From assembly GCA_029005175.1 (NCBI GenBank), contig JAQXFQ010000030.1:1-48686 (forward strand): 48,686 nt of DNA, given 5' to 3'. This document shows positions 1 through 48,686 of this stretch, one piece after another (positions within the stretch are counted from its first letter, which is position 1; each line of letters begins with the position of its first letter). The translations under genes and the position numbers were made by a program. This DNA is from Bacillota bacterium (GTDB lineage: Bacteria; Bacillota; Clostridia; Oscillospirales; Acutalibacteraceae). The notes beneath the pieces were generated by a model. It saw nothing but the letters and a program-made list of their open reading frames with translations, did no database searches and had not been told where the DNA came from.

Positions 1-635
1 GCATACTGAGCCGGTGGCTTAGACATATAAAAGTCTTTCCAAAACGCGAGATCCTTTTCATAGCTTGGGCTTTTTTCATAATTCCATGAATCCTGATAAG
101 CGGGGAGAATAGGCAGAAATGGTTCAGGCATTTCGGTGCCGTCCTTGAGAGACTTGTAAACCTTAGTTACGTCCTCGATGAACTTAATAATACCATAATC
201 GTCTGCAATCAGATGATAAAAACAAACCAGTACGCTGTATCTGCCGTTGGCTCTTTTTACAAGGAAAACCTTGTAGAGGTCGCAATCCTGATAACCGTGC
301 GGGAACGGCGTCCTTACGAGCTTGTTGATATACTTATACATCTTATCGTCATTTTTAAAGGAAAGGCAAACGCACTTTGTTTCAGATTTATCAACAAAAT
401 ACTGCATGGCGACCTTCTTTTTGCCCTCCTTAACGTCGTGGCGTCTCACGCGTGTGGAGGGAAATCTGTCGATAGAGAGGTTGATGGCTTTCTCCATAAT
501 TTCAGGATCAATGTTATCCTGGTCAAAATTAACCATTATGCAAAGATTGTTGTAAATCTTTCCGACAAAACCCTCTGCTTGAGTAAGCAGTCTGTGTGAC
601 GGTGTCAAAGGATAATACTTTGTTTCAGTTGACAT
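1..635 (-). CDS. Stand-alone NRPS-type condensation (C) domain protein, N-terminal 211 codons only; gene continues beyond window start
   Basis: Own translation of the minus strand from ATG 635..633: MSTETKYYPLTPSHRLLTQAEGFVGKIYNNLCIMVNFDQDNIDPEIMEKAINLSIDRFPSTRVRRHD...VCFYHLIADDYG...; open to position 1. RBS AAAGGTGA lies 7 nt upstream. By eye it is a clear paralog of the 661..2064 product. Absent from the ORF track because the window edge truncates it. Confidence 0.8.
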   Translation of the reverse strand, partial: MSTETKYYPLTPSHRLLTQAEGFVGKIYNNLCIMVNFDQDNIDPEIMEKAINLSIDRFPSTRVRRHDVKEGKKKVAMQYFVDKSETKCVCLSFKNDDKMYKYINKLVRTPFPHGYQDCDLYKVFLVKRANGRYSVLVCFYHLIADDYGIIKFIEDVTKVYKSLKDGTEMPEPFLPILPAYQDSWNYEKSPSYEKDLAFWKDFYMSKPPAQY

Positions 636-660
636 AATAAAATCACCTTTCTTAATTTTT

Positions 661-2064
661 TTACATATCCATAAGCTCGCCCAAAGTAAGCTCAGGGTTG
701 CTAGTTGCCTTGTCAAGGAACTTGAGGAGGAAGCTGTGGAATTCAGCAATATCCTCTTCATTGTGTATCTTTGTCATATACTCATAGTTGACATTCATAT
801 CGCCTGAATAGGTATCGTTAGGCATTACTGTAATGTATATCGGCAGCGGGCTTTTGCCTGAAGTGAAACGCTCGCAGCTGATTTTATAATTACCGTCAGT
901 TTCCATGAAGCGAGGCTGATATGTGAAAATAATAGCACTTGAGCCGCGAACCCAGCCCTTTTCAAACTTTTTGCCGTATTCCATTCTCTGCTCCAGACGT
1001 GCGCTGCAATCTTCTTCATACAGCTTGCTGTGCATATAAAACTTGAACTGACACTCTGAGGTGTATTTACAGGCCTCAATTACAGTCATGCTGTTTTTAG
1101 CGTCCATGTAAAATGGCATTCCGGAAGCAAAACATCCGCCAGTCTTTGCTACCTTTGGATTGCTTCTGTTGGCAAGCAGATCCACAATTAAAAATTCCTC
1201 AGTTTTTTCGGTCTTTTTTGAAAGCCAGGTTCTGATTGCAAGCATATACAGCATTTTTGCCGAAAATTTACCCTCTTTGGCAAGGGCGTCCGTGCGTTCC
1301 ACCAGCTCCTTGGGAATTTTATAATTTGTCTGCACAGCCTTGCAATTAAATATATACAGATAATTTCCGAATTTTTTCCCGGGAATATATGTCTGCTTGT
1401 TTTCAAAACCATTGAGTGCGGCATACTGCGGTAAAGCCGGAATATTATCCCAGTAATCGTTCCAGAATTCTATATCGGCTTGATGTCGTTTACTGGTTTC
1501 ATAATCCCATACAGTCTGATAAGCTGGAATAAGCGGTTTAAACGGCTTCGGCATCTCTGTGTTGTTTTTCATTGCATAATATATATTGCAAAAATCTTCC
1601 GAGAATTTAGCAAGTCCATAGGAATCGATAATCAGATGATACATGCACATAAGCACGCCGTATCTGCCGTTTGCTTTTTTTACCAGATAAACCTTGTAAA
1701 GGTCGCAGTCCTGATAGTTGTTTGGAAATTTGGTTGAAACCAGCTTTCTTACAAATTTATTCAGCTTTTTATCACTCTTGAAAGAAAGTCGAACGCACCT
1801 TGTTTCCGGTTCATCAACTAAATACTGTTTTACAACCTTTTTGCCATTTTCCTTTGTATCGTGCCGTCTGAGGCGTGTAGATGGGTATCTCAGAATGGTT
1901 TGATTTATGGCATTTTCCATTATATCAGGGTCGATGTCATCCTGATCAAAGTTAATCATAACACACAAGTTATTATAAATCTTGCCGGCAAGCCCCTCCG
2001 CCAAAATCAGGCTGCCGTGATCCTTCAATAACGGATAGTAGGTTATATTTTCATCTTTCTTCAT
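661..2064 (-). CDS. Stand-alone NRPS-type condensation (C) domain protein (~467 aa)
   Basis: Has a C3-like catalytic motif MCMYHLIIDSYG, in which the second His, Asp and Gly of HHxxxDG are kept. Has a C2-like ILRYPSTRLRRHD and a YYPL N-terminus as in C1. Start moved to the second Met (MKKDENITYYPL) because GAAGGGA sits ~10 nt upstream and this aligns with the paralog's N-terminus. Confidence 0.8.
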   Translation of the reverse strand: MKKDENITYYPLLKDHGSLILAEGLAGKIYNNLCVMINFDQDDIDPDIMENAINQTILRYPSTRLRRHDTKENGKKVVKQYLVDEPETRCVRLSFKSDKKLNKFVRKLVSTKFPNNYQDCDLYKVYLVKKANGRYGVLMCMYHLIIDSYGLAKFSEDFCNIYYAMKNNTEMPKPFKPLIPAYQTVWDYETSKRHQADIEFWNDYWDNIPALPQYAALNGFENKQTYIPGKKFGNYLYIFNCKAVQTNYKIPKELVERTDALAKEGKFSAKMLYMLAIRTWLSKKTEKTEEFLIVDLLANRSNPKVAKTGGCFASGMPFYMDAKNSMTVIEACKYTSECQFKFYMHSKLYEEDCSARLEQRMEYGKKFEKGWVRGSSAIIFTYQPRFMETDGNYKISCERFTSGKSPLPIYITVMPNDTYSGDMNVNYEYMTKIHNEEDIAEFHSFLLKFLDKATSNPELTLGELMDM

Positions 2065-2094
2065 TAATTTATACATCCCTTCGTATTTACAATC

Positions 2095-2123
2095 AATATA
2101 TCGTTATACCAGCCACATTGCAA
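2095..2123 (-). promoter_or_regulatory. Putative sigma-A promoter for the C-domain genes (TTGCAA-17 nt-TATATT on the minus strand)
   Basis: Hexamers read directly from the sequence: -35 at 2118..2123, -10 at 2095..2100, 17-nt spacer. Confidence 0.45.
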
Positions 2124-2130
2124 CGAAAAG

Positions 2131-2189
2131 CTGATATAAAATAATCCCCCTAAAATTTCACTGTTAAGCTTTATTTCAGGAGGATTATT
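2131..2189 (-). terminator. Terminator-like hairpin after the ABC permease
   Basis: Arms 2140..2156 and 2173..2189 pair at about 15 of 17 positions. The tail is only a weak T-rich run (TTTATATC) on the minus strand. Confidence 0.4.
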
Positions 2190-2196
2190 GTAATGG

Positions 2197-5100
2197 TTAC
2201 TCTACAGATTTCAGAGATTCAACCATTGGTATATTAACCAAGCTTCGATACATGAAAATCATTACCGCAATCGAGAATGCACAGGTAAGAAGTATAGCGT
2301 TCAAGAAGCTGAACGGCTCAATAACGTAGCCGAACATAACATTCTTTTGCTCTATCATCTTAATAATAAATCTGTGCAGTCCCACACCGGCACCAAGTCC
2401 GAGTACAGCACCCATCAGCGTGAGAATAAGATTTTCGCTGTAAACGTAAATTGCGACTTCCTTATTCTTAAATCCAAGAACCTTAATAGTGGCAATTTCT
2501 CTCAAACGCTCCGAAACATTGATATTTGTCAGATTGTACAGCACAACAAATGCGAGCAATGCAGCACAAATTATAATGAGCATAACGATTTGGTTAAGGC
2601 TTGTAAACTGTTCATCAAATGTCTCAGCAACATTATTGAGAGCCATTACAGAGCTTGCAGCGGGAGAGTCGCTTATCTGAGTTACGAGCTCTTCATACTG
2701 CTTATCTGTAGCATCGTCTTTCACATTGACAAGAATCGTGTTTTGATCAACAGTATACCAGAAAGCGTCTTTGTAAGCGTCCTGAGTCATATATGCGTAA
2801 TGCTGCACATAGTTTTCTGTAATTCCTATAACCTCAAGCTTTTTGGTCATAGAACTGCTTGTAACATCAATTGAATCGCCAACGGTGACGTCCAATCTGT
2901 CGGCCAGTTTCTCGGTAATAATGATGCCCTTATCACTAAGCTCAAGAGGCGCGCCGGAAACTCTGTTGCGCAGTACGATATAGTCAGTCAAATGTTCTGC
3001 GTCTTCGGTTACATAGAGGGTAACAGATTCATTGTTGCCGTTATTGCCATTCTTATTTTCAGCAGTAACGCTGATGCTTCCTATGTGTGTATAAGAATCA
3101 ACTATATCGCTGTTTGAAACAAGAGAATCAAGGGCAATGCGCTGATCCAAAATATCCTCTTCATCAGAAGAATTGTTTGCAAGTGATGCAAGCATACTGT
3201 TGTCTGCGGCGGTATAAGAATAAGCTACATCAAACTTAAATATTTCACCGTATTGATTTTTTACAACAGAACTGATAGTATCATTCATGCCCAAACCGCA
3301 AAGAAGCAATGCCGTACATCCCATAATGCCTATGATAGTCATGCAAAGACGCTTCTTATATCTGAAGATATTGCGGACAGTAACCTTCTGAGAGAAGTTG
3401 AGGTGATTCCAGAAGAAATGAATGCGTTCCAGGAAGATAGCCTTACCGATTTTCGGTGCTTTGGGACGCATAAGTGTGGCAGGCACACTGTTAAGCTCAC
3501 TGCGGCACACAAAATAAGCCGTAAGAACCATGGCAAGAGTAGTGATGCAGAAAGAGGAGATAATGATAGAGGGATGAAATGACTGCATTATATCCTTAGG
3601 CTGGCTGTACATTGCCGACCACGCGTTGTACACAGCATATGGGAATAGCTTTATTCCTATAGCAGCGCCTATAACAGCACCTGTAATGCTGGCAATGAAT
3701 ACGTAAAGAATATATTTTGCAGAAATAGCAGCATTGCTGTAACCGAGAGCCTTGTAAGTACCGATTACGCCGCGCTGTTCGTCTATCATACGTGTCATTG
3801 TGGTCATGCATACCAATATAGCAACCAAAATGAAAAATACGGGCAGGAACTGTGCCATTGCTTTCATGCTGCTTGCAGTGTTGTCGTAGCTTGCATAGCC
3901 GTAGTTGAAGTTTCTGTCAAACACATACCAGGAAGCCTCTTCGATCTGGTCGATCTGTCTCTGGGCAGATGCGAGCTGATCTTCCGCGCTTTCGAGCTGA
4001 GCCTTACCTGAGAGTTTCTGCTTTTCAAAGGTTTTCTTTCCGGCGTAATACTGTTTCCAGCCGGCTTCCAACTGAGCTTTACCCTTGCTAAAGGCAGCCT
4101 GTGCATTTGCCTTCTGACGCTTAAGCTCTGCTTTGCCGTTGGCTAAATCCTTTTTACCCTGGGCAAGTTCCGCTTTTGCAGAATTTAGAGTTTTTCTCGC
4201 ACTGCTCAGCTGAGCTTCATAGACATCCATGACCTGAGCTACGCCGTCATTGAGTTCATTGAGTCCCTTGCTTGTGTCCTGAAGCAGCTTGTTGTATTCG
4301 TCATACATTGCAAGCATTTCAAGATATGTCAATCGATCCTCGGGAGAAAGGTCAGGATCCTTAAGTTTCTCTTCTATTTCCTTGCGATTTTCGCTGCTTT
4401 TTTCCGCAAGCTCTTTTGTAGTTTTTGCAAGACGGTCAAGTCTTTCAATAGAATCCTTGTTTTCGGCAAGTGCATCGTTGTACTCTTTTTGAGCCTCTTC
4501 CAATTGCTTTTCGCCTTCGGCAATAGCCTTTTCACTTTCGGCAATCTGCTTTTCTGCAGTTTTTATATCGGCTTCGGCGTCAGCGATTTTTGCCTTATAA
4601 ATTTCCTGCTGGCTTTCAAGCTCGGCGTCGCCGTTTACAAGCTTTTTATATGATTCCTCAAGCTTTTTTTCGGCGGCAGATATTTGTTTGTCGTAATTTG
4701 CCTTTTCCTTGTCATACTTAGCCTGAGCCTCGTCGAGCTGAGACTGAGCATAGTCACGAAGCTGATCGGCGCGCTTCATCGCACGGTCAACGGCAACATT
4801 TTCAACCTTTGACTTAACCTTGTCGATGATTTGCTGATAGGTATCATCGTCAAAGCAGTCCATTTCCTTTGCGCCCTTGACAGTTACAACAGCTTCCAGA
4901 TAGACATTTTCATTTTCAAGATACATGTTCTTAAAATCAAATGCAGCTTCGGGAATGTAAGCAAAAAGGCTTATGCTCTTGTTGCTGATAGTCTGGGATG
5001 TACCCATCTCATAGGTCAGATAGAGCGGAGTTGTGATAAGACCAACCACAGTGTACTCATCATAATATAAAGTACCGTCAGTAAGAGCGGTGGACGTGCC

Positions 5101-5601
5101 GGAAGAAAACTTGAGCACATCGCCGATTTTAACATTATATCCGCCCGCCATAGTATCGGGGAGCTGCACTACGATTTCATTCGGCTTTTCAGGAAGTCTG
5201 CCTTCCTTTACGTTCAGCCTGTTTATATAGCTGTCCAGATTTCCTGCGTCGCTATCGCTTACATAATTATTAGGGAGGCTGTGCAGACGGAATACCAGTT
5301 CGTTTTCATTAACCACGGTAACTACATCGGTAAGGAAGCCCGGCTGAACATTTTCAACGCCGTCAACTTCTTTTATAGCCTGAATATCTTCTTCTGTCAA
5401 TCCGAGAGGCGAGATAATCTGCAAATCCTGAACATTGTATTCATCAAAATAATTGTCTATGGTGTAGGCCATGTCAGGCGCAGCTGATTTAAGTCCGGCA
5501 AAAAAGGAAACACCGATAGCAACGATACAAAGGATGGATACGAAGCGGTTCTTAGATTTCCATATCTCTCTGATCAGATCTTTAAAGAGGGATTTTGTCA
5601 T
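2197..5601 (-). CDS. ABC transporter permease, MacB/FtsX family with two FtsX modules and a long extracytoplasmic coiled-coil insert (1134 aa)
   Basis: N-terminal TM (FVSILCIVAIGVSFFAGL), then a MacB-like extracytoplasmic domain. A ~280-aa heptad-like region rich in Lys, Glu, Ala and Gln follows (QLDEAQAKYDKEKANYDKQI...KAELAQGKKDLANGKAELKRQK). Two FtsX-type TM bundles are present (TRMIDEQRGVIGTYKALGY; ERLREIATIKVLGF). The stop is 6 nt from the ATPase gene. Confidence 0.85.
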   Translation of the reverse strand: MTKSLFKDLIREIWKSKNRFVSILCIVAIGVSFFAGLKSAAPDMAYTIDNYFDEYNVQDLQIISPLGLTEEDIQAIKEVDGVENVQPGFLTDVVTVVNENELVFRLHSLPNNYVSDSDAGNLDSYINRLNVKEGRLPEKPNEIVVQLPDTMAGGYNVKIGDVLKFSSGTSTALTDGTLYYDEYTVVGLITTPLYLTYEMGTSQTISNKSISLFAYIPEAAFDFKNMYLENENVYLEAVVTVKGAKEMDCFDDDTYQQIIDKVKSKVENVAVDRAMKRADQLRDYAQSQLDEAQAKYDKEKANYDKQISAAEKKLEESYKKLVNGDAELESQQEIYKAKIADAEADIKTAEKQIAESEKAIAEGEKQLEEAQKEYNDALAENKDSIERLDRLAKTTKELAEKSSENRKEIEEKLKDPDLSPEDRLTYLEMLAMYDEYNKLLQDTSKGLNELNDGVAQVMDVYEAQLSSARKTLNSAKAELAQGKKDLANGKAELKRQKANAQAAFSKGKAQLEAGWKQYYAGKKTFEKQKLSGKAQLESAEDQLASAQRQIDQIEEASWYVFDRNFNYGYASYDNTASSMKAMAQFLPVFFILVAILVCMTTMTRMIDEQRGVIGTYKALGYSNAAISAKYILYVFIASITGAVIGAAIGIKLFPYAVYNAWSAMYSQPKDIMQSFHPSIIISSFCITTLAMVLTAYFVCRSELNSVPATLMRPKAPKIGKAIFLERIHFFWNHLNFSQKVTVRNIFRYKKRLCMTIIGIMGCTALLLCGLGMNDTISSVVKNQYGEIFKFDVAYSYTAADNSMLASLANNSSDEEDILDQRIALDSLVSNSDIVDSYTHIGSISVTAENKNGNNGNNESVTLYVTEDAEHLTDYIVLRNRVSGAPLELSDKGIIITEKLADRLDVTVGDSIDVTSSSMTKKLEVIGITENYVQHYAYMTQDAYKDAFWYTVDQNTILVNVKDDATDKQYEELVTQISDSPAASSVMALNNVAETFDEQFTSLNQIVMLIIICAALLAFVVLYNLTNINVSERLREIATIKVLGFKNKEVAIYVYSENLILTLMGAVLGLGAGVGLHRFIIKMIEQKNVMFGYVIEPFSFLNAILLTCAFSIAVMIFMYRSLVNIPMVESLKSVE

Positions 5602-5607
5602 AATTAA

Positions 5608-6546
5608 TTACCACTCCACATCTTCAATGGATTTAGGATTATCATTGAGCGAAATAGACTCAATGCGTCCGTTTTTGACTTTGATAACCTTGTCGCCTAT
5701 GTCTGTAAGTGCAAGGTTGTGAGTAATGATGATAACTGTCATACCCGTGCTTCTCGCAGTATCCTGGAGCAACTTAAGTATAGCCTTACCGGTGTTGTAG
5801 TCAAGAGCGCCTGTCGGTTCGTCGCAAAGCAGCAGCTTTGGGTTCTTGGCCAGTGCACGGGCGATAGCCACACGCTGCTGCTCACCGCCCGAAAGCTGAG
5901 AGGGGAAATTGTTTGCACGCTCATTCAGACCAACGGCGTCAATGGTTTCCATGATGTCCAGAGGATTTTTGCTGACCTGAGTTGCAAGTTCGACATTTTC
6001 CTTTGCGGTAAGATTCTGAACCAGATTGTAGAACTGGAAAACAAATCCAACGTCGTATCTGCGGTATAAAATAAGGTGTTTATTGTCGTACTTGCTGACC
6101 TCATTGCCGTCAACCCAAATCTCGCCGCTTGTCAATGTATCCATACCGCCGAGGATGTTAAGTATAGTACTTTTACCGGCGCCGCTGGCACCCGCAATGA
6201 TAACAAACTCGCCCTGGTTTATAGAAAAATTAACACCGTCAAGCGCATGGATTTCAGTTTCACCCATTTTGTAGGTTTTGCGCACGTCGTTAAATTCTAT
6301 GAAAGCGTGACCCGACCTTGAAACATCGGAAATGCTGACTTCATCAGAAGGAGCAGCATTATCGAAATTTTTGATAGCCTCAGACATATCAACTTCATTC
6401 GTATCGTAATTTCCATCTAAATCGTCTGAAACATCTTCAGCAATCTCCGCATTGGCTTCATCCGAATTTGTCTCTTCGACTTCATCGAATGCAAATTCGT
6501 CTTCTTCCAAAACGGATTGTTTTTTTGATTTTAATTTCTCCAACAT
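5608..6546 (-). CDS. ABC transporter ATP-binding protein (MacB-type) with ~85-aa acidic N-terminal extension
   Basis: Walker [10 protein letters not shown], signature [15 protein letters not shown], Walker [13 protein letters not shown]. The first ~85 residues are Asp/Glu-rich with no ABC motifs. RBS AGGAGGAA is upstream. Confidence 0.9.
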
Positions 6547-6742
6547 TAAATCGTTCCTCCTGATAAACGAGTAATTAAATACAGTTATTTTGGAAATGCT
6601 TTTACGTCAACCTGACAAAACAACATATTAAGTTTGATGCGTATGCTGTTTTACGGATTGATGTATAAACAGTCACCATTCAACCGACAAAATTCATAAA
6701 AAATCTGACGACTGAATGGCAACAGAACTTATTGTAAATAGG

Positions 6743-6967
6743 TTAGATAAGGGTTGTGATGTACTTGGCAAGATCTTCGATTGTGCGGATGTTGACAAGT
6801 TCATCAGTATCGATTTCGATGCCGAATTCATCCTCAAGCTCGCCGATCATTGCAACGATGTCGTAGGAATTCATCTTAAGATCCTTGAGGAACTCCGTTT
6901 CGGGAGTAATCTCACTCTCATCAGCGTCAACATACTCAAGCAGCTTTGTCTTAATTTTCTCAAACAT
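6743..6967 (-). CDS. Acyl carrier protein (74 aa)
   Basis: Carrier-protein fold signature LKDLKMNSYDIVAMIGELEDEFGIEI, with Ser in the position of the DSL phosphopantetheine site. Start taken at MFEKIK, with RBS GAAAGGAGAA 7 nt upstream. The ATG overlaps the ligase stop (ATGTTTGA). Confidence 0.8.
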   Translation of the reverse strand: MFEKIKTKLLEYVDADESEITPETEFLKDLKMNSYDIVAMIGELEDEFGIEIDTDELVNIRTIEDLAKYITTLI

Positions 6968-8669
6968 TTGCGGTTCTCCTTTCAATCATAAACCTTTTGA
7001 TTTTTTTGGTTGTTGTTTTTTCAAATTCAGAATCATAAATAACCACATCAGTAATTCTCTTAAATGTAGCGATCTTTGAATTGAATTTGGCTATATCATT
7101 CATCAGATATGCATATCTGTCCTCAACGCCATTGGCTGTGAGGAATTCATCGTCGAGATAACACGCGGCGTAGATGCCTGTATTTGCCTCGTCTGCATAA
7201 ACGACTACTTCCTTAATATATGCAATCTGAGCAACCAACATTTCTTCAATTTCCTCCGGGAATACATTTTTTCCGTTGGGCAGTATAATCAGATTTTTTA
7301 CTCTGCCGGAAATATAGAGGAAGTTATCTTTGTCTAAATAACCTATGTCGCCTGTTTTAAACCAGCCGTCTTCTGTAAACACAGCTTTTGTGCTCGCCTC
7401 GTCCTTGTAGTATCCAAGCATAACATTGTCGCCCTTTACAAGGATTTCACCGTATCCGTTTCTATCTGGGTTATCAATGCGAACGGTAGTTCCGGGAACG
7501 ACCATACCCACAGAGCCTACCTTTTTAAATCTGGTGCAGTTTGCGGCTACCAGCGGTGAACATTCAGTGATACCGTAGCCCTCTACTATATCAATTCCGT
7601 AAGAATCAAGAGTTTTGATAATCTCCTTGGAAAGCGGAGCACCGCCGCAGACTATTTGATTAATGTTGCCGCCGAATTTGTCGAGGATAGGTTTAAAGAA
7701 AAGTCTGCGCTTATCAATACCGATTTTTCTGATAAGGTTGCTGAATTTAGCACCGTAGCGAAGATGATTTGAAAGACCTGCTTTTTCAGATTCCACATTA
7801 ATTTTTCTTACCATTGTTTCAAGGAAAATCGGAACCATGAGTGAAAATGTCGGCTTGAATCTCTCGAAGTTTTGCATAACGTGCTTGAGGTCATCATTAA
7901 AGCATACTGTGGTACCGAGATAGAGCGCACAGAGAAGGTGAGTGTTTTTTTCGTAAGTGTGGTTAATAGGAAGTACGGAAAGAGTATTTTCACCCGGGCG
8001 AATCAATTTCATTGAGCTGTAAACAGTAGCGCACACGTTTTTATGTGAAAGCATAACGCCCTTGTTTGCGCCTGTTGTACCCGATGTAAACACGATTTCG
8101 CTCATGATTTCAGGATTAATTTCCGCGTCAATAAACGATCTGTCGCCGTTGTTGACAAGCTCTTGACCTTTTGCTATCACATCGGTAAAAGACAGGCAGC
8201 CTTCAGCTTCATAATCAAAGCCTTCCTTAGCTCTCATAACAATGCAGTATTTAACATTTGGGCATTGCTCCAATGCCTGCTTTATCTTTTTATACATTTT
8301 AAACGAGCAGAAAATAGCTGCACATTCGCTGATGTTTATCTGCTTTGCAAGTGTATCAGGCTGGAGTTCCTTATCAAGAGGCACAGCAACACCGGTACCG
8401 TTTACAATACCGAAATATGCTTCCATCCACTCTATTGAAGTTTCTCCTATAACGGCAATCTGCTTGCCCTTAAGTCCCATGGCAATCAGTTGAGTGCCGA
8501 TAGCGTTGGATCTTTCAAGCATCTGGTTAAAGGTTACAGTTTCAGTCTCTGTTTTGCTGACGATCTGCTCAAACAAAACTGAATCCCCGTAAAGCTTCGC
8601 GCCCCGCTCCACCAGTTCCTTTAAATCTTTCATGCGATCGGCTTTAAAAAGTTTCTTTTTGTAATTCAC
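6960..8669 (-). CDS. AMP-dependent acyl ligase (long-chain fatty-acid-CoA/ACP ligase-like, ANL superfamily)
   Basis: Core motifs FTSGTTGANKGVMLSH, GYGITE, TGDIGYLD and GRVKNLIILPNGKNVFP. GTG start with RBS GGAAGGAGA 8 nt upstream. Confidence 0.9.
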   Translation of the reverse strand: MNYKKKLFKADRMKDLKELVERGAKLYGDSVLFEQIVSKTETETVTFNQMLERSNAIGTQLIAMGLKGKQIAVIGETSIEWMEAYFGIVNGTGVAVPLDKELQPDTLAKQINISECAAIFCSFKMYKKIKQALEQCPNVKYCIVMRAKEGFDYEAEGCLSFTDVIAKGQELVNNGDRSFIDAEINPEIMSEIVFTSGTTGANKGVMLSHKNVCATVYSSMKLIRPGENTLSVLPINHTYEKNTHLLCALYLGTTVCFNDDLKHVMQNFERFKPTFSLMVPIFLETMVRKINVESEKAGLSNHLRYGAKFSNLIRKIGIDKRRLFFKPILDKFGGNINQIVCGGAPLSKEIIKTLDSYGIDIVEGYGITECSPLVAANCTRFKKVGSVGMVVPGTTVRIDNPDRNGYGEILVKGDNVMLGYYKDEASTKAVFTEDGWFKTGDIGYLDKDNFLYISGRVKNLIILPNGKNVFPEEIEEMLVAQIAYIKEVVVYADEANTGIYAACYLDDEFLTANGVEDRYAYLMNDIAKFNSKIATFKRITDVVIYDSEFEKTTTKKIKRFMIERRTANV

Positions 8670-9044
8670 TTAATAAATCTCCTTCCAATGCGTCTCCCAT
8701 AAAAAGCAAACGCTTTGCACATGTATAAAAGCTTCATAATAGATTCACCACCAAATTATACAATAAAATCGGCTTATTGTCACTTGATAGATATTACAAA
8801 ATAATAAAAAAATTTTCACGGAAAACTCTACAAAATTAACCAAATATGTAAATGTTGTTCGTTAGGAAAATATAGCATATATATTAACGAACTGAGAATA
8901 AAAAGGAAACAAAAGATAAGGACAGGGGCAATAGCTTTAGGTGTTTTGCGTTTTCATATTTTTTTAGCTAAGGTTGGTCATAATAAGAGCTTTTGCTAAT
9001 AAATATTATAATATAAAACAAGATACAGACGAGGAGTGTAAATT

Positions 9045-9821
9045 TTGATTCATATGCGTACAAGACAATGGTTTTTACTATTTGCCTCAATAGTTCTTAT
9101 AATATCGCTTTTTTTAACCAATAATATATATAAAGCTGAATTACTTGCCGGAAATTCTGAAACAATAACACTGGAGAAGAGCTGTAAAGTTGTTATACTT
9201 GACGCAGGTCATGGAGGCTTTGACGGCGGGGCTATAGGGATTAACGGCACTATAGAAAAGGATATAAATCTTACCATATCCCTTAAGCTGCGTGACATGC
9301 TTGAAGATGCAGGGTACGCCGTAATAATGACGCGTGACACCGACACAGCATTAGAAAATGAAGGTGACAGCTCCACCCGTCAGAAAAAAGTAAGTGATAT
9401 GCGCAATCGCCTTAATCTGACAAAGTTGTATCCCAACGCCATGCTTATAAGTATACATCAAAACAAGCTGGAAGGCAATCAAAAAGTGTTCGGAGGACAG
9501 ATTTTTTACTCTCCAAATAATGGAAACAGCAAGCTGCTGGCGCAATTGATACAGGATGAATTCAACACATATATACAGCCTCAGAAAAAAAGAGAAATAG
9601 TAAAAACAGGAAAGAACCTTTATCTGTTTTATAATGCAAAAAATGTCGCTGTGTTGTGCGAATGCGGCTTTCTATCCAATCCTGAAGAAGAGGCTTTGCT
9701 TAATACCGACGAATATCAAAAGAAGATTGCATATTGCATTTTCAGCGGTATTATGGTATATAATGAAAGTAATACATCTGCCGATAATACGACGGCGGAA
9801 TACATCGGGTCACAAAAATAA
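9045..9821 (+). CDS. cwlD: N-acetylmuramoyl-L-alanine amidase, CwlD-like (sporulation/germination type)
   Basis: N-terminal TM, then Amidase_3 motifs ILDAGHGGFDGGAIG and CECGFLSNPEE; size ~258 aa. TTG start 8 nt after GAGGAG. Confidence 0.75.
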   Translation: MIHMRTRQWFLLFASIVLIISLFLTNNIYKAELLAGNSETITLEKSCKVVILDAGHGGFDGGAIGINGTIEKDINLTISLKLRDMLEDAGYAVIMTRDTDTALENEGDSSTRQKKVSDMRNRLNLTKLYPNAMLISIHQNKLEGNQKVFGGQIFYSPNNGNSKLLAQLIQDEFNTYIQPQKKREIVKTGKNLYLFYNAKNVAVLCECGFLSNPEEEALLNTDEYQKKIAYCIFSGIMVYNESNTSADNTTAEYIGSQK

Positions 9822-9890
9822 AATACAGAGCAGCTATTATTGCTGATTGTGTGGAGCACTGAAATAAGCTGAATGAAAGGTTGTTAAAAA

Positions 9891-11276
9891 ATGGCGAAGT
9901 CCAAAAATGTATATGTATGTACCGAATGCGGCTACGAATCAAGCAAATGGTATGGCAAGTGTCCGTCGTGCGGCGAGTGGAATACGCTGGAAGAGCAAAT
10001 CCGCGAAGCTGTCACATACTCTTCCTCACCAAGAAATAACTCAGTTTCAACGCTGTCATCGTATGAAGCTCCGATACAGATAAAGGATATAAGCACCTCG
10101 GACGAGGAACGATGCAGCACAGGTATGGATGAATTGAACCGCGTGCTTGGCGGCGGCATAGTTAAAGGCTCGCTTATATTGCTAGGTGGCGATCCCGGCA
10201 TAGGCAAATCCACAATACTCATGCAGATTTGCGAATATCTCGGTCGCACGATGAAAATATTATATGTATCGGGTGAGGAATCCCGCCGTCAGCTTAAGCT
10301 GAGAGCGATACGACTTGGGGTAAACAGCGAGAATTTGTATGTTATGACCGAAACTGATGTTGAGCGCGTAATAGAGAATATCAAGGCAATGAAGCCCGAT
10401 ATAGTTATGATAGATTCTATTCAAACTATGAACCTGAAAGAATTGTCATCTTCCCCCGGCAGCGTGGTTCAGGTCAGAGAATGCACCAATGCCATCATGC
10501 GCACTATAAAGGCTCTCGATATTCCCACCATAATTGTAGGGCATGTCAATAAGGACGGCGCAATCGCAGGACCAAAGGTACTTGAGCATGTAGTGGACGC
10601 TGTGCTGTATTTTGAGGGCGACCGACATCTTTCATACAGAATCCTGCGCGCTGTCAAAAATCGCTACGGCTCTACCAATGAAATCGGCGTCTTTGAGATG
10701 CAGGAAGACGGTTTGTGTGAGGTAGAAAATCCCTCTATGATGCTGCTGTCAGGCAGACCTGTAAATGTATCAGGAACCTGTGTGGCATGCGCCATGGAGG
10801 GTACACGCCCGATTTTTGCCGAGGTGCAGGGGTTGGCAGCATCGTCAGGCTTCGGAAATCCCAGGCGTATGTCAACGGGATTTGATATTAACCGCATGAA
10901 CCTTATCATAGCTGTACTTGAAAAGCGCTCCGGGTATTTTTTTGCCAATATGGATACCTATATAAATATAGTCGGCGGCATGAGGCTTTTTGAACCGGCA
11001 GTCGACCTCGCCGTTGCTGTGGCGCTGGTCAGCAGTCTGAAAGACGTTTGCGTGGGCGAGGATTTAATAGCCTTCGGCGAAATAGGACTGGCTGGTGAGC
11101 TTCGCGCGGTCAACCACGCGGAGGCGCGTATTCGCGAGGCGTCGCGGCTGGGATTCAAACGCTGCATAATGCCATATCATAACCTGCAGTCGCTCAAAAA
11201 TTCTCCCAAGGATTATGGCATTCAACTGTTAGGAGTGCGCTCAGTCAGAGAAGCCATCGAGGCTTTGAGTAATTAA
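9891..11276 (+). CDS. radA: DNA repair protein RadA/Sms
   Basis: N-terminal zinc ribbon YVCTECGYESSKWYGKCPSCGEWNTL, Walker A GGDPGIGKST, KNRYG motif, Lon-like C-terminal domain. Confidence 0.95.
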   Translation: MAKSKNVYVCTECGYESSKWYGKCPSCGEWNTLEEQIREAVTYSSSPRNNSVSTLSSYEAPIQIKDISTSDEERCSTGMDELNRVLGGGIVKGSLILLGGDPGIGKSTILMQICEYLGRTMKILYVSGEESRRQLKLRAIRLGVNSENLYVMTETDVERVIENIKAMKPDIVMIDSIQTMNLKELSSSPGSVVQVRECTNAIMRTIKALDIPTIIVGHVNKDGAIAGPKVLEHVVDAVLYFEGDRHLSYRILRAVKNRYGSTNEIGVFEMQEDGLCEVENPSMMLLSGRPVNVSGTCVACAMEGTRPIFAEVQGLAASSGFGNPRRMSTGFDINRMNLIIAVLEKRSGYFFANMDTYINIVGGMRLFEPAVDLAVAVALVSSLKDVCVGEDLIAFGEIGLAGELRAVNHAEARIREASRLGFKRCIMPYHNLQSLKNSPKDYGIQLLGVRSVREAIEALSN

Positions 11277-11430
11277 ATTTATCGCTGGGCGGCAGGTAAA
11301 TCCCGCTTGATTTCGGTTTATAATACGGACACCCCTTGAAGGATGAATTTGTAATCGGCATGTATTTTTCCAGTCGGCAAAATCCGTCACATTGATAAAA
11401 GCAATCGCTTATGCAGGGAACCATATTCAA
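11245..11430 (-). CDS. Small Cys-rich hypothetical protein (~61 aa), convergent with and overlapping the radA 3' end
   Basis: ORF product (M)NMVPCISDCFYQCDGFCRLEKYMPITNSSFKGCPYYKPK. GGAGG lies 8 nt upstream of the TTG at 11430. The Cys spacing resembles small Cys-rich proteins I recall from Clostridia, but no family could be assigned. Confidence 0.35.
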   Translation of the reverse strand: MNMVPCISDCFYQCDGFCRLEKYMPITNSSFKGCPYYKPKSSGIYLPPSDKFNYSKPRWLL

Positions 11431-11470
11431 TCGTAACACCTCCAAAATTTTAATTATATTCTATGTGTAA

Positions 11471-11507
11471 TCTCTCCGTTAGTTTTTTCAGCGGAGAGAT
11501 TTTTATT
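11471..11507 (+). terminator. Rho-independent terminator-like hairpin
   Basis: TCTCTCCG (11471..11478) pairs with CGGAGAGA (11492..11499) and is followed by TTTTTATT. Confidence 0.6.
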
Positions 11508-11637
11508 CATTTGTGTTTTGTAACATATTAATTAATATAAAATTGTTAATTTTAATCAATTTTGATAGAAATATCTTTTATTTCGGCAATGATTATGATA
11601 CAATAATTAAAACACGCAAATTATTTTGGAGGGGAAT

Positions 11638-12219
11638 ATGGCAAAGCTCTATTTTAAATACGGAGCAATGGGCAGTTCAAAAACGGCGCAGGCTCTGATA
11701 ACAAAATTCAATTATGAGGAGCGCGGCATGAAAGTCTGGCTTATCAAGCCGTCAATTGATGACCGCGATGGAATTGACGAGGTTTCATCGCGCATAGGAC
11801 TGCATCAGAAATGCCGCACGATTTACCCCGATGACAGAATATGGGAGCTTTTTGGTCGGCAAAGCGGCATTGATGTGATTATCACGGATGAATGTCAGTT
11901 TTTTACTCCCGAGCAAATCGACGATCTCAGGCGCATTGTGGATGAATGTAATCTGCCTGTGCTGTGCTTCGGTCTGCGCACTGATTTTCGGACGCGTTTA
12001 TTTCCCGGAAGTGCCAGACTGTTTGAGGTGGCGGATTCAATAACCGAAATCAAGACAATTTGCGACTGCGGCTCTAAAGCCATTGTAAACGCGCGAATTT
12101 CACCCGACGGAAGAATAATTACACACGGCGAACAGGTAATGGTGGGCGGCAACGAAAGCTACAAAGCGATGTGCCACGCCTGCTGGAAGAAGAAAATTAA
12201 GGAACAGGGAGGATTATAA
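11638..12219 (+). CDS. tdk: Thymidine kinase
   Basis: [16 protein letters not shown]..., [16 protein letters not shown] and a C-terminal Cys cluster; close to E. coli-type Tdk as I remember it. RBS GGAGGGG. Confidence 0.9.
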
Positions 12220-12224
12220 AAAAT

Positions 12225-12875
12225 ATGGAATACACGGATATTTTGAAAATGGTGGATCATACACTGCTCAGGCAGGACGCGACATGGGATGAAATCAAGG
12301 CGATTTGCGATGATGGAATAAAATATTCCACCGCGTCAGTCTGCATTCCCGCAAGCTATGTTAAGCAAGTGGCGGAATATACAGGCGGCAGGGTGGCGAT
12401 CTGCACGGTAATAGGCTTCCCGAACGGATATTCCACCACAGCCGCTAAGGTATTCGAGACGCAGGACGCAATTGCGAACGGCGCGGACGAAATCGACATG
12501 GTGATAAATATCGGCTGGCTCAAGGATAGAAAATATTATGACATTCTTTCCGAAATCAAAGCGGTTAAAGCGGCGTGCGGCGAAAAAATTCTCAAGGTGA
12601 TAATAGAAACCTGCCTGCTCACCGATGAGGAAAAAATAAAAATGTGTGAGATAGTCTCGCAGTCGGGTGCGGATTTCATCAAGACCTCCACAGGCTTCTC
12701 AACAGGCGGTGCAACAGCAGATGATATTAAATTATTCGCCCGACATGTCGCACCTCACGTCAAAATCAAAGCTGCGGGAGGGATAAGCTCGCTGACAGAC
12801 GCGGAAAATTTTGTCAATCTCGGTGCGTCAAGACTTGGCACGAGCCGAATTGTAAAGATAGTTAAAAATTTATAA
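12225..12875 (+). CDS. deoC: Deoxyribose-phosphate aldolase
   Basis: DHTLL near the N-terminus; Schiff-base Lys context [14 protein letters not shown]; size 216 aa. Confidence 0.9.
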
Positions 12876-12903
12876 AAACAATTAAAGAGAGGAAAGATGA
12901 TCT

Positions 12904-13635
12904 ATGTCCGAAAAAAATTATCCCACACCCCACATCAATGCCACACCCGACGATTTTGCGCGCACGGTATTAATGCCGGGCGATCCTCTCCGCGCTAAGT
13001 TCATAGCGGAGAATTACTTGAAAGACGCGGTGCTGGTCAACAACGTCCGCGGAATCCAAGGCTACACAGGCACCTATAACGGCACTAAAGTTTCGGTGAT
13101 GGCGAGCGGAATGGGCATGCCGTCAATCGGAATTTACAGTTATGAGCTTTACAATTTCTTCGGCGTGGAAAATATAATCCGCGTGGGTACGGCGGGGTCA
13201 ATCAACCCGAATGTCAAGGTACGCGACATTGTAATAGCAATGGGCGCATGCACCAACTCAAATTACGCTTCGCAGTACAAACTGCCCGGGATATTTGCGC
13301 CGATTGCCGACTATGAGCTGATGAAAACGGCTATCGAAAACGCCGAAAAGCACAGCGCGAATTATCACGTCGGCAACTGCCTTTCCTCCGATACCTTCTA
13401 CTGTGATGACCCTACAGCAACTGAAAAATGGGCGAAAATGGGCGTTATGTGCATAGAAATGGAGGCTGCGGCGCTCTATATGAATGCGGCGAGATGCGGC
13501 AAAAAGGCTCTCGGAATATTCACAATTTCCGACCACATTCTGACGGGTGAGGCAACCAATGCAGAGGAAAGGCAGACTTCATTCACACAGATGATGGAAA
13601 TTGCTCTGGATACAGCAATTCAGATGGAAAAATAA
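12904..13635 (+). CDS. deoD: Purine nucleoside phosphorylase, DeoD type
   Basis: TPHINA...VLMPGDPLRAKFIAENYL...VNNVRGIQGYTGTYNG...MGMPS, very similar to E. coli DeoD as remembered. Confidence 0.92.
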   Translation: MSEKNYPTPHINATPDDFARTVLMPGDPLRAKFIAENYLKDAVLVNNVRGIQGYTGTYNGTKVSVMASGMGMPSIGIYSYELYNFFGVENIIRVGTAGSINPNVKVRDIVIAMGACTNSNYASQYKLPGIFAPIADYELMKTAIENAEKHSANYHVGNCLSSDTFYCDDPTATEKWAKMGVMCIEMEAAALYMNAARCGKKALGIFTISDHILTGEATNAEERQTSFTQMMEIALDTAIQMEK

Positions 13636-13653
13636 GTTGAAAGGCGTGGTAAT

Positions 13654-15213
13654 TTGGACAGCATAAAACGTGTGTTTTTGATAGTTCTTGACAGTCTGGG
13701 AGCGGGAGAATTGCCCGACGCCTCGGACTACGGTGACAAAGGCTCAAATACCCTGCGCAGTATTTCGCAGTCGCCTCAGATTTTCATTCCAAACCTACGC
13801 AAGCTCGGCATAGGCAATATTGACGGGCTGGGGTTTCTAGGCACTAATGAAAATCAACAGGCGGCGGTTTGCAAGCTTGGTGAGTTGTCAAAGGGGAAGG
13901 ATTCTACAATAGGTCACTGGGAAATTTCGGGGATTATTTCCGACAGTCCTCTGCCGACATTTCCGAATGGCTTCCCGCAGGAAATTATTGACAAGTTCAG
14001 CGAGTTGACGGGCAGGGGAGTGCTCTGCAACAAGCCATATTCAGGCACGCAGGTTATCGCCGACTACGGTGAGCAGCACGAGCGCACGGGAGATTTAATT
14101 GTCTACACCTCAGCCGACAGCGTGTTTCAGATAGCGGCGCATGAAAATATCGTTCCGATTGAAAAGCTGTATGAATACTGCGAAATCGCCCGCCAAATCC
14201 TTGTCGGAAAGTATGGAGTGGGGCGAGTTATTGCGCGCCCGTTCGTTGGTTCGGCAGGCAATTACACCCGAACCTCTCGTCGTCACGATTTTTCAATAGA
14301 GCCGCCGCAGAAAACAATTTTGGACTCATTGAAAGCTGCCGGGCGGGATGTTATCTCAGTTGGCAAAATCAAGGATTTGTTTGCTGAGCGAGGCCTGACT
14401 GAGATGCTTGCTACAAAGAACAATGCTGACGGAATGGAAAAAACAGCAGAAGCCGCCGACAGGGATTTCAACGGCTTGTGCTTTGTGAATCTGGTGGATT
14501 TCGACATGGTTTACGGTCATCGCAACAATGTTGACGGATACGCCGCAGCCCTGTCTGAGTTTGACAAGTGGCTGGGTGAATTTTTGCCGAAGCTGCGGGA
14601 TGACGATATTTTGATGATTACAGCCGACCACGGCTGTGACCCGGGAGATATAAGCACCGACCACACCAGAGAATATATTCCGCTGATGATTTACGGCAAG
14701 CTTGTTTCACCGATAAATTTAGGCATTCGCCAAACTTTCTCGGACATTGCCGCGACTTTGGCGGAAATTTTCGGTGTAAATTACACCTGCGCGGGTGAGA
14801 GCATGCTTGGAGAACTTACCGACATGAAGCAGCATCTGTGTAATCAGGCAAAACGCGCTTTGCAAAAATCCTACTCGCCATATTCAGGCTACCGTGTGGG
14901 CGCAGCACTTCTTACCGGGAGCGGTAAAATTTATACAGGCTGCAATATCGAAAATTCCGCGTTTTCGCCCACTATATGTGCGGAACGCACTGCGTTTGCC
15001 AAGGCAGTCAGCGAGGGTGAAAAAAGTTTCAGAATGATAGCCGTGGCGGGCGGCAAAGGCGGCATAGTAACGGATATTTTCCCGCCGTGCGGTGTGTGTC
15101 GGCAGGTAATGCGTGAATTTTGCACTCAGAATTTTATTATTTTGCTGGCAAAAGACTGCGGTTACGAGGAATACACCCTGTCTCAGCTTCTCCCGAACAG
15201 TTTTTCAATTTAA
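13654..15213 (+). CDS. deoB: Fusion protein: phosphopentomutase (aa 1-390) + cytidine deaminase (aa 391-519)
   Basis: N-terminal part has VFLIVLDSLGAGELPDA..GSNTL and ITADHGCDP. C-terminal part has YSPYSGYRVGAALL, CAERTA and PCGVCRQVMREF (zinc ligands of Cdd). It is one uninterrupted frame. Confidence 0.85.
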   Translation: MDSIKRVFLIVLDSLGAGELPDASDYGDKGSNTLRSISQSPQIFIPNLRKLGIGNIDGLGFLGTNENQQAAVCKLGELSKGKDSTIGHWEISGIISDSPLPTFPNGFPQEIIDKFSELTGRGVLCNKPYSGTQVIADYGEQHERTGDLIVYTSADSVFQIAAHENIVPIEKLYEYCEIARQILVGKYGVGRVIARPFVGSAGNYTRTSRRHDFSIEPPQKTILDSLKAAGRDVISVGKIKDLFAERGLTEMLATKNNADGMEKTAEAADRDFNGLCFVNLVDFDMVYGHRNNVDGYAAALSEFDKWLGEFLPKLRDDDILMITADHGCDPGDISTDHTREYIPLMIYGKLVSPINLGIRQTFSDIAATLAEIFGVNYTCAGESMLGELTDMKQHLCNQAKRALQKSYSPYSGYRVGAALLTGSGKIYTGCNIENSAFSPTICAERTAFAKAVSEGEKSFRMIAVAGGKGGIVTDIFPPCGVCRQVMREFCTQNFIILLAKDCGYEEYTLSQLLPNSFSI

Positions 15214-15223
15214 CTTAACAGTA

Positions 15224-15270
15224 ATAAGCCGATTTATCGCTGAGTTTGTGATAAAATCGGCTTATTTGGT
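15224..15270 (+). terminator. Rho-independent terminator of the deo operon
   Basis: ATAAGCCGATTT (15224..15235) pairs with AAATCGGCTTAT (15254..15265) and is followed by a T-rich tail. Confidence 0.7.
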
Positions 15271-15337
15271 GCTTTGTAAAATATTATTATTGAACAAATG
15301 CGGCGGCTGTGGTAAAATAAACCGTGAGGTGACTGCG

Positions 15338-15961
15338 GTGGAAGAATATATTACGCTCGAAAAAGCGTCATCAGATGAATTTGTGGAAAGAAAATCCCGT
15401 TTCATAGGCTATGCCCGACCTGTAAAAAGTGAGGAAGAGGCACTCGATTTTATAGCGCAAATAAAATCAAAGCACTGGGACGCAACCCACAATGTTTACG
15501 CATATTGTCTGCGTGAAAACAACATTTGTCGATATTCAGACGACGGTGAGCCGTCCGGCACTGCCGGGATACCGGTGCTTAATGTACTGCAAAAAAACAG
15601 TCTCACCGACTGCGCGGTAGTAGTGACGCGTTATTTCGGCGGAATACTTCTGGGCGGCGGTGGATTAGTGCGCGCCTACACGCACGGAGCGTCAATCGGC
15701 GTCAACGCGGCGGGCATCATAACAATGCGTCTGTGCGCTATCTGCTCGCTAAGGTGCGACTATAACCAATACGGACGGATAAATTCTCTGATTCCGGAGT
15801 GCGGAGGTATTGTGACCAATGCTGAATTCGGCGCAGACGTGGATTTATCATTTTCCATGACACGCGAGGATTTTGATTCCTTTTTGCCAAAACTGGCCGA
15901 TGCTACCAACGGAAGCGTCAAGGCCGAAATTGTAGGGGAAGAATATATTCGTGTAATTTAG
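15338..15961 (+). CDS. yigZ: YigZ/IMPACT family protein (UPF0029)
   Basis: ERKSRFIGYARPV, KHWDATHNVYAY, DDGEPSGTAGIPVL, TRYFGGILLGGGGLVRAY. GTG start 6 nt after AGGTG. The long N-terminal extension in the ORF track (from 15113) would span the deo terminator. Confidence 0.85.
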   Translation: MEEYITLEKASSDEFVERKSRFIGYARPVKSEEEALDFIAQIKSKHWDATHNVYAYCLRENNICRYSDDGEPSGTAGIPVLNVLQKNSLTDCAVVVTRYFGGILLGGGGLVRAYTHGASIGVNAAGIITMRLCAICSLRCDYNQYGRINSLIPECGGIVTNAEFGADVDLSFSMTREDFDSFLPKLADATNGSVKAEIVGEEYIRVI

Positions 15962-16118
15962 AGCCTATTCGCAAATCATCAGCACACATCTTGTTTGCAT
16001 TTTTCCGTCATTTTGCTTTAAAATTTTTTGACATACGTCAGTATGCCTGCAAAATTTTAAAGCATCTGACGAAAAATCTGACTGCGCAATCTGTATACTT
16101 ATAATTTACGGATAGGCT
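15962..16118. repeat. ~157-nt imperfect palindrome (extended hairpin) immediately after the yigZ stop
   Basis: Outer arms 15962..15976 and 16104..16118 (about 14 of 15 positions pair). Middle pairing 16006..16010 with 16067..16071. Perfect 14-bp inner stem 16014..16027 with 16051..16064. Tip mini-hairpin CATAC-gtca-GTATG. TTTT follows at 16119. Confidence 0.7.
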
Positions 16119-16202
16119 TTTAAATTAACAGAAATTTACTTGATATTTTTGTTTAATTGCAGTAAAATTATATGTCAGAAATTATATGTTAGGGTGATAT
16201 GT

Positions 16203-16718
16203 TTGACAGAACAATTGACTATAAACAAGGAATACGGCAGAATTTCCGAGCTTTTTTTTGCTGTGTGGAATGTGAATCCGCCGATAAATTATATTTGGGT
16301 TGATTTTGAAAACAAGCGCGTTATGTGCGGTCAGAACGATGAAATATGCGATCTTGCCGGTGAACGCAGAAATATCAAAACTCAGGGCGGCAAGTTTGTG
16401 GAGCTTATTTCATATGACGAAAACGGAGAACCTATTCTTAATTTCGATAATTTCTCGTTTGAGGAGGACGCGCCTTTTGTCGAGGCGAGTCAAGCCGATC
16501 TGATGAAATTTCTCGCCGTCCTGCAAAAAATTGATATTCTCAGCTGGCGCAGCAGCTTTCCGTCACGCCGCGAGGGCATAAGCTGGCGTGTGGATATTTA
16601 TTCACAAAACGGCAGCGAAAAGCATTCTAGCGGGCAAGCTCGCTTTCCGTTGGAATGGGCTGAATTCGGACGGTCGATCAGCGCACTCGTGCAGTCGGTT
16701 CAAAACGACAATAAGTGA
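16203..16718 (+). CDS. Hypothetical protein (~171 aa), start uncertain
   Basis: Long ORF with no recognised motif. A TTG at 16203 lies 5 nt after AGGGTGA. An ATG at 16199 is in another frame and terminates after 34 codons. Confidence 0.4.
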   Translation: MTEQLTINKEYGRISELFFAVWNVNPPINYIWVDFENKRVMCGQNDEICDLAGERRNIKTQGGKFVELISYDENGEPILNFDNFSFEEDAPFVEASQADLMKFLAVLQKIDILSWRSSFPSRREGISWRVDIYSQNGSEKHSSGQARFPLEWAEFGRSISALVQSVQNDNK

Positions 16719-16746
16719 GCTTGAGTGCTAGGAGGTTGCCCGTATT

Positions 16747-17721
16747 ATGTCCGAACAAAAGAAAAAAAAGAACGTCAACGCGATGTTTAACGTGCTCAAC
16801 AGTGAGTTTGGCGGGAAGTCAAACAGTAGAAGCTCAGGCGGTAAAAAAAGCAATGTCTCCCATAAAAAACGTAAAAATAAGTCAGATGCCAAAAAGTCAA
16901 GGTCAGCGGACAATATCGGACTTGGCTTTGTAAAGTTTCTGATACTTTTTGTCACAGCACTCGCATTGGCATGGGTCATATTCATGCCGTCGCACAGTCT
17001 TGAGGAATTGACAGCGTATCTTTCCGGAAATTTTTCTCAGTTGGTTGAGCATATACATAGTTCTGATTCGCAGACCGGGGCAGATTCTTCTGCCGAACAG
17101 ACATCTTCGGCAAGTTATACTTCTGCACAAACCACTGCGGCTACAACAACAGCCTCAACATCAGCTACAACCACTAAGACTTCAGCCGCAACAACGGTTC
17201 ATTATGTGGTTTCGCCTGATTCGGCAGAACCCGATAATATAAAGGTGTATTTAAAGAGCCAGCTGGTCGCGGTTTACGACAGCGAAGGCGGTGTGATAAA
17301 GGTCTTTATATGTTCCTCGGGAAAAAGCTCCACACCTACGAGAACAGGTGATTACGCCATTCACCATCAATACCGCTGGCGGCTGATGATTGGCGATTGT
17401 TACGCACAGTATGCGTCTGCATTCAGCGGAAGTTACCTTTTTCATTCAATTCCGTATAACAGGCAGGACGCTTCAACTATGTCAAATGCGTCATATGACA
17501 AACTGGGAAGCGGCGCTTCAGCAGGATGCATCAGACTTTGCTGCCGCGACGCGAAGTGGATTTATGACAATTGCAAAATCGGCACCAAGGTAAAGGTAGT
17601 GAATGAGTTTGCGCCCGACGGTCTTGAAGGCGAAGAAATTCCGGTGCGTATCAAGAAAAATAAATACAGCGGTTGGGATCCTACAGATCCTTCTGCCCAA
17701 AATCCATACAATAAATTATAA
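16747..17721 (+). CDS. L,D-transpeptidase (YkuD domain), membrane-anchored
   Basis: Catalytic region YLFHSIPY...GSGASAGCIRLCCRDAKWIY. Lys-rich cytoplasmic N-terminus, one TM (FLILFVTALALAWVIF) and a Thr/Ala/Ser-rich linker. Confidence 0.85.
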   Translation: MSEQKKKKNVNAMFNVLNSEFGGKSNSRSSGGKKSNVSHKKRKNKSDAKKSRSADNIGLGFVKFLILFVTALALAWVIFMPSHSLEELTAYLSGNFSQLVEHIHSSDSQTGADSSAEQTSSASYTSAQTTAATTTASTSATTTKTSAATTVHYVVSPDSAEPDNIKVYLKSQLVAVYDSEGGVIKVFICSSGKSSTPTRTGDYAIHHQYRWRLMIGDCYAQYASAFSGSYLFHSIPYNRQDASTMSNASYDKLGSGASAGCIRLCCRDAKWIYDNCKIGTKVKVVNEFAPDGLEGEEIPVRIKKNKYSGWDPTDPSAQNPYNKL

Positions 17722-17772
17722 GCAAAAGACAAGCATTCTATCGATAATACGATTGACTGCTTGTCTTTTGCT
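17721..17772. terminator. Bidirectional terminator between the L,D-transpeptidase gene and spoIIR
   Basis: Perfect 15-bp stem: AGCAAAAGACAAGCA (17721..17735) with TGCTTGTCTTTTGCT (17758..17772). Confidence 0.75.
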
Positions 17773-18374
17773 TATTTAAAGTCAAAATACTGCTTGATTT
17801 CTTCATACCATTCCACACACTTAAATCTTGCCTCGTACTGTGTACCTTGTACAAATTCCATCTGTTCATCGGTCAGCACGTCATCAAGCTGCGCCTCATT
17901 GTCCGATGCCGCCGAAATGCAAAGTGGGGGAAACATAACGCACCACCAGTTGTGTCCTGCCCCTTCGCCGATTATCACGCGCAAGGCCTTATATTCTCCG
18001 GCAGGCAGTGTGATATTTTCGTATGTTCGTGTGGTAAAATAAGTATCTTCCAGCTCAACGCTTACAGGATAATTGTAACCGTTGGCAATTACCACTTTTT
18101 GGGCTTCGGACTGCAGTAAAGCTAGATTACTTTCCGTACTTTCGACAGCATCTTCACGGGTCTTTGCGTTTGAATAAATATCATTGCTTACCTCAAGAAG
18201 TCTGTCCCTTACCTTTAACTTGAGATTTTGGTCAGCCTCATCATCGGAATTGGCAAGCACGTGCAGCCGCAGAACACTTTCTCGTATATCATCACATTCA
18301 ACATTAAGTGATGTTATGCTGAGTACAATGCCGAATACTAGGGCGATAAGTAAAGATATTTCAAGTCGTTTCAT
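17772..18374 (-). CDS. spoIIR: Stage II sporulation protein R
   Basis: Signal/TM segment, then VLRLHVLANSDDEADQNLKLKVRDRLL and NWWCVMFPPLC, the hallmark SpoIIR motifs. Confidence 0.9.
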   Translation of the reverse strand: MKRLEISLLIALVFGIVLSITSLNVECDDIRESVLRLHVLANSDDEADQNLKLKVRDRLLEVSNDIYSNAKTREDAVESTESNLALLQSEAQKVVIANGYNYPVSVELEDTYFTTRTYENITLPAGEYKALRVIIGEGAGHNWWCVMFPPLCISAASDNEAQLDDVLTDEQMEFVQGTQYEARFKCVEWYEEIKQYFDFK

Positions 18375-18484
18375 AGTAAAATAATCCTCCGTAACAGTTA
18401 AGTTTTGATTTGTTTTGCATGCATCAAATCATTCGCTGTAATTATTAACAGAGGATTCGTTATTTATTCAGTTAATTTAATTTT

Positions 18485-19369
18485 TTATTCCACTATCTTG
18501 CATCCGCAGTCGGAAGCGCATGTGATATAGGTGTTTTTGTAGTCCTTAGCAAGTGTAAAGTAACATTGCTTTGCAATCTCTGCGTCATCAAAAATGCCAA
18601 ATACGGTAGTTCCGCTTCCTGTCATACAAGCACCTAACGCTCCGCCTTCAATCATAATTGATTTTATTACGTTACATTCATCTAGGTTCAGCACCTGTTC
18701 AAACACATTTGACAGTTTTTTTGCAACTTCAACTGTGTCCATTTCGCGCAGAGCTTTTTTCATACCATCAGTATCCGGGCGAACTATTCTTTCACTATCG
18801 CAGCTATCAACAGCCGCATAAGCTTTGCCTGTTGACACACCAATATCGGGCTTGCAAAGCAGAATTACAGGTTGATTCCTGAAGTCAGACATTTTTGGCA
18901 GACTGCTGAGAATTTCGCCCTTGCCCTCAGAGAGCATAGTGCCGCCGGTTATGCAAAAAGGCACATCTGCGCCGACTTTCACCCCTATTTCCCAAAGTAT
19001 TTCGTCTGAATATCCTGTTCCGCAAAGCTCATTCAACGCGCAGATTACTGCCGCTCCGTCAGCACTTCCACCTGCCATGCCGGCTTCCATCGGAATATTC
19101 TTTTCAATTTGAATTTCTACACCTCTGAGCGGCATTCCACTGTATTCAAAAAAAGCCTTTGCCGATTTGTATGCAATGTTGCTTTCATCATCAGCAAGTA
19201 AAGCCGACGAGCTTTTCACAGTGATTTTACCGCTGTCGTTTAAATCAACTCTCACATCATCGTGCAGTCCCACTGACTGCATTATCATTATCAAATCGTG
19301 ATAGCCGTCGGGGCGCTTGCCGACAATATCAAGCGTCAAATTAATTTTTGCATATGCTTCAATTTTCAT
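18485..19369 (-). CDS. ispE: 4-diphosphocytidyl-2-C-methyl-D-erythritol kinase
   Basis: AYAKINLTLDIVGKRPDGYHDL and GHMP kinase motif PMEAGMAGGSADGAA. Confidence 0.92.
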   Translation of the reverse strand: MKIEAYAKINLTLDIVGKRPDGYHDLIMIMQSVGLHDDVRVDLNDSGKITVKSSSALLADDESNIAYKSAKAFFEYSGMPLRGVEIQIEKNIPMEAGMAGGSADGAAVICALNELCGTGYSDEILWEIGVKVGADVPFCITGGTMLSEGKGEILSSLPKMSDFRNQPVILLCKPDIGVSTGKAYAAVDSCDSERIVRPDTDGMKKALREMDTVEVAKKLSNVFEQVLNLDECNVIKSIMIEGGALGACMTGSGTTVFGIFDDAEIAKQCYFTLAKDYKNTYITCASDCGCKIVE

Positions 19370-19386
19370 TATTGAAAATCTCCTTC

Positions 19387-19421
19387 TTAAAAAACAGGAC
19401 GGCCTGACCTGCCGCCCTGTT
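19387..19421 (-). terminator. Terminator hairpin after the aminotransferase gene
   Basis: AACAGGACGGC (19392..19402) pairs with GCCGCCCTGTT (19411..19421). A- and T-runs flank it on both sides. Confidence 0.65.
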
Positions 19422-19433
19422 AATTTTTTAATT

Positions 19434-20618
19434 TTAATTCTTAATGCCTTTTTCGTCGTTAAGAAAAAGCTTGATTCTTCTCAAAGCCTCATTTATGTGG
19501 CTCATCGAGTAAGCATATGACACGCGTATGTAGCCTTCGCCGCATTCACCGAATGCCGTGCCCGGTACTACTGCAACATGTCGATGGTATAACAGCTTTT
19601 CACAGAATTCCTCAGATGTCATGCCGGTGTTTTTGATGCATGGGAAGATGTAGAACGCTCCCTCAGGCTCAAAGCAATCAAAGCCAAGCTCGCGGAATCC
19701 GCTGACGATCAACTTTCTGCGCAGGTCATATTCATCTCGCATTTTGTCTATGTCGTCATCACCGTTGCGCAAAGCTTCTATCGCCGCATATTGAGCGGTT
19801 GTAGGAGCACACATTATCGCATACTGGTGAATTTTAGTCATAATAGAGATTATAGGTTCGGGTCCCAACGCATAGCCAAGTCGCCAGCCGGTCATGGCAT
19901 AGGCCTTGGAAAAGCCGTTTACTACAATTGTGCGCTCCTTCATTCCGTCGATTTCCGCAAAAGAAACGTGAGGGATACCATTATATGTCAGTTCACAGTA
20001 AATTTCATCTGCCAACACCATTATATTTGTATCTCGGATAACCTCGGCGATTGCCTCCAAATCTTCACGCCTCATAACTCCACCCGTGGGATTATTTGGA
20101 TAGGGCAGAATGAGCAGCTTGGTCTTGTCGGTAATTTTTTTGCGCAGCTCATCGGGGGTAAGTCGAAATCCATTTTCCTGCTTAGTAACAATCGTTACAA
20201 CCTTTCCGCCTATAAGCTCAGCAATCGGAGCGTAGCAGACAAAGCTTGGCTGAGGGACAAGAACCTCATCACCCGGGGAAATAAGCGCACGCATAGCAAG
20301 GTCAATAGCCTCAGAACCGCCGACGGTGACAACTACATCGCTTTTATAGTTATATTCCAAACGAAATTTTCTTTTGTAATAATCGCAGATTTCTCGGCAA
20401 AGCGCAGTAAAGCCTTTGTTTGGCGAATATCTCGTTCGTCCGTTTTGAAGCGATTCAATTCCGGCATCCCTTATGTGCCATGGTGTAGGGAAGTCAGGCT
20501 CGCCGACCGAAAGTGAAATTACATCGTCCATTTCAGCCGCTATGTCAAAAAACTTTCGTATGCCTGACGGAGGAATATCACGAGCCGTCCGGTTAAGCAA
20601 TGACTGATAATCCATCAC
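19434..20618 (-). CDS. Class I/II pyridoxal-phosphate-dependent aminotransferase
   Basis: LSVGEPDFPTP, YPNNPTGG and NGFSKAYAMTGWRLGY (PLP-Lys context). Confidence 0.88.
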   Translation of the reverse strand: MMDYQSLLNRTARDIPPSGIRKFFDIAAEMDDVISLSVGEPDFPTPWHIRDAGIESLQNGRTRYSPNKGFTALCREICDYYKRKFRLEYNYKSDVVVTVGGSEAIDLAMRALISPGDEVLVPQPSFVCYAPIAELIGGKVVTIVTKQENGFRLTPDELRKKITDKTKLLILPYPNNPTGGVMRREDLEAIAEVIRDTNIMVLADEIYCELTYNGIPHVSFAEIDGMKERTIVVNGFSKAYAMTGWRLGYALGPEPIISIMTKIHQYAIMCAPTTAQYAAIEALRNGDDDIDKMRDEYDLRRKLIVSGFRELGFDCFEPEGAFYIFPCIKNTGMTSEEFCEKLLYHRHVAVVPGTAFGECGEGYIRVSYAYSMSHINEALRRIKLFLNDEKGIKN

Positions 20619-21097
20619 AGTACGTCAGCCCCTCTTTCATCTTCAACACCCGATGAAATAATGATGCCGTCTTCTTTGTATTTTTTAAGAACAAAATGCG
20701 TCGTAGTGGAAACAACGGAATCCAGTGGAGCCAGACGCTTGGCTACAAACATGGCAATGCCCTGGAAAGTCTGACCTGTGACACATACAGAAAAATCGTA
20801 TCCGCCGCTCATAAGAGTTACGGATTCAACTTCTTCAAAAGCCATAATTTCATCGGCAATTGCCTCAAAGCCCGTATTCATACGAGGAGTAACTCTTAAT
20901 TCTATAATAGCCGTAACCTTTTCGGTTTGCTCAAGCTTTTCCCAGTTTATTACGGTTTTATAACCGCAAATCACACCGTTTTTCTCGTATTCGGCTATTT
21001 TATCGCTGACTTCCGTTTCTGTCAGATCAACCATTGCGGCAATCTGAGCATTTGTCAATCTAGGATTGTCCACAAGAATTTTAAGCAGCTTTTCCAT
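20615..21097 (-). CDS. Lrp/AsnC family transcriptional regulator
   Basis: N-terminal HTH (LKILVDNPRLTNAQIAAMVDLTETEVSDKI) and an AsnC-type C-terminal domain. Its stop overlaps the aminotransferase start (ATGA). Start placed at MEKLLK. Confidence 0.8.
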   Translation of the reverse strand: MEKLLKILVDNPRLTNAQIAAMVDLTETEVSDKIAEYEKNGVICGYKTVINWEKLEQTEKVTAIIELRVTPRMNTGFEAIADEIMAFEEVESVTLMSGGYDFSVCVTGQTFQGIAMFVAKRLAPLDSVVSTTTHFVLKKYKEDGIIISSGVEDERGADVL

Positions 21098-21195
21098 GTT
21101 ATTAAAACACCCTTTCGTTTTTTCGCCATAGGTTTTCATAAACCGAACGCGATATAAATATATTTATTATACAATACATACATATGCATTGCAAG

Positions 21196-21232
21196 AAATA
21201 AAAAGCAATTTTTAAAAATGTTAAATTTTTGC
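21196..21232 (-). terminator. Terminator after corA
   Basis: On the minus strand, GCAAAAATTTAA pairs with TTAAAAATTGC and is followed by TTTTTATTT. Confidence 0.55.
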
Positions 21233-21241
21233 TGAAAAAAG

Positions 21242-22183
21242 TTACAGCAGGCGTTTCTTTTTAAGCACAGCCATAGCCACAATGCATATTATCAGCGTTA
21301 ATAGACATATCAGTGCAAATCCGTAATGTGAATCAGCCAGAGGCATGCCGGATGATTGCACATTCATTCCGTAAAGTCCGGATATAATGGTGGGAATAGC
21401 CATTACCAGCGTGATTGCAGTGAGATATTTCATCACATTGTTAAGCTTGCTGTCGATAATTGATGAAATAAGCTCACGGGTTCCGTTAAGAATATCGCGG
21501 TAAATGGAGGTCATCTCAATGGCCTGTCTGTTCTCGACTATCAGATCGTCCAGAAGTTCCTGATCGTCGGGATACTGTTCCAAACGGGTATATCTGGTAA
21601 GGCGGTTGAGAACACCGCTGTTTGCGCTCAGTGATGTGGCGAAGTAAACCAACGTAGATTCAAGCTCGTGGAGGTCAATAAGATCGGTATCGGTAGTATC
21701 TTCTCCTACACGTTCTTCAATCTCGGTGCGCATTTTGTCGATAGTGCGAAGCGTGGACTGATAGAGCGATATATTGCGCCCGAGTATCTGATAAATAAAG
21801 CGCATTTTCTTTTTGGTGCTGAAATCTTTTACCCTTTTGTTGACAAAGTCTTGAAGAATTGGGGTTTCAGCGGTACATACTGTAATTATGGCTGTCTGTG
21901 TGATTAATATGCCGAGAGGTATGGTGGTGTGGCGGTTTTTGTCATGTCTTACCTCAACCGAGGGAATGTCTATGAGTATGAGTGTATATCCATCCTCCAG
22001 TTCAATACGCGAGCTTTCCTCATCGTCCAACGCAGCCATTATGTCGGCGTCATCAATTTCAAAACGGTTGGCGATTTCGGTTACTTCCTGATATGACGGA
22101 CTTACCATATTAATCCAGCAACCGTCTGTAAATTCATCTATTTCCTGCAAAACCTTGTCTTCAGTGCGGTACAGCTTAACCAT
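21242..22183 (-). CDS. corA: Magnesium/cobalt transporter CorA
   Basis: YGMNV motif ahead of the last TM; two C-terminal TMs. ATG at 22183 lies 7 nt after AAGAAGG. Confidence 0.9.
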   Translation of the reverse strand: MVKLYRTEDKVLQEIDEFTDGCWINMVSPSYQEVTEIANRFEIDDADIMAALDDEESSRIELEDGYTLILIDIPSVEVRHDKNRHTTIPLGILITQTAIITVCTAETPILQDFVNKRVKDFSTKKKMRFIYQILGRNISLYQSTLRTIDKMRTEIEERVGEDTTDTDLIDLHELESTLVYFATSLSANSGVLNRLTRYTRLEQYPDDQELLDDLIVENRQAIEMTSIYRDILNGTRELISSIIDSKLNNVMKYLTAITLVMAIPTIISGLYGMNVQSSGMPLADSHYGFALICLLTLIICIVAMAVLKKKRLL

Positions 22184-22311
22184 CAATCTACCTTCTTTAC
22201 GATTGAGCTTTTTATTTAATTCATTATATCACAAGTAAGAAATAAAATCCATATCTTTATTACAATTTCATAAATATTCATTTTTACAAAGCAAATTTAA
22301 AATTTATCGCA

Positions 22312-22340
22312 TTGTCAAACAGACATATTTGTGTTATAAT
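22312..22340 (+). promoter_or_regulatory. Putative sigma-A promoter of pcrA (TTGTCA-17 nt-TATAAT)
   Basis: Hexamers read directly from the sequence; the -10 is preceded by TGT. Confidence 0.55.
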
Positions 22341-22377
22341 TCTAAGAATGATTTTGTTAGGGGAGGATATTTTTATA

Positions 22378-24759
22378 ATGTCTGATTTAAAAGAAAGATA
22401 TATAACTGCCAAAAAGAAAATTTTAGAGCGAGAATTTTCTAAAATGAATGATATGCAGAAGATTGCTGTGTTCAAGACCAAAGGACCGCTGCTCATACTC
22501 GCAGGCGCAGGCAGCGGCAAGACTACAGTGCTTGTCAATCGAATTGCCAATCTTATCCGTTACGGCGATGCTTACACGACCGATATTCTGCCCGCAGGTT
22601 TGACCGAAACCGAGGTGGAATTTACTGAAAGCTTTGCTGACGGAGCACTTTCCGAGAAATCAGAAGAGGATAAGGCAAAAGCTTCTGAGCTGATTAGCCA
22701 TTTTCCGCCTAAGCCGTGGCGAATTATGGCAATAACCTTTACCAACAAAGCGGCAGGTGAGCTTAAGGAACGTCTTACAGCTATGCTCGGTGAAAGCGGC
22801 AGCGAGGTATGGGCGTCGACATTTCATGCTACCTGCGCTCGAATGCTCAGGCGTGACGGCGATCGAATCGGCTTCACAAGCAAATTCACTATTTACGATA
22901 CCGATGACAGTAAGCGCATGATGAAGGATGTTATGGCCTATCTGCATATAGATGATAAGGTTCTGCCGCTCAAATCAATACTTGCCGAAATCAGTCGTGC
23001 CAAAGAACAAATGCTGACGCCACAGGCTTATGCCGTACAAGCCGGCAACGATTTCAGATTGAAAAAGATAGCTGACTGTTATACAAATTATCAGAAACGC
23101 CTTGTGGACGCGGATGCAATGGATTTTGATGATTTGCTTTTCCAGACTGTGCGCCTTTTCAAAGAACACCCCGATGTTCTGGAGTATTATCAGAATCGTT
23201 TTGAATACATAATGATTGACGAATACCAGGATACCAACCATGCTCAGTATCTCTTTGCTAAAATGCTCTCGGAAAAGAACGGCAATCTCTGCGTTGTGGG
23301 TGATGACGACCAAAGTATATACAAATTCCGCGGCGCGACTATCGAAAATATCCTGTCGTTTGAAAATAAGTTTCCAAAGGCCGAAGTTATCCGTCTTGAG
23401 CAGAACTACCGCTCAACGCAGAATATTCTGGACGCTGCAAACGCCGTAATTCAGAACAATACTGAGCGTAAGGGCAAGAATCTTTGGACTGCCAACGGTA
23501 CAGGTGATAAGGTTGTTCATTATCACGCACAGAGCGAACGCGATGAGGCAGCCTTTATTGCAAAAAATATAGAAAACAATGTCGCAAACGGCATGCGCTA
23601 CGGCGATCACGCTGTTCTGTACAGAATGAACGCGCAATCCAACACGATTGAAAATTATTTCGTGCGCGCGGGAATCCCTTACCGTGTTATAGGGGGGCAC
23701 AGATTCTATGAGCGTAAGGAAATCAAGGATATGCTTGCTTATCTCTGCGTGATCGAAAATCCGGCTGATGAAATCCGTCTAAAGAGAATTATAAATGAGC
23801 CTAAACGCGGTATCGGCGATAAGTCGATTCAAAATGCCTCTGAAATAGCGGCGGAGCTGGGCTTGAGCATGTTTGAAGTAATACGCGAAGCGGACAAATA
23901 TCAGGCATTGGCACGCAGTGCGCCAAAATTGATGGCATTTGCGGAAATGATTGAGGAATTTGAGGAAGCGGCAGATAACATGAAGCTTAATGAGCTGCTT
24001 GAATTCATTCTGCAAAAGACTAATTACATCGGCGTGCTCAGAATGTCGGACGATAAGGCGGAGGAGCGCATTGAGAATATAAACGAGCTTGCCTCCAACT
24101 TGCTGAAATATCAGGAGGAGCACGGCGATGATACCGAGCTTGGTTCTTTCTTGGAAGAAGTTGCGCTGATTGCTGATATTGACAATCTTGACGGCGACAG
24201 CGACGCTGTAGTTATGATGACCATGCATTCAGCGAAAGGACTGGAGTTCCCCGCAGTATTTATGCCGGGTATGGAAGAGGGTATCTTCCCGGGCATGCAG
24301 TCTATCCTCAATCCCACTGAAATCGAGGAGGAACGCCGACTGGCTTATGTCGGCATCACTCGTGCCAGACAAAAGCTGTATCTCATAAACTCCGACAGCC
24401 GCATGCTTTTCGGTAACGCTCACCGCAACAGAGTGTCGAGATTTGTGGCGGAAATTCCGGAAACTCTGCTGGAGGATATTCGACCCGAAGTCAAACACAA
24501 TCCTGTGACGACTGCCGCTCCAAAACAGCCGAGAAAGCATTTTACTGATACAGCGTTGGCTGGCGCAGAGGAGCAGAAAATCTCCCACACCCAGGCAGCG
24601 TCATTCAGCGTTGGAGAGAGAGTGCGTCACAAGGTTTTCAAGGAAGGCACTATTGTCAAAGTGACGCCTATGGGAAATGACGCGTTGCTTGAGATCGAAT
24701 TCGACAGCAAGGGACTCAAAAAAATCATGGCAAATTACGCGGGTCTGCAAAAGCTGTGA
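22378..24759 (+). CDS. pcrA: ATP-dependent DNA helicase PcrA (UvrD family)
   Basis: GPLLILAGAGSGKTTVL, TFTNKAAGELKER, DEYQDTN, YRS, MTMHSAKGLEF, YVGITRAR and a C-terminal Tudor-like tail. ATG follows GGGGAGG. Confidence 0.93.
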   Translation: MSDLKERYITAKKKILEREFSKMNDMQKIAVFKTKGPLLILAGAGSGKTTVLVNRIANLIRYGDAYTTDILPAGLTETEVEFTESFADGALSEKSEEDKAKASELISHFPPKPWRIMAITFTNKAAGELKERLTAMLGESGSEVWASTFHATCARMLRRDGDRIGFTSKFTIYDTDDSKRMMKDVMAYLHIDDKVLPLKSILAEISRAKEQMLTPQAYAVQAGNDFRLKKIADCYTNYQKRLVDADAMDFDDLLFQTVRLFKEHPDVLEYYQNRFEYIMIDEYQDTNHAQYLFAKMLSEKNGNLCVVGDDDQSIYKFRGATIENILSFENKFPKAEVIRLEQNYRSTQNILDAANAVIQNNTERKGKNLWTANGTGDKVVHYHAQSERDEAAFIAKNIENNVANGMRYGDHAVLYRMNAQSNTIENYFVRAGIPYRVIGGHRFYERKEIKDMLAYLCVIENPADEIRLKRIINEPKRGIGDKSIQNASEIAAELGLSMFEVIREADKYQALARSAPKLMAFAEMIEEFEEAADNMKLNELLEFILQKTNYIGVLRMSDDKAEERIENINELASNLLKYQEEHGDDTELGSFLEEVALIADIDNLDGDSDAVVMMTMHSAKGLEFPAVFMPGMEEGIFPGMQSILNPTEIEEERRLAYVGITRARQKLYLINSDSRMLFGNAHRNRVSRFVAEIPETLLEDIRPEVKHNPVTTAAPKQPRKHFTDTALAGAEEQKISHTQAASFSVGERVRHKVFKEGTIVKVTPMGNDALLEIEFDSKGLKKIMANYAGLQKL

Positions 24760-24763
24760 TTTA

Positions 24764-24866
24764 ATACTAATTTTCAATAAAAGTACGACAAAAAATCTTC
24801 GCAAAAAACCATATGCGCAAGTTTTTTGCTCGATTTTTTTGTACTTTTTTAATTGAAAATTAGTAT
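24764..24866. repeat. ~103-nt AT-rich imperfect palindrome directly after the pcrA stop
   Basis: Outer arms 24764..24786 and 24841..24866 (about 23 bp with small bulges). Inner arms 24788..24809 and 24821..24840. Loop 24810..24820. Confidence 0.65.
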
Positions 24867-24892
24867 AAAGCCTATCAGAAAATCAAATGAAG

Positions 24893-24940
24893 AAAACCGT
24901 TTTGTACGGCATTTTAAAAATGTCTGTACAAAACGGTTTT
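24893..24940. terminator. Bidirectional terminator (perfect 15-bp stem)
   Basis: AAAACCGTTTTGTAC (24893..24907) pairs with GTACAAAACGGTTTT (24926..24940). It lies 7 nt from the stop of the minus-strand membrane-protein gene. Confidence 0.8.
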
Positions 24941-24946
24941 TGTTAT

Positions 24947-25396
24947 TTATTTGCTTTCGATTTTCTTATTTATTTTTCTGATGCGAATTTTATAGCTGAT
25001 ATATTGAGTTATCCAGATAGTCACATAAATAATAGCAAAAATTGCGACATATTGCAGCAAACCCGCAATCGAATGTTCCATCCAATGGCAAATATAAGCA
25101 ACTGGGAGCATTGTACCGGTGACAATCACAAAATTGATTGCAGTCTGCGCTAACAGGCTAAGCTTTTCGCTTTCCCATACAACAGAACCCGCCGCGAATA
25201 TAAAGCCCATAAGCCCGCAGAGCAGGAATTGAATCAGTACAGCATTAATTTCACTGCCGCACATTTCGATCATTGACGGCACAGCAGGAGAGTAATATCC
25301 CTCTGCAAATATTAAAGAGATAACAATTGTAATGGAGTATCCTATTGTAACGCCGATTGGAAATCCTATCAAACCGCGAAGTATAGCTTTTTTCAT
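24947..25396 (-). CDS. Small polytopic membrane protein (DUF3021-like), partner of the LytTR regulator
   Basis: Four predicted TMs (GLIGFPIGVTIGYSITIVISLIF etc.). It lies 16 nt downstream of the LytTR gene. Start set at MKKAIL. Confidence 0.7.
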   Translation of the reverse strand: MKKAILRGLIGFPIGVTIGYSITIVISLIFAEGYYSPAVPSMIEMCGSEINAVLIQFLLCGLMGFIFAAGSVVWESEKLSLLAQTAINFVIVTGTMLPVAYICHWMEHSIAGLLQYVAIFAIIYVTIWITQYISYKIRIRKINKKIESK

Positions 25397-25412
25397 AAAT
25401 AAATACATCCCT

Positions 25413-25853
25413 TCATATACCAAGTATTTCTTTGATTTTTGAGACGTAGCGTCTCGAAACATAGGTTGATTCTTTGTTTTTGAGCTTTACATAGATTGTA
25501 CCCGCAAGGCTCAGGTCAAATTTTTCCGTTTTTTTAAGGTTGATGATTTCTGAGTTAGAAATTCTGACGAATATTCGGCTGTCAAGCTTTTCCTCAAGCT
25601 GGTAAAGTCTCATACGAATATGAAACGTTCCCGTATCGGTCACTGCCAGTACCCTTTGGTTCTCCGCATAAATTCTGTAAATTTCATTTGGATCCAAAAT
25701 TTTAGCGTTCGTTCCATCAAAGCCCATAATTACATCAGGAGAGGAATCTGACAATTTTCGCACTGCCGCATTGACCTCATCTGTTACATCAGCCGTGTGA
25801 ATCACTGCAACGGGGTTTTTGAACTCCTCTTCGATTTTTATTTCTACCTTCAT
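25413..25853 (-). CDS. Stand-alone LytTR-domain DNA-binding protein (146 aa, no receiver domain)
   Basis: C-terminal LytTR-like signature FVRISNSEIINLKKTEKFDL...TYVSRRYVSKIKE. RBS GAGGAGGTGA. Confidence 0.75.
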   Translation of the reverse strand: MKVEIKIEEEFKNPVAVIHTADVTDEVNAAVRKLSDSSPDVIMGFDGTNAKILDPNEIYRIYAENQRVLAVTDTGTFHIRMRLYQLEEKLDSRIFVRISNSEIINLKKTEKFDLSLAGTIYVKLKNKESTYVSRRYVSKIKEILGI

Positions 25854-25885
25854 TGTGTCACCTCCTCGTGTTTGATTACGCTTAG

Positions 25886-25914
25886 ATTATATATTAACTC
25901 TTACGAGATTTCCA
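25886..25914 (-). promoter_or_regulatory. Putative promoter of the LytTR operon (TGGAAA-17 nt-TATAAT)
   Basis: Hexamers read directly from the minus strand. Confidence 0.4.
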
Positions 25915-25993
25915 GCGATTTTATATACTCGGTATTTTTCGGCATACAGGTGGTAATAATGTGATGGTCTGCATATAAAAAAATTCATATAAG

Positions 25994-26040
25994 CAAAAAA
26001 CCTCCGCTGCACCGGAATTGATTTCCGAGTGCAGCGGAGG
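25994..26040 (-). terminator. Rho-independent terminator of pck
   Basis: 12-bp GC-rich stem CCTCCGCTGCAC/GTGCAGCGGAGG, followed by TTTTTT on the minus strand. Confidence 0.85.
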
Positions 26041-26077
26041 TCTTATTATATTACATTAAGCTATTGACAATGATAAA

Positions 26078-27862
26078 TTAGTCAGCAAGCTTTGCTTCGA
26101 GAGTGTCAAGCTCTGCCTTAATCTTTTCGGGGAGCTTGTCTCCGAACTTAGCATAGAATTCCTTGATACCGGGAACTTCTGCTTTCCAGAGTTCCTTATC
26201 AACATCGAGTATACCTGCGAGTGTCTCCTTAGAGAAATCAAGACCGTCAAGATTGATGTCATCAACCTCAGGAACGAAGCCGATAGGTGTAACTTTAGCG
26301 CCAACCTTGCCATCGCATCTCTTGAGAATCCAGTCGAGCACGCGGAGGTTATCGCCGAAGCCCGGCCAAATGAGGTGACCTTCGTCATCGGTGCGGAACC
26401 AGTTTACATTGAAGATCTTGGGAGCCTTGTCGCCGAGCTTTTCGCCCATGTCAAACCAATGCTGCCAGTAATCAGCCATGTTGTAGCCGCAGAAAGGAAG
26501 CATAGCCATAGGATCGCGGCGAACAACGCCAACTGCACCTGTAGCTGCAGCAGTTGTCTCAGAAGCCATGATAGAGCCAACGAATACACCGTGATTCCAG
26601 CTGCGTGACTGGTAAACCAGGGGAGCAGTCTTTGCACGACGACCGCCGAAAATGATAGCACTGATCGGCACGCCTGTGGTGGAGTCGAACTCAGAAGAAA
26701 CGCAGGGGCAGTTCTTTGCCGGAGCGGTGAAACGAGAGTTTGGATGAGCAAGCTTGTTGCCTGCTGCGGTGTACTCTACGCCGTCAACATGAGCGCCCTT
26801 CCACTCAACAGCGTTCTTAGGCGGATTCTTGTCCAGACCTTCCCACCAAACTGTGTTGTCGTCGAGGTTCTGAGCGACGTTTGTGAAGATGGTGCCCTTC
26901 TTTGTAGAAGCGAGTGCGTTGGGGTTGGACTTTTCGTTTGTACCGGGAGCAACACCGAAGAAGCCGTTCTCGGGGTTGACAGCCCAAAGTCTGCCGTCCG
27001 GACCAATGCGGAGCCAGCTGATGTCGTCACCGACGCACCATACCTTATAGCCCTTCTTCTTGTATGTCTCCGGAGGAATGAGCATGGCGAGGTTAGTCTT
27101 ACCGCAAGCAGACGGGAATGCAGCACAGACATATTTGATCTCACCGTCGGGATTCTCGATGCCGAGAATGAGCATATGCTCAGCCATCCAGCCTTCCTTC
27201 CAGCCCTGGTAGGAAGCAATACGGAGAGCAAAGCACTTCTTGCCGAGCAGAACATTTCCGCCGTAACCGGAGTTGACGGAGATGATTGTGTTGTCCTGCG
27301 GGAACTGGCAGATGTATCTCTTTTCCTCGTCGATGTCGCACTTTGCGTGCAGACCGCGAACCCAGTCATTGCTCTCGTTGCCGAATGCGTCGAGAACTTC
27401 TTTGCCCATTCTTGTCATGATAGCCATGTTGAGAACAACATAGATAGAGTCAGTCAATTCGATACCGACCTTAGAGAAGGGAGAGCCTACAGGACCCATT
27501 GAGTAGGGGATAACATACATTGTTCTGCCTGCATAGCGACCTCTTGCAATATCATAAAGCATCTTGTATGCTTCGGAGGGTTCCATCCAGTTGTTTGTAG
27601 GACCTGCTTCTTCCTTTGTGGGAGCACAGATAAATGTGCGAGCTTCTACACGGGCAACGTCATTTACTGCTGTGCGGTGGAGGTAGCAGCCGGGGAGCTT
27701 TTCCTCGTTGAGCTTAATCAGCTCGCCGGATTCGCAAGCCTGCTTACGGAAAGATTCAAGCTGTTCTTCTGAACCGTCGCACCAAACGATAGCGTCGGGC
27801 TTCATGAGTTCAGTCATTTCGTCAATCCATGCAAGGATTGACTTGTTTTCTGTCAAAGCCAT
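26078..27862 (-). CDS. pck: Phosphoenolpyruvate carboxykinase (GTP)
   Basis: FPSACGKTN kinase-1a motif; size 594 aa; overall GTP-PEPCK-like sequence. RBS AAAGGAGAA. Confidence 0.93.
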   Translation of the reverse strand: MALTENKSILAWIDEMTELMKPDAIVWCDGSEEQLESFRKQACESGELIKLNEEKLPGCYLHRTAVNDVARVEARTFICAPTKEEAGPTNNWMEPSEAYKMLYDIARGRYAGRTMYVIPYSMGPVGSPFSKVGIELTDSIYVVLNMAIMTRMGKEVLDAFGNESNDWVRGLHAKCDIDEEKRYICQFPQDNTIISVNSGYGGNVLLGKKCFALRIASYQGWKEGWMAEHMLILGIENPDGEIKYVCAAFPSACGKTNLAMLIPPETYKKKGYKVWCVGDDISWLRIGPDGRLWAVNPENGFFGVAPGTNEKSNPNALASTKKGTIFTNVAQNLDDNTVWWEGLDKNPPKNAVEWKGAHVDGVEYTAAGNKLAHPNSRFTAPAKNCPCVSSEFDSTTGVPISAIIFGGRRAKTAPLVYQSRSWNHGVFVGSIMASETTAAATGAVGVVRRDPMAMLPFCGYNMADYWQHWFDMGEKLGDKAPKIFNVNWFRTDDEGHLIWPGFGDNLRVLDWILKRCDGKVGAKVTPIGFVPEVDDINLDGLDFSKETLAGILDVDKELWKAEVPGIKEFYAKFGDKLPEKIKAELDTLEAKLAD

Positions 27863-27941
27863 TGTAAATTTTCTCCTTTCGAGGTTGGCAAAGCATTAAC
27901 TTTACCAATTGCGAGCACAAATTATTTTTGTACTTATTGAT

Positions 27942-27971
27942 ATTATACTATATCACATATGCATTTTTCAA
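27942..27971 (-). promoter_or_regulatory. Putative pck promoter (TTGAAA-18 nt-TATAAT)
   Basis: Hexamers read directly from the minus strand, about 80 nt upstream of the start codon. Confidence 0.4.
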
Positions 27972-28258
27972 TTGCTAAAGTGTTAATTATTTGTCAAGAT
28001 ACAGCGAAAATTTGTTATTTTTTGCATAATTAAAGGAAACGACTGTCAAAATTAATATTATTGATATTGATAAGTGCTTTTTGAATTAACAATATTTAAT
28101 TATTTGCGCTAAATCGGGAATTATTCCGTGATTATTGAAAAACACAGAAATTCAATTTTTACGACTTGTTAATAAACATATAGTTAAAATATAGTATAAT
28201 AACATCAAAATAAATATCCGTCGATTTAACGGATATGCTATGGAGGATAGTTTTCACT

Positions 28259-29227
28259 ATGGATGAGAACAGCTATAACGCTATAAACGATGAAATTGAT
28301 CAAATAGCAAAGGAATGCAAAGAAAATCTCAAACAGAAAATGACTAAAATCGTATGTGATGAGAATATGACCTCTGAAGAGAGAGAAAGCTTATGCGCGG
28401 AAGTTCATGAAGAACTCAGTTTACTCAAAAAGCTGCGTGAAAAACTTATGCGGCTTTTACTCTCCATGAATGCGTTGATTGATGAATTTGAAACTTCACT
28501 CAACGAAACACAGAATGCAAACCGCAAAAAGAAAAAAATCATTCCAACCAACGCGCAGATTGACCTTAGCGAGAAAAAAAACAATCACTTCGCGCAAGGC
28601 ATTACGTTTTATAAGCTCTTTTGGGTGTTCTTTATAGGCTGCTTTGCCGGCGTTGTCATCGAGGTGCTGTGGTGTATCATCAAAAACGGGCATTATGAGA
28701 GCCGCGTAGGCTTGATTTACGGACCGTTTAATCTTGTGTACGGACTGGGCGCGCTCGCACTGACAGCCTGCCTTTACAATTACCGAAATCGCAATAAAAT
28801 CAATGCATTTATAGGCGGATTTGTTGTGGGCAGCGTTATTGAATATTTCTGCTCATGGTTTCAGGAGTTAGTATTTGGTTCTACATCGTGGGATTACAGC
28901 GATTTTCCTTTCAACATTAACGGTAGAATATGTCTGCTCTACTCAATATTCTGGGGATTCCTGGGGATAGCATGGATAAAGCATATTTATCCGCTTATGG
29001 CTAAGTGGATTCTCAAAATTCCAAACAAGGTAGGCAAGCCTCTAACATGGGTGCTGGCGGTATTTATGGTGTTCAATACAATTGCCACGGGATTGACTGT
29101 GTTGAGATGGTCTGAGCGCATAGATAATAAACCTGCATCCAATATAATAGAAGAATACATAGATGAGCATTATCCTAATGAGAGAATGGAAAAAATATTT
29201 GCAAATCTGGAGTTTGTAAACGAATAA
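28259..29227 (+). CDS. Polytopic membrane protein with N-terminal coiled-coil region (resembles the 'putative ABC-transporter type IV'/DUF1113 family)
   Basis: About 110 aa of charged helical N-terminus, then TM segments with YGPFNLVYGLGA. Start at MDENSY lies 9 nt after GGAGGA. Confidence 0.6.
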   Translation: MDENSYNAINDEIDQIAKECKENLKQKMTKIVCDENMTSEERESLCAEVHEELSLLKKLREKLMRLLLSMNALIDEFETSLNETQNANRKKKKIIPTNAQIDLSEKKNNHFAQGITFYKLFWVFFIGCFAGVVIEVLWCIIKNGHYESRVGLIYGPFNLVYGLGALALTACLYNYRNRNKINAFIGGFVVGSVIEYFCSWFQELVFGSTSWDYSDFPFNINGRICLLYSIFWGFLGIAWIKHIYPLMAKWILKIPNKVGKPLTWVLAVFMVFNTIATGLTVLRWSERIDNKPASNIIEEYIDEHYPNERMEKIFANLEFVNE

Positions 29228-29248
29228 CATATTTTTTTAAGGTTTTTA

Positions 29249-29278
29249 TTGACATTGTTTGGCTGAATGGTGTACAAT
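29249..29278 (+). promoter_or_regulatory. Putative coaX promoter (TTGACA-18 nt-TACAAT)
   Basis: Hexamers read directly from the sequence. Confidence 0.5.
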
Positions 29279-29314
29279 ATCTTTGCTGTCAATATTATTT
29301 CGGGAGGGCATACA

Positions 29315-30085
29315 ATGCTGCTGGCTTTGGACATTGGAAATACTAATATTACTATAGGTGTATATAAAAAAGACGAATTATTATTCACCTCACGCGTAGC
29401 TACAGATTCTAAGCGAATGGCAGACCAGTATGCTGTGGAGCTTATGGGAATTTTTTCTCTCCGAAAATTCAGCACTGAAGATATTGACGGAGCAATAATT
29501 TCATCTGTAGTGCCGTCTGTAACCAATGCAATAGTTGAGGCAGTTAAAACGACGGTTGGCGTCAATCCGCTTATAGTAGGTTCAGGCATTAAAACAGGCT
29601 TGAATATTGCGATTAATGATCCCGGCACATTGGGAGCCGACCTCTTGGCGGTTTCCGTTGCGGCGCTTAATAAATATCCGCTGCCTAATGTTGTATGTGA
29701 TTTGGGCACAGCCAGTACAATTTCCGTGCTTGACAGCGAGGGTAAAATGATCGGCGGTATAATTTACCCCGGAGTCCGCACATCACTGATGGCTTTGGTC
29801 AACAATACGGCGCAGCTTCCTGAAATCAGTTTTAATACACCGAAGCGCGTTGTCGGTCGCAATACTATCGAATGTATGCAGTCGGGTCTGATTTTCGGTG
29901 CGGCTTCATTGCTTGATGGAATGCTTGATAGGGTAGAAGAGGAACTGGGTTCTCCTGTGACGGCAATTGCAACGGGAGGATTCTCTGCTGAAATCGTGCG
30001 CAACTGCAAGCGAAAGTTTATTTTTGATGAAAACCTCGTGCTTGAGGGACTGAAAATTCTATATGAAAAAAACAGAAAAAATTAA
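29315..30085 (+). CDS. coaX: Type III pantothenate kinase
   Basis: MLLALDIGNTNITIGVY..., DLGTAST, ATGG. ATG lies 7 nt after GGGAGGG. Confidence 0.9.
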   Translation: MLLALDIGNTNITIGVYKKDELLFTSRVATDSKRMADQYAVELMGIFSLRKFSTEDIDGAIISSVVPSVTNAIVEAVKTTVGVNPLIVGSGIKTGLNIAINDPGTLGADLLAVSVAALNKYPLPNVVCDLGTASTISVLDSEGKMIGGIIYPGVRTSLMALVNNTAQLPEISFNTPKRVVGRNTIECMQSGLIFGAASLLDGMLDRVEEELGSPVTAIATGGFSAEIVRNCKRKFIFDENLVLEGLKILYEKNRKN

Positions 30086-30230
30086 TTAAATAAAAAGCTC
30101 TGGATTTTCTGTAATTAATTTTCGATATTCAAAGCCGCAGTTCGATTTTGAATTGAGACTTTGCAATATAAATAATTTGCGCTGTATCCCAATAAAATAT
30201 GTGGGAACGGCAGCAGGAGGTAATTTTTTT

Positions 30231-30815
30231 ATGAAAAAAACAGATACCAAGAAATTGGTCGGAGTCGCACTGTTCACGGCAATAGTCGTCGTGCTTCAGT
30301 TGGTCGGAAGCTTTATTAAGCTCGGAACCTTCTCCATCTCACTCGTTTTAGTTCCGATAGTTATCGGTGCGGCACTGTATGGCGTTGGCGCAGGTACATG
30401 GCTTGGATTCATATTCGGCTTTACTGTACTCGTATCAGGCGATGCTGCAGCATTTTTAGCGATTAATCCGGTTGGTGCTGTGATAGTTTGCATTGCCAAA
30501 GGCATGCTGGCTGGACTTTGCGCAGGATTGGTCTACAAAGCTATCGAAAATAAAAACTCTACGGTTGCTGTGGCGGCTTCAGCTATTGTTTGCCCTGTAG
30601 TCAATACAGGTGTGTTTCTTATTGGATGCGCATTGTTCTTCATGGAAACCATAAGAGGTTGGGCTGAAGCATTTGGATTTGGTTCAAATGTAGCCGCTTA
30701 TATGATTATCGGTTTGGTTGGTGTTAACTTCCTTCTGGAGATGTTGGTTAACGTAGTTCTCAGTCCCGTAATCGTTCGTTTGATACACATTGGGAAAAAA
30801 TCCAAGATAAACTAA
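30231..30815 (+). CDS. ECF-transporter substrate-specific (S) component; pantothenate specificity is guessed only from adjacency to coaX
   Basis: About 194 aa with six hydrophobic segments and an MKKTDTKKLVGVALFTAIVVVL start typical of S components. RBS AGGAGG. Confidence 0.6.
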   Translation: MKKTDTKKLVGVALFTAIVVVLQLVGSFIKLGTFSISLVLVPIVIGAALYGVGAGTWLGFIFGFTVLVSGDAAAFLAINPVGAVIVCIAKGMLAGLCAGLVYKAIENKNSTVAVAASAIVCPVVNTGVFLIGCALFFMETIRGWAEAFGFGSNVAAYMIIGLVGVNFLLEMLVNVVLSPVIVRLIHIGKKSKIN

Positions 30816-30841
30816 GATTTACTAAAATTAAAAACATTAAT

Positions 30842-30885
30842 AAATGCGTGCAGATAATTAAATTTTATTTGCACGCATTTTTGTT
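30842..30885 (+). terminator. Rho-independent terminator
   Basis: AAATGCGTGC (30842..30851) pairs with GCACGCATTT (30871..30880), followed by TTGTTG. Confidence 0.7.
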
Positions 30886-30948
30886 GTAATAAAAATATCA
30901 CATCACGGACAAAATATATGCAAATAATTTTATTTTTGGTGATGCAAA

Positions 30949-32169
30949 ATGTCTGAAATTATAAAAAATTCATTCAGAAATCTTACGCGTAAAAAAGCGC
31001 GAACGCTGCTTTCTATAATTGCGATTGCCGTGGGTGTAACATCTGTAATTGTTATATGGGGTATAAGCAACGCCGGTACAGAGATGATATGCGATGAGTT
31101 TAAAAGCCTTGGACTGGATGGAATAAGTGTAGGAAAAAGTGTGAATAATATCAGTTCGGCAATAGGGGAGAGCGAATTTGAAGTAATTGCCGCCAATGCA
31201 AATGTAGAAAAAGCCACGCCTGTTATTTATTCATATTCGGCAATATCCAAAGTCGGAGATACAAACAATCCTACAAATTGTGTAATGTGGGGAGTCCCGG
31301 AAGATGCAGGCGATGCGGTGTCGCTTGAAATAGTCCACGGCAGAATGATAAATTCGGAAGATATGAAGGATAAATCTAATGTTTGTCTTATAGATGAAGC
31401 TACATCCAGCAATATTTTTGGCAAAGAAAATTCTGTGGGCGAAAATATTCAGATAATGTCCAACGGTAAACCTGTAGAATGTAAGATAATCGGAATAGTG
31501 AGAACCGGCAGCGGAATTTTGCAAAATATGCTTGGAAATTTCATTCCGACGTTTGTGTATACGCCATTGACCTTTGCCGAAAAAATTGAAAAACGCAGCG
31601 ATTACGACAGAATCACTGTGAAATTAAAGGATTCCGACACACAGGAGCTTGAGGCAATATGCTCAGATATAAATGATCAGCTTATCGGAGCGTTGGACGA
31701 AAACAGCAAGAGCAAAACATCTTACAGTGTAACAAATCTGGCTCATCACCGTGACTCGCTGATGAGCATTATGAATATTATAACTTTGGTACTCACGGCA
31801 ATCGGTGGAATTTCTCTTATGGTGGCCGGAATGGGAATTATGACCATAATGACAGTATCAGTTAATGAACGCACACACGAAATAGGAATACGCAAAGCAA
31901 TCGGCGCATCACGACTAAGAATTATGCTTGATTTCATAGTTGAGGCGATAATGCTTACAATGATTGGCTGCGTTGCAGGAATTGCGGCGAGCTGTGTAAT
32001 TGGTTGGATAAGCGAATTAGCTTTTGGCTTTAAAATGGCTATCAATCTAAATTCGATTTTTTTAATCTCGGTGTTTTCGATTTTTGTAGGAATACTCTTC
32101 GGGGCTTATCCGGCGTTTAAAGCGTCATGTATGAAACCGGTTGATGCACTGAGGGAAGGCGGAAATTAG
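30949..32169 (+). CDS. ABC transporter permease, MacB/FtsX family (single module, 406 aa), with no adjacent ATPase gene
   Basis: N-terminal TM (LLSIIAIAVGVTSVIVIW), a ~230-aa extracytoplasmic domain, then an FtsX bundle with ERTHEIGIRKAIGA. Confidence 0.85.
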   Translation: MSEIIKNSFRNLTRKKARTLLSIIAIAVGVTSVIVIWGISNAGTEMICDEFKSLGLDGISVGKSVNNISSAIGESEFEVIAANANVEKATPVIYSYSAISKVGDTNNPTNCVMWGVPEDAGDAVSLEIVHGRMINSEDMKDKSNVCLIDEATSSNIFGKENSVGENIQIMSNGKPVECKIIGIVRTGSGILQNMLGNFIPTFVYTPLTFAEKIEKRSDYDRITVKLKDSDTQELEAICSDINDQLIGALDENSKSKTSYSVTNLAHHRDSLMSIMNIITLVLTAIGGISLMVAGMGIMTIMTVSVNERTHEIGIRKAIGASRLRIMLDFIVEAIMLTMIGCVAGIAASCVIGWISELAFGFKMAINLNSIFLISVFSIFVGILFGAYPAFKASCMKPVDALREGGN

Positions 32170-32184
32170 AGAAAAAAATAAGAC

Positions 32185-32213
32185 TTGACATTCGATAATG
32201 CGCGATATATAAT
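32185..32213 (+). promoter_or_regulatory. Consensus sigma-A promoter (TTGACA-17 nt-TATAAT) upstream of the recombinase gene
   Basis: Exact consensus hexamers at 32185..32190 and 32208..32213. Confidence 0.65.
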
Positions 32214-32240
32214 TATACTAAATGAATATTTAGTATAATT
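32211..32240. repeat. Perfect 13-4-13 inverted repeat overlapping the -10 and +1 region
   Basis: AATTATACTAAAT gaat ATTTAGTATAATT. It can also be read as 11-8-11. Confidence 0.8.
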
Positions 32241-32262
32241 TAGGGGAGGATGAAATTCCTGT

Positions 32263-33237
32263 ATGCGCATTGATTACATGAATGAATCACCGATGATATT
32301 CCGTGAATACTTCGGTTACATGGAAACTATTAAAGGCAAATCAGCGAAAACTGTTGAAGGTTATTTTTTTGATTTGCGTTCATTTTTTCGCTATATAAAG
32401 CTTTCCCGCGGTTTGGTGGACTCAGATTCTAAATTTGAAGAGATTTCAATTCTCGATGTTGACTTAAATTTGATTGAATCAGTTCATCTGACGGATGTTT
32501 TTGAATTTTTGAATTATGCCGCGTCAGTCCGCAGCAACAACAATAATACACGTTCACGAAAATGCTCGTCATTGAGGTCGTTTTATCATTATTTGTATTC
32601 TACCACAGGTCAGATTAAACACAATCCCGTTCAGGAACTCAGCAATCCTAAAATCCCAAAAAAACTTCCAAAGTATCTGGACTTAGAGCAAAGCATTGAA
32701 TTGCTTCATGCAGTTGACGGCAAATTTAAAGAACGCGATTATTGTATTCTAACGCTGTTTCTCAACTGCGGAATGCGGCTTTCTGAGCTGGTTGGAATAA
32801 ATCTAAGCGACATTCGGGCGGATAATTCTCTGCGGATTACAGGTAAAGGCAACAAGCAGCGCATTGTTTATCTTAATGAAGCATGTATAAATGCCATCAA
32901 CGCCTATAAACGCGTCAGACCGGTTGAAGGTGTAATTGATCGTGACGCACTTTTTATCAGTCAGCAGCTTAAAAGAATAAGTCCTAAAACAGTGCAATAT
33001 TTAGTTAAAAAATATCTCGGAAAAATCAATTTGAACGATGGTTATTCCACTCACAAGCTGCGTCATACCGCTGCTACATTGATGTATCAGCAAGGCGGCG
33101 TCGATACCCGTGTATTAAAGGATATATTAGGTCATGAAAATATGAACACCACTGAAATTTACACTCATCTGTCAAATGAGCAGATAAAAAAAGCTATAAA
33201 TTCAAACCCGCTTGCTAAGCTCGACATAAAAAAATAA
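32263..33237 (+). CDS. Tyrosine site-specific recombinase, XerC/XerD family
   Basis: N-terminal SAM-like domain (KTVEGYFFDLRSFFRYI). Catalytic residues lie in GMRLSEL, HKLRHTAAT and GHENMNTTEIYTH. Confidence 0.88.
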   Translation: MRIDYMNESPMIFREYFGYMETIKGKSAKTVEGYFFDLRSFFRYIKLSRGLVDSDSKFEEISILDVDLNLIESVHLTDVFEFLNYAASVRSNNNNTRSRKCSSLRSFYHYLYSTTGQIKHNPVQELSNPKIPKKLPKYLDLEQSIELLHAVDGKFKERDYCILTLFLNCGMRLSELVGINLSDIRADNSLRITGKGNKQRIVYLNEACINAINAYKRVRPVEGVIDRDALFISQQLKRISPKTVQYLVKKYLGKINLNDGYSTHKLRHTAATLMYQQGGVDTRVLKDILGHENMNTTEIYTHLSNEQIKKAINSNPLAKLDIKK

Positions 33238-33240
33238 AAA

Positions 33241-33271
33241 AATACAGCTTGACATACAATCAAGCTGTATT
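33241..33271. terminator. Bidirectional terminator
   Basis: AATACAGCTTGA pairs with TCAAGCTGTATT, flanked by an A-run upstream and a T-run downstream. Confidence 0.75.
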
Positions 33272-33308
33272 TTTTTATTTGAAAATTAATTTGTTTATTG
33301 TCAGCTAA

Positions 33309-35363
33309 TTATTCAGCATCTTCTGCAACAGCTTCATCATCAGCAGCCTCTGCGACCTCTGCAGCTTCTGCAGATTCAGCCTGAGCCTTGAGAACTTCCT
33401 TGATTGAAAGGCTTACATGCTTATTCTCAAAGTCAATGTTTGTGATAGCAGCTGTAACAACATCGCCAACCTTAACTACATCTGTCGGCTTCTCAACATG
33501 ATCAAGGCTGAGCTGGCTGATGTGGATAAGACCGTCAAGACCCGGCAGAATATTGACAAATGCGCCAAAGCTGGGTGTACCGACAACCTTAGCCTGAATA
33601 ACTGTTCCAATCGGATAACTATTCTTGAGGATTTCCCAAGGATTATCCTCAGCTTTCTTGTAACCGAGAGAAATTGTCTTCTTATCCTTTTTAACGTCCT
33701 TAACTCTTACTTCAACGACATCGCCGATAGAAAGAACATCCTTAGGATCCTTAATCTTATCCCATGAAAGCTCAGACTTGTGAATCATGCCGTCAACAGG
33801 ACCGAGGTTAACGAATGCGCCGTAGCTTGTAAGAGATTTAACAACGCCTGTGTAGGTCTTGCCGGGCTCGATTTCATCCCAGAATTCTTTCTCAGCAAGC
33901 TTCTTGATAGAGCCGATAGCTCTGCCTCTGCCGCCTGTGATGACTTCGATGATAACGAACTTTACCTTTTTCTTGAGAAGACTCTCGATAGGCTCTTTGG
34001 GTTTAAGCATGCACTGAGAAGCAGGAATAAATACAGAAACGCTGTCGCAAGCAACAAGTACGCCACCCTTGATAACCTGAGTTACAACGCCCTCAAATAC
34101 TACGGGTTCCTTTTCCTCTGTAACAGTTTCTTCTGTTGTCTCAGCGTCTTCATCATCGTCGCGTCTTCTTCTTCTGGTTGTAACCTTAGGAGAAGCAGCA
34201 ACCATCTTATCCCAAGTCTTTCTGGATTCAAGAATCTTCTTGGAGAGATAGATATAGCCGTCCTGGTCATTGACCTTGAGGATCATAAGCTCAAGCTCAT
34301 CGCCGACCTTTACAAGGTCTTCTGTTTTTGCGTTGGGATCGTCTGTGAGTTCTTTGAGTTCAACGATACCGGACTGTTTTCTTCCGACGTCTACGTAAAC
34401 CTCAGTTGGTGTAATGCCAACGACAGTACCTGTAACTACCTTTCCATTTGTATTTGAATTCTTGAAAGACTCCTCAAGCATAGCTTCAAAGCTTTCTGTG
34501 TTCTGAATTTCGCTCATTGTATATAGGACCTCCTTAATTATGTCAGCCGGTGTAGATGCACCAGCCGTAACACCGATGTTATGTGCCGCACGCACATCAT
34601 CAATAGGTAAATCCGCAGCGGTTTGTATTAAGATGCTTTTACACTTACTCTGACATATGTGGAAAAGCTTCGCGGTATTGGAACTGTTTGTCCCGCCTAT
34701 GATGATCATAAGATCGCATTTTGCCGACAGCTCTGCGGCTTCCTGCTGTCGACTTTGTGTCGCATTACATATTGTATCAAATAATGTTGCATTTGTACAG
34801 TCTTTTTTTAGAATTTTCAAACATTTTTTCCATAATTCCGTATTAAAAGTTGTCTGAGCAACAACAGATACAGAATTTTCTTTTAATTTGGGGTGGATTT
34901 TCAGCAAATCAGCCAAATCAGCATCATCTCTGAATGTGTACACCACACCGTTGCAGTGTCCTTTAATGCCGAGCACCTCCGGGTGTTCGGCGTCGCCTGC
35001 AATTAATATTATATCACCTTTTTCTGCCGCTTTGGTTACTATACTATGAATTTTTGCGACAAAAGGGCAGGTTGCATCCTGAATTTTTATGTTTTTTTTG
35101 TTAAGCTCGTTATAAACAGACAGCGGAACGCCATGTGAGCGAATTACCAGCACACTGTCCTGCGGAACTTCGTCCGGGGTTTCGGCAATCACCACTCCCC
35201 TGTCCGCCAGTTGATTAACGACCTGCGCGTTATGAATTATAGGTCCGAGAGTGCAGACCTTTTCCCCACTGTCCACCAAAGAATACACAAGCTCAATTGC
35301 CCTGTTTACTCCGAAGCAAAAGCCGGCCGATTTTGCAAGATAAATATTTTTCAAAATTATCAC
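33309..35363 (-). CDS. ispH: Bifunctional 4-hydroxy-3-methylbut-2-enyl diphosphate reductase (IspH) / ribosomal protein S1-domain protein
   Basis: N-terminal AKSAGFCFGVNRAIE and IspH Cys ligands. C-terminal part has four S1-type OB repeats (e.g. GTVVGITPTEVYVDVG, YTGVVKSLTSYGAFVNLG). Arg/Asp linker and acidic tail. Confidence 0.9.
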   Translation of the reverse strand: MIILKNIYLAKSAGFCFGVNRAIELVYSLVDSGEKVCTLGPIIHNAQVVNQLADRGVVIAETPDEVPQDSVLVIRSHGVPLSVYNELNKKNIKIQDATCPFVAKIHSIVTKAAEKGDIILIAGDAEHPEVLGIKGHCNGVVYTFRDDADLADLLKIHPKLKENSVSVVAQTTFNTELWKKCLKILKKDCTNATLFDTICNATQSRQQEAAELSAKCDLMIIIGGTNSSNTAKLFHICQSKCKSILIQTAADLPIDDVRAAHNIGVTAGASTPADIIKEVLYTMSEIQNTESFEAMLEESFKNSNTNGKVVTGTVVGITPTEVYVDVGRKQSGIVELKELTDDPNAKTEDLVKVGDELELMILKVNDQDGYIYLSKKILESRKTWDKMVAASPKVTTRRRRRDDDEDAETTEETVTEEKEPVVFEGVVTQVIKGGVLVACDSVSVFIPASQCMLKPKEPIESLLKKKVKFVIIEVITGGRGRAIGSIKKLAEKEFWDEIEPGKTYTGVVKSLTSYGAFVNLGPVDGMIHKSELSWDKIKDPKDVLSIGDVVEVRVKDVKKDKKTISLGYKKAEDNPWEILKNSYPIGTVIQAKVVGTPSFGAFVNILPGLDGLIHISQLSLDHVEKPTDVVKVGDVVTAAITNIDFENKHVSLSIKEVLKAQAESAEAAEVAEAADDEAVAEDAE

Positions 35364-35373
35364 ATCCCGCAGA

Positions 35374-36042
35374 TTATTTAGAGATTTTATTTTTTATCGT
35401 ATCCACAACAAGCTGCACCGACTGCTCAAAATCAATTTCTGAGGTGTCCAGCAGGATGGAATCTCTGGCAGGCTTCAGCGGAGAAATCGGTTTGTTTTCA
35501 TCATAATAATCACGCTCTCTGATGTCAGTGAGCACCTCTTCATAGGTAGCGTCCATTCCCTTTTCCAGCATTTCCTTGTGTCTGCGGCGTGCGCGAACCT
35601 CAGGTGATGCTGTAAGAAAAATTTTAACGTCTGCGTTCGGCAGAACTACTGTGCCAATATCCCGCCCGTCCATTATGATGTTATTTTTCTGTGCCATTTC
35701 CTGCTGCATATCGGAAAGACATTGACGAACCTTAGGATTTGCCGAAACTATGGGAGCGCAGCGTGTGACCTCTCTGGTGCGAATAACGCGGGATACGTTT
35801 TCGCCGCAAAGATAAACCTTCTGTTCGCCGTTATCGTTTTTCAATTCAATATCGAGCATAGGAAGAATTCTTCCTATGGCCTCAGCGTCTTCAGGATCGA
35901 TTCGGTGCTGCATTACATAAAGGGCAGCCGCGCGGTACATTGCGCCCGTATCGACATAAATATATCCCAAGCGTCTTGCGGCCTCGCGCGAAATTGAGCT
36001 TTTGCCTGCGCCCGACGGTCCGTCTATTGCAACATTTATCAT
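35374..36042 (-). CDS. cmk: Cytidylate kinase
   Basis: INVAIDGPSGAGKSS...YVDTGAMYRA. Confidence 0.93.
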   Translation of the reverse strand: MINVAIDGPSGAGKSSISREAARRLGYIYVDTGAMYRAAALYVMQHRIDPEDAEAIGRILPMLDIELKNDNGEQKVYLCGENVSRVIRTREVTRCAPIVSANPKVRQCLSDMQQEMAQKNNIIMDGRDIGTVVLPNADVKIFLTASPEVRARRRHKEMLEKGMDATYEEVLTDIRERDYYDENKPISPLKPARDSILLDTSEIDFEQSVQLVVDTIKNKISK

Positions 36043-37289
36043 TGATAATAACCCAGCCTTTCAGCAGCAGCAATTCCGGCACATCGCCCTGTGGAAAATG
36101 CTATCTGCAAGTTGTAGCCGCCCGTATGAGCGTCAACGTCAATAATCTCACCTGCGAAAAAAAGTCCTTCGACAAGCTTGGACTCCATTGTTCCCGGCTT
36201 GATTTGCGATACATCTATGCCTCCCGAGGTGATGATAGCCTCATCGATCGGGCGAAAACCTGTTATATTGAACTCAAAATTTTTCAGAAGTTCAACCAGC
36301 GTCATTCTCTGCTCGCGTTTTATTGAATTGACTTTTGTGTTATACGGAATGCCTGTCCTTTTAATTATAACCGAAATTAACTTTTGTGGCAAGAGTTTTG
36401 AAAGAGAATTTCCGAAATCTTTGTTAATATTTTCGCCGAAATCCCGCTGAATTCTCGCATCAAGCTGTTCAACGCTCAGAGCAGGCTTCAAATCTATTGA
36501 AATTTTATATTTTTTGTCAAGGTTTCGTATGTGCGAGCTTGCGCTGAGTATAACAGGACCGGACATTCCGAAATGTGTGAAAAGCATTTCGCCGAAATCA
36601 GTGTAAATCACCTTACCGCCGTCGGCTTCCCTGACCGTAATGGCGATATTTTTAAGTGACAGCCCCTGCGCGTCCCTGCAGTCTTTCTCCTGAATTACCA
36701 GCGGAACAAGCGACGGCTTGGCTTTAACTATATTATGTCCCGCTTCGCGTGCAAATCTGTATCCGTCCCCGGTCGAGCCTGTCAGCGGATAAGACATTCC
36801 GCCTGTTGCAATTATGCATGCAGAGCATTCATGAATTTCCCCGGAATCGAGCTTAACACTCTTTACGCAATTATCTTCATAATTGACATTCGTTACGGTT
36901 GCATTAATGAAATCAACGCCGTTTGAGCGACAGTATTTTATGAGAGCATTGTTTATATCCGCCGATTTATCTGACACCGGAAAAACTCTGTTGCCGCGTT
37001 CAACCTTTAGAGCAACTCCGTTTTGCTCAAAAAAATCCATGACGTCCTGTGGGGTGAATTTTGAAAATGAGCTGAACAGAAACTTAGGATTAACTGCCAC
37101 ATTTGCAAAAAAGTTGTCGCGTGTACAGTTGTTTGTTACGTTGCATCTTCCCTTACCTGTTATAAGTAATTTTTTGCCCATACGGGAGTTTTTTTCAATC
37201 AATGCGACATTCATTCCGCGCTCGGCGGCAGTTCCCGCAGCCATCATGCCCGCAGGTCCCCCGCCTATTACTATCAATTCATAATACAT
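36039..37289 (-). CDS. NAD(P)/FAD-dependent oxidoreductase, HI0933/BaiN-like family
   Basis: VIGGGPAGMMAA dinucleotide motif and ITGKGRCNVTN. 4-nt overlap with the cmk start. Confidence 0.85.
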   Translation of the reverse strand: MYYELIVIGGGPAGMMAAGTAAERGMNVALIEKNSRMGKKLLITGKGRCNVTNNCTRDNFFANVAVNPKFLFSSFSKFTPQDVMDFFEQNGVALKVERGNRVFPVSDKSADINNALIKYCRSNGVDFINATVTNVNYEDNCVKSVKLDSGEIHECSACIIATGGMSYPLTGSTGDGYRFAREAGHNIVKAKPSLVPLVIQEKDCRDAQGLSLKNIAITVREADGGKVIYTDFGEMLFTHFGMSGPVILSASSHIRNLDKKYKISIDLKPALSVEQLDARIQRDFGENINKDFGNSLSKLLPQKLISVIIKRTGIPYNTKVNSIKREQRMTLVELLKNFEFNITGFRPIDEAIITSGGIDVSQIKPGTMESKLVEGLFFAGEIIDVDAHTGGYNLQIAFSTGRCAGIAAAERLGYYQ

Positions 37290-38161
37290 TATTCAGCGTT
37301 TTCCTCCGGCTTCTGATAAATCTCATATTCGTCCCATATTTCTTCCATTTGGCGAAAGGTTTCGGATACTTCATGCTGATTTTTCTTGATTGCCGCTACT
37401 ATCAGCGCATTGGCCAAGCTCATAGGCGCAACCAGCGAATCGACAATTGAAAGCATATCGCTCTTGGCTATAAGCGGACATTCGGAATATTTCACTATCG
37501 GGGACGACATGCTGTCTGTGATGGCGATAATGTTAGCCCCCTTGGTGCATGCATACCTGAGCGCAGCTATGGCGCTGTTGCAGTATCTCGGAAAGCTTAT
37601 ACCGATAACGCAGGCTTGATTGTCCACATGCATCATCTGCGCCAATGTGTCGCTTTCGTTCGACGGATCTATAATAGCCACGTTTTTAAATAGCAGCTTG
37701 AGGTAATAGCCTAAAAATACAGCCAAAGCCTCTGCGCTTCTTGCGCCGAGAATGTAAATCTTTTCAGCTGAGCAGAGCAGCTCCACAGCCTTGTCGAAAT
37801 TCTCCTTTGAGGTTTCTTCAAGCGTTCTGCGAATTTTTTCTATGTCAGAGTTAAACACGCTGTCGAGAATTTCGGCATCTCCTATGCGGCTGCATGCCAC
37901 ATCTATGCGCTGCACGGAAGTAAGGCGGCTTCGTATCATTTCCTGCATAGCTTTCTGCAACGCAGGGTATCCCTCAAAGCCAAGCTCCATGGCGAAGCGA
38001 ACCACGGTGGACTCGCTTACACCTACCGTGCTGCCCAATTTGGAGGCCGTCAGAAATGCGGCCTTGTCATAATCCTCACAAATATACTTTGCAATACGCT
38101 TTTGTCCTTTGGAGAATTCGGAAAATTTTGAATTTATGGTATTAAAAAGCGAATCACTCAT
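37289..38161 (-). CDS. MurR/RpiR family transcriptional regulator (HTH + SIS domain)
   Basis: FSKGQKRIAKYI...LGSTVGVSESTVVRFAMELGFEGY and a SIS region. Its stop overlaps the next start (TAATG). Start set at MSDSLF because the longer ORF would span the smpB terminator. Confidence 0.85.
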   Translation of the reverse strand: MSDSLFNTINSKFSEFSKGQKRIAKYICEDYDKAAFLTASKLGSTVGVSESTVVRFAMELGFEGYPALQKAMQEMIRSRLTSVQRIDVACSRIGDAEILDSVFNSDIEKIRRTLEETSKENFDKAVELLCSAEKIYILGARSAEALAVFLGYYLKLLFKNVAIIDPSNESDTLAQMMHVDNQACVIGISFPRYCNSAIAALRYACTKGANIIAITDSMSSPIVKYSECPLIAKSDMLSIVDSLVAPMSLANALIVAAIKKNQHEVSETFRQMEEIWDEYEIYQKPEENAE

Positions 38162-38244
38162 ATACTCACCCCTAAACAACCTTAATAAGTTGAATTTTTC
38201 CGCTAAATTAATTTCTGTCGAAGAAAATTTTAATGCGAATTTTA

Positions 38245-38285
38245 ACGCAAACGGCACCCGCAATTATTAATTCTGCGAATGCCGT
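38245..38285 (-). terminator. Terminator-like hairpin after smpB
   Basis: On the minus strand, ACGGCATTCGCA pairs with TGCGGGTGCCGT (about 10 of 12 positions). The tail is T-rich. Confidence 0.45.
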
Positions 38286-38290
38286 ATTAT

Positions 38291-38761
38291 TTATTGATTT
38301 TTTTGCTTGATAGCGCGGTCTATAGTGCGCTGCGCGTCACGCTTGGCCATATCGGCGCGTTTGTCATAAAGCTTTTTGCCCTTGCAAAGCCCCACTTGAA
38401 CCTTTACAAGAGAGCCCTTGAAATACAGTGACAGCGGCACGATTGCATAGCCGGCCTGTTTGACCTCGCTGTAAAGATGTGCTATTTCCTTTTTGTGCAA
38501 AAGCAGCTTTCTGATTCTGAGCGGATTTACATTAAAAATGTTGCCTTGCTCATATGGACTGATGTGCATGCCCTTGATAAAAAGTTCACCGTTTTCAATG
38601 GCACACCACGCCTCTTTGATGTTTGCTTTGCCTTGCCTCAATGACTTGACCTCGGTACCGGTCAGTTCTATGCCTGCTTCATAACATTCCTCTACGAAAT
38701 ACTCATGAAAGGCCTTTTTGTTCTGAGCAATATTTCTATTGGAATTTTTATCCTTAGCCAA
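38291..38761 (-). CDS. smpB: SsrA-binding protein
   Basis: [13 protein letters not shown]...[13 protein letters not shown]...HISPY. TTG start 6 nt after GAGGTGA. Confidence 0.93.
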
Positions 38762-38772
38762 ATTCTGTCACC

Positions 38773-39372
38773 TCATAATTCACTGCGCCCATCTAAAGCG
38801 CGTTTAAGAGTTACTTCATCGGCGTATTCCAGATCTCCCCCTACAGGAATGCCATAAGCCAGTCTCGTAACCTTGATACCCAACGGCTTGATAAGCTTTG
38901 AAAGATACATAGCAGTAGCTTCCCCCTCAACGGTGGGATTGGTTGCCATGATAACCTCACTTACTCCGCCGGCATTGATTCTGGCAAGTAATTCCTTGAC
39001 GCAAAGCTGTTCAGGACCTATACCGTCCATCGGCGAAATACATCCGTGCAGTACATGATAAGTCGCGTTGAACTCATGTGTGCGTTCAAGTGCGATAACA
39101 TCCTTAGGTTCGGCAACCACACATATCACGGATTTATCTCTGGCAGGATTCGCGCAGACAGGACAAAGCTCCTCATCCGTAAGATTGCAGCACACAGCGC
39201 ACTTATGAATCTTTTTTTTTGCGTCAGTAATGGCATTGGCAAAGTTTTCAGCCTCAGACTGCGGCATGTCAAGCACATACAGAGCAAGTCTTTGGGCTGT
39301 TTTTTTGCCGATTCCCGGAAGTTTCTCAAACTGTTCTATCAGCTTGGTAAGCGGTGCAACACGATATGCCAC
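38773..39372 (-). CDS. recR: Recombination protein RecR
   Basis: [13 protein letters not shown] helix-hairpin-helix, C4 zinc finger [16 protein letters not shown], Toprim region. Confidence 0.95.
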
Positions 39373-39726
39373 TTAGAATCCCATTCCCGGAAGTGAGAGT
39401 CCGCCTGTTACAGCGTTCATCTTTTCTTCCTTGTCAGCATTAATGTTGCGTATTACTTCATTTACAGCTCCTGTAATCATATCTGCCAGAAGTTCGGAAT
39501 CTTCAGGGTCTATAACCTCAGGGCTGATTGTGAGATTGGTGATCTGGAGACTGCCGAGCATTGTAACTGATACGGCATTTCCGCCTGTAGTTGCTGTATA
39601 TTCCTTTTCTTCAAGCTCAGCGGAAACCTTTTCCATTTCCTCCTGAATCTTCTGTGCCTGCTTGGCAATCTGGTTCATATTGGTAGCAGAGCCTGAACCG
39701 TAACCCTTAGGTAATCTTGATTTCAT
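39373..39726 (-). CDS. ybaB: YbaB/EbfC family nucleoid-associated protein
   Basis: MNQIAKQAQKIQEEMEKV...GGNAVSVTM...; conserved position between dnaX and recR. Confidence 0.9.
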   Translation of the reverse strand: MKSRLPKGYGSGSATNMNQIAKQAQKIQEEMEKVSAELEEKEYTATTGGNAVSVTMLGSLQITNLTISPEVIDPEDSELLADMITGAVNEVIRNINADKEEKMNAVTGGLSLPGMGF

Positions 39727-39738
39727 AATAAAGTCCTC

Positions 39739-41409
39739 CTAATTTTCTTCTACTTCAATACCAGCCTCCGCCGCCCTCTGCTTTATAGCGTCAACCGGCG
39801 AAACAGTATTTGGATTTTTATTATATTGAACGCCTCCCGACGGACTGTATGGTCCTAATCGACAGTCGATTCCTGCAATTTGTTTTATAATTCCTCTGAT
39901 GGATTCCTTGACCTGGGAATTACGCAGCATATCACGCCCGAAGCCGTTAGTATCAATCAGCAGATATTTACCGTTTATATAAGCGCGCGAGTCAGCCAGC
40001 ACGCTGTACGCAGGCTTATTTACCGTCTGAAGCAGTTCCAGAGCCTGATTCCACTGAGCAAACGGCTTTGCCGCATTACTGAGTTCGCTGACGCTGACAG
40101 ACGCTTTTGAAACATCTGTTTCGGATTTTTCGCCCGGTTCAGACGTACTGCCCAAAATCGGAATCGTTCCTGTTCTCACCGAAGATACTGCACTCATTCC
40201 CGAGCGCAAAGCTCTTTCCAGAGCCTCCACCCGTGAAAGCAGCGCATTAATTGCGCCGCTGTTATCAACAGCTCTTACGCTTGCAGTTGCTGCGGATTTG
40301 TTTCCCGAATCATCGGTACACGGGTTCTCGGATATACCGCATATTCTTATGAGAACAGTCTCCATTTCAACTCGTTTATTTACGCCGCGTGACATTATTT
40401 CATAGGCTGTCTGCAGTGTATTCAAAATGGCAATTGACTGTGGCGCGGTGAATTTTGATGCATGCTGTTTCAGTTCGCTCAGTTCAGCGTCCGAAGCCAT
40501 AATCAAGCCATCTGAGTTTTTAACTGTGCATAATATCATTATGTTGCGGAAATATCCAATTAATTCGTCGCACAGTCTGAGCATATCCTTTGAATTACTG
40601 TACAACTCGTTTATCAGCCGCATCAATGCCTCTGAATCCTTATTTGCTATGTGTTCGGCAATTTCATTGATATAGCCCGTACCGGCGATTCCCACAGTTT
40701 CACATACAGTCAGTGCGTTTACCTGTTTGCTGCGACCCATAGCCTGATCGAGAAGGGATATTGCGTCACGCATGCCGCCGTCAGCAAGGCGCGCTATCAT
40801 AAATGCGGCTTCATCGTCTATGTCTCCGTCCTCTTGCGCAGCGATGAATTTCAGCCTGTCTGCAATGGCGCGCGGCTGAATACGGTGAAAATCGAATCGC
40901 TGACATCTGGAGAGGATCGTTGCAGGCAATTTATGCGGCTCAGTGGTCGCCAAAATAAACAGCACGTAGGACGGGGGTTCCTCAAGTGTTTTCAGCAGTG
41001 CGTTGAACGCCTCCTGCGTCAGCATGTGAACTTCGTCAACTATGAAAACACGGTATTTAGCCTGTGCGGGAGTATAACGGATTTCCTCCATCAAATCGCG
41101 TATATCCTCAATCTTGCGATTTGAAGCGGCATCCATCTCCACTATGTCCATTATGCTTTCATCATCAATGCCGCGGCATATCTCACATTGACCGCAGGGA
41201 TCACCGTTTATGGGATTAAGACAATTGACCGCTTTGGAAAATATCTTGGCGCAGGTAGTTTTACCTGTGCCTCGAGAGCCTGTAAAAAGATAGGCGTGCG
41301 CTATACGTCCCGACTGAATTTCATTTTTAAGAGTTTCGGTGACATGAGGCTGCCCCACCACATCAGCGAAGGTTTTCGGTCGCCACTTGCGGTAAAGAAC
41401 CTGATACAT
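39739..41409 (-). CDS. dnaX: DNA polymerase III subunits gamma/tau
   Basis: YRKWRPKTFADVVGQ, GSRGTGKTT, zinc module CGQCEIC, DEVHML, SRCQRF. ATG lies 8 nt after GGGAGG. Confidence 0.93.
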   Translation of the reverse strand: MYQVLYRKWRPKTFADVVGQPHVTETLKNEIQSGRIAHAYLFTGSRGTGKTTCAKIFSKAVNCLNPINGDPCGQCEICRGIDDESIMDIVEMDAASNRKIEDIRDLMEEIRYTPAQAKYRVFIVDEVHMLTQEAFNALLKTLEEPPSYVLFILATTEPHKLPATILSRCQRFDFHRIQPRAIADRLKFIAAQEDGDIDDEAAFMIARLADGGMRDAISLLDQAMGRSKQVNALTVCETVGIAGTGYINEIAEHIANKDSEALMRLINELYSNSKDMLRLCDELIGYFRNIMILCTVKNSDGLIMASDAELSELKQHASKFTAPQSIAILNTLQTAYEIMSRGVNKRVEMETVLIRICGISENPCTDDSGNKSAATASVRAVDNSGAINALLSRVEALERALRSGMSAVSSVRTGTIPILGSTSEPGEKSETDVSKASVSVSELSNAAKPFAQWNQALELLQTVNKPAYSVLADSRAYINGKYLLIDTNGFGRDMLRNSQVKESIRGIIKQIAGIDCRLGPYSPSGGVQYNKNPNTVSPVDAIKQRAAEAGIEVEEN

Positions 41410-41465
41410 ATGCACACCCTCCCAAAAACAAAATCAATCAGTGTATGATTGCGGGCAATAAAATA

Positions 41466-41626
41466 AGACAGAATTTCATGCACATCGCCATACGGACACC
41501 AGATTGACTGCGGCGCACAAGACTAACCGCTTAATGCTGCTCGGTTCCCCGCCTGACATGGTTCACAGCGCCCTGTCGCACAGGATCCGGCATCCGCATG
41601 TCGATATGCACGAATATATTCTGTCT
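41466..41626 (-). ncRNA. ffs: Signal recognition particle RNA (4.5S/scRNA-type, ~161 nt)
   Basis: The minus strand reads ...CCAUGUCAGGCGGGGAACCGAGCAGCAUUAAGCGG..., the conserved domain IV motif with a GGAA tetraloop. The ends AGACAGAAU/AUUCUGUCU pair to close one long helix. Its position upstream of dnaX matches the Bacillus synteny. Confidence 0.85.
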
Positions 41627-41835
41627 TTATTAAGCATATTCAAGAAATGAGATAAATACGCTCCAATTGAACTGCTTGAATATTATAATATACTTTTCTT
41701 GAAATTTCAACTGTTTTTTGATAGAAATTTTTTATTTTTTTGTAAAAACTAAAAAATCATTTACAAAACACTGAATTTAAGGCGTTTTCAATCTCAAAGA
41801 TATAGGGAAATGCTGATTAAGTGGTTTGATTTGTT

Positions 41836-42711
41836 TTACACCAAGTCAACAACCAATTCAGATTTTATTCCCGAAATGCTGAGTATATTTTCACTCTCGG
41901 GACTGTCACAGGGTTCGCAGCTCTCTCCGTCTTTCTGGCAGCATATACTGCATCCGCGTCCCTTATTGAGCAGTCGGAAATCAGAATCTTCGGGAATGTG
42001 TACAATAGACGCTGCGTTCCACTGGTTTAAATCCAGCCTTCCGTGAATCGCATCGACAGTAATGTCGTAATCCGTTTTAGCGGTGAATTCAAGGCTTCCT
42101 ATACAATTAACAACAGTTACATTTTCGGCGTCGCCGTCATATTCCAGACGTTCGAGTACCAGATTGACCAGATGCAGTTCCTTTGCGGATGCTTCAAGTT
42201 CGCAATGCTTAGTGTGATTTATAGGAAGTGTAATTGTAACAGAGAGCATGTCGGTTATCTCAAACTTGTTGAGTTCATTTTTCTTGTCACATTCAACATC
42301 CAGCTTGTTTCGGTTTTCGTTCAGCTTTATTTTGAAGAGTGAGCCAATATTTTCAAGTGTTTCTGAGGCGAGGTCAATGTGCAGTTTTTCATCTGTGCCC
42401 GAACATATTGTGATAGTTTTTGCGTTGCCCAAATGAATATCAAAATGCTTGCTGCAATCAATATCGTAAATTGTCTCGCTGTGGTAAGTGGGCTTTCTGA
42501 TTTTGTTTTGCGGCATTGCCTGTGAAACCAACTCATCTAAAGTTGTCTTGAATATCTCCGCAAGAATCATCATGTTCTCAATGTCGGGCAAACCCTTGCC
42601 TGTTTCCCATTTTGTGATTGCCTGTCGGGATACGCCGATCTTTTCAGCAAGCTGCTCCTGAGAAAGCCCCTCGTTTTTTCTTATTTCTTTCAATTTCTGA
42701 CCAAAATCCAT
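41836..42711 (-). CDS. XRE-family HTH regulator with ~220-aa C-terminal beta-rich domain (possibly DUF4097-like) and a Cys-rich tail
   Basis: N-terminus: FGQKLKEIRKNEGLSQEQLAEKIGVSRQAITKWETGKGLPDIENMMILAEIF. C-terminal tail: GRGCSICCQKDGESCEPC. Confidence 0.8.
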   Translation of the reverse strand: MDFGQKLKEIRKNEGLSQEQLAEKIGVSRQAITKWETGKGLPDIENMMILAEIFKTTLDELVSQAMPQNKIRKPTYHSETIYDIDCSKHFDIHLGNAKTITICSGTDEKLHIDLASETLENIGSLFKIKLNENRNKLDVECDKKNELNKFEITDMLSVTITLPINHTKHCELEASAKELHLVNLVLERLEYDGDAENVTVVNCIGSLEFTAKTDYDITVDAIHGRLDLNQWNAASIVHIPEDSDFRLLNKGRGCSICCQKDGESCEPCDSPESENILSISGIKSELVVDLV

Positions 42712-42980
42712 AATGTTTTAATCTCCAATCTTCTAAAAAATTTATTCCTTTTTGTAACGATTTTTTGTACGGTCACTCGACCGTCGGGATGTTATGATTA
42801 TAGCATCCGGCAAGAAAATCCACTACCAACATAGCATTACATTTACAGAAAATTTATGCTACTCAGCGTAGCATTGGGCGCCGGCTTTACAAAATAGAAA
42901 CTTATTCCTCATAATACAACAACCACACACACTTTTGCCATGCAAGCCAAGTGTGCGTGATTGTGAATATTTATATTAAA

Positions 42981-44444
42981 TCAAAAATTATCTGAAACAA
43001 TAAATGACGTGTGCTTCAATTTATCTGCCAATTCCATGCGCCTTGGAGTGATTATTTTTCTTTTGCCGGTGCCGTTAAATAATATTTCGACTTTTTTTGA
43101 AAAATTAACGCTGTCTGAGTATTCCTCAATCAAAAATTCCGCCGAATATTTGTTCAATATTCGGAATGTGGTCATCATTCCTATTCCGCTGCCGCCGTCG
43201 TTGATATGAGTAGTTATTCGCTTGCTTCCAATATTTTTAAGCACTTCTATGTCGAAATTTTCGCCGCTGTCGTGTATAGTGATAATGTATATTGAATCTA
43301 CAGCACTTATACTTGCCATTACAAATTTATTAGAGCATTTTTTCGTGGATATTATTGCATTTTCTATCAAATCTGCCAGCAGTGTATTTAAATCATCCTT
43401 GTCAATCACATTTTCGACCATATAATTAACATCTGCTGACAAACATAAATCAAACCTCACACCGAACTCGGCGGCTTTTTGCTGCATATAAAATATTATA
43501 GCGTCTGTAGAGACTATTCCGACAGATGGTTGTTTTTTCTGAGTTAATTCATAATTTCTTACGGAATTCATATGCCCATCACAGATACTTTCGAGTTGCT
43601 TGAGAATATCTGATATTTCAGAACTGCCGCCGCTTTCGGAGATATGTTTTTTTACTGCCATTATCATGGCGGGAATCAGCTTGTTATCTCTGTGAATAAT
43701 GCCTGATAAATTTTCATTGTCTGCCTGCAGCGATTTTATAAGCTCATCTTTTTCTTTTATGGAATGTTCTAGCAACTCTATTTCTTGATTTTTCGTTTGT
43801 TCAATATACAATTTGGTTATTTGGTTTTTGCGCCAAAAAAATAAAGTGATACTGCAGACCAAACTCAAAAAAATAGGAATAACGTACACAATGTTTGAGT
43901 ATCTAGTCATGCTAAGCATAACGACAACCAAAAATATAATTACTGAAATATAAATTCCAACATCGCTCGAGCCGGCATTTATTAAATGTAAAAGACCTCT
44001 TTTCATTCGCTTTGACTTTATAGAAAGCATAGTGAATATAATCTGTGCCGCCGCAATAGAGGAAAATAATACTAATTTATCAGATTTATATTCAAAATTC
44101 ATATTAAACAGATTGAATACAAACGATAAGGGAATACATGCCAGCATAAGTGAAGCATAACTGAATCCAAACGACAATACAGAAGAAATAAAGGAGTGAC
44201 TTAATTTTATATGATAAATCAAGCAATAAACCAGTGGAAAGGCAGTATGAATTAATGTTATATGTATGAAACTAAAGTGCAATTTGCAAATACATGCTAT
44301 GAACCCCATAATAATAGAAACTGCCGTTCCCATGATAAATTCATTCCTGTTAATATCATTGCTCTGTGATTTTATATATATATAAAACGCACAGAAAAAC
44401 GTAGCGCAATATTTAATAGCTGATGTAATCAATTGTATCACCAT
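42981..44444 (-). CDS. Sensor histidine kinase, AgrC-like (about 7 TM + GHKL ATPase)
   Basis: About seven hydrophobic segments in the first 210 aa, then a coiled-coil linker. H-box GIIHRDNKLIPAM, N-box LLADLIENAI, G1 IHDSGENF, G2 DGGSGIGMM. No obvious SD before the ATG. Confidence 0.8.
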   Translation of the reverse strand: MVIQLITSAIKYCATFFCAFYIYIKSQSNDINRNEFIMGTAVSIIMGFIACICKLHFSFIHITLIHTAFPLVYCLIYHIKLSHSFISSVLSFGFSYASLMLACIPLSFVFNLFNMNFEYKSDKLVLFSSIAAAQIIFTMLSIKSKRMKRGLLHLINAGSSDVGIYISVIIFLVVVMLSMTRYSNIVYVIPIFLSLVCSITLFFWRKNQITKLYIEQTKNQEIELLEHSIKEKDELIKSLQADNENLSGIIHRDNKLIPAMIMAVKKHISESGGSSEISDILKQLESICDGHMNSVRNYELTQKKQPSVGIVSTDAIIFYMQQKAAEFGVRFDLCLSADVNYMVENVIDKDDLNTLLADLIENAIISTKKCSNKFVMASISAVDSIYIITIHDSGENFDIEVLKNIGSKRITTHINDGGSGIGMMTTFRILNKYSAEFLIEEYSDSVNFSKKVEILFNGTGKRKIITPRRMELADKLKHTSFIVSDNF

Positions 44445-44477
44445 TTAAATTTAAATAAAAAATATTTTGCTGTCAAT

Positions 44478-45266
44478 TCAATAATCATTTTTTATCTTGT
44501 TGGCATAATAACATATAAATTCCGTAAGGGTAGGAACGCCTTTCTTTGAACTTATCTTAGCTGTATAGTGAGTAAGCAGATCGGTTATATCCGCTGTGCT
44601 CCATGCACGGCAGATCGCGTTTTGCATGGCGCGCTCCACGCTGCTTTCGGTTTTACCGTATTTCTGCCCTATCAGCGTGCAGACATTCTGTATCGGCTGT
44701 TTTATAAACATCAAAATGGCGTCGACCAGATACTGATAGCCAACTGCTTTGGGACTTATTGAAACATTATCCAACTCAGTGCATATTCTCTTGATTATCC
44801 TGTTTTCTTTTTCCTGCGGTGTTTCATTAACCACATTGATGTGACTACAGACATTTGCCTTGCGGTTGTTTATGACTGATGACATCATAGTCAGAAAATC
44901 AATTACACTTGCAGTGGAATAGCCCTCCTGGTGCTTATACATTATAAAATCCGCGCCGAGCTGCCTGGCATAATCATATGTTGTCGAACTGGAATTGTTG
45001 GTAGTAATTAATATGAATGGAGGCGGATTGAGTGATAATTGCCTTAATTCTTTCAAAAACAGCAGCCCGTTTCCCGAACCGTAATGCAGTTCTAAATCCA
45101 AAATAACGACATCAGGCAGATAATCCATTACATACTCGATTGCCTTTGATGAACTGTTGGTAGACTTGATAAGGGTTATATTTTCAACTCTGTTTATAAA
45201 ATTTTCAAATTCCTGACACACTGAAGCATCGTCTTCCACTAAAATTACAGATAATTTATTATTCAC
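44478..45266 (-). CDS. Response regulator with Spo0A-type C-terminal DNA-binding domain (Spo0A paralog-like)
   Basis: Receiver: VILVEDD...VVILDLEL...ILITTNN...FIMYK. C-terminus: VGYQYLVDAILMF...IGQKYGKTESSVERAMQNAICRAWS...KKGVPTLTEFICYYANKIK, which aligns with B. subtilis Spo0A-C as I remember it ([25 protein letters not shown]...KPTNSEFIAMVADKL). GTG start 5 nt after GGGGTGA. Confidence 0.8.
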   Translation of the reverse strand: MNNKLSVILVEDDASVCQEFENFINRVENITLIKSTNSSSKAIEYVMDYLPDVVILDLELHYGSGNGLLFLKELRQLSLNPPPFILITTNNSSSTTYDYARQLGADFIMYKHQEGYSTASVIDFLTMMSSVINNRKANVCSHINVVNETPQEKENRIIKRICTELDNVSISPKAVGYQYLVDAILMFIKQPIQNVCTLIGQKYGKTESSVERAMQNAICRAWSTADITDLLTHYTAKISSKKGVPTLTEFICYYANKIKNDY

Positions 45267-45287
45267 AAAATTCACCCCATTAATCAA

Positions 45288-45316
45288 ATAATACCATAAA
45301 ATATACTCAAAAGCAA
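45288..45316 (-). promoter_or_regulatory. Putative promoter of the regulator-kinase operon (TTGCTT-17 nt-TATTAT)
   Basis: Hexamers read directly from the minus strand. Confidence 0.45.
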
Positions 45317-45376
45317 TAAATAAACCAACTGAAAGCAACTATTTTAATATCAGAAACTTATATAATGAAAATTATG

Positions 45377-45405
45377 TTGAAATTTCCGCAGATTTGTAAT
45401 ATAAT
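45377..45405 (+). promoter_or_regulatory. Putative promoter of the SipW-like gene (TTGAAA-17 nt-TATAAT)
   Basis: Hexamers read directly from the sequence, about 35 nt upstream of the RBS AAAGGAGA. Confidence 0.55.
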
Positions 45406-45440
45406 ATAGGAAATAATAGGGATTAAAGGAGATCATTGCT

Positions 45441-45923
45441 TTGAATGTACCTAGAATCATAAGAAATATTTCATGCGCAATTTCAGCGGTAATGTGTGCT
45501 GCGTTGATATTTGTATTCGGTCTGATGCCGCTGATTGGTTATGAAGTATGTCCTATAAAGACCGACGATGCCCGAAGTGTTTATTCCGGCGGCAGTGTGG
45601 CATTTGTGCATGAAATTGACCCGGCTAAATTGAAAAAGGGAGATGTTGCAGTGTATTACAGCGGTAAAAACGCGATAGGCGTTAAGGTTGTAACCAGCGA
45701 CAAAAAGTCTCGGCAAATCTATGCACAGGCGGAAAATGACACAACCATTGAACTTAGCTACCGTAAAATCAGCGGTAAGGGAACATCTTTTTCCATTCCG
45801 TTTTTTGGCAATTACGCCGATTGGCTGGTAAACGGCAGTGGCTTACTAGTCAGCGTAATCATGCTTGGCACAATGTTTTTAACATTCGCCGTATCAGCTA
45901 TATTAACTAAAGATGAAGATTAA
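45441..45923 (+). CDS. SipW/S26-type signal-peptidase-like membrane protein, apparently lacking catalytic Ser/His
   Basis: Has the N-terminal TM, beta-core and C-terminal TM architecture of SipW-like peptidases (GYEV...GGSVAFVHEIDPAKLKKGDVAVYY...IPFFGNYADWL). KTDDARS replaces SGSMEP, and there is no His where SipW has VTHRIV. TTG start 8 nt after AAAGGAGA. Confidence 0.6.
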   Translation: MNVPRIIRNISCAISAVMCAALIFVFGLMPLIGYEVCPIKTDDARSVYSGGSVAFVHEIDPAKLKKGDVAVYYSGKNAIGVKVVTSDKKSRQIYAQAENDTTIELSYRKISGKGTSFSIPFFGNYADWLVNGSGLLVSVIMLGTMFLTFAVSAILTKDED

Positions 45924-45940
45924 AGATTCACATATGTAAT

Positions 45941-45982
45941 AAAAACCGTCCGAATGCATTTAGCTGCGTCAGGACGGTTTTT
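45941..45982. terminator. Bidirectional terminator
   Basis: AAAAACCGTCC pairs with GGACGGTTTTT. The arms extend further (GTAATAAAAA.../...TTTTTTATTAC) and overlap the udg stop. Confidence 0.75.
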
Positions 45983-45985
45983 TTA

Positions 45986-46564
45986 TTACATATCGTACGT
46001 TTTGGGGCAAACTTCCATTATCTTTTCTCGCAGCAGCAGAAAATCGTTAAAAGCATCAGGCTTTTGAGAGGGATTTCTCAGGAGTGCGGCGGGATGAAGC
46101 GTCGCCATCATCAGCGTACCTTTTTTGTCTATGAATTTGCCGTGGTCTTTGGTTATTTTCAGATTTGGATCCATAATCTTCATGCCCGCGATTCTGCCGA
46201 GGCAAACCACAATTTTAGGCCGCATTATTGCAAACTGGTTGCGAAGCCAGCCTATGCAGGCTTCCTGCTCTGTCGGCTGAGGATCGCGATTTTTCGGCGG
46301 TCTGCATTTGACGATATTGGCGATATAAATATTGCGCTCCCGCGACAAATCAACTGCATCCAGCATCAGATCAAGCAGCTTGCCGGCACGTCCTACGAAC
46401 GGTTCCCCTTGCAGGTCTTCGTTTTCGCCGGGTCCCTCGCCTACAAACATCACCTTCGCCTCCGGATTTCCCACGCCGAAAACCACATTGTGCCGCGTTT
46501 CACAAAGTCCGCATTTGCGACACTTGAGACATTCTGACTTTAACTCATCAAAATTATCATACAT
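45986..46564 (-). CDS. Uracil-DNA glycosylase, family 4
   Basis: [36 protein letters not shown]...[11 protein letters not shown]. Confidence 0.9.
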
Positions 46565-46610
46565 AATTAAATCATCCTATCTGATGTATTTATTGGGTTA
46601 TATTACTATA

Positions 46611-48686
46611 TTATTGCACTTCAATCAGCTTGTCAAGATAAAATGAATAAAGGTAAATTTTGCTGACGGGCTTGCTCAGCACCTGCTCCATTGCATAGCG
46701 ATATAGGCGAAGCTGTGTTGCATAGTGCTCCACAAGTCTGTCAGGGGCGCTTATTCTGTCGGTTTTGTAGTCGATTATAACAGAGCTGTCATTATAAACC
46801 AACACACAGTCGCATTCCCCCTCAAGCACAATGGATTCATCTGTATCAACATCTGTAACAAGTCGCGCATGTTCGGCATCCAGCTTTACAGAAAACTCCT
46901 GTTCACGCATTATTTTATCAGCACTATCAAGCATCGGCTTCATAGTGTCGAAAAATATCTCAACCTTATCAATGTCCACAGCGGCCGCGTCTATTTCACT
47001 GATAAACCCTGACTTCTGAAGCCTTTCAAGCTCGTATTCGGGTTTTTCAGCGGCGGCATGGAAGTTGGCAAACTCCATATATTTGTGTAAAGCCTTTCCC
47101 CTTTCCGTCGGAGTAAGTCCGCCGCGCATCATAAACGACGGACGCATCAGGCTTATGGAGTCGCCGGAATGTTCCTGCTTGGTCAGTTCGGACGCAGTAA
47201 CCTTAGTCGGCACACCAATCAGCTCATCATACGGATATTTGTATTGAAGCCGCGCTTCTATCTGAGCCATAATGTCGCTGTCAGGCTTTGCCTGCGGTAT
47301 TTCTTGTGTTTCGCAAGGTGCAGTTTCTTCTTCAGTCTCATCGTCTGAATCTTCGTCATCTGCCATTTGCAAAACAATCTTAAAGTGTGAATTATCACCC
47401 GTAACAACATCAACACCCAAGTCGGCATATGAGCGAATCTCTCCGCCGTCGGGATGTCTTATGGCAGCCATCATCAGCCACGCGGCAAATGAATTACATT
47501 GAGCCAGCGCAAACGGCGGTATCTCGCCGTCGCAAACGGCCATCGCCGCAGAATTTATGCAGGAATTAACCGAGCGCGGCGCGCATACCATAATTAACTT
47601 TTCACGGGCACGCGTCAAGGCAACATACAGTACACGCATCTCCTCGCTCAAACTTTCGAGATAGGATTTATTAATAATCGCGCGGCGAATCTGGGTTTCA
47701 TAATACATGCTGTTTTCCTTCATTTTCATACCCAAGCCGAGGTCATTGTGCGTCATAACACCTGCTACATCGCCGTCTTTATTGAACTGCGAACCCAGTC
47801 CCGCTATAATACATATCGGAAATTCAAGACCTTTTGATTTGTGTATAGTCATCACACGCACAACATTTGAGCTTTCAGTAACCCCCGAAGCACCGGGTAA
47901 ATCTTCGCCCTGCTCCAGCATGCGGTCAACTGTGGATATAAATGAAGTCAATCCGAACGAGCCTGAATTCTCGCAATCAGCGGCAAATTCCTGAAGCAAG
48001 CGAAGACTTCCCACACGAATTTCTCCATTCGGCATTGACCGCACCGCCGCCATGTAGCCTGTGGAGTAATATATTTCCTCAATAAGCCTGTCAGCCGACA
48101 TTGTGGAAGAAAGCAGTCTGAATTTATCCATGCTTTCCAAAAAAGCTGCACATTTTTCATTGCCATCCCGCGCCATGAACATAATCGCGCCGTACAACGG
48201 CGCCTGACGTTCTTTCAGACGAATTTCTGCCAGTTCGTCAGGGGTGAACGCATAAATTGGCGACATAAGCACGCACATCAGCGGAATGTCGAGCAAGGGA
48301 TTATTTATCACACGAAGGAAAGATAAAATCACATTAGCTTCATCGGTCGCCAGTAAACCTCCGTCACTTGACATCCATGCCGGAATGCCGCGTCGCTCCA
48401 ATGAATTGACATAATCCTCACCTTTTCCGCTCATGCTTCGGCGCAGAATGCAAAAATCGCTGTAATCTGCACGTCTCAGCTTTCCGGTAGCTTTGTCGGT
48501 CACTTCAAATCCCGAGGCAAGCATTGATTCAATCATATCTGCAATATACTCGGCTTCATATTGGGAGGACGTAAGCGGATGCCCTTGAGGTCGTGAAATA
48601 AAGTGCATTTCCGCAATCATATCGTCGGATTCCGGATAAACCGCTCTTGCGATCAATTCCTGAGATTCATCGTAGCGTACGCCGCC
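46611..48686 (-). CDS. addA: ATP-dependent helicase/nuclease subunit A (AddA), C-terminal ~690 codons; 5' end lies beyond the window
   Basis: UvrD-type C-terminal helicase motifs ([23 protein letters not shown]) and a PD-(D/E)XK nuclease end ([10 protein letters not shown]...IIDYKTD). The frame stays open to position 48686. Confidence 0.88.

Follow-up and report, generated by a model that had tools for sequence, protein, structure and literature searches.

The six minus-strand genes at the left end of the window (the whole 48,686-nucleotide stretch analysed here) fairly probably belong, as a chromosomal unit coupled to a transporter, to the Clostridial fatty acid amide (FAA) NRPS-like pathway family. 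Pfam searches returned the same inventory within positions 1-8669 as the earlier note had given: an ANL ligase, an ACP, an ABC ATPase, a permease and two condensation (C) proteins (Table 1). All five motifs quoted in that note were found in the translations, TSGTTGANKG, GYGITE and TGDIGYLD in the ligase, YHLIIDSYG (catalytic motif YHLIIDS) in C1 and YHLIADDYG (YHLIADD) in C2. Its statement that the window holds no multidomain NRPS/PKS, KS or TE gene was also borne out: none of the 36 window ORFs scanned contained an NRPS, PKS, KS or TE domain, and no window ORF besides the permease exceeded 815 aa. No PPTase gene was present in the window, and Rfam gave zero matches in the cassette region. The host is a gut bacterium of the Acutalibacteraceae (Oscillospirales), in which the cassette is chromosomal; an Amidase_3 gene is an envelope-type neighbour inside the window.

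Table 1 Features of the cassette region, in window coordinates
Feature	Position	Strand	Evidence
C2, the other free-standing condensation protein (only its first 211 aa in the window)	3..635	-	Pfam Condensation, E 4e-16
C1, free-standing FAA-type condensation protein	661..2076	-	Pfam Condensation, E 7.7e-30
Promoter-like TTGCAA-17-TATATT in the permease-C1 spacer	2095..2123	-	Consensus scan, 9/12
Hairpin with 17-bp stem directly 3' of the permease stop, then U-rich tract	2140..2189	-	Spacer fold
Fused double MacB/FtsX (type VII ABC) permease, 1134 aa	2197..5601	-	Pfam FtsX x2, MacB_PCD x2
ABC ATPase, MacB/LolD/DevA type	5608..6546	-	Pfam ABC_tran, E 3.3e-35
Hairpin directly 3' of the ACP stop, within the 196-nt spacer	6672..6723	-	Spacer fold
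Dedicated ACP, 74 aa	6743..6967	-	Pfam PP-binding, E 2e-13
ANL ligase, 569 aa	6960..8669	-	Pfam AMP-binding, E 1.2e-64, and AMP-binding_C_3
Promoter-like GTGACA-17-TATAAT, roughly 85 nt before the ligase gene begins	8755..8783	-	Consensus scan, 11/12

C1 and C2 are 60.6% identical to each other. The earlier description of two proteins of about 470 aa holds for C1, whose ORF is 471 aa, whereas only 211 aa of C2 are visible because the left window edge cuts the gene; a contig with 98% DNA identity to the window (L014) supplies the full-length C2 of 464 aa, after which a convergent Metallophos gene marks the end of the cassette. For C1 the ATG at 2064 is the likely start codon, which would yield 467 aa and matches a 99%-identical protein (P0001). 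C1 contains no TM segments, and its AF2 model (pLDDT 83.5) adopts the C-domain fold (TM 0.75); with the Pfam Condensation matches, this agrees with the C-like character first ascribed to these proteins. The top PDB match of C1 was OaaC (12KH, identified as such in PMC13310621), with E 4.8e-14 from the single sequence. A profile of the window C clade matched OaaC over its full length with E 3.2e-53, followed by TycB at 2.6e-13, and N-terminal, starter-like NRPS domains were the next-best scoring group after OaaC. In a neighbour-joining tree of 120 C sequences, the 105 free-standing C proteins, OaaC among those, were split from the N-terminal and internal C domains of NRPSs with a bootstrap of 97, and the window C clade was recovered with a bootstrap of 100 with L006_C and 90 without it. 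Since C1 and OaaC share only 22% identity and the deep branches within the free-standing family have bootstraps of 11-47, N-acylation and O-acylation are not distinguishable by homology. The motif of the free-standing proteins is XHxxxD(S/A) and not HHxxxDG: the His is conserved in 104 and the Asp in all 105, while position 7 carries A or S in 79 and G in 6, statistics that agree with the FAA signature reported in PMC13310621.

The best NCBIfam match of the ligase is the long-chain-fatty-acid-CoA ligase subfamily, suggesting an enzyme of the long-chain fatty-acid (ACSL/COG1022-like) type that presumably loads the ACP. It shares 45-48% identity with the ligases of cassettes L009 and L010 and 34-36% with OaaA-type ligases, and a 28-aa insertion is common to the cassette ligases only; the ligase-ACP pair is thus specific to the cassette and not the generic activation module considered in the earlier note. 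The ACP start codon, an ATG, overlaps the 3' end of the ligase gene by 8 nt, consistent with the overlap seen previously. The best NCBIfam and PDB matches of the carrier, which has its Ser within LKMNSYD, are FAS-type ACPs; it is 33-36% identical to OaaACP-type carriers, and both the ligase and the ACP show near-full-length homology to counterparts adjoining OaaC-type C genes.

According to hydropathy, the permease has 8 TM segments (1+3+1+3) and two ectodomains, ECD1 at about residues 39-580, with a coiled-coil insert of about 300 aa, and ECD2 at about residues 771-1003; no solved homologue was detected by sequence. The best NCBIfam matches of the ATPase were DevA, LolD, FtsE and MacB, all below cut-offs, and its acidic N-terminal extension of about 80 aa is kept in L001 and missing from L009 and L010. 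The permease family is widespread in Clostridia as a stand-alone two-gene system, plain ABC-permease pairs making up 78 of the 80 other metagenome loci and likewise L016 and L017.

The order ligase-ACP-ABC-permease-C-C is repeated in L001-L003, and ligase-ACP-(PPTase)-ABC-permease-C, with one to three C copies, was found in three further lineages (L009, L010 and L018), so that the co-occurrence of the ligase-ACP pair with C genes, which the earlier note had proposed to test, is conserved. Permeases of the latter three show 40-47% identity, and their cassette genes, PPTase included, are tightly packed or overlapping. Cassette flanks were compared in L009 and L010, and both differ. Among 87 family members, the cassette-linked permeases form one clade with a bootstrap of 100; the permease of L007 is nested in this clade yet stands alone. 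The recurrent order together with this monophyly shows that the linkage between pump and cassette is not coincidental, contrary to the caveat in the earlier note, and that the transporter was co-inherited with the biosynthetic genes.

The spacers of the window cassette are structured. The one between ACP and ATPase, confirmed at 196 nt, folds (199 nt) with -52.8 kcal/mol and a z-score of -5.15, and its hairpin is kept in L002, L003 and L001; the first ACP copy of L001 is also followed by a hairpin, in which both arms differ and a hairpin-compatible inverted repeat remains. Scan and fold also reproduced the TTGCAA-17-TATATT site (2123-2095) and the hairpin noted earlier in the permease-C1 spacer, the fold (124 nt) having -35.5 kcal/mol and a z-score of -4.55. 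This hairpin is nearly invariant in L014, L002, L003 and L001 while its flanks diverge, which makes it a candidate partial terminator or mRNA-stability element. The -35 part of TTGCAA-17-TATATT is deleted in L002 and L003, leaving a weak case for a conserved promoter. The top-ranked site of the consensus scan was GTGACA-17-TATAAT, which recurs unchanged ahead of the second copy of the ligase gene in L001. As the conserved hairpins and the spacers of 120-196 nt cut the window-clade cassette into three blocks, co-expression is not guaranteed.

By these comparisons the closest known system is the Clostridial FAA NRPS-like pathway and not mycobacterial PapA, which the earlier note had taken as an analogue; with such relatives the system is NRPS-like and of a pathway kind already known. 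Its reference enzymes are OaaA, OaaACP and OaaC of Coprococcus eutactus (Chang et al. 2021, as cited in PMC13310621), and related ebf/ecf clusters occur in Enterocloster (PMC10871352). Both the window and the Oaa system comprise a discrete ANL ligase, an ACP and a free-standing C protein of about 460 aa that falls in the same clade and carries the XHxxxD(S/A) motif, and neither has a TE or an acceptor carrier. However, the window order is A-T-...-C-C where the FAA loci L011-L013 have C-T-A, the window ligase is about 55 aa longer with its ACSL-like 28-aa insertion, two C paralogues are present (one to three in cassette relatives), an SCP-like lipid-transfer protein or hydrolase is missing, and the host belongs to the Acutalibacteraceae and not to Clostridium cluster XIVa, which holds 95% of the FAA clusters known. 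The window cassette also has the MacB-type ATPase and the 1134-aa double-FtsX permease as inserted genes, which OaaC-type and ebf/ecf clusters lack. VibH (1L5A), SrfA-A and the CDA C-starter domain share the C-domain fold and an acyl donor or soluble amine acceptor, but are related much less closely, with E values of 1e-6 to 1e-10 (OaaC, 3e-53), and belong to or act with multimodular NRPSs and PCP carriers. The transporter resembles MacB, LolCDE and DevBCA in its 4-TM FtsX module, its MacB_PCD extracytoplasmic domain and its LolD/DevA/MacB-like ATPase; it differs in fusing two FtsX modules into one 8-TM chain, in the coiled coil inside the first ectodomain, in having no visible MacA/DevB-type adaptor among the cassette genes, and in its Gram-positive host. 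DevBCA and the heterocyst glycolipids exemplify lipid or glycolipid handling encoded beside biosynthetic genes.

From these results, a mechanism may be proposed. The ACSL-like ligase would adenylate a long-chain fatty acid, probably exogenous, and thioesterify it onto the translationally coupled holo-ACP, made by a PPTase encoded elsewhere in the genome. Cytoplasmic C1 and C2, with acyl-ACP as donor, would each use the conserved His and Asp of XHxxxD(S/A) to acylate a nucleophile that diffuses freely. This acceptor is most likely an amine or an amino acid, so that an amide would result; the two enzymes most likely differ in acceptor specificity. The MacB-type (type VII) ABC transporter would then pull the amphiphilic product out of the membrane and expel it. 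The general interpretation of the earlier note, acyl transfer followed by export, is supported, and each of the three refuting tests set there spoke for it. The sequences show the domain identities, the family placement, a conserved gene order and co-inheritance of the pump; from these we infer ACP loading, the nature of the fatty acid and the amine, an amide as product, one or two transfers, the split of tasks between C1 and C2, and export.

Three other explanations were weighed. It is rather unlikely that the locus builds an envelope lipid in the manner of PapA, the C enzymes O- or N-acylating a membrane or cell-wall precursor (a sugar, glycerolipid head group, or teichoic-acid or polysaccharide intermediate) that the ABC system flips or inserts into the envelope, with no diffusible signal released. 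PapA/FadD/MmpL follows the same logic: an ANL enzyme activates the fatty acid, the acyl donor is bound to a carrier, the acyltransferase is a free-standing member of the C superfamily, and there is a dedicated exporter. MacB/FtsX-family systems do act on lipids within the membrane (LolCDE) and on glycolipids (DevBCA), the best ATPase matches include DevA and LolD, and the giant coiled-coil ectodomain suggests that the pump has a partner outside the cytoplasm or reaches across the wall. Envelope genes are also nearby: the window has Amidase_3, and in L001 the genes downstream include LytR_cpsA_psr, sortase and Wzz. These are not kept with the cassette in L009, L010 and L003. Moreover, no PapA-type acyltransferase matched the window C profile in the PDB at E<=1, limiting the relationship to a shared superfamily, all nearest characterised relatives use soluble amines, and the window has no PKS, an ABC type VII exporter in place of RND/MmpL, and an ACSL-like ligase that is not a FadD-type FAAL.

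Detoxification, in which toxic exogenous free fatty acids are conjugated and the conjugates pumped out, any host signalling being incidental, is quite unlikely. Its chemistry is identical to that of the FAA pathway, the ligase type activates exogenous long-chain fatty acids, and the stand-alone two-gene pumps widespread in Clostridia are typical of resistance or efflux modules; simple conjugation, however, needs no multiple amine-selective C paralogues, and neither a regulator nor an element responsive to fatty acids came to light, Rfam being blank in the region. An unrelated housekeeping ABC/FtsX pair that lies by chance with an acyl-ACP module on one side and C genes on the other, all as three independent transcription units, would fit the 196-nt and 120-nt spacers with their strong hairpins, the promoter-like site before C1 and a permease family whose members mostly lack linked C genes. 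Such chance is highly improbable, given that four lineages share the interleaved order, with differing flanks in L009 and L010, and given the tight packing or overlap in L009, L010 and L018, the single permease clade and a -35 element that is not conserved.

The FAA pathway thus remains the preferred assignment. No such pump is present in the described FAA clusters compared (OaaC-type and ebf/ecf), although an FAA cluster with a transporter may already have been drawn elsewhere in the literature; the cassette is apparently a transporter-containing version of the gut fatty acid amide pathway that is not yet described. FAA C enzymes are strictly amine-selective and tolerate the acyl chain (PMC13310621), and C copy numbers of 1, 2 or 3 therefore fit diversification of the acceptor.

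The domain identities of the cassette are established: each of its six genes matched the Pfam domain attributed to it in the earlier note above the gathering score, and all of the motifs quoted there from the sequence alone were found.

Genes of the cassette at the left end of the window
Gene	Position	Strand	Product	Domains and remarks
ANL ligase	6960-8669	minus	569 aa	Pfam AMP-binding and AMP-binding_C_3
ACP	6743-6967	minus	74 aa	Pfam PP-binding; 8-nt overlap between its ATG and the ligase end
ABC ATPase	5608-6546	minus	312 aa	Pfam ABC_tran
Permease	2197-5601	minus	1134 aa	Pfam FtsX (two) and MacB_PCD (two)
C1	661-2076	minus	467 aa from the likely start at 2064	Pfam Condensation
C2	3-635	minus	211 aa inside the window	Pfam Condensation

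The end of the cassette was taken from locus L014 (GCA_051881035.1), the DNA of which is 98% identical to that of the window: there C2 is 464 aa long and the next gene is a convergent Metallophos gene, which makes C2 the last gene of the cassette. The protein closest to C1 (P0001, 99% identical) comes from an Acutalibacteraceae metagenome-assembled genome (MAG). No multidomain C-A-PCP(-TE) polypeptide was found in the window, where the permease is the sole ORF longer than 815 aa, which bears out the earlier statement that a multimodular NRPS is absent. Since every domain is carried by its own protein, a canonical multimodular NRPS was ruled out. A tblastn search across the window found no phosphopantetheinyl transferase (PPTase).

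The remainder of the window is ordinary chromosome, with RadA, thymidine kinase, DeoC, PNP, SpoIIR, PEPCK, PcrA, DnaX and, just downstream of dnaX, a bacterial small SRP RNA (41494-41592, minus strand; Rfam RF00169, 64.6 bits). One ORF of 519 aa (13654-15213, plus strand) unites phosphopentomutase (Metalloenzyme) and cytidine deaminase domains, which are encoded by two adjacent genes in the related locus L017, and shares about 100 nt with the next ORF (15113-15961). A second, single-module MacB_PCD and FtsX permease of 406 aa adjoins a tyrosine recombinase (Phage_integrase) (30949-32169 and 32263-33237, both on the plus strand), and a 684-aa protein (33309-35363, minus strand) consists of IspH (LytB) fused to S1 RNA-binding repeats. 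At 41836-44444 (minus strand), a 291-aa XRE-type HTH protein adjoins a 487-aa membrane-type GHKL/HATPase_c_5 (AgrC-like) kinase, and the pair may be a quorum-type sensor.

C1 has no transmembrane (TM) segment, and its AF2 model (mean pLDDT 83.5) shows the two-lobed fold of C domains, superimposing on those of LgrA and CDA with a TM-score of about 0.75. A Foldseek search with the model matched generic C domains; the library is older than the OaaC release, hence the structure 12KH stood outside this ranking. By sequence, 12KH is the sole close solved relative: in the PDB sequence search it matched C1 as a single sequence at E 4.8e-14 and the profile of the window clade (the C proteins of the window and their nearest relatives) at E 3.2e-53, in both cases along the entire length; the profile matched TycB next (E 2.6e-13), and VibH at E 3e-6. 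The earlier note had likened C1 and C2 to the PapA acyltransferases of mycobacteria. A PapA5 structure is present in the PDB, but none of the 49 matches of the clade profile at E<=1 was a PapA structure, and the closest family is therefore that of OaaC. The window and the related cassettes also differ from mycobacterial PapA systems in having no MmpL (RND) exporter; neither a PKS nor an RND gene was found in either. A PapA-type system was accordingly rejected as the closest family. OaaC itself is the free-standing condensation enzyme of a fatty-acid-amide (FAA) pathway of Coprococcus eutactus (PMC13310621).

An HMM search returned 700 proteins at E<=1e-30, counted as 50%-identity cluster representatives; the best 150 of them are mostly stand-alone proteins of 445-475 aa, the others being multidomain NRPSs, which align through an N-terminal or an internal C domain. 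Family placement is established by a neighbour-joining tree of 120 sequences, in which 105 free-standing C proteins, a set that takes in OaaC, the window clade and the C genes of loci L009 and L010, are separated from NRPS-embedded domains with a bootstrap of 97. Within this family the window clade has a bootstrap of 100 with the C protein of L006 and 90 without it, in a tree that lacks resolution in its deeper branching order. The L006 protein (1263-2678), 48% identical to C1, is the nearest outgroup of the window clade; on this short contig, an ABC ATPase 28% identical to that of the cassette precedes the C gene (2-976) in place of the permease. A profile search of genome contigs with the C alignment gave one locus, a C-terminal fragment in an Acutalibacteraceae MAG (L004), and with that alignment a first scan of metagenomes matched nothing.

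The lengths of C1 and of the complete C2 of L014 fall within the 300-520 aa of FAA free-standing C proteins. The catalytic motif reads YHLIIDS in C1, YHLIADD in C2 of the window and YHLIADS in C2 of L014. Among the free-standing proteins, the His is present in 104 of 105 and the Asp in all 105, while at position 7 there is an A or S in 79 of them and a G in 6. These statistics agree with the published FAA signature, which retains the second His and the Asp but mostly has S or A, not G, directly after the latter (PMC13310621); most of the NRPS-embedded domains aligned with them carry HHxxxDG or a near variant. The first motif residue is Y here as against the D or H named in that study, at a position that varies in the family (S, H, N, C, Y, D). 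Residue 146 of the window C2, at motif position 7, is D, a residue found there in none of the 105 family representatives and replaced by S in L014; it may be a strain-specific change affecting activity.

The partners of the C proteins point the same way. The ligase belongs to the long-chain fatty-acid class of ANL enzymes, the ACP is FAS-like, and both, encoded by translationally coupled genes, have homologues encoded beside OaaC-type C genes. Over nearly the full length, the ligase is 34-36% identical to ligases adjoining OaaC-type C genes, and it is 45-48% identical to those of other transporter-containing cassettes, with which it has in common a 28-aa insertion preceding the FGGN motif. In this insertion the ligase resembles long-chain acyl-CoA synthetases of the ACSL/COG1022 type.

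The permease has eight TM segments in a 1+3+1+3 pattern and is thus a fused MacB-like dimer, made of two FtsX four-TM modules, in each of which a MacB_PCD extracytoplasmic domain separates TM1 from TM2. The first ectodomain is about 540 aa long and includes a coiled coil of about 300 aa; the second is about 230 aa. No solved homologue was matched in a PDB sequence search. The best NCBIfam matches of the ATPase were DevA, LolD, FtsE and MacB, all under the equivalog cut-offs. The pair thus resembles MacB-type (type VII) ABC transporters in its modules and ATPase type, but differs in that neither the cassette genes nor the scanned ORFs of the window include a periplasmic adaptor (MacA/DevB) or outer-membrane partner, as expected for a Gram-positive host. 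Residues 1-80 of the ATPase form a highly acidic N-terminal extension, probably disordered, which is conserved in L001 and absent from the ATPases of L009, L010, L016 and L017.

The earlier note had allowed that the linkage of the transporter to the biosynthetic genes might be coincidental. Members of the permease family indeed abound in Clostridia: one metagenome scan gave 573 confirmed matches, and 78 of the 80 family loci retrieved from metagenomes, as well as L016 and L017, are plain pairs of ABC and permease genes. Nevertheless, a tree built from 87 permeases unites all seven that are cassette-linked in a single clade (bootstrap 100), which refutes that suggestion and makes coincidence now unlikely. 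The pump is co-inherited with the biosynthetic genes and, given this single clade, appears to have been captured once. Gene order is conserved as well. Three loci (L001-L003) have the same six-gene order as the window, with C proteins 58-76% identical to C1, and interleaved cassettes with permeases only 40-47% identical to that of the window occur as ligase-ACP-ABC-permease-C-PPTase (L009), ligase-ACP-PPTase-ABC-permease-C-C-C (L010) and ligase-ACP-PPTase-ABC-permease-C (L018). The flanks of L009 and L010, the two compared, are unrelated to those of the window. All three are packed like single operons: genes lie a few tens of bases apart in L009 and L010, save for gaps of about 100-140 nt between the three C genes of L010, and L018, annotated at the ORF level, is seemingly as compact. 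One permease of the clade (L007/L008, 9001-12315; 54% identical to that of the window) stands alone without ATPase, C gene or ACP, divergent to a block of AMP-binding, DUF3419, PPDK_N/PEP-utilizer and APH genes.

Within the window cassette, the promoter-like site with the best score is GTGACA-17-TATAAT (11/12), which is situated upstream of the ligase and is kept before the second ligase copy of L001. The internal promoter earlier proposed before C1 is unsupported, because its TTGCAA -35 element is not conserved. The spacers after the ACP and after the permease fold strongly (z -5.15 and -4.55), each with a strong hairpin that is conserved across the window clade while its surroundings diverge; no Rfam family was found in the cassette spacers. 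We infer that the hairpins are partial terminators or stabilisers that tune expression ratios within one regulon. In L001 (1012-5347) the whole promoter-ligase-ACP-hairpin module is tandemly duplicated, with ligase copies 84% and 71% identical to the window ligase, a hint that two C enzymes may be supplied with different acyl donors.

The cassette shares with OaaC-type FAA pathways a free-standing C protein of the OaaC clade, the non-canonical catalytic motif (His and Asp kept, with S after the Asp in C1), and an adjoining ANL ligase with a separate ACP. A typical FAA cluster has a C-T-A core, with or without a PPTase, an SCP-like protein and a hydrolase, and no pump; the ebf and ecf clusters of Enterocloster, for example, comprise PPTase, SCP-like protein, hydrolase, C, T and A (PMC10871352). 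The OaaC-type loci L011-L013 are likewise C-ACP-ligase triplets without a pump, whereas the window has the order A-T-ABC-permease-C-C and no PPTase, and it departs from known clusters in its embedded pump, multiple C paralogues and longer ligase. Moreover, 95% of known FAA clusters are in Clostridium cluster XIVa, and the window host, in Oscillospirales, is outside it. No FAA cluster with a transporter or FtsX protein is described in the literature searched, the coverage of which is incomplete; with moderate confidence, the kind of pathway is known and its pump-containing version is apparently undescribed there.

From type VII ABC transporter biology, the pump would be expected to extract and export an amphiphile. 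By analogy with characterised FAA systems (PMC13310621), the ligase would charge the ACP with a long-chain fatty acid, the acyl group of which C1 and C2 would pass to free amines. As FAA C enzymes are amine-selective and acyl-tolerant (PMC13310621), the presence of one to three C copies would most simply mean several head groups from one acyl-ACP pool. C-C heterodimers are also plausible, since the OaaC homodimer is autoinhibited until acyl-ACP opens it. Rival readings of the same genes are that they build an envelope lipid or serve in fatty-acid detoxification. A bolder reading is tentative and may well prove wrong: an undescribed FAA subclass whose dedicated lipid exporter or extractor was recruited from one clade of the giant double-FtsX permeases with a coiled coil, and in which the tandem C paralogues (one to three) either give several N-acyl products from one acyl-ACP pool or heterodimerise.

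FAA lipids of gut Clostridia act on human GPCRs and are linked to IBD (PMC13310621, PMC10871352), and how they exit the cell is not treated in the FAA literature covered. A co-inherited, built-in pump offers a testable export route, and the reach of the FAA pathway would be widened from cluster XIVa to Oscillospirales. The varying number of C copies provides natural material for the study of acceptor specificity and of C-C or C-ACP interactions. For the large orphan type VII ABC family, with more than 570 metagenome matches, a concrete substrate hypothesis is now available; if the permease was indeed captured as an exporter, this would be the first functional assignment for a transporter family that is very widespread in Clostridia.

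Follow-up and report, generated by a model that had tools for sequence, protein, structure and literature searches.

The 48,686-nucleotide stretch of Clostridia DNA analysed here (the window) encodes on its minus strand a response regulator and a sensor histidine kinase that very probably form a cognate pair, belonging to a paralogue family distinct from the sporulation regulator Spo0A. The explanation that we prefer, and consider probable, is a self-contained two-component system, representative of a large family in Clostridia, that regulates its own operon. The features concerned are:

41836..42711, minus strand: 291-aa XRE-type HTH protein downstream of the kinase (HTH_3 68.9 bits; weak LiaG-like C-terminal part)
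42919..42964, minus strand: strong hairpin, 17 nt past the kinase stop codon, then UUGUUGUAUUAU
42981..44444, minus strand: gene of a 487-aa sensor histidine kinase; seven TM helices at about residues 2-204, the TM7 helix continuous into the DHp with H251, then the ATP-binding domain (kinase core at about residues 205-487)
44478..45266, minus strand: response regulator gene, receiver plus Spo0A_C (C-terminal domain at about residues 150-262), 262 aa from the GTG at 45266
45288..45296, minus strand: extended -10-like element TGgTATTAT, 16 nt past the third repeat and 22 nt before the GTG
45310..45339, minus strand: three direct repeats, GTTGCTTT (45339-45332), GTTGGTTT (45329-45322) and ATTGCTTT (45317-45310)
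45441..45923, plus strand: membrane protein of 160 aa, divergent, that weakly matches SipW-type signal peptidase I (TIGR02228, 24.8 bits, below cut-off)

The regulator matches Response_reg (PF00072) at 46.8 bits (Pfam cut-off 30.2) and Spo0A_C (PF08769) at 75.2 bits (cut-off 25), the latter over model positions 1-104 of 104. An earlier, sequence-only reading had described a receiver fused to a Spo0A-like DNA-binding domain, and these scores bear it out; both peptides that it quoted, SSVERAMQNAICRAWS and PTLTEFICYYANKIK, are found in the regulator, and the failure to match Spo0A_C that it had named as fatal to its case did not occur. The C-terminal domain aligns with the Spo0A C-domains of known structure, 1FC3 and 1LQ1 (E 1e-7), and the acidic pair E11/D12, the phospho-accepting Asp D57, and the conserved Thr and Lys (T88, K111) are invariant among 20 homologues. 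The AlphaFold model (pLDDT 87) combines a (beta-alpha)5 fold in the receiver with a helical C-domain; when the full model was used to search for similar folds, receiver-domain matches prevailed and nothing was learned about the C-domain. The open reading frame of this gene extends to a TTG (44478..45338, minus strand, 286 aa), but the true start is likely the GTG at 45266, which has GGGGTGA 5' of it; the resulting length of 262 aa agrees with the 261-aa homologues. The TTG start was rejected, since the conserved repeats and the -10 element would then fall within the coding region, and the end coordinate given earlier, 45316, corresponds to no start codon.

Judged by its sequence, the regulator is a Spo0A paralogue and not Spo0A itself, as had been proposed. 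On the Spo0A equivalog model TIGR02875 it scores 100.1 bits against a cut-off of 200, within a family range of 100-122 (family member L014 at 122.1), whereas the genuine Spo0A proteins of L016, L017 and Monoglobus reach 298-306 bits. Identity is 59-88% inside the family and 23-30% to genuine Spo0A, from which the family also differs by insertions after D57 and K111 and by a deletion of 5-6 residues in the C-domain. The recognition helix, SSVERAMQNAI, keeps the VERA...AW core of Spo0A but is changed at several other positions, and it is strictly conserved among the paralogues. The genes tell the same story: Spo0A is an orphan fed by a phosphorelay or by orphan kinases, whereas this regulator is encoded with its own kinase, with neither spoIVB nor recN nearby in the window; the Monoglobus spo0A, by comparison, follows spoIVB. 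One observation named earlier as overturning paralogy was a gene that is the only Spo0A homologue of its genome and has the canonical spoIVB/recN setting in relatives; in 69 of 80 loci it is a kinase that adjoins the regulator. In two other genomes, L016 and L017, moreover, a genuine spo0A (298 and 306 bits) lies within a few kb of the genome's own copy of the pair. Complete genomes with the pair include OW818648.1, OY776214.1, OY763424.2 and Anaerocolumna xylanovorans DSM 12503; OW818648.1 and A. xylanovorans also have a genuine Spo0A. That the regulator might instead be the organism's real Spo0A, with a kinase beside it by chance, is a reading encouraged by the shared receiver and Spo0A_C architecture and by sources that name homologues 'stage 0 sporulation protein A'; in view of the low equivalog score and identity, the missing spoIVB/recN context, the coexistence with genuine Spo0A, the altered helix and the different DNA repeat associated with the family, we regard it as extremely improbable.

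The second protein of the pair is a classical two-component sensor kinase. Its gene starts exactly 33 nt after the regulator stop codon, downstream on the same strand; the start at 44444 is supported because residues 8-25 are conserved. Open reading frames, hydropathy, the AlphaFold model and the alignment all agree with the earlier description of a kinase 33 nt downstream with about seven TM segments, an IIHRDNK H-box, and N, G1 and G2 boxes. Seven hydrophobic segments correspond in number to seven helices in the model (pLDDT 79.7), in which the helix 184-271 is unbroken, and H251, N362, D392xG394 (D392/G394) and G417-G418-x-G420-I-G422 are invariant among 21 kinase homologues. HATPase_c_5, the third model suggested as a check besides Response_reg and Spo0A_C, also matches above its cut-off (29.4 against 22), as does HATPase_c (28.6 against 26.4); across the kinase family the two are matched by 17 and 19 of the 21 members, respectively. 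Neither the DHp nor the membrane domain is covered by a Pfam model. The predicted cytoplasmic part finds ZraS, HK853, CpxA and WalK as its top Foldseek matches, and the DHp His together with the N, G1 and G2 boxes sits in a DHp and CA fold like that of HK853, CpxA and ZraS.

The kinase had also been called AgrC-like, a label that holds for its layout, seven TM helices followed by a kinase core, but not for the H-box, the partner, the neighbouring genes or the fold. The resemblance to the AgrC/AgrA (HPK10/LytTR) type, including VirS/VirR, extends to a polytopic sensor with minimal loops, about 200 residues long, and a continuous helix into the kinase core, to a kinase gene adjoining that of the regulator, and to direct repeats 5' of the pair's own operon. 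However, the output of the AgrC/AgrA type is LytTR, whereas here it is Spo0A_C; the gene order, regulator then kinase, differs; and, in predicted cytoplasmic fold, HisKA-type kinases come closest, with AgrC absent from the top 50 Foldseek matches. The H-box of HPK10 kinases is F-R/K-H-D-x-x-N, while that of this kinase family is IIH(K/R)DNKLIPAM. The AgrC/AgrA type is also accompanied by agrB and agrD; that no agrB/agrD-like genes lie near the pair had been noted before and is correct for the window, and neither these nor other peptide-processing genes are conserved beside the pair in 80 loci. These observations bear on the possibility that the pair is an Agr-type peptide quorum-sensing system, with the kinase detecting a secreted peptide encoded elsewhere. 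About 205 membrane residues with very short loops, a phospho-accepting His near residue 250, the weak HATPase_c_5 match and direct-repeat self-regulation, which is typical of Agr-type circuits, all lean that way, but the lack of any conserved peptide-processing gene, the absence of conserved small ORFs in 69 regulator-kinase gaps (the gap in the window being just 33 nt), the non-HPK10 H-box, the non-LytTR partner and the fold matches make such a system quite unlikely.

Pairing with the kinase is a property of the family as a whole. Regulators 53-66% identical to that of the window are encoded in at least 320 species genomes, in a collection without the window's own species and in which the best match is 66%. 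The family reaches hundreds of gut and environmental species of Clostridia in many families, with carriers named as Lachnospira, Agathobacter, Roseburia, Ruminococcus and Faecalibacterium. In 69 of 80 species loci, a kinase homologue on the same strand immediately follows the regulator gene, and the same pairing recurs in contigs reached through the protein database. Among the 11 loci lacking an adjacent kinase, seven or eight end less than 1.4 kb from the regulator gene at the end of a contig, which leaves three or four (L057, L078, L085 and perhaps L083) in which the regulator stands without one. The sequence-only reading had proposed a Spo0A paralogue rewired into a classical pair; both the paralogy and the adjacent pair stand, but a one-off rewiring is incompatible with such a distribution. 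Phosphotransfer from the kinase to the adjacent regulator is predicted.

A two-gene operon probably ends at the hairpin beyond the kinase (minimum free energy -28.9 kcal/mol; z-score -5.2 against 200 shuffles), and on its upstream side are the repeats and the extended -10-like element. Around the pair lie genes for the XRE protein, SRP RNA-dnaX, udg and addA, and a search around the 80 loci for further conserved neighbour families found none besides the kinase; an ABC ATPase (13 loci), Rrf2 (10) and a small XRE protein (8) occur near the pair as a reflection of local synteny. Homologues of the 160-aa membrane protein are found beside the pair only in L001 and L004, the two closest relatives, as is the 291-aa XRE-type protein, which is absent from the other 80 loci. 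Since each travels with the pair only in these relatives, it is uncertain whether either is tied to the system.

Base composition had suggested an accessory origin. The kinase gene is indeed lower in G+C than pck, as had been noted, although the values are 33.3% and 51.4% rather than about 27-32% and 47%. Its membrane part is at 31% and its GC3 at 34%, the regulator gene is at 39.2%, and the window as a whole is at 42.9%, with neighbouring housekeeping genes at 47-51%. In 51 of 55 other loci, however, the kinase gene likewise has a lower G+C than the flanks, so that low G+C is a family-wide trait, carries no information on the window genome in particular, and does not bear out the accessory origin. 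The pair could still be pictured as a module recently acquired by the window genome, perhaps mobile, given a kinase at 33% G+C among housekeeping neighbours at 47-51% in a window at 43%, and a genomic context that varies between genomes, even between L001 and L004. Yet L004, whose regulator is 84% identical, holds the pair at the same addA-udg locus, the composition is that of the gene family, and no integrase, transposase or repeat flanks the pair, the nearest integrase-family gene being 10 kb away. In addition, no family member was found in the plasmid and phage collections searched, which yield only genuine Spo0A (22-29% identity) and receiver-less Spo0A_C fragments, with phage contig matches to the regulator at most 34% identical. 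Recent acquisition is thus unlikely.

What is new here is a conserved, positioned and strand-specific repeat upstream of the regulator gene. In the window, the three direct repeats at 45310..45339 are the sole perfect match to GTTGSTTTNNRTTGSTTT, for which 0.41 matches at two or fewer mismatches are expected by chance, and their promoter-proximal unit overlaps the -35 position. For want of a good -35 hexamer, a simple consensus scan did not list the extended -10-like element downstream; other loci, too, have TGnTAtAAT-like elements after their repeats. Most loci of the family have, at 40-100 nt upstream of the regulator gene, two or three direct repeats of (T/C)GTTG(C/G)TTT spaced 10 bp apart. 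Of 67 upstream regions, 40 contain the 9-mer AAAAGCAAC, as opposed to 0.3 in shuffles, and at least one box is present in 76 of 83 upstream regions and at least two in 65 of 83. The boxes are strongly oriented (182 on the strand of the gene versus 24 on the opposite one), and their spacing is 10 bp in 53 cases. Across 1.25 Mb, 59 of 74 tandem sites fall within 260 nt upstream of a regulator gene and on its strand, where shuffles predict about two sites in total over the whole length. A scan of metagenome contigs for triple repeats added, among the matches listed, a further 12 arrays on independent contigs, each immediately upstream of a family regulator; the others listed were mostly unrelated 10-bp satellites and chance matches.

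Given this distribution, the repeats are the predicted binding site of the regulator, and we lean towards an operon that would be regulated by its own product through them. Activation is the favoured sign, but a proximal box lying over the -35 position would fit repression equally well. In 80 loci, almost all tandem sites belong to the operon's own promoter or to the regulator-kinase gap, and a search of their 10-kb flanks for targets besides the own operon found none; nor did the window, with its one good site, or the matches listed from the metagenome scan yield a usable regulon.

The earlier idea of Spo0A-box-like promoters gains support from this conserved upstream repeat, which shares half of the 0A box. 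Tandem 0A boxes likewise repeat directly at intervals of about 10 bp and extend to the -35 region, but the Spo0A box is GTCGAA and the one associated with the regulator is GTTG(C/G)TTT. When TGTTGST is set against the 0A box TGTCGAA, G2 and G5 are common to both, and both belong to the three base-specific contacts reported for Spo0A; C4 is also contacted base-specifically, and its mutation cuts Spo0A affinity about tenfold (PMC3485338). The commonest unit in the family has T at this position, although the exact TGTCGAA(AA) forms the promoter-proximal unit in L029, L032, L047, L072 and L078. One may then ask whether the repeats are bound by genuine Spo0A, or by some other regulator, which would place the operon among the outputs of the sporulation or transition-state network instead of under its own control. 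The shared TGT-G, the true TGTCGAA boxes within the array of several loci and the presence of genuine spo0A alongside the pair in at least two genomes would agree with this. On the other hand, the usual T replaces a base that Spo0A contacts specifically, the array follows the paralogue gene across unrelated contexts and many families, and the paralogue recognition helix is strictly conserved in a form unlike that of Spo0A. Some of the carrier taxa, as judged by their names, are usually regarded as non-sporulating, and the array is found in these as well. We therefore consider control by Spo0A or another regulator improbable.

In the self-regulating two-component system that we prefer, the seven-helix membrane kinase would, given its very short loops, probably sense a small extracellular molecule or a membrane-associated signal. 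The kinase would autophosphorylate at H251 and transfer the phosphoryl group to D57 in the regulator encoded next to it, and the phosphorylated regulator would bind through its Spo0A-type domain, probably as head-to-tail oligomers, to the (T/C)GTTG(C/G)TTT repeats with their 10-bp spacing. Because the repeats end at the -35 position of the operon's own promoter, the operon would regulate itself; a regulon at other places in the genome is presumably under the regulator's control as well, and the system would act as a paralogue parallel to Spo0A. More tentatively, gut and environmental Clostridia may possess a second, sporulation-independent circuit running from the kinase through the paralogue to the TGTTG box. 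Since TGTTG and TGTCG boxes are nearly alike, the two circuits would overlap at some promoters, and Spo0A-controlled decisions could then respond to a membrane or extracellular cue, a proposal that we find doubtful. The paired arrangement could also be nearer to the ancestral state than the orphan Spo0A.

Extra Spo0A_C regulators in Clostridia that have, or may have, a genuine Spo0A are not without precedent. At E<=1e-10, Spo0A_C domains fall into about 570 representative clusters. A tally of 'Spo0A paralogues' exists for genomes of Clostridiales (Galperin et al. 2022 preprint, 10.1101/2022.02.25.481979), and C. thermocellum has a second Spo0A that is 49% identical to that of B. subtilis (PMC4890492) and much closer to Spo0A than is the window regulator. 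As in the pair described here, Spo0A_C occurs outside the canonical sporulation regulator in gut-phage proteins (PMC10294663), but these lack both a receiver and a kinase. In the literature searched, extra spo0A copies are counted, and we found no account of a dedicated kinase, the family spread or a DNA motif.

The gene spo0A reportedly serves to predict, from genomes and metagenomes, the potential to sporulate. Spo0A_C is widely regarded as a signature unique to Spo0A (e.g. PMC6136694), and a paralogue family that spans at least 320 species can be mistaken for Spo0A, some databases already using the name 'stage 0 sporulation protein A'. The pair, with its two genes, single promoter and defined motif, offers a compact and testable system that is widespread in abundant gut anaerobes. 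It reuses Spo0A's DNA-binding domain in a two-component system of the ordinary kind whose predicted box is related yet distinct, and hence provides a natural test case for the evolution of DNA specificity in Spo0A_C.

The regulator gene of the pair is read on the minus strand, where its open reading frame with a TTG start spans 44478..45338. Since GGGGTGA lies just 5' of the GTG at 45266 and the homologues are 261 aa long (N-terminus M-(D/N)-K-K-L-S), we take the gene to be 44478-45266 (262 aa). The sequence-only reading had described a receiver and Spo0A_C regulator followed 33 nt downstream by a seven-TM kinase, and this layout is confirmed by Pfam, the AlphaFold model and invariant catalytic residues, with corrections to the strand (minus), the start codon (GTG 45266) and the G+C values; the peptides it quoted are found in the regulator.

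Features of the pair and its surroundings
44478-45266, minus: response regulator, receiver + Spo0A_C (Pfam, homologue starts, GGGGTGA)
42981-44444, minus: histidine kinase, 487 aa, 33 nt downstream of the regulator gene
45339-45310, minus: repeat array GTTGCTTT-ca-GTTGGTTT-attt-ATTGCTTT
45296-45288, minus: extended -10-like TGgTATTAT, 16 nt past the array, then GTG 45266
45441-45923, plus: 160-aa membrane protein, weak SipW-type signal peptidase match
41836-42711, minus: 291-aa XRE-HTH protein, weak LiaG-like C-terminal part

The receiver domain scores 46.8 bits on Pfam, and the C-terminal domain matches Spo0A_C, as the earlier reading had held, at 75.2 bits (cut-off 25) over model positions 1-104 of 104; this part can be aligned with the solved C-domain structures of Spo0A (1FC3, 1LQ1). 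Because the receiver catalytic residues E11/D12, D57, T88 and K111 are invariant in the homologue alignment, the regulator should be phosphorylatable.

The regulator is not Spo0A itself, judging by its TIGR02875 score (NCBIfam equivalog model for Spo0A; 100.1 bits, cut-off 200), by an identity of 23-30% to genuine Spo0A and by the coexistence of paired regulators with genuine Spo0A in two other genomes. Identity to the genuine Spo0A annotated in the plasmid collection is only 22-26%; in that collection, the Monoglobus spo0A sits after spoIVB. Met by chance among the fetched genome loci, a second Spo0A_C regulator lies 2-4 kb from the pair in two related genomes, L017 and L016, of which the latter is a complete chromosome of 4.2 Mb, with TIGR02875 scores far from the 100-122 bits of the paired regulators:

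L016:12731-13519, minus: genuine spo0A, 305.8 bits
L017:14148-14966, minus: genuine spo0A, 298.3 bits

In an identity matrix the paired regulators share 59-88% among themselves and the genuine Spo0As 47-96%, with 23-30% between the two groups, even inside one genome. The paired regulators have two extra residues past the phospho-accepting Asp (LELHxGxGNG), three past the conserved Lys (KHQxxYS), a C-domain deletion of 5-6 residues, and the recognition helix SSVERAMQNAI, which differs in sequence from that of Spo0A. The L016 spo0A adjoins an M14 peptidase gene with a PG_binding_1 domain, not spoIVB. Receiver-less Spo0A_C-only ORFs also occur: one of 150 aa (L084:17958-18410, minus) scores 159 bits on Spo0A model residues 141-260, and others are plasmid hit H6 (Subdoligranulum) and phage hits H15-H18; the Spo0A_C ORFs on phage-like and 'plasmid' contigs share ~34% identity with the C-domain of the window regulator.

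Relatives of the regulator are numerous: a word-indexed protein search gave more than 1,600, of which hundreds have 261 aa and ~60% identity, an exhaustive search of 50%-identity representatives yielded 204 clusters at E<=1e-30, and a survey with a single genome for each species found relatives in at least 320 species. The best match in that species collection, which does not include the window's own species, is 66% identical. We analysed the loci of the best 80 of these species, which include Lachnospiraceae (Lachnospira, Roseburia, Agathobacter, Anaerocolumna, Herbinix), Oscillospiraceae/Ruminococcaceae (Ruminococcus, Sporobacter, Papillibacter, Faecousia, one 'Faecalibacterium'), Acutalibacteraceae, Christensenella and others. 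A kinase homologue stands directly 3' of the regulator on the same strand in 69/80 loci; in seven or eight of the remaining 11 the sequence stops within 1.4 kb past the regulator gene, leaving three or four that truly lack the kinase (L057, L078, L085, perhaps L083). Clustering of all neighbouring ORFs in the 80 loci found no other conserved partner gene, and only the two closest relatives, L001 and L004, also have the XRE-type 291-aa and SipW-like 160-aa proteins, with an arrangement around the pair that differs among these and the window. Since the kinase alone is a conserved neighbour, the conserved unit is the two-gene pair set in varying contexts, the hallmark of cognate two-component systems. 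At L078, neither of two tandem paralogue regulators (8997-10786 and 12166-13818) has a kinase beside it; a 550-aa flagellin is encoded just 3' on the opposite strand, a tandem box lies 5' of the first copy (9034-9051), and a further box pair at 19467-19494.

The kinase gene is indeed poor in G+C, as the earlier reading had noted with somewhat different values (~27-32% against ~47% in pck): we obtain 33.3% (GC3 34%), compared with 39.2% for the regulator, 42.9% for the window and 51.4% for pck. Its interpretation as a sign of accessory origin is not supported, because the kinase gene falls below its flanks in 51/55 other loci (median -5.4 points), and low G+C is thus a family trait. Recent acquisition of the pair in this genome as an accessory or mobile module is accordingly improbable: although the 89% relative has the pair at another locus, one with an 84% identical regulator shares the addA-udg locus with the window, the pair has no mobility genes on its flanks, and the plasmids and phages searched contained no family member. 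A phage-integrase-family tyrosine recombinase (XerC/D-like; 32263-33237, plus) lies ~10 kb from the pair, with no sign in the window that it borders an island holding it.

The kinase has seven hydrophobic segments, each a helix in its AlphaFold model (pLDDT 79.7), where TM7 runs on as a single long helix (184-271) bearing H251 in the motif IIHRDNKLIPAM, followed by a second DHp helix and the ATP-binding domain. Among 21 homologues there is no variation in H251, N362, D392xG394 or GGxGIG. Because extracellular loops are almost absent and S91, Y96, R146, G150 and S167 are conserved polar residues in or beside membrane helices, the kinase probably picks up its input within or at the membrane. The label 'AgrC-like' fits the layout only: the H-box is not of the HPK10 type, the partner is not LytTR as in AgrC systems, and a fold search places ZraS, HK853, CpxA and WalK on top, with AgrC absent from the top 50. 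HATPase_c_5 and the generic HATPase_c match the catalytic domain about equally, and no Pfam model covers the DHp or membrane domain. As the earlier reading had it, no agrB/agrD-like genes accompany the pair, nor do conserved small ORFs (neighbour ORFs of 80 loci; regulator-kinase gaps). A strong hairpin follows the kinase stop codon (-28.9 kcal/mol, z -5.2). At L015:10989-17019 and L022:1564-4557, two or three tandem paralogous seven-helix kinases stand behind one regulator gene, which suggests that sensor input has diversified.

Comparison of the 250-300 nt 5' of the regulator gene across loci revealed the 9-mer AAAAGCAAC (GTTGCTTTT on the coding strand) in 40/67 upstream regions (0.3 in shuffles), and the regions display two or three GTTG(C/G)TTT direct repeats with a period of 10 bp, ending just short of an extended -10-like element. 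Across the 80 loci (1.25 Mb), a strict tandem pattern has 74 sites (~2 in all in shuffles); 59 of them are on the strand of the regulator gene and no more than 260 nt 5' of it, and several of the others fall in the regulator-kinase gap, where boxes are ~3x enriched. A pattern for single boxes matches one or more times in 76 of the 83 upstream regions, two or more times in 65 and three or more in 33. Successive boxes are spaced by 10 bp (53 cases) or 20 bp (13); the strand of the gene carries 182 boxes and the opposite strand 24, and most begin 40-100 nt ahead of the start codon. When all metagenome contigs were scanned independently, a triple repeat turned up 27-130 nt 5' of a family regulator gene in at least 12 further cases.

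With its flanking T/C the unit reads (T/C)GTTG(C/G)T, compared with TGTCGAA for the 0A box: G2 and G5 are retained, C4 is replaced by T, and the 3' half differs. Spo0A makes base-specific contacts to G2, C4 and G5, mutation of any of which lowers affinity ~tenfold (PMC3485338, citing the Spo0A-DNA crystal structure). A partly changed recognition helix and a box keeping two of three contacts are what one would expect of a diverged paralogue. From the homologous domain, this helix and the linked box, we infer that the regulator, phosphorylated by its kinase, would bind the repeats as head-to-tail oligomers; since the proximal repeat in the window overlaps a weak -35 (TTGCTT) of the extended -10 promoter, the operon would regulate itself, most likely positively. 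In eight loci (L028, L029, L032, L042, L044, L047, L072, L078) the promoter-proximal unit is an exact 0A box (TGTCGAAAA) rather than TGTTG..., ~40-70 nt before the regulator start, and L072 has two more TGTCGAA boxes further upstream, 10 bp apart; these hint at cross-talk with genuine Spo0A.

Elsewhere in the window we identified the following:

661-2076, minus: stand-alone condensation-domain protein
2197-5601, minus: very large MacB/FtsX-type permease
5608-6546, minus: ABC ATPase
6960-8669, minus: AMP-binding enzyme
33309-35363, minus: IspH/LytB fused to at least three S1 RNA-binding domains in a single 684-aa ORF (ispH-rpsA-type fusion)
41494-41592, minus: bacterial small SRP RNA (Rfam RF00169, 64.6 bits), between the XRE gene and dnaX

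The genes at 661-8669 lie together and may form a small cluster that makes and exports a lipopeptide or an acyl-amino acid, and the SRP RNA has its usual position 5' of dnaX-ybaB-recR.

Clostridiales 'spo0A paralogs' have been counted before, with two copies in ten genomes and three in Anaerostipes hadrus (Galperin et al. preprint), Faecalibacterium duncaniae is said to have three 'Spo0A homologs', and Spo0A_C has been treated as unique to Spo0A (PMC6136694). The searchable literature gave us no account of the dedicated kinase, the family spread or the upstream repeat. The repeat reported here is conserved, related to the 0A box and probably autoregulatory. The sequence-only reading was right at its core, in that a Spo0A paralogue is joined with a kinase in a classical pair; this is no singular rewiring, however, since the pair belongs to a widespread and so far uncharacterised family of two-component systems.
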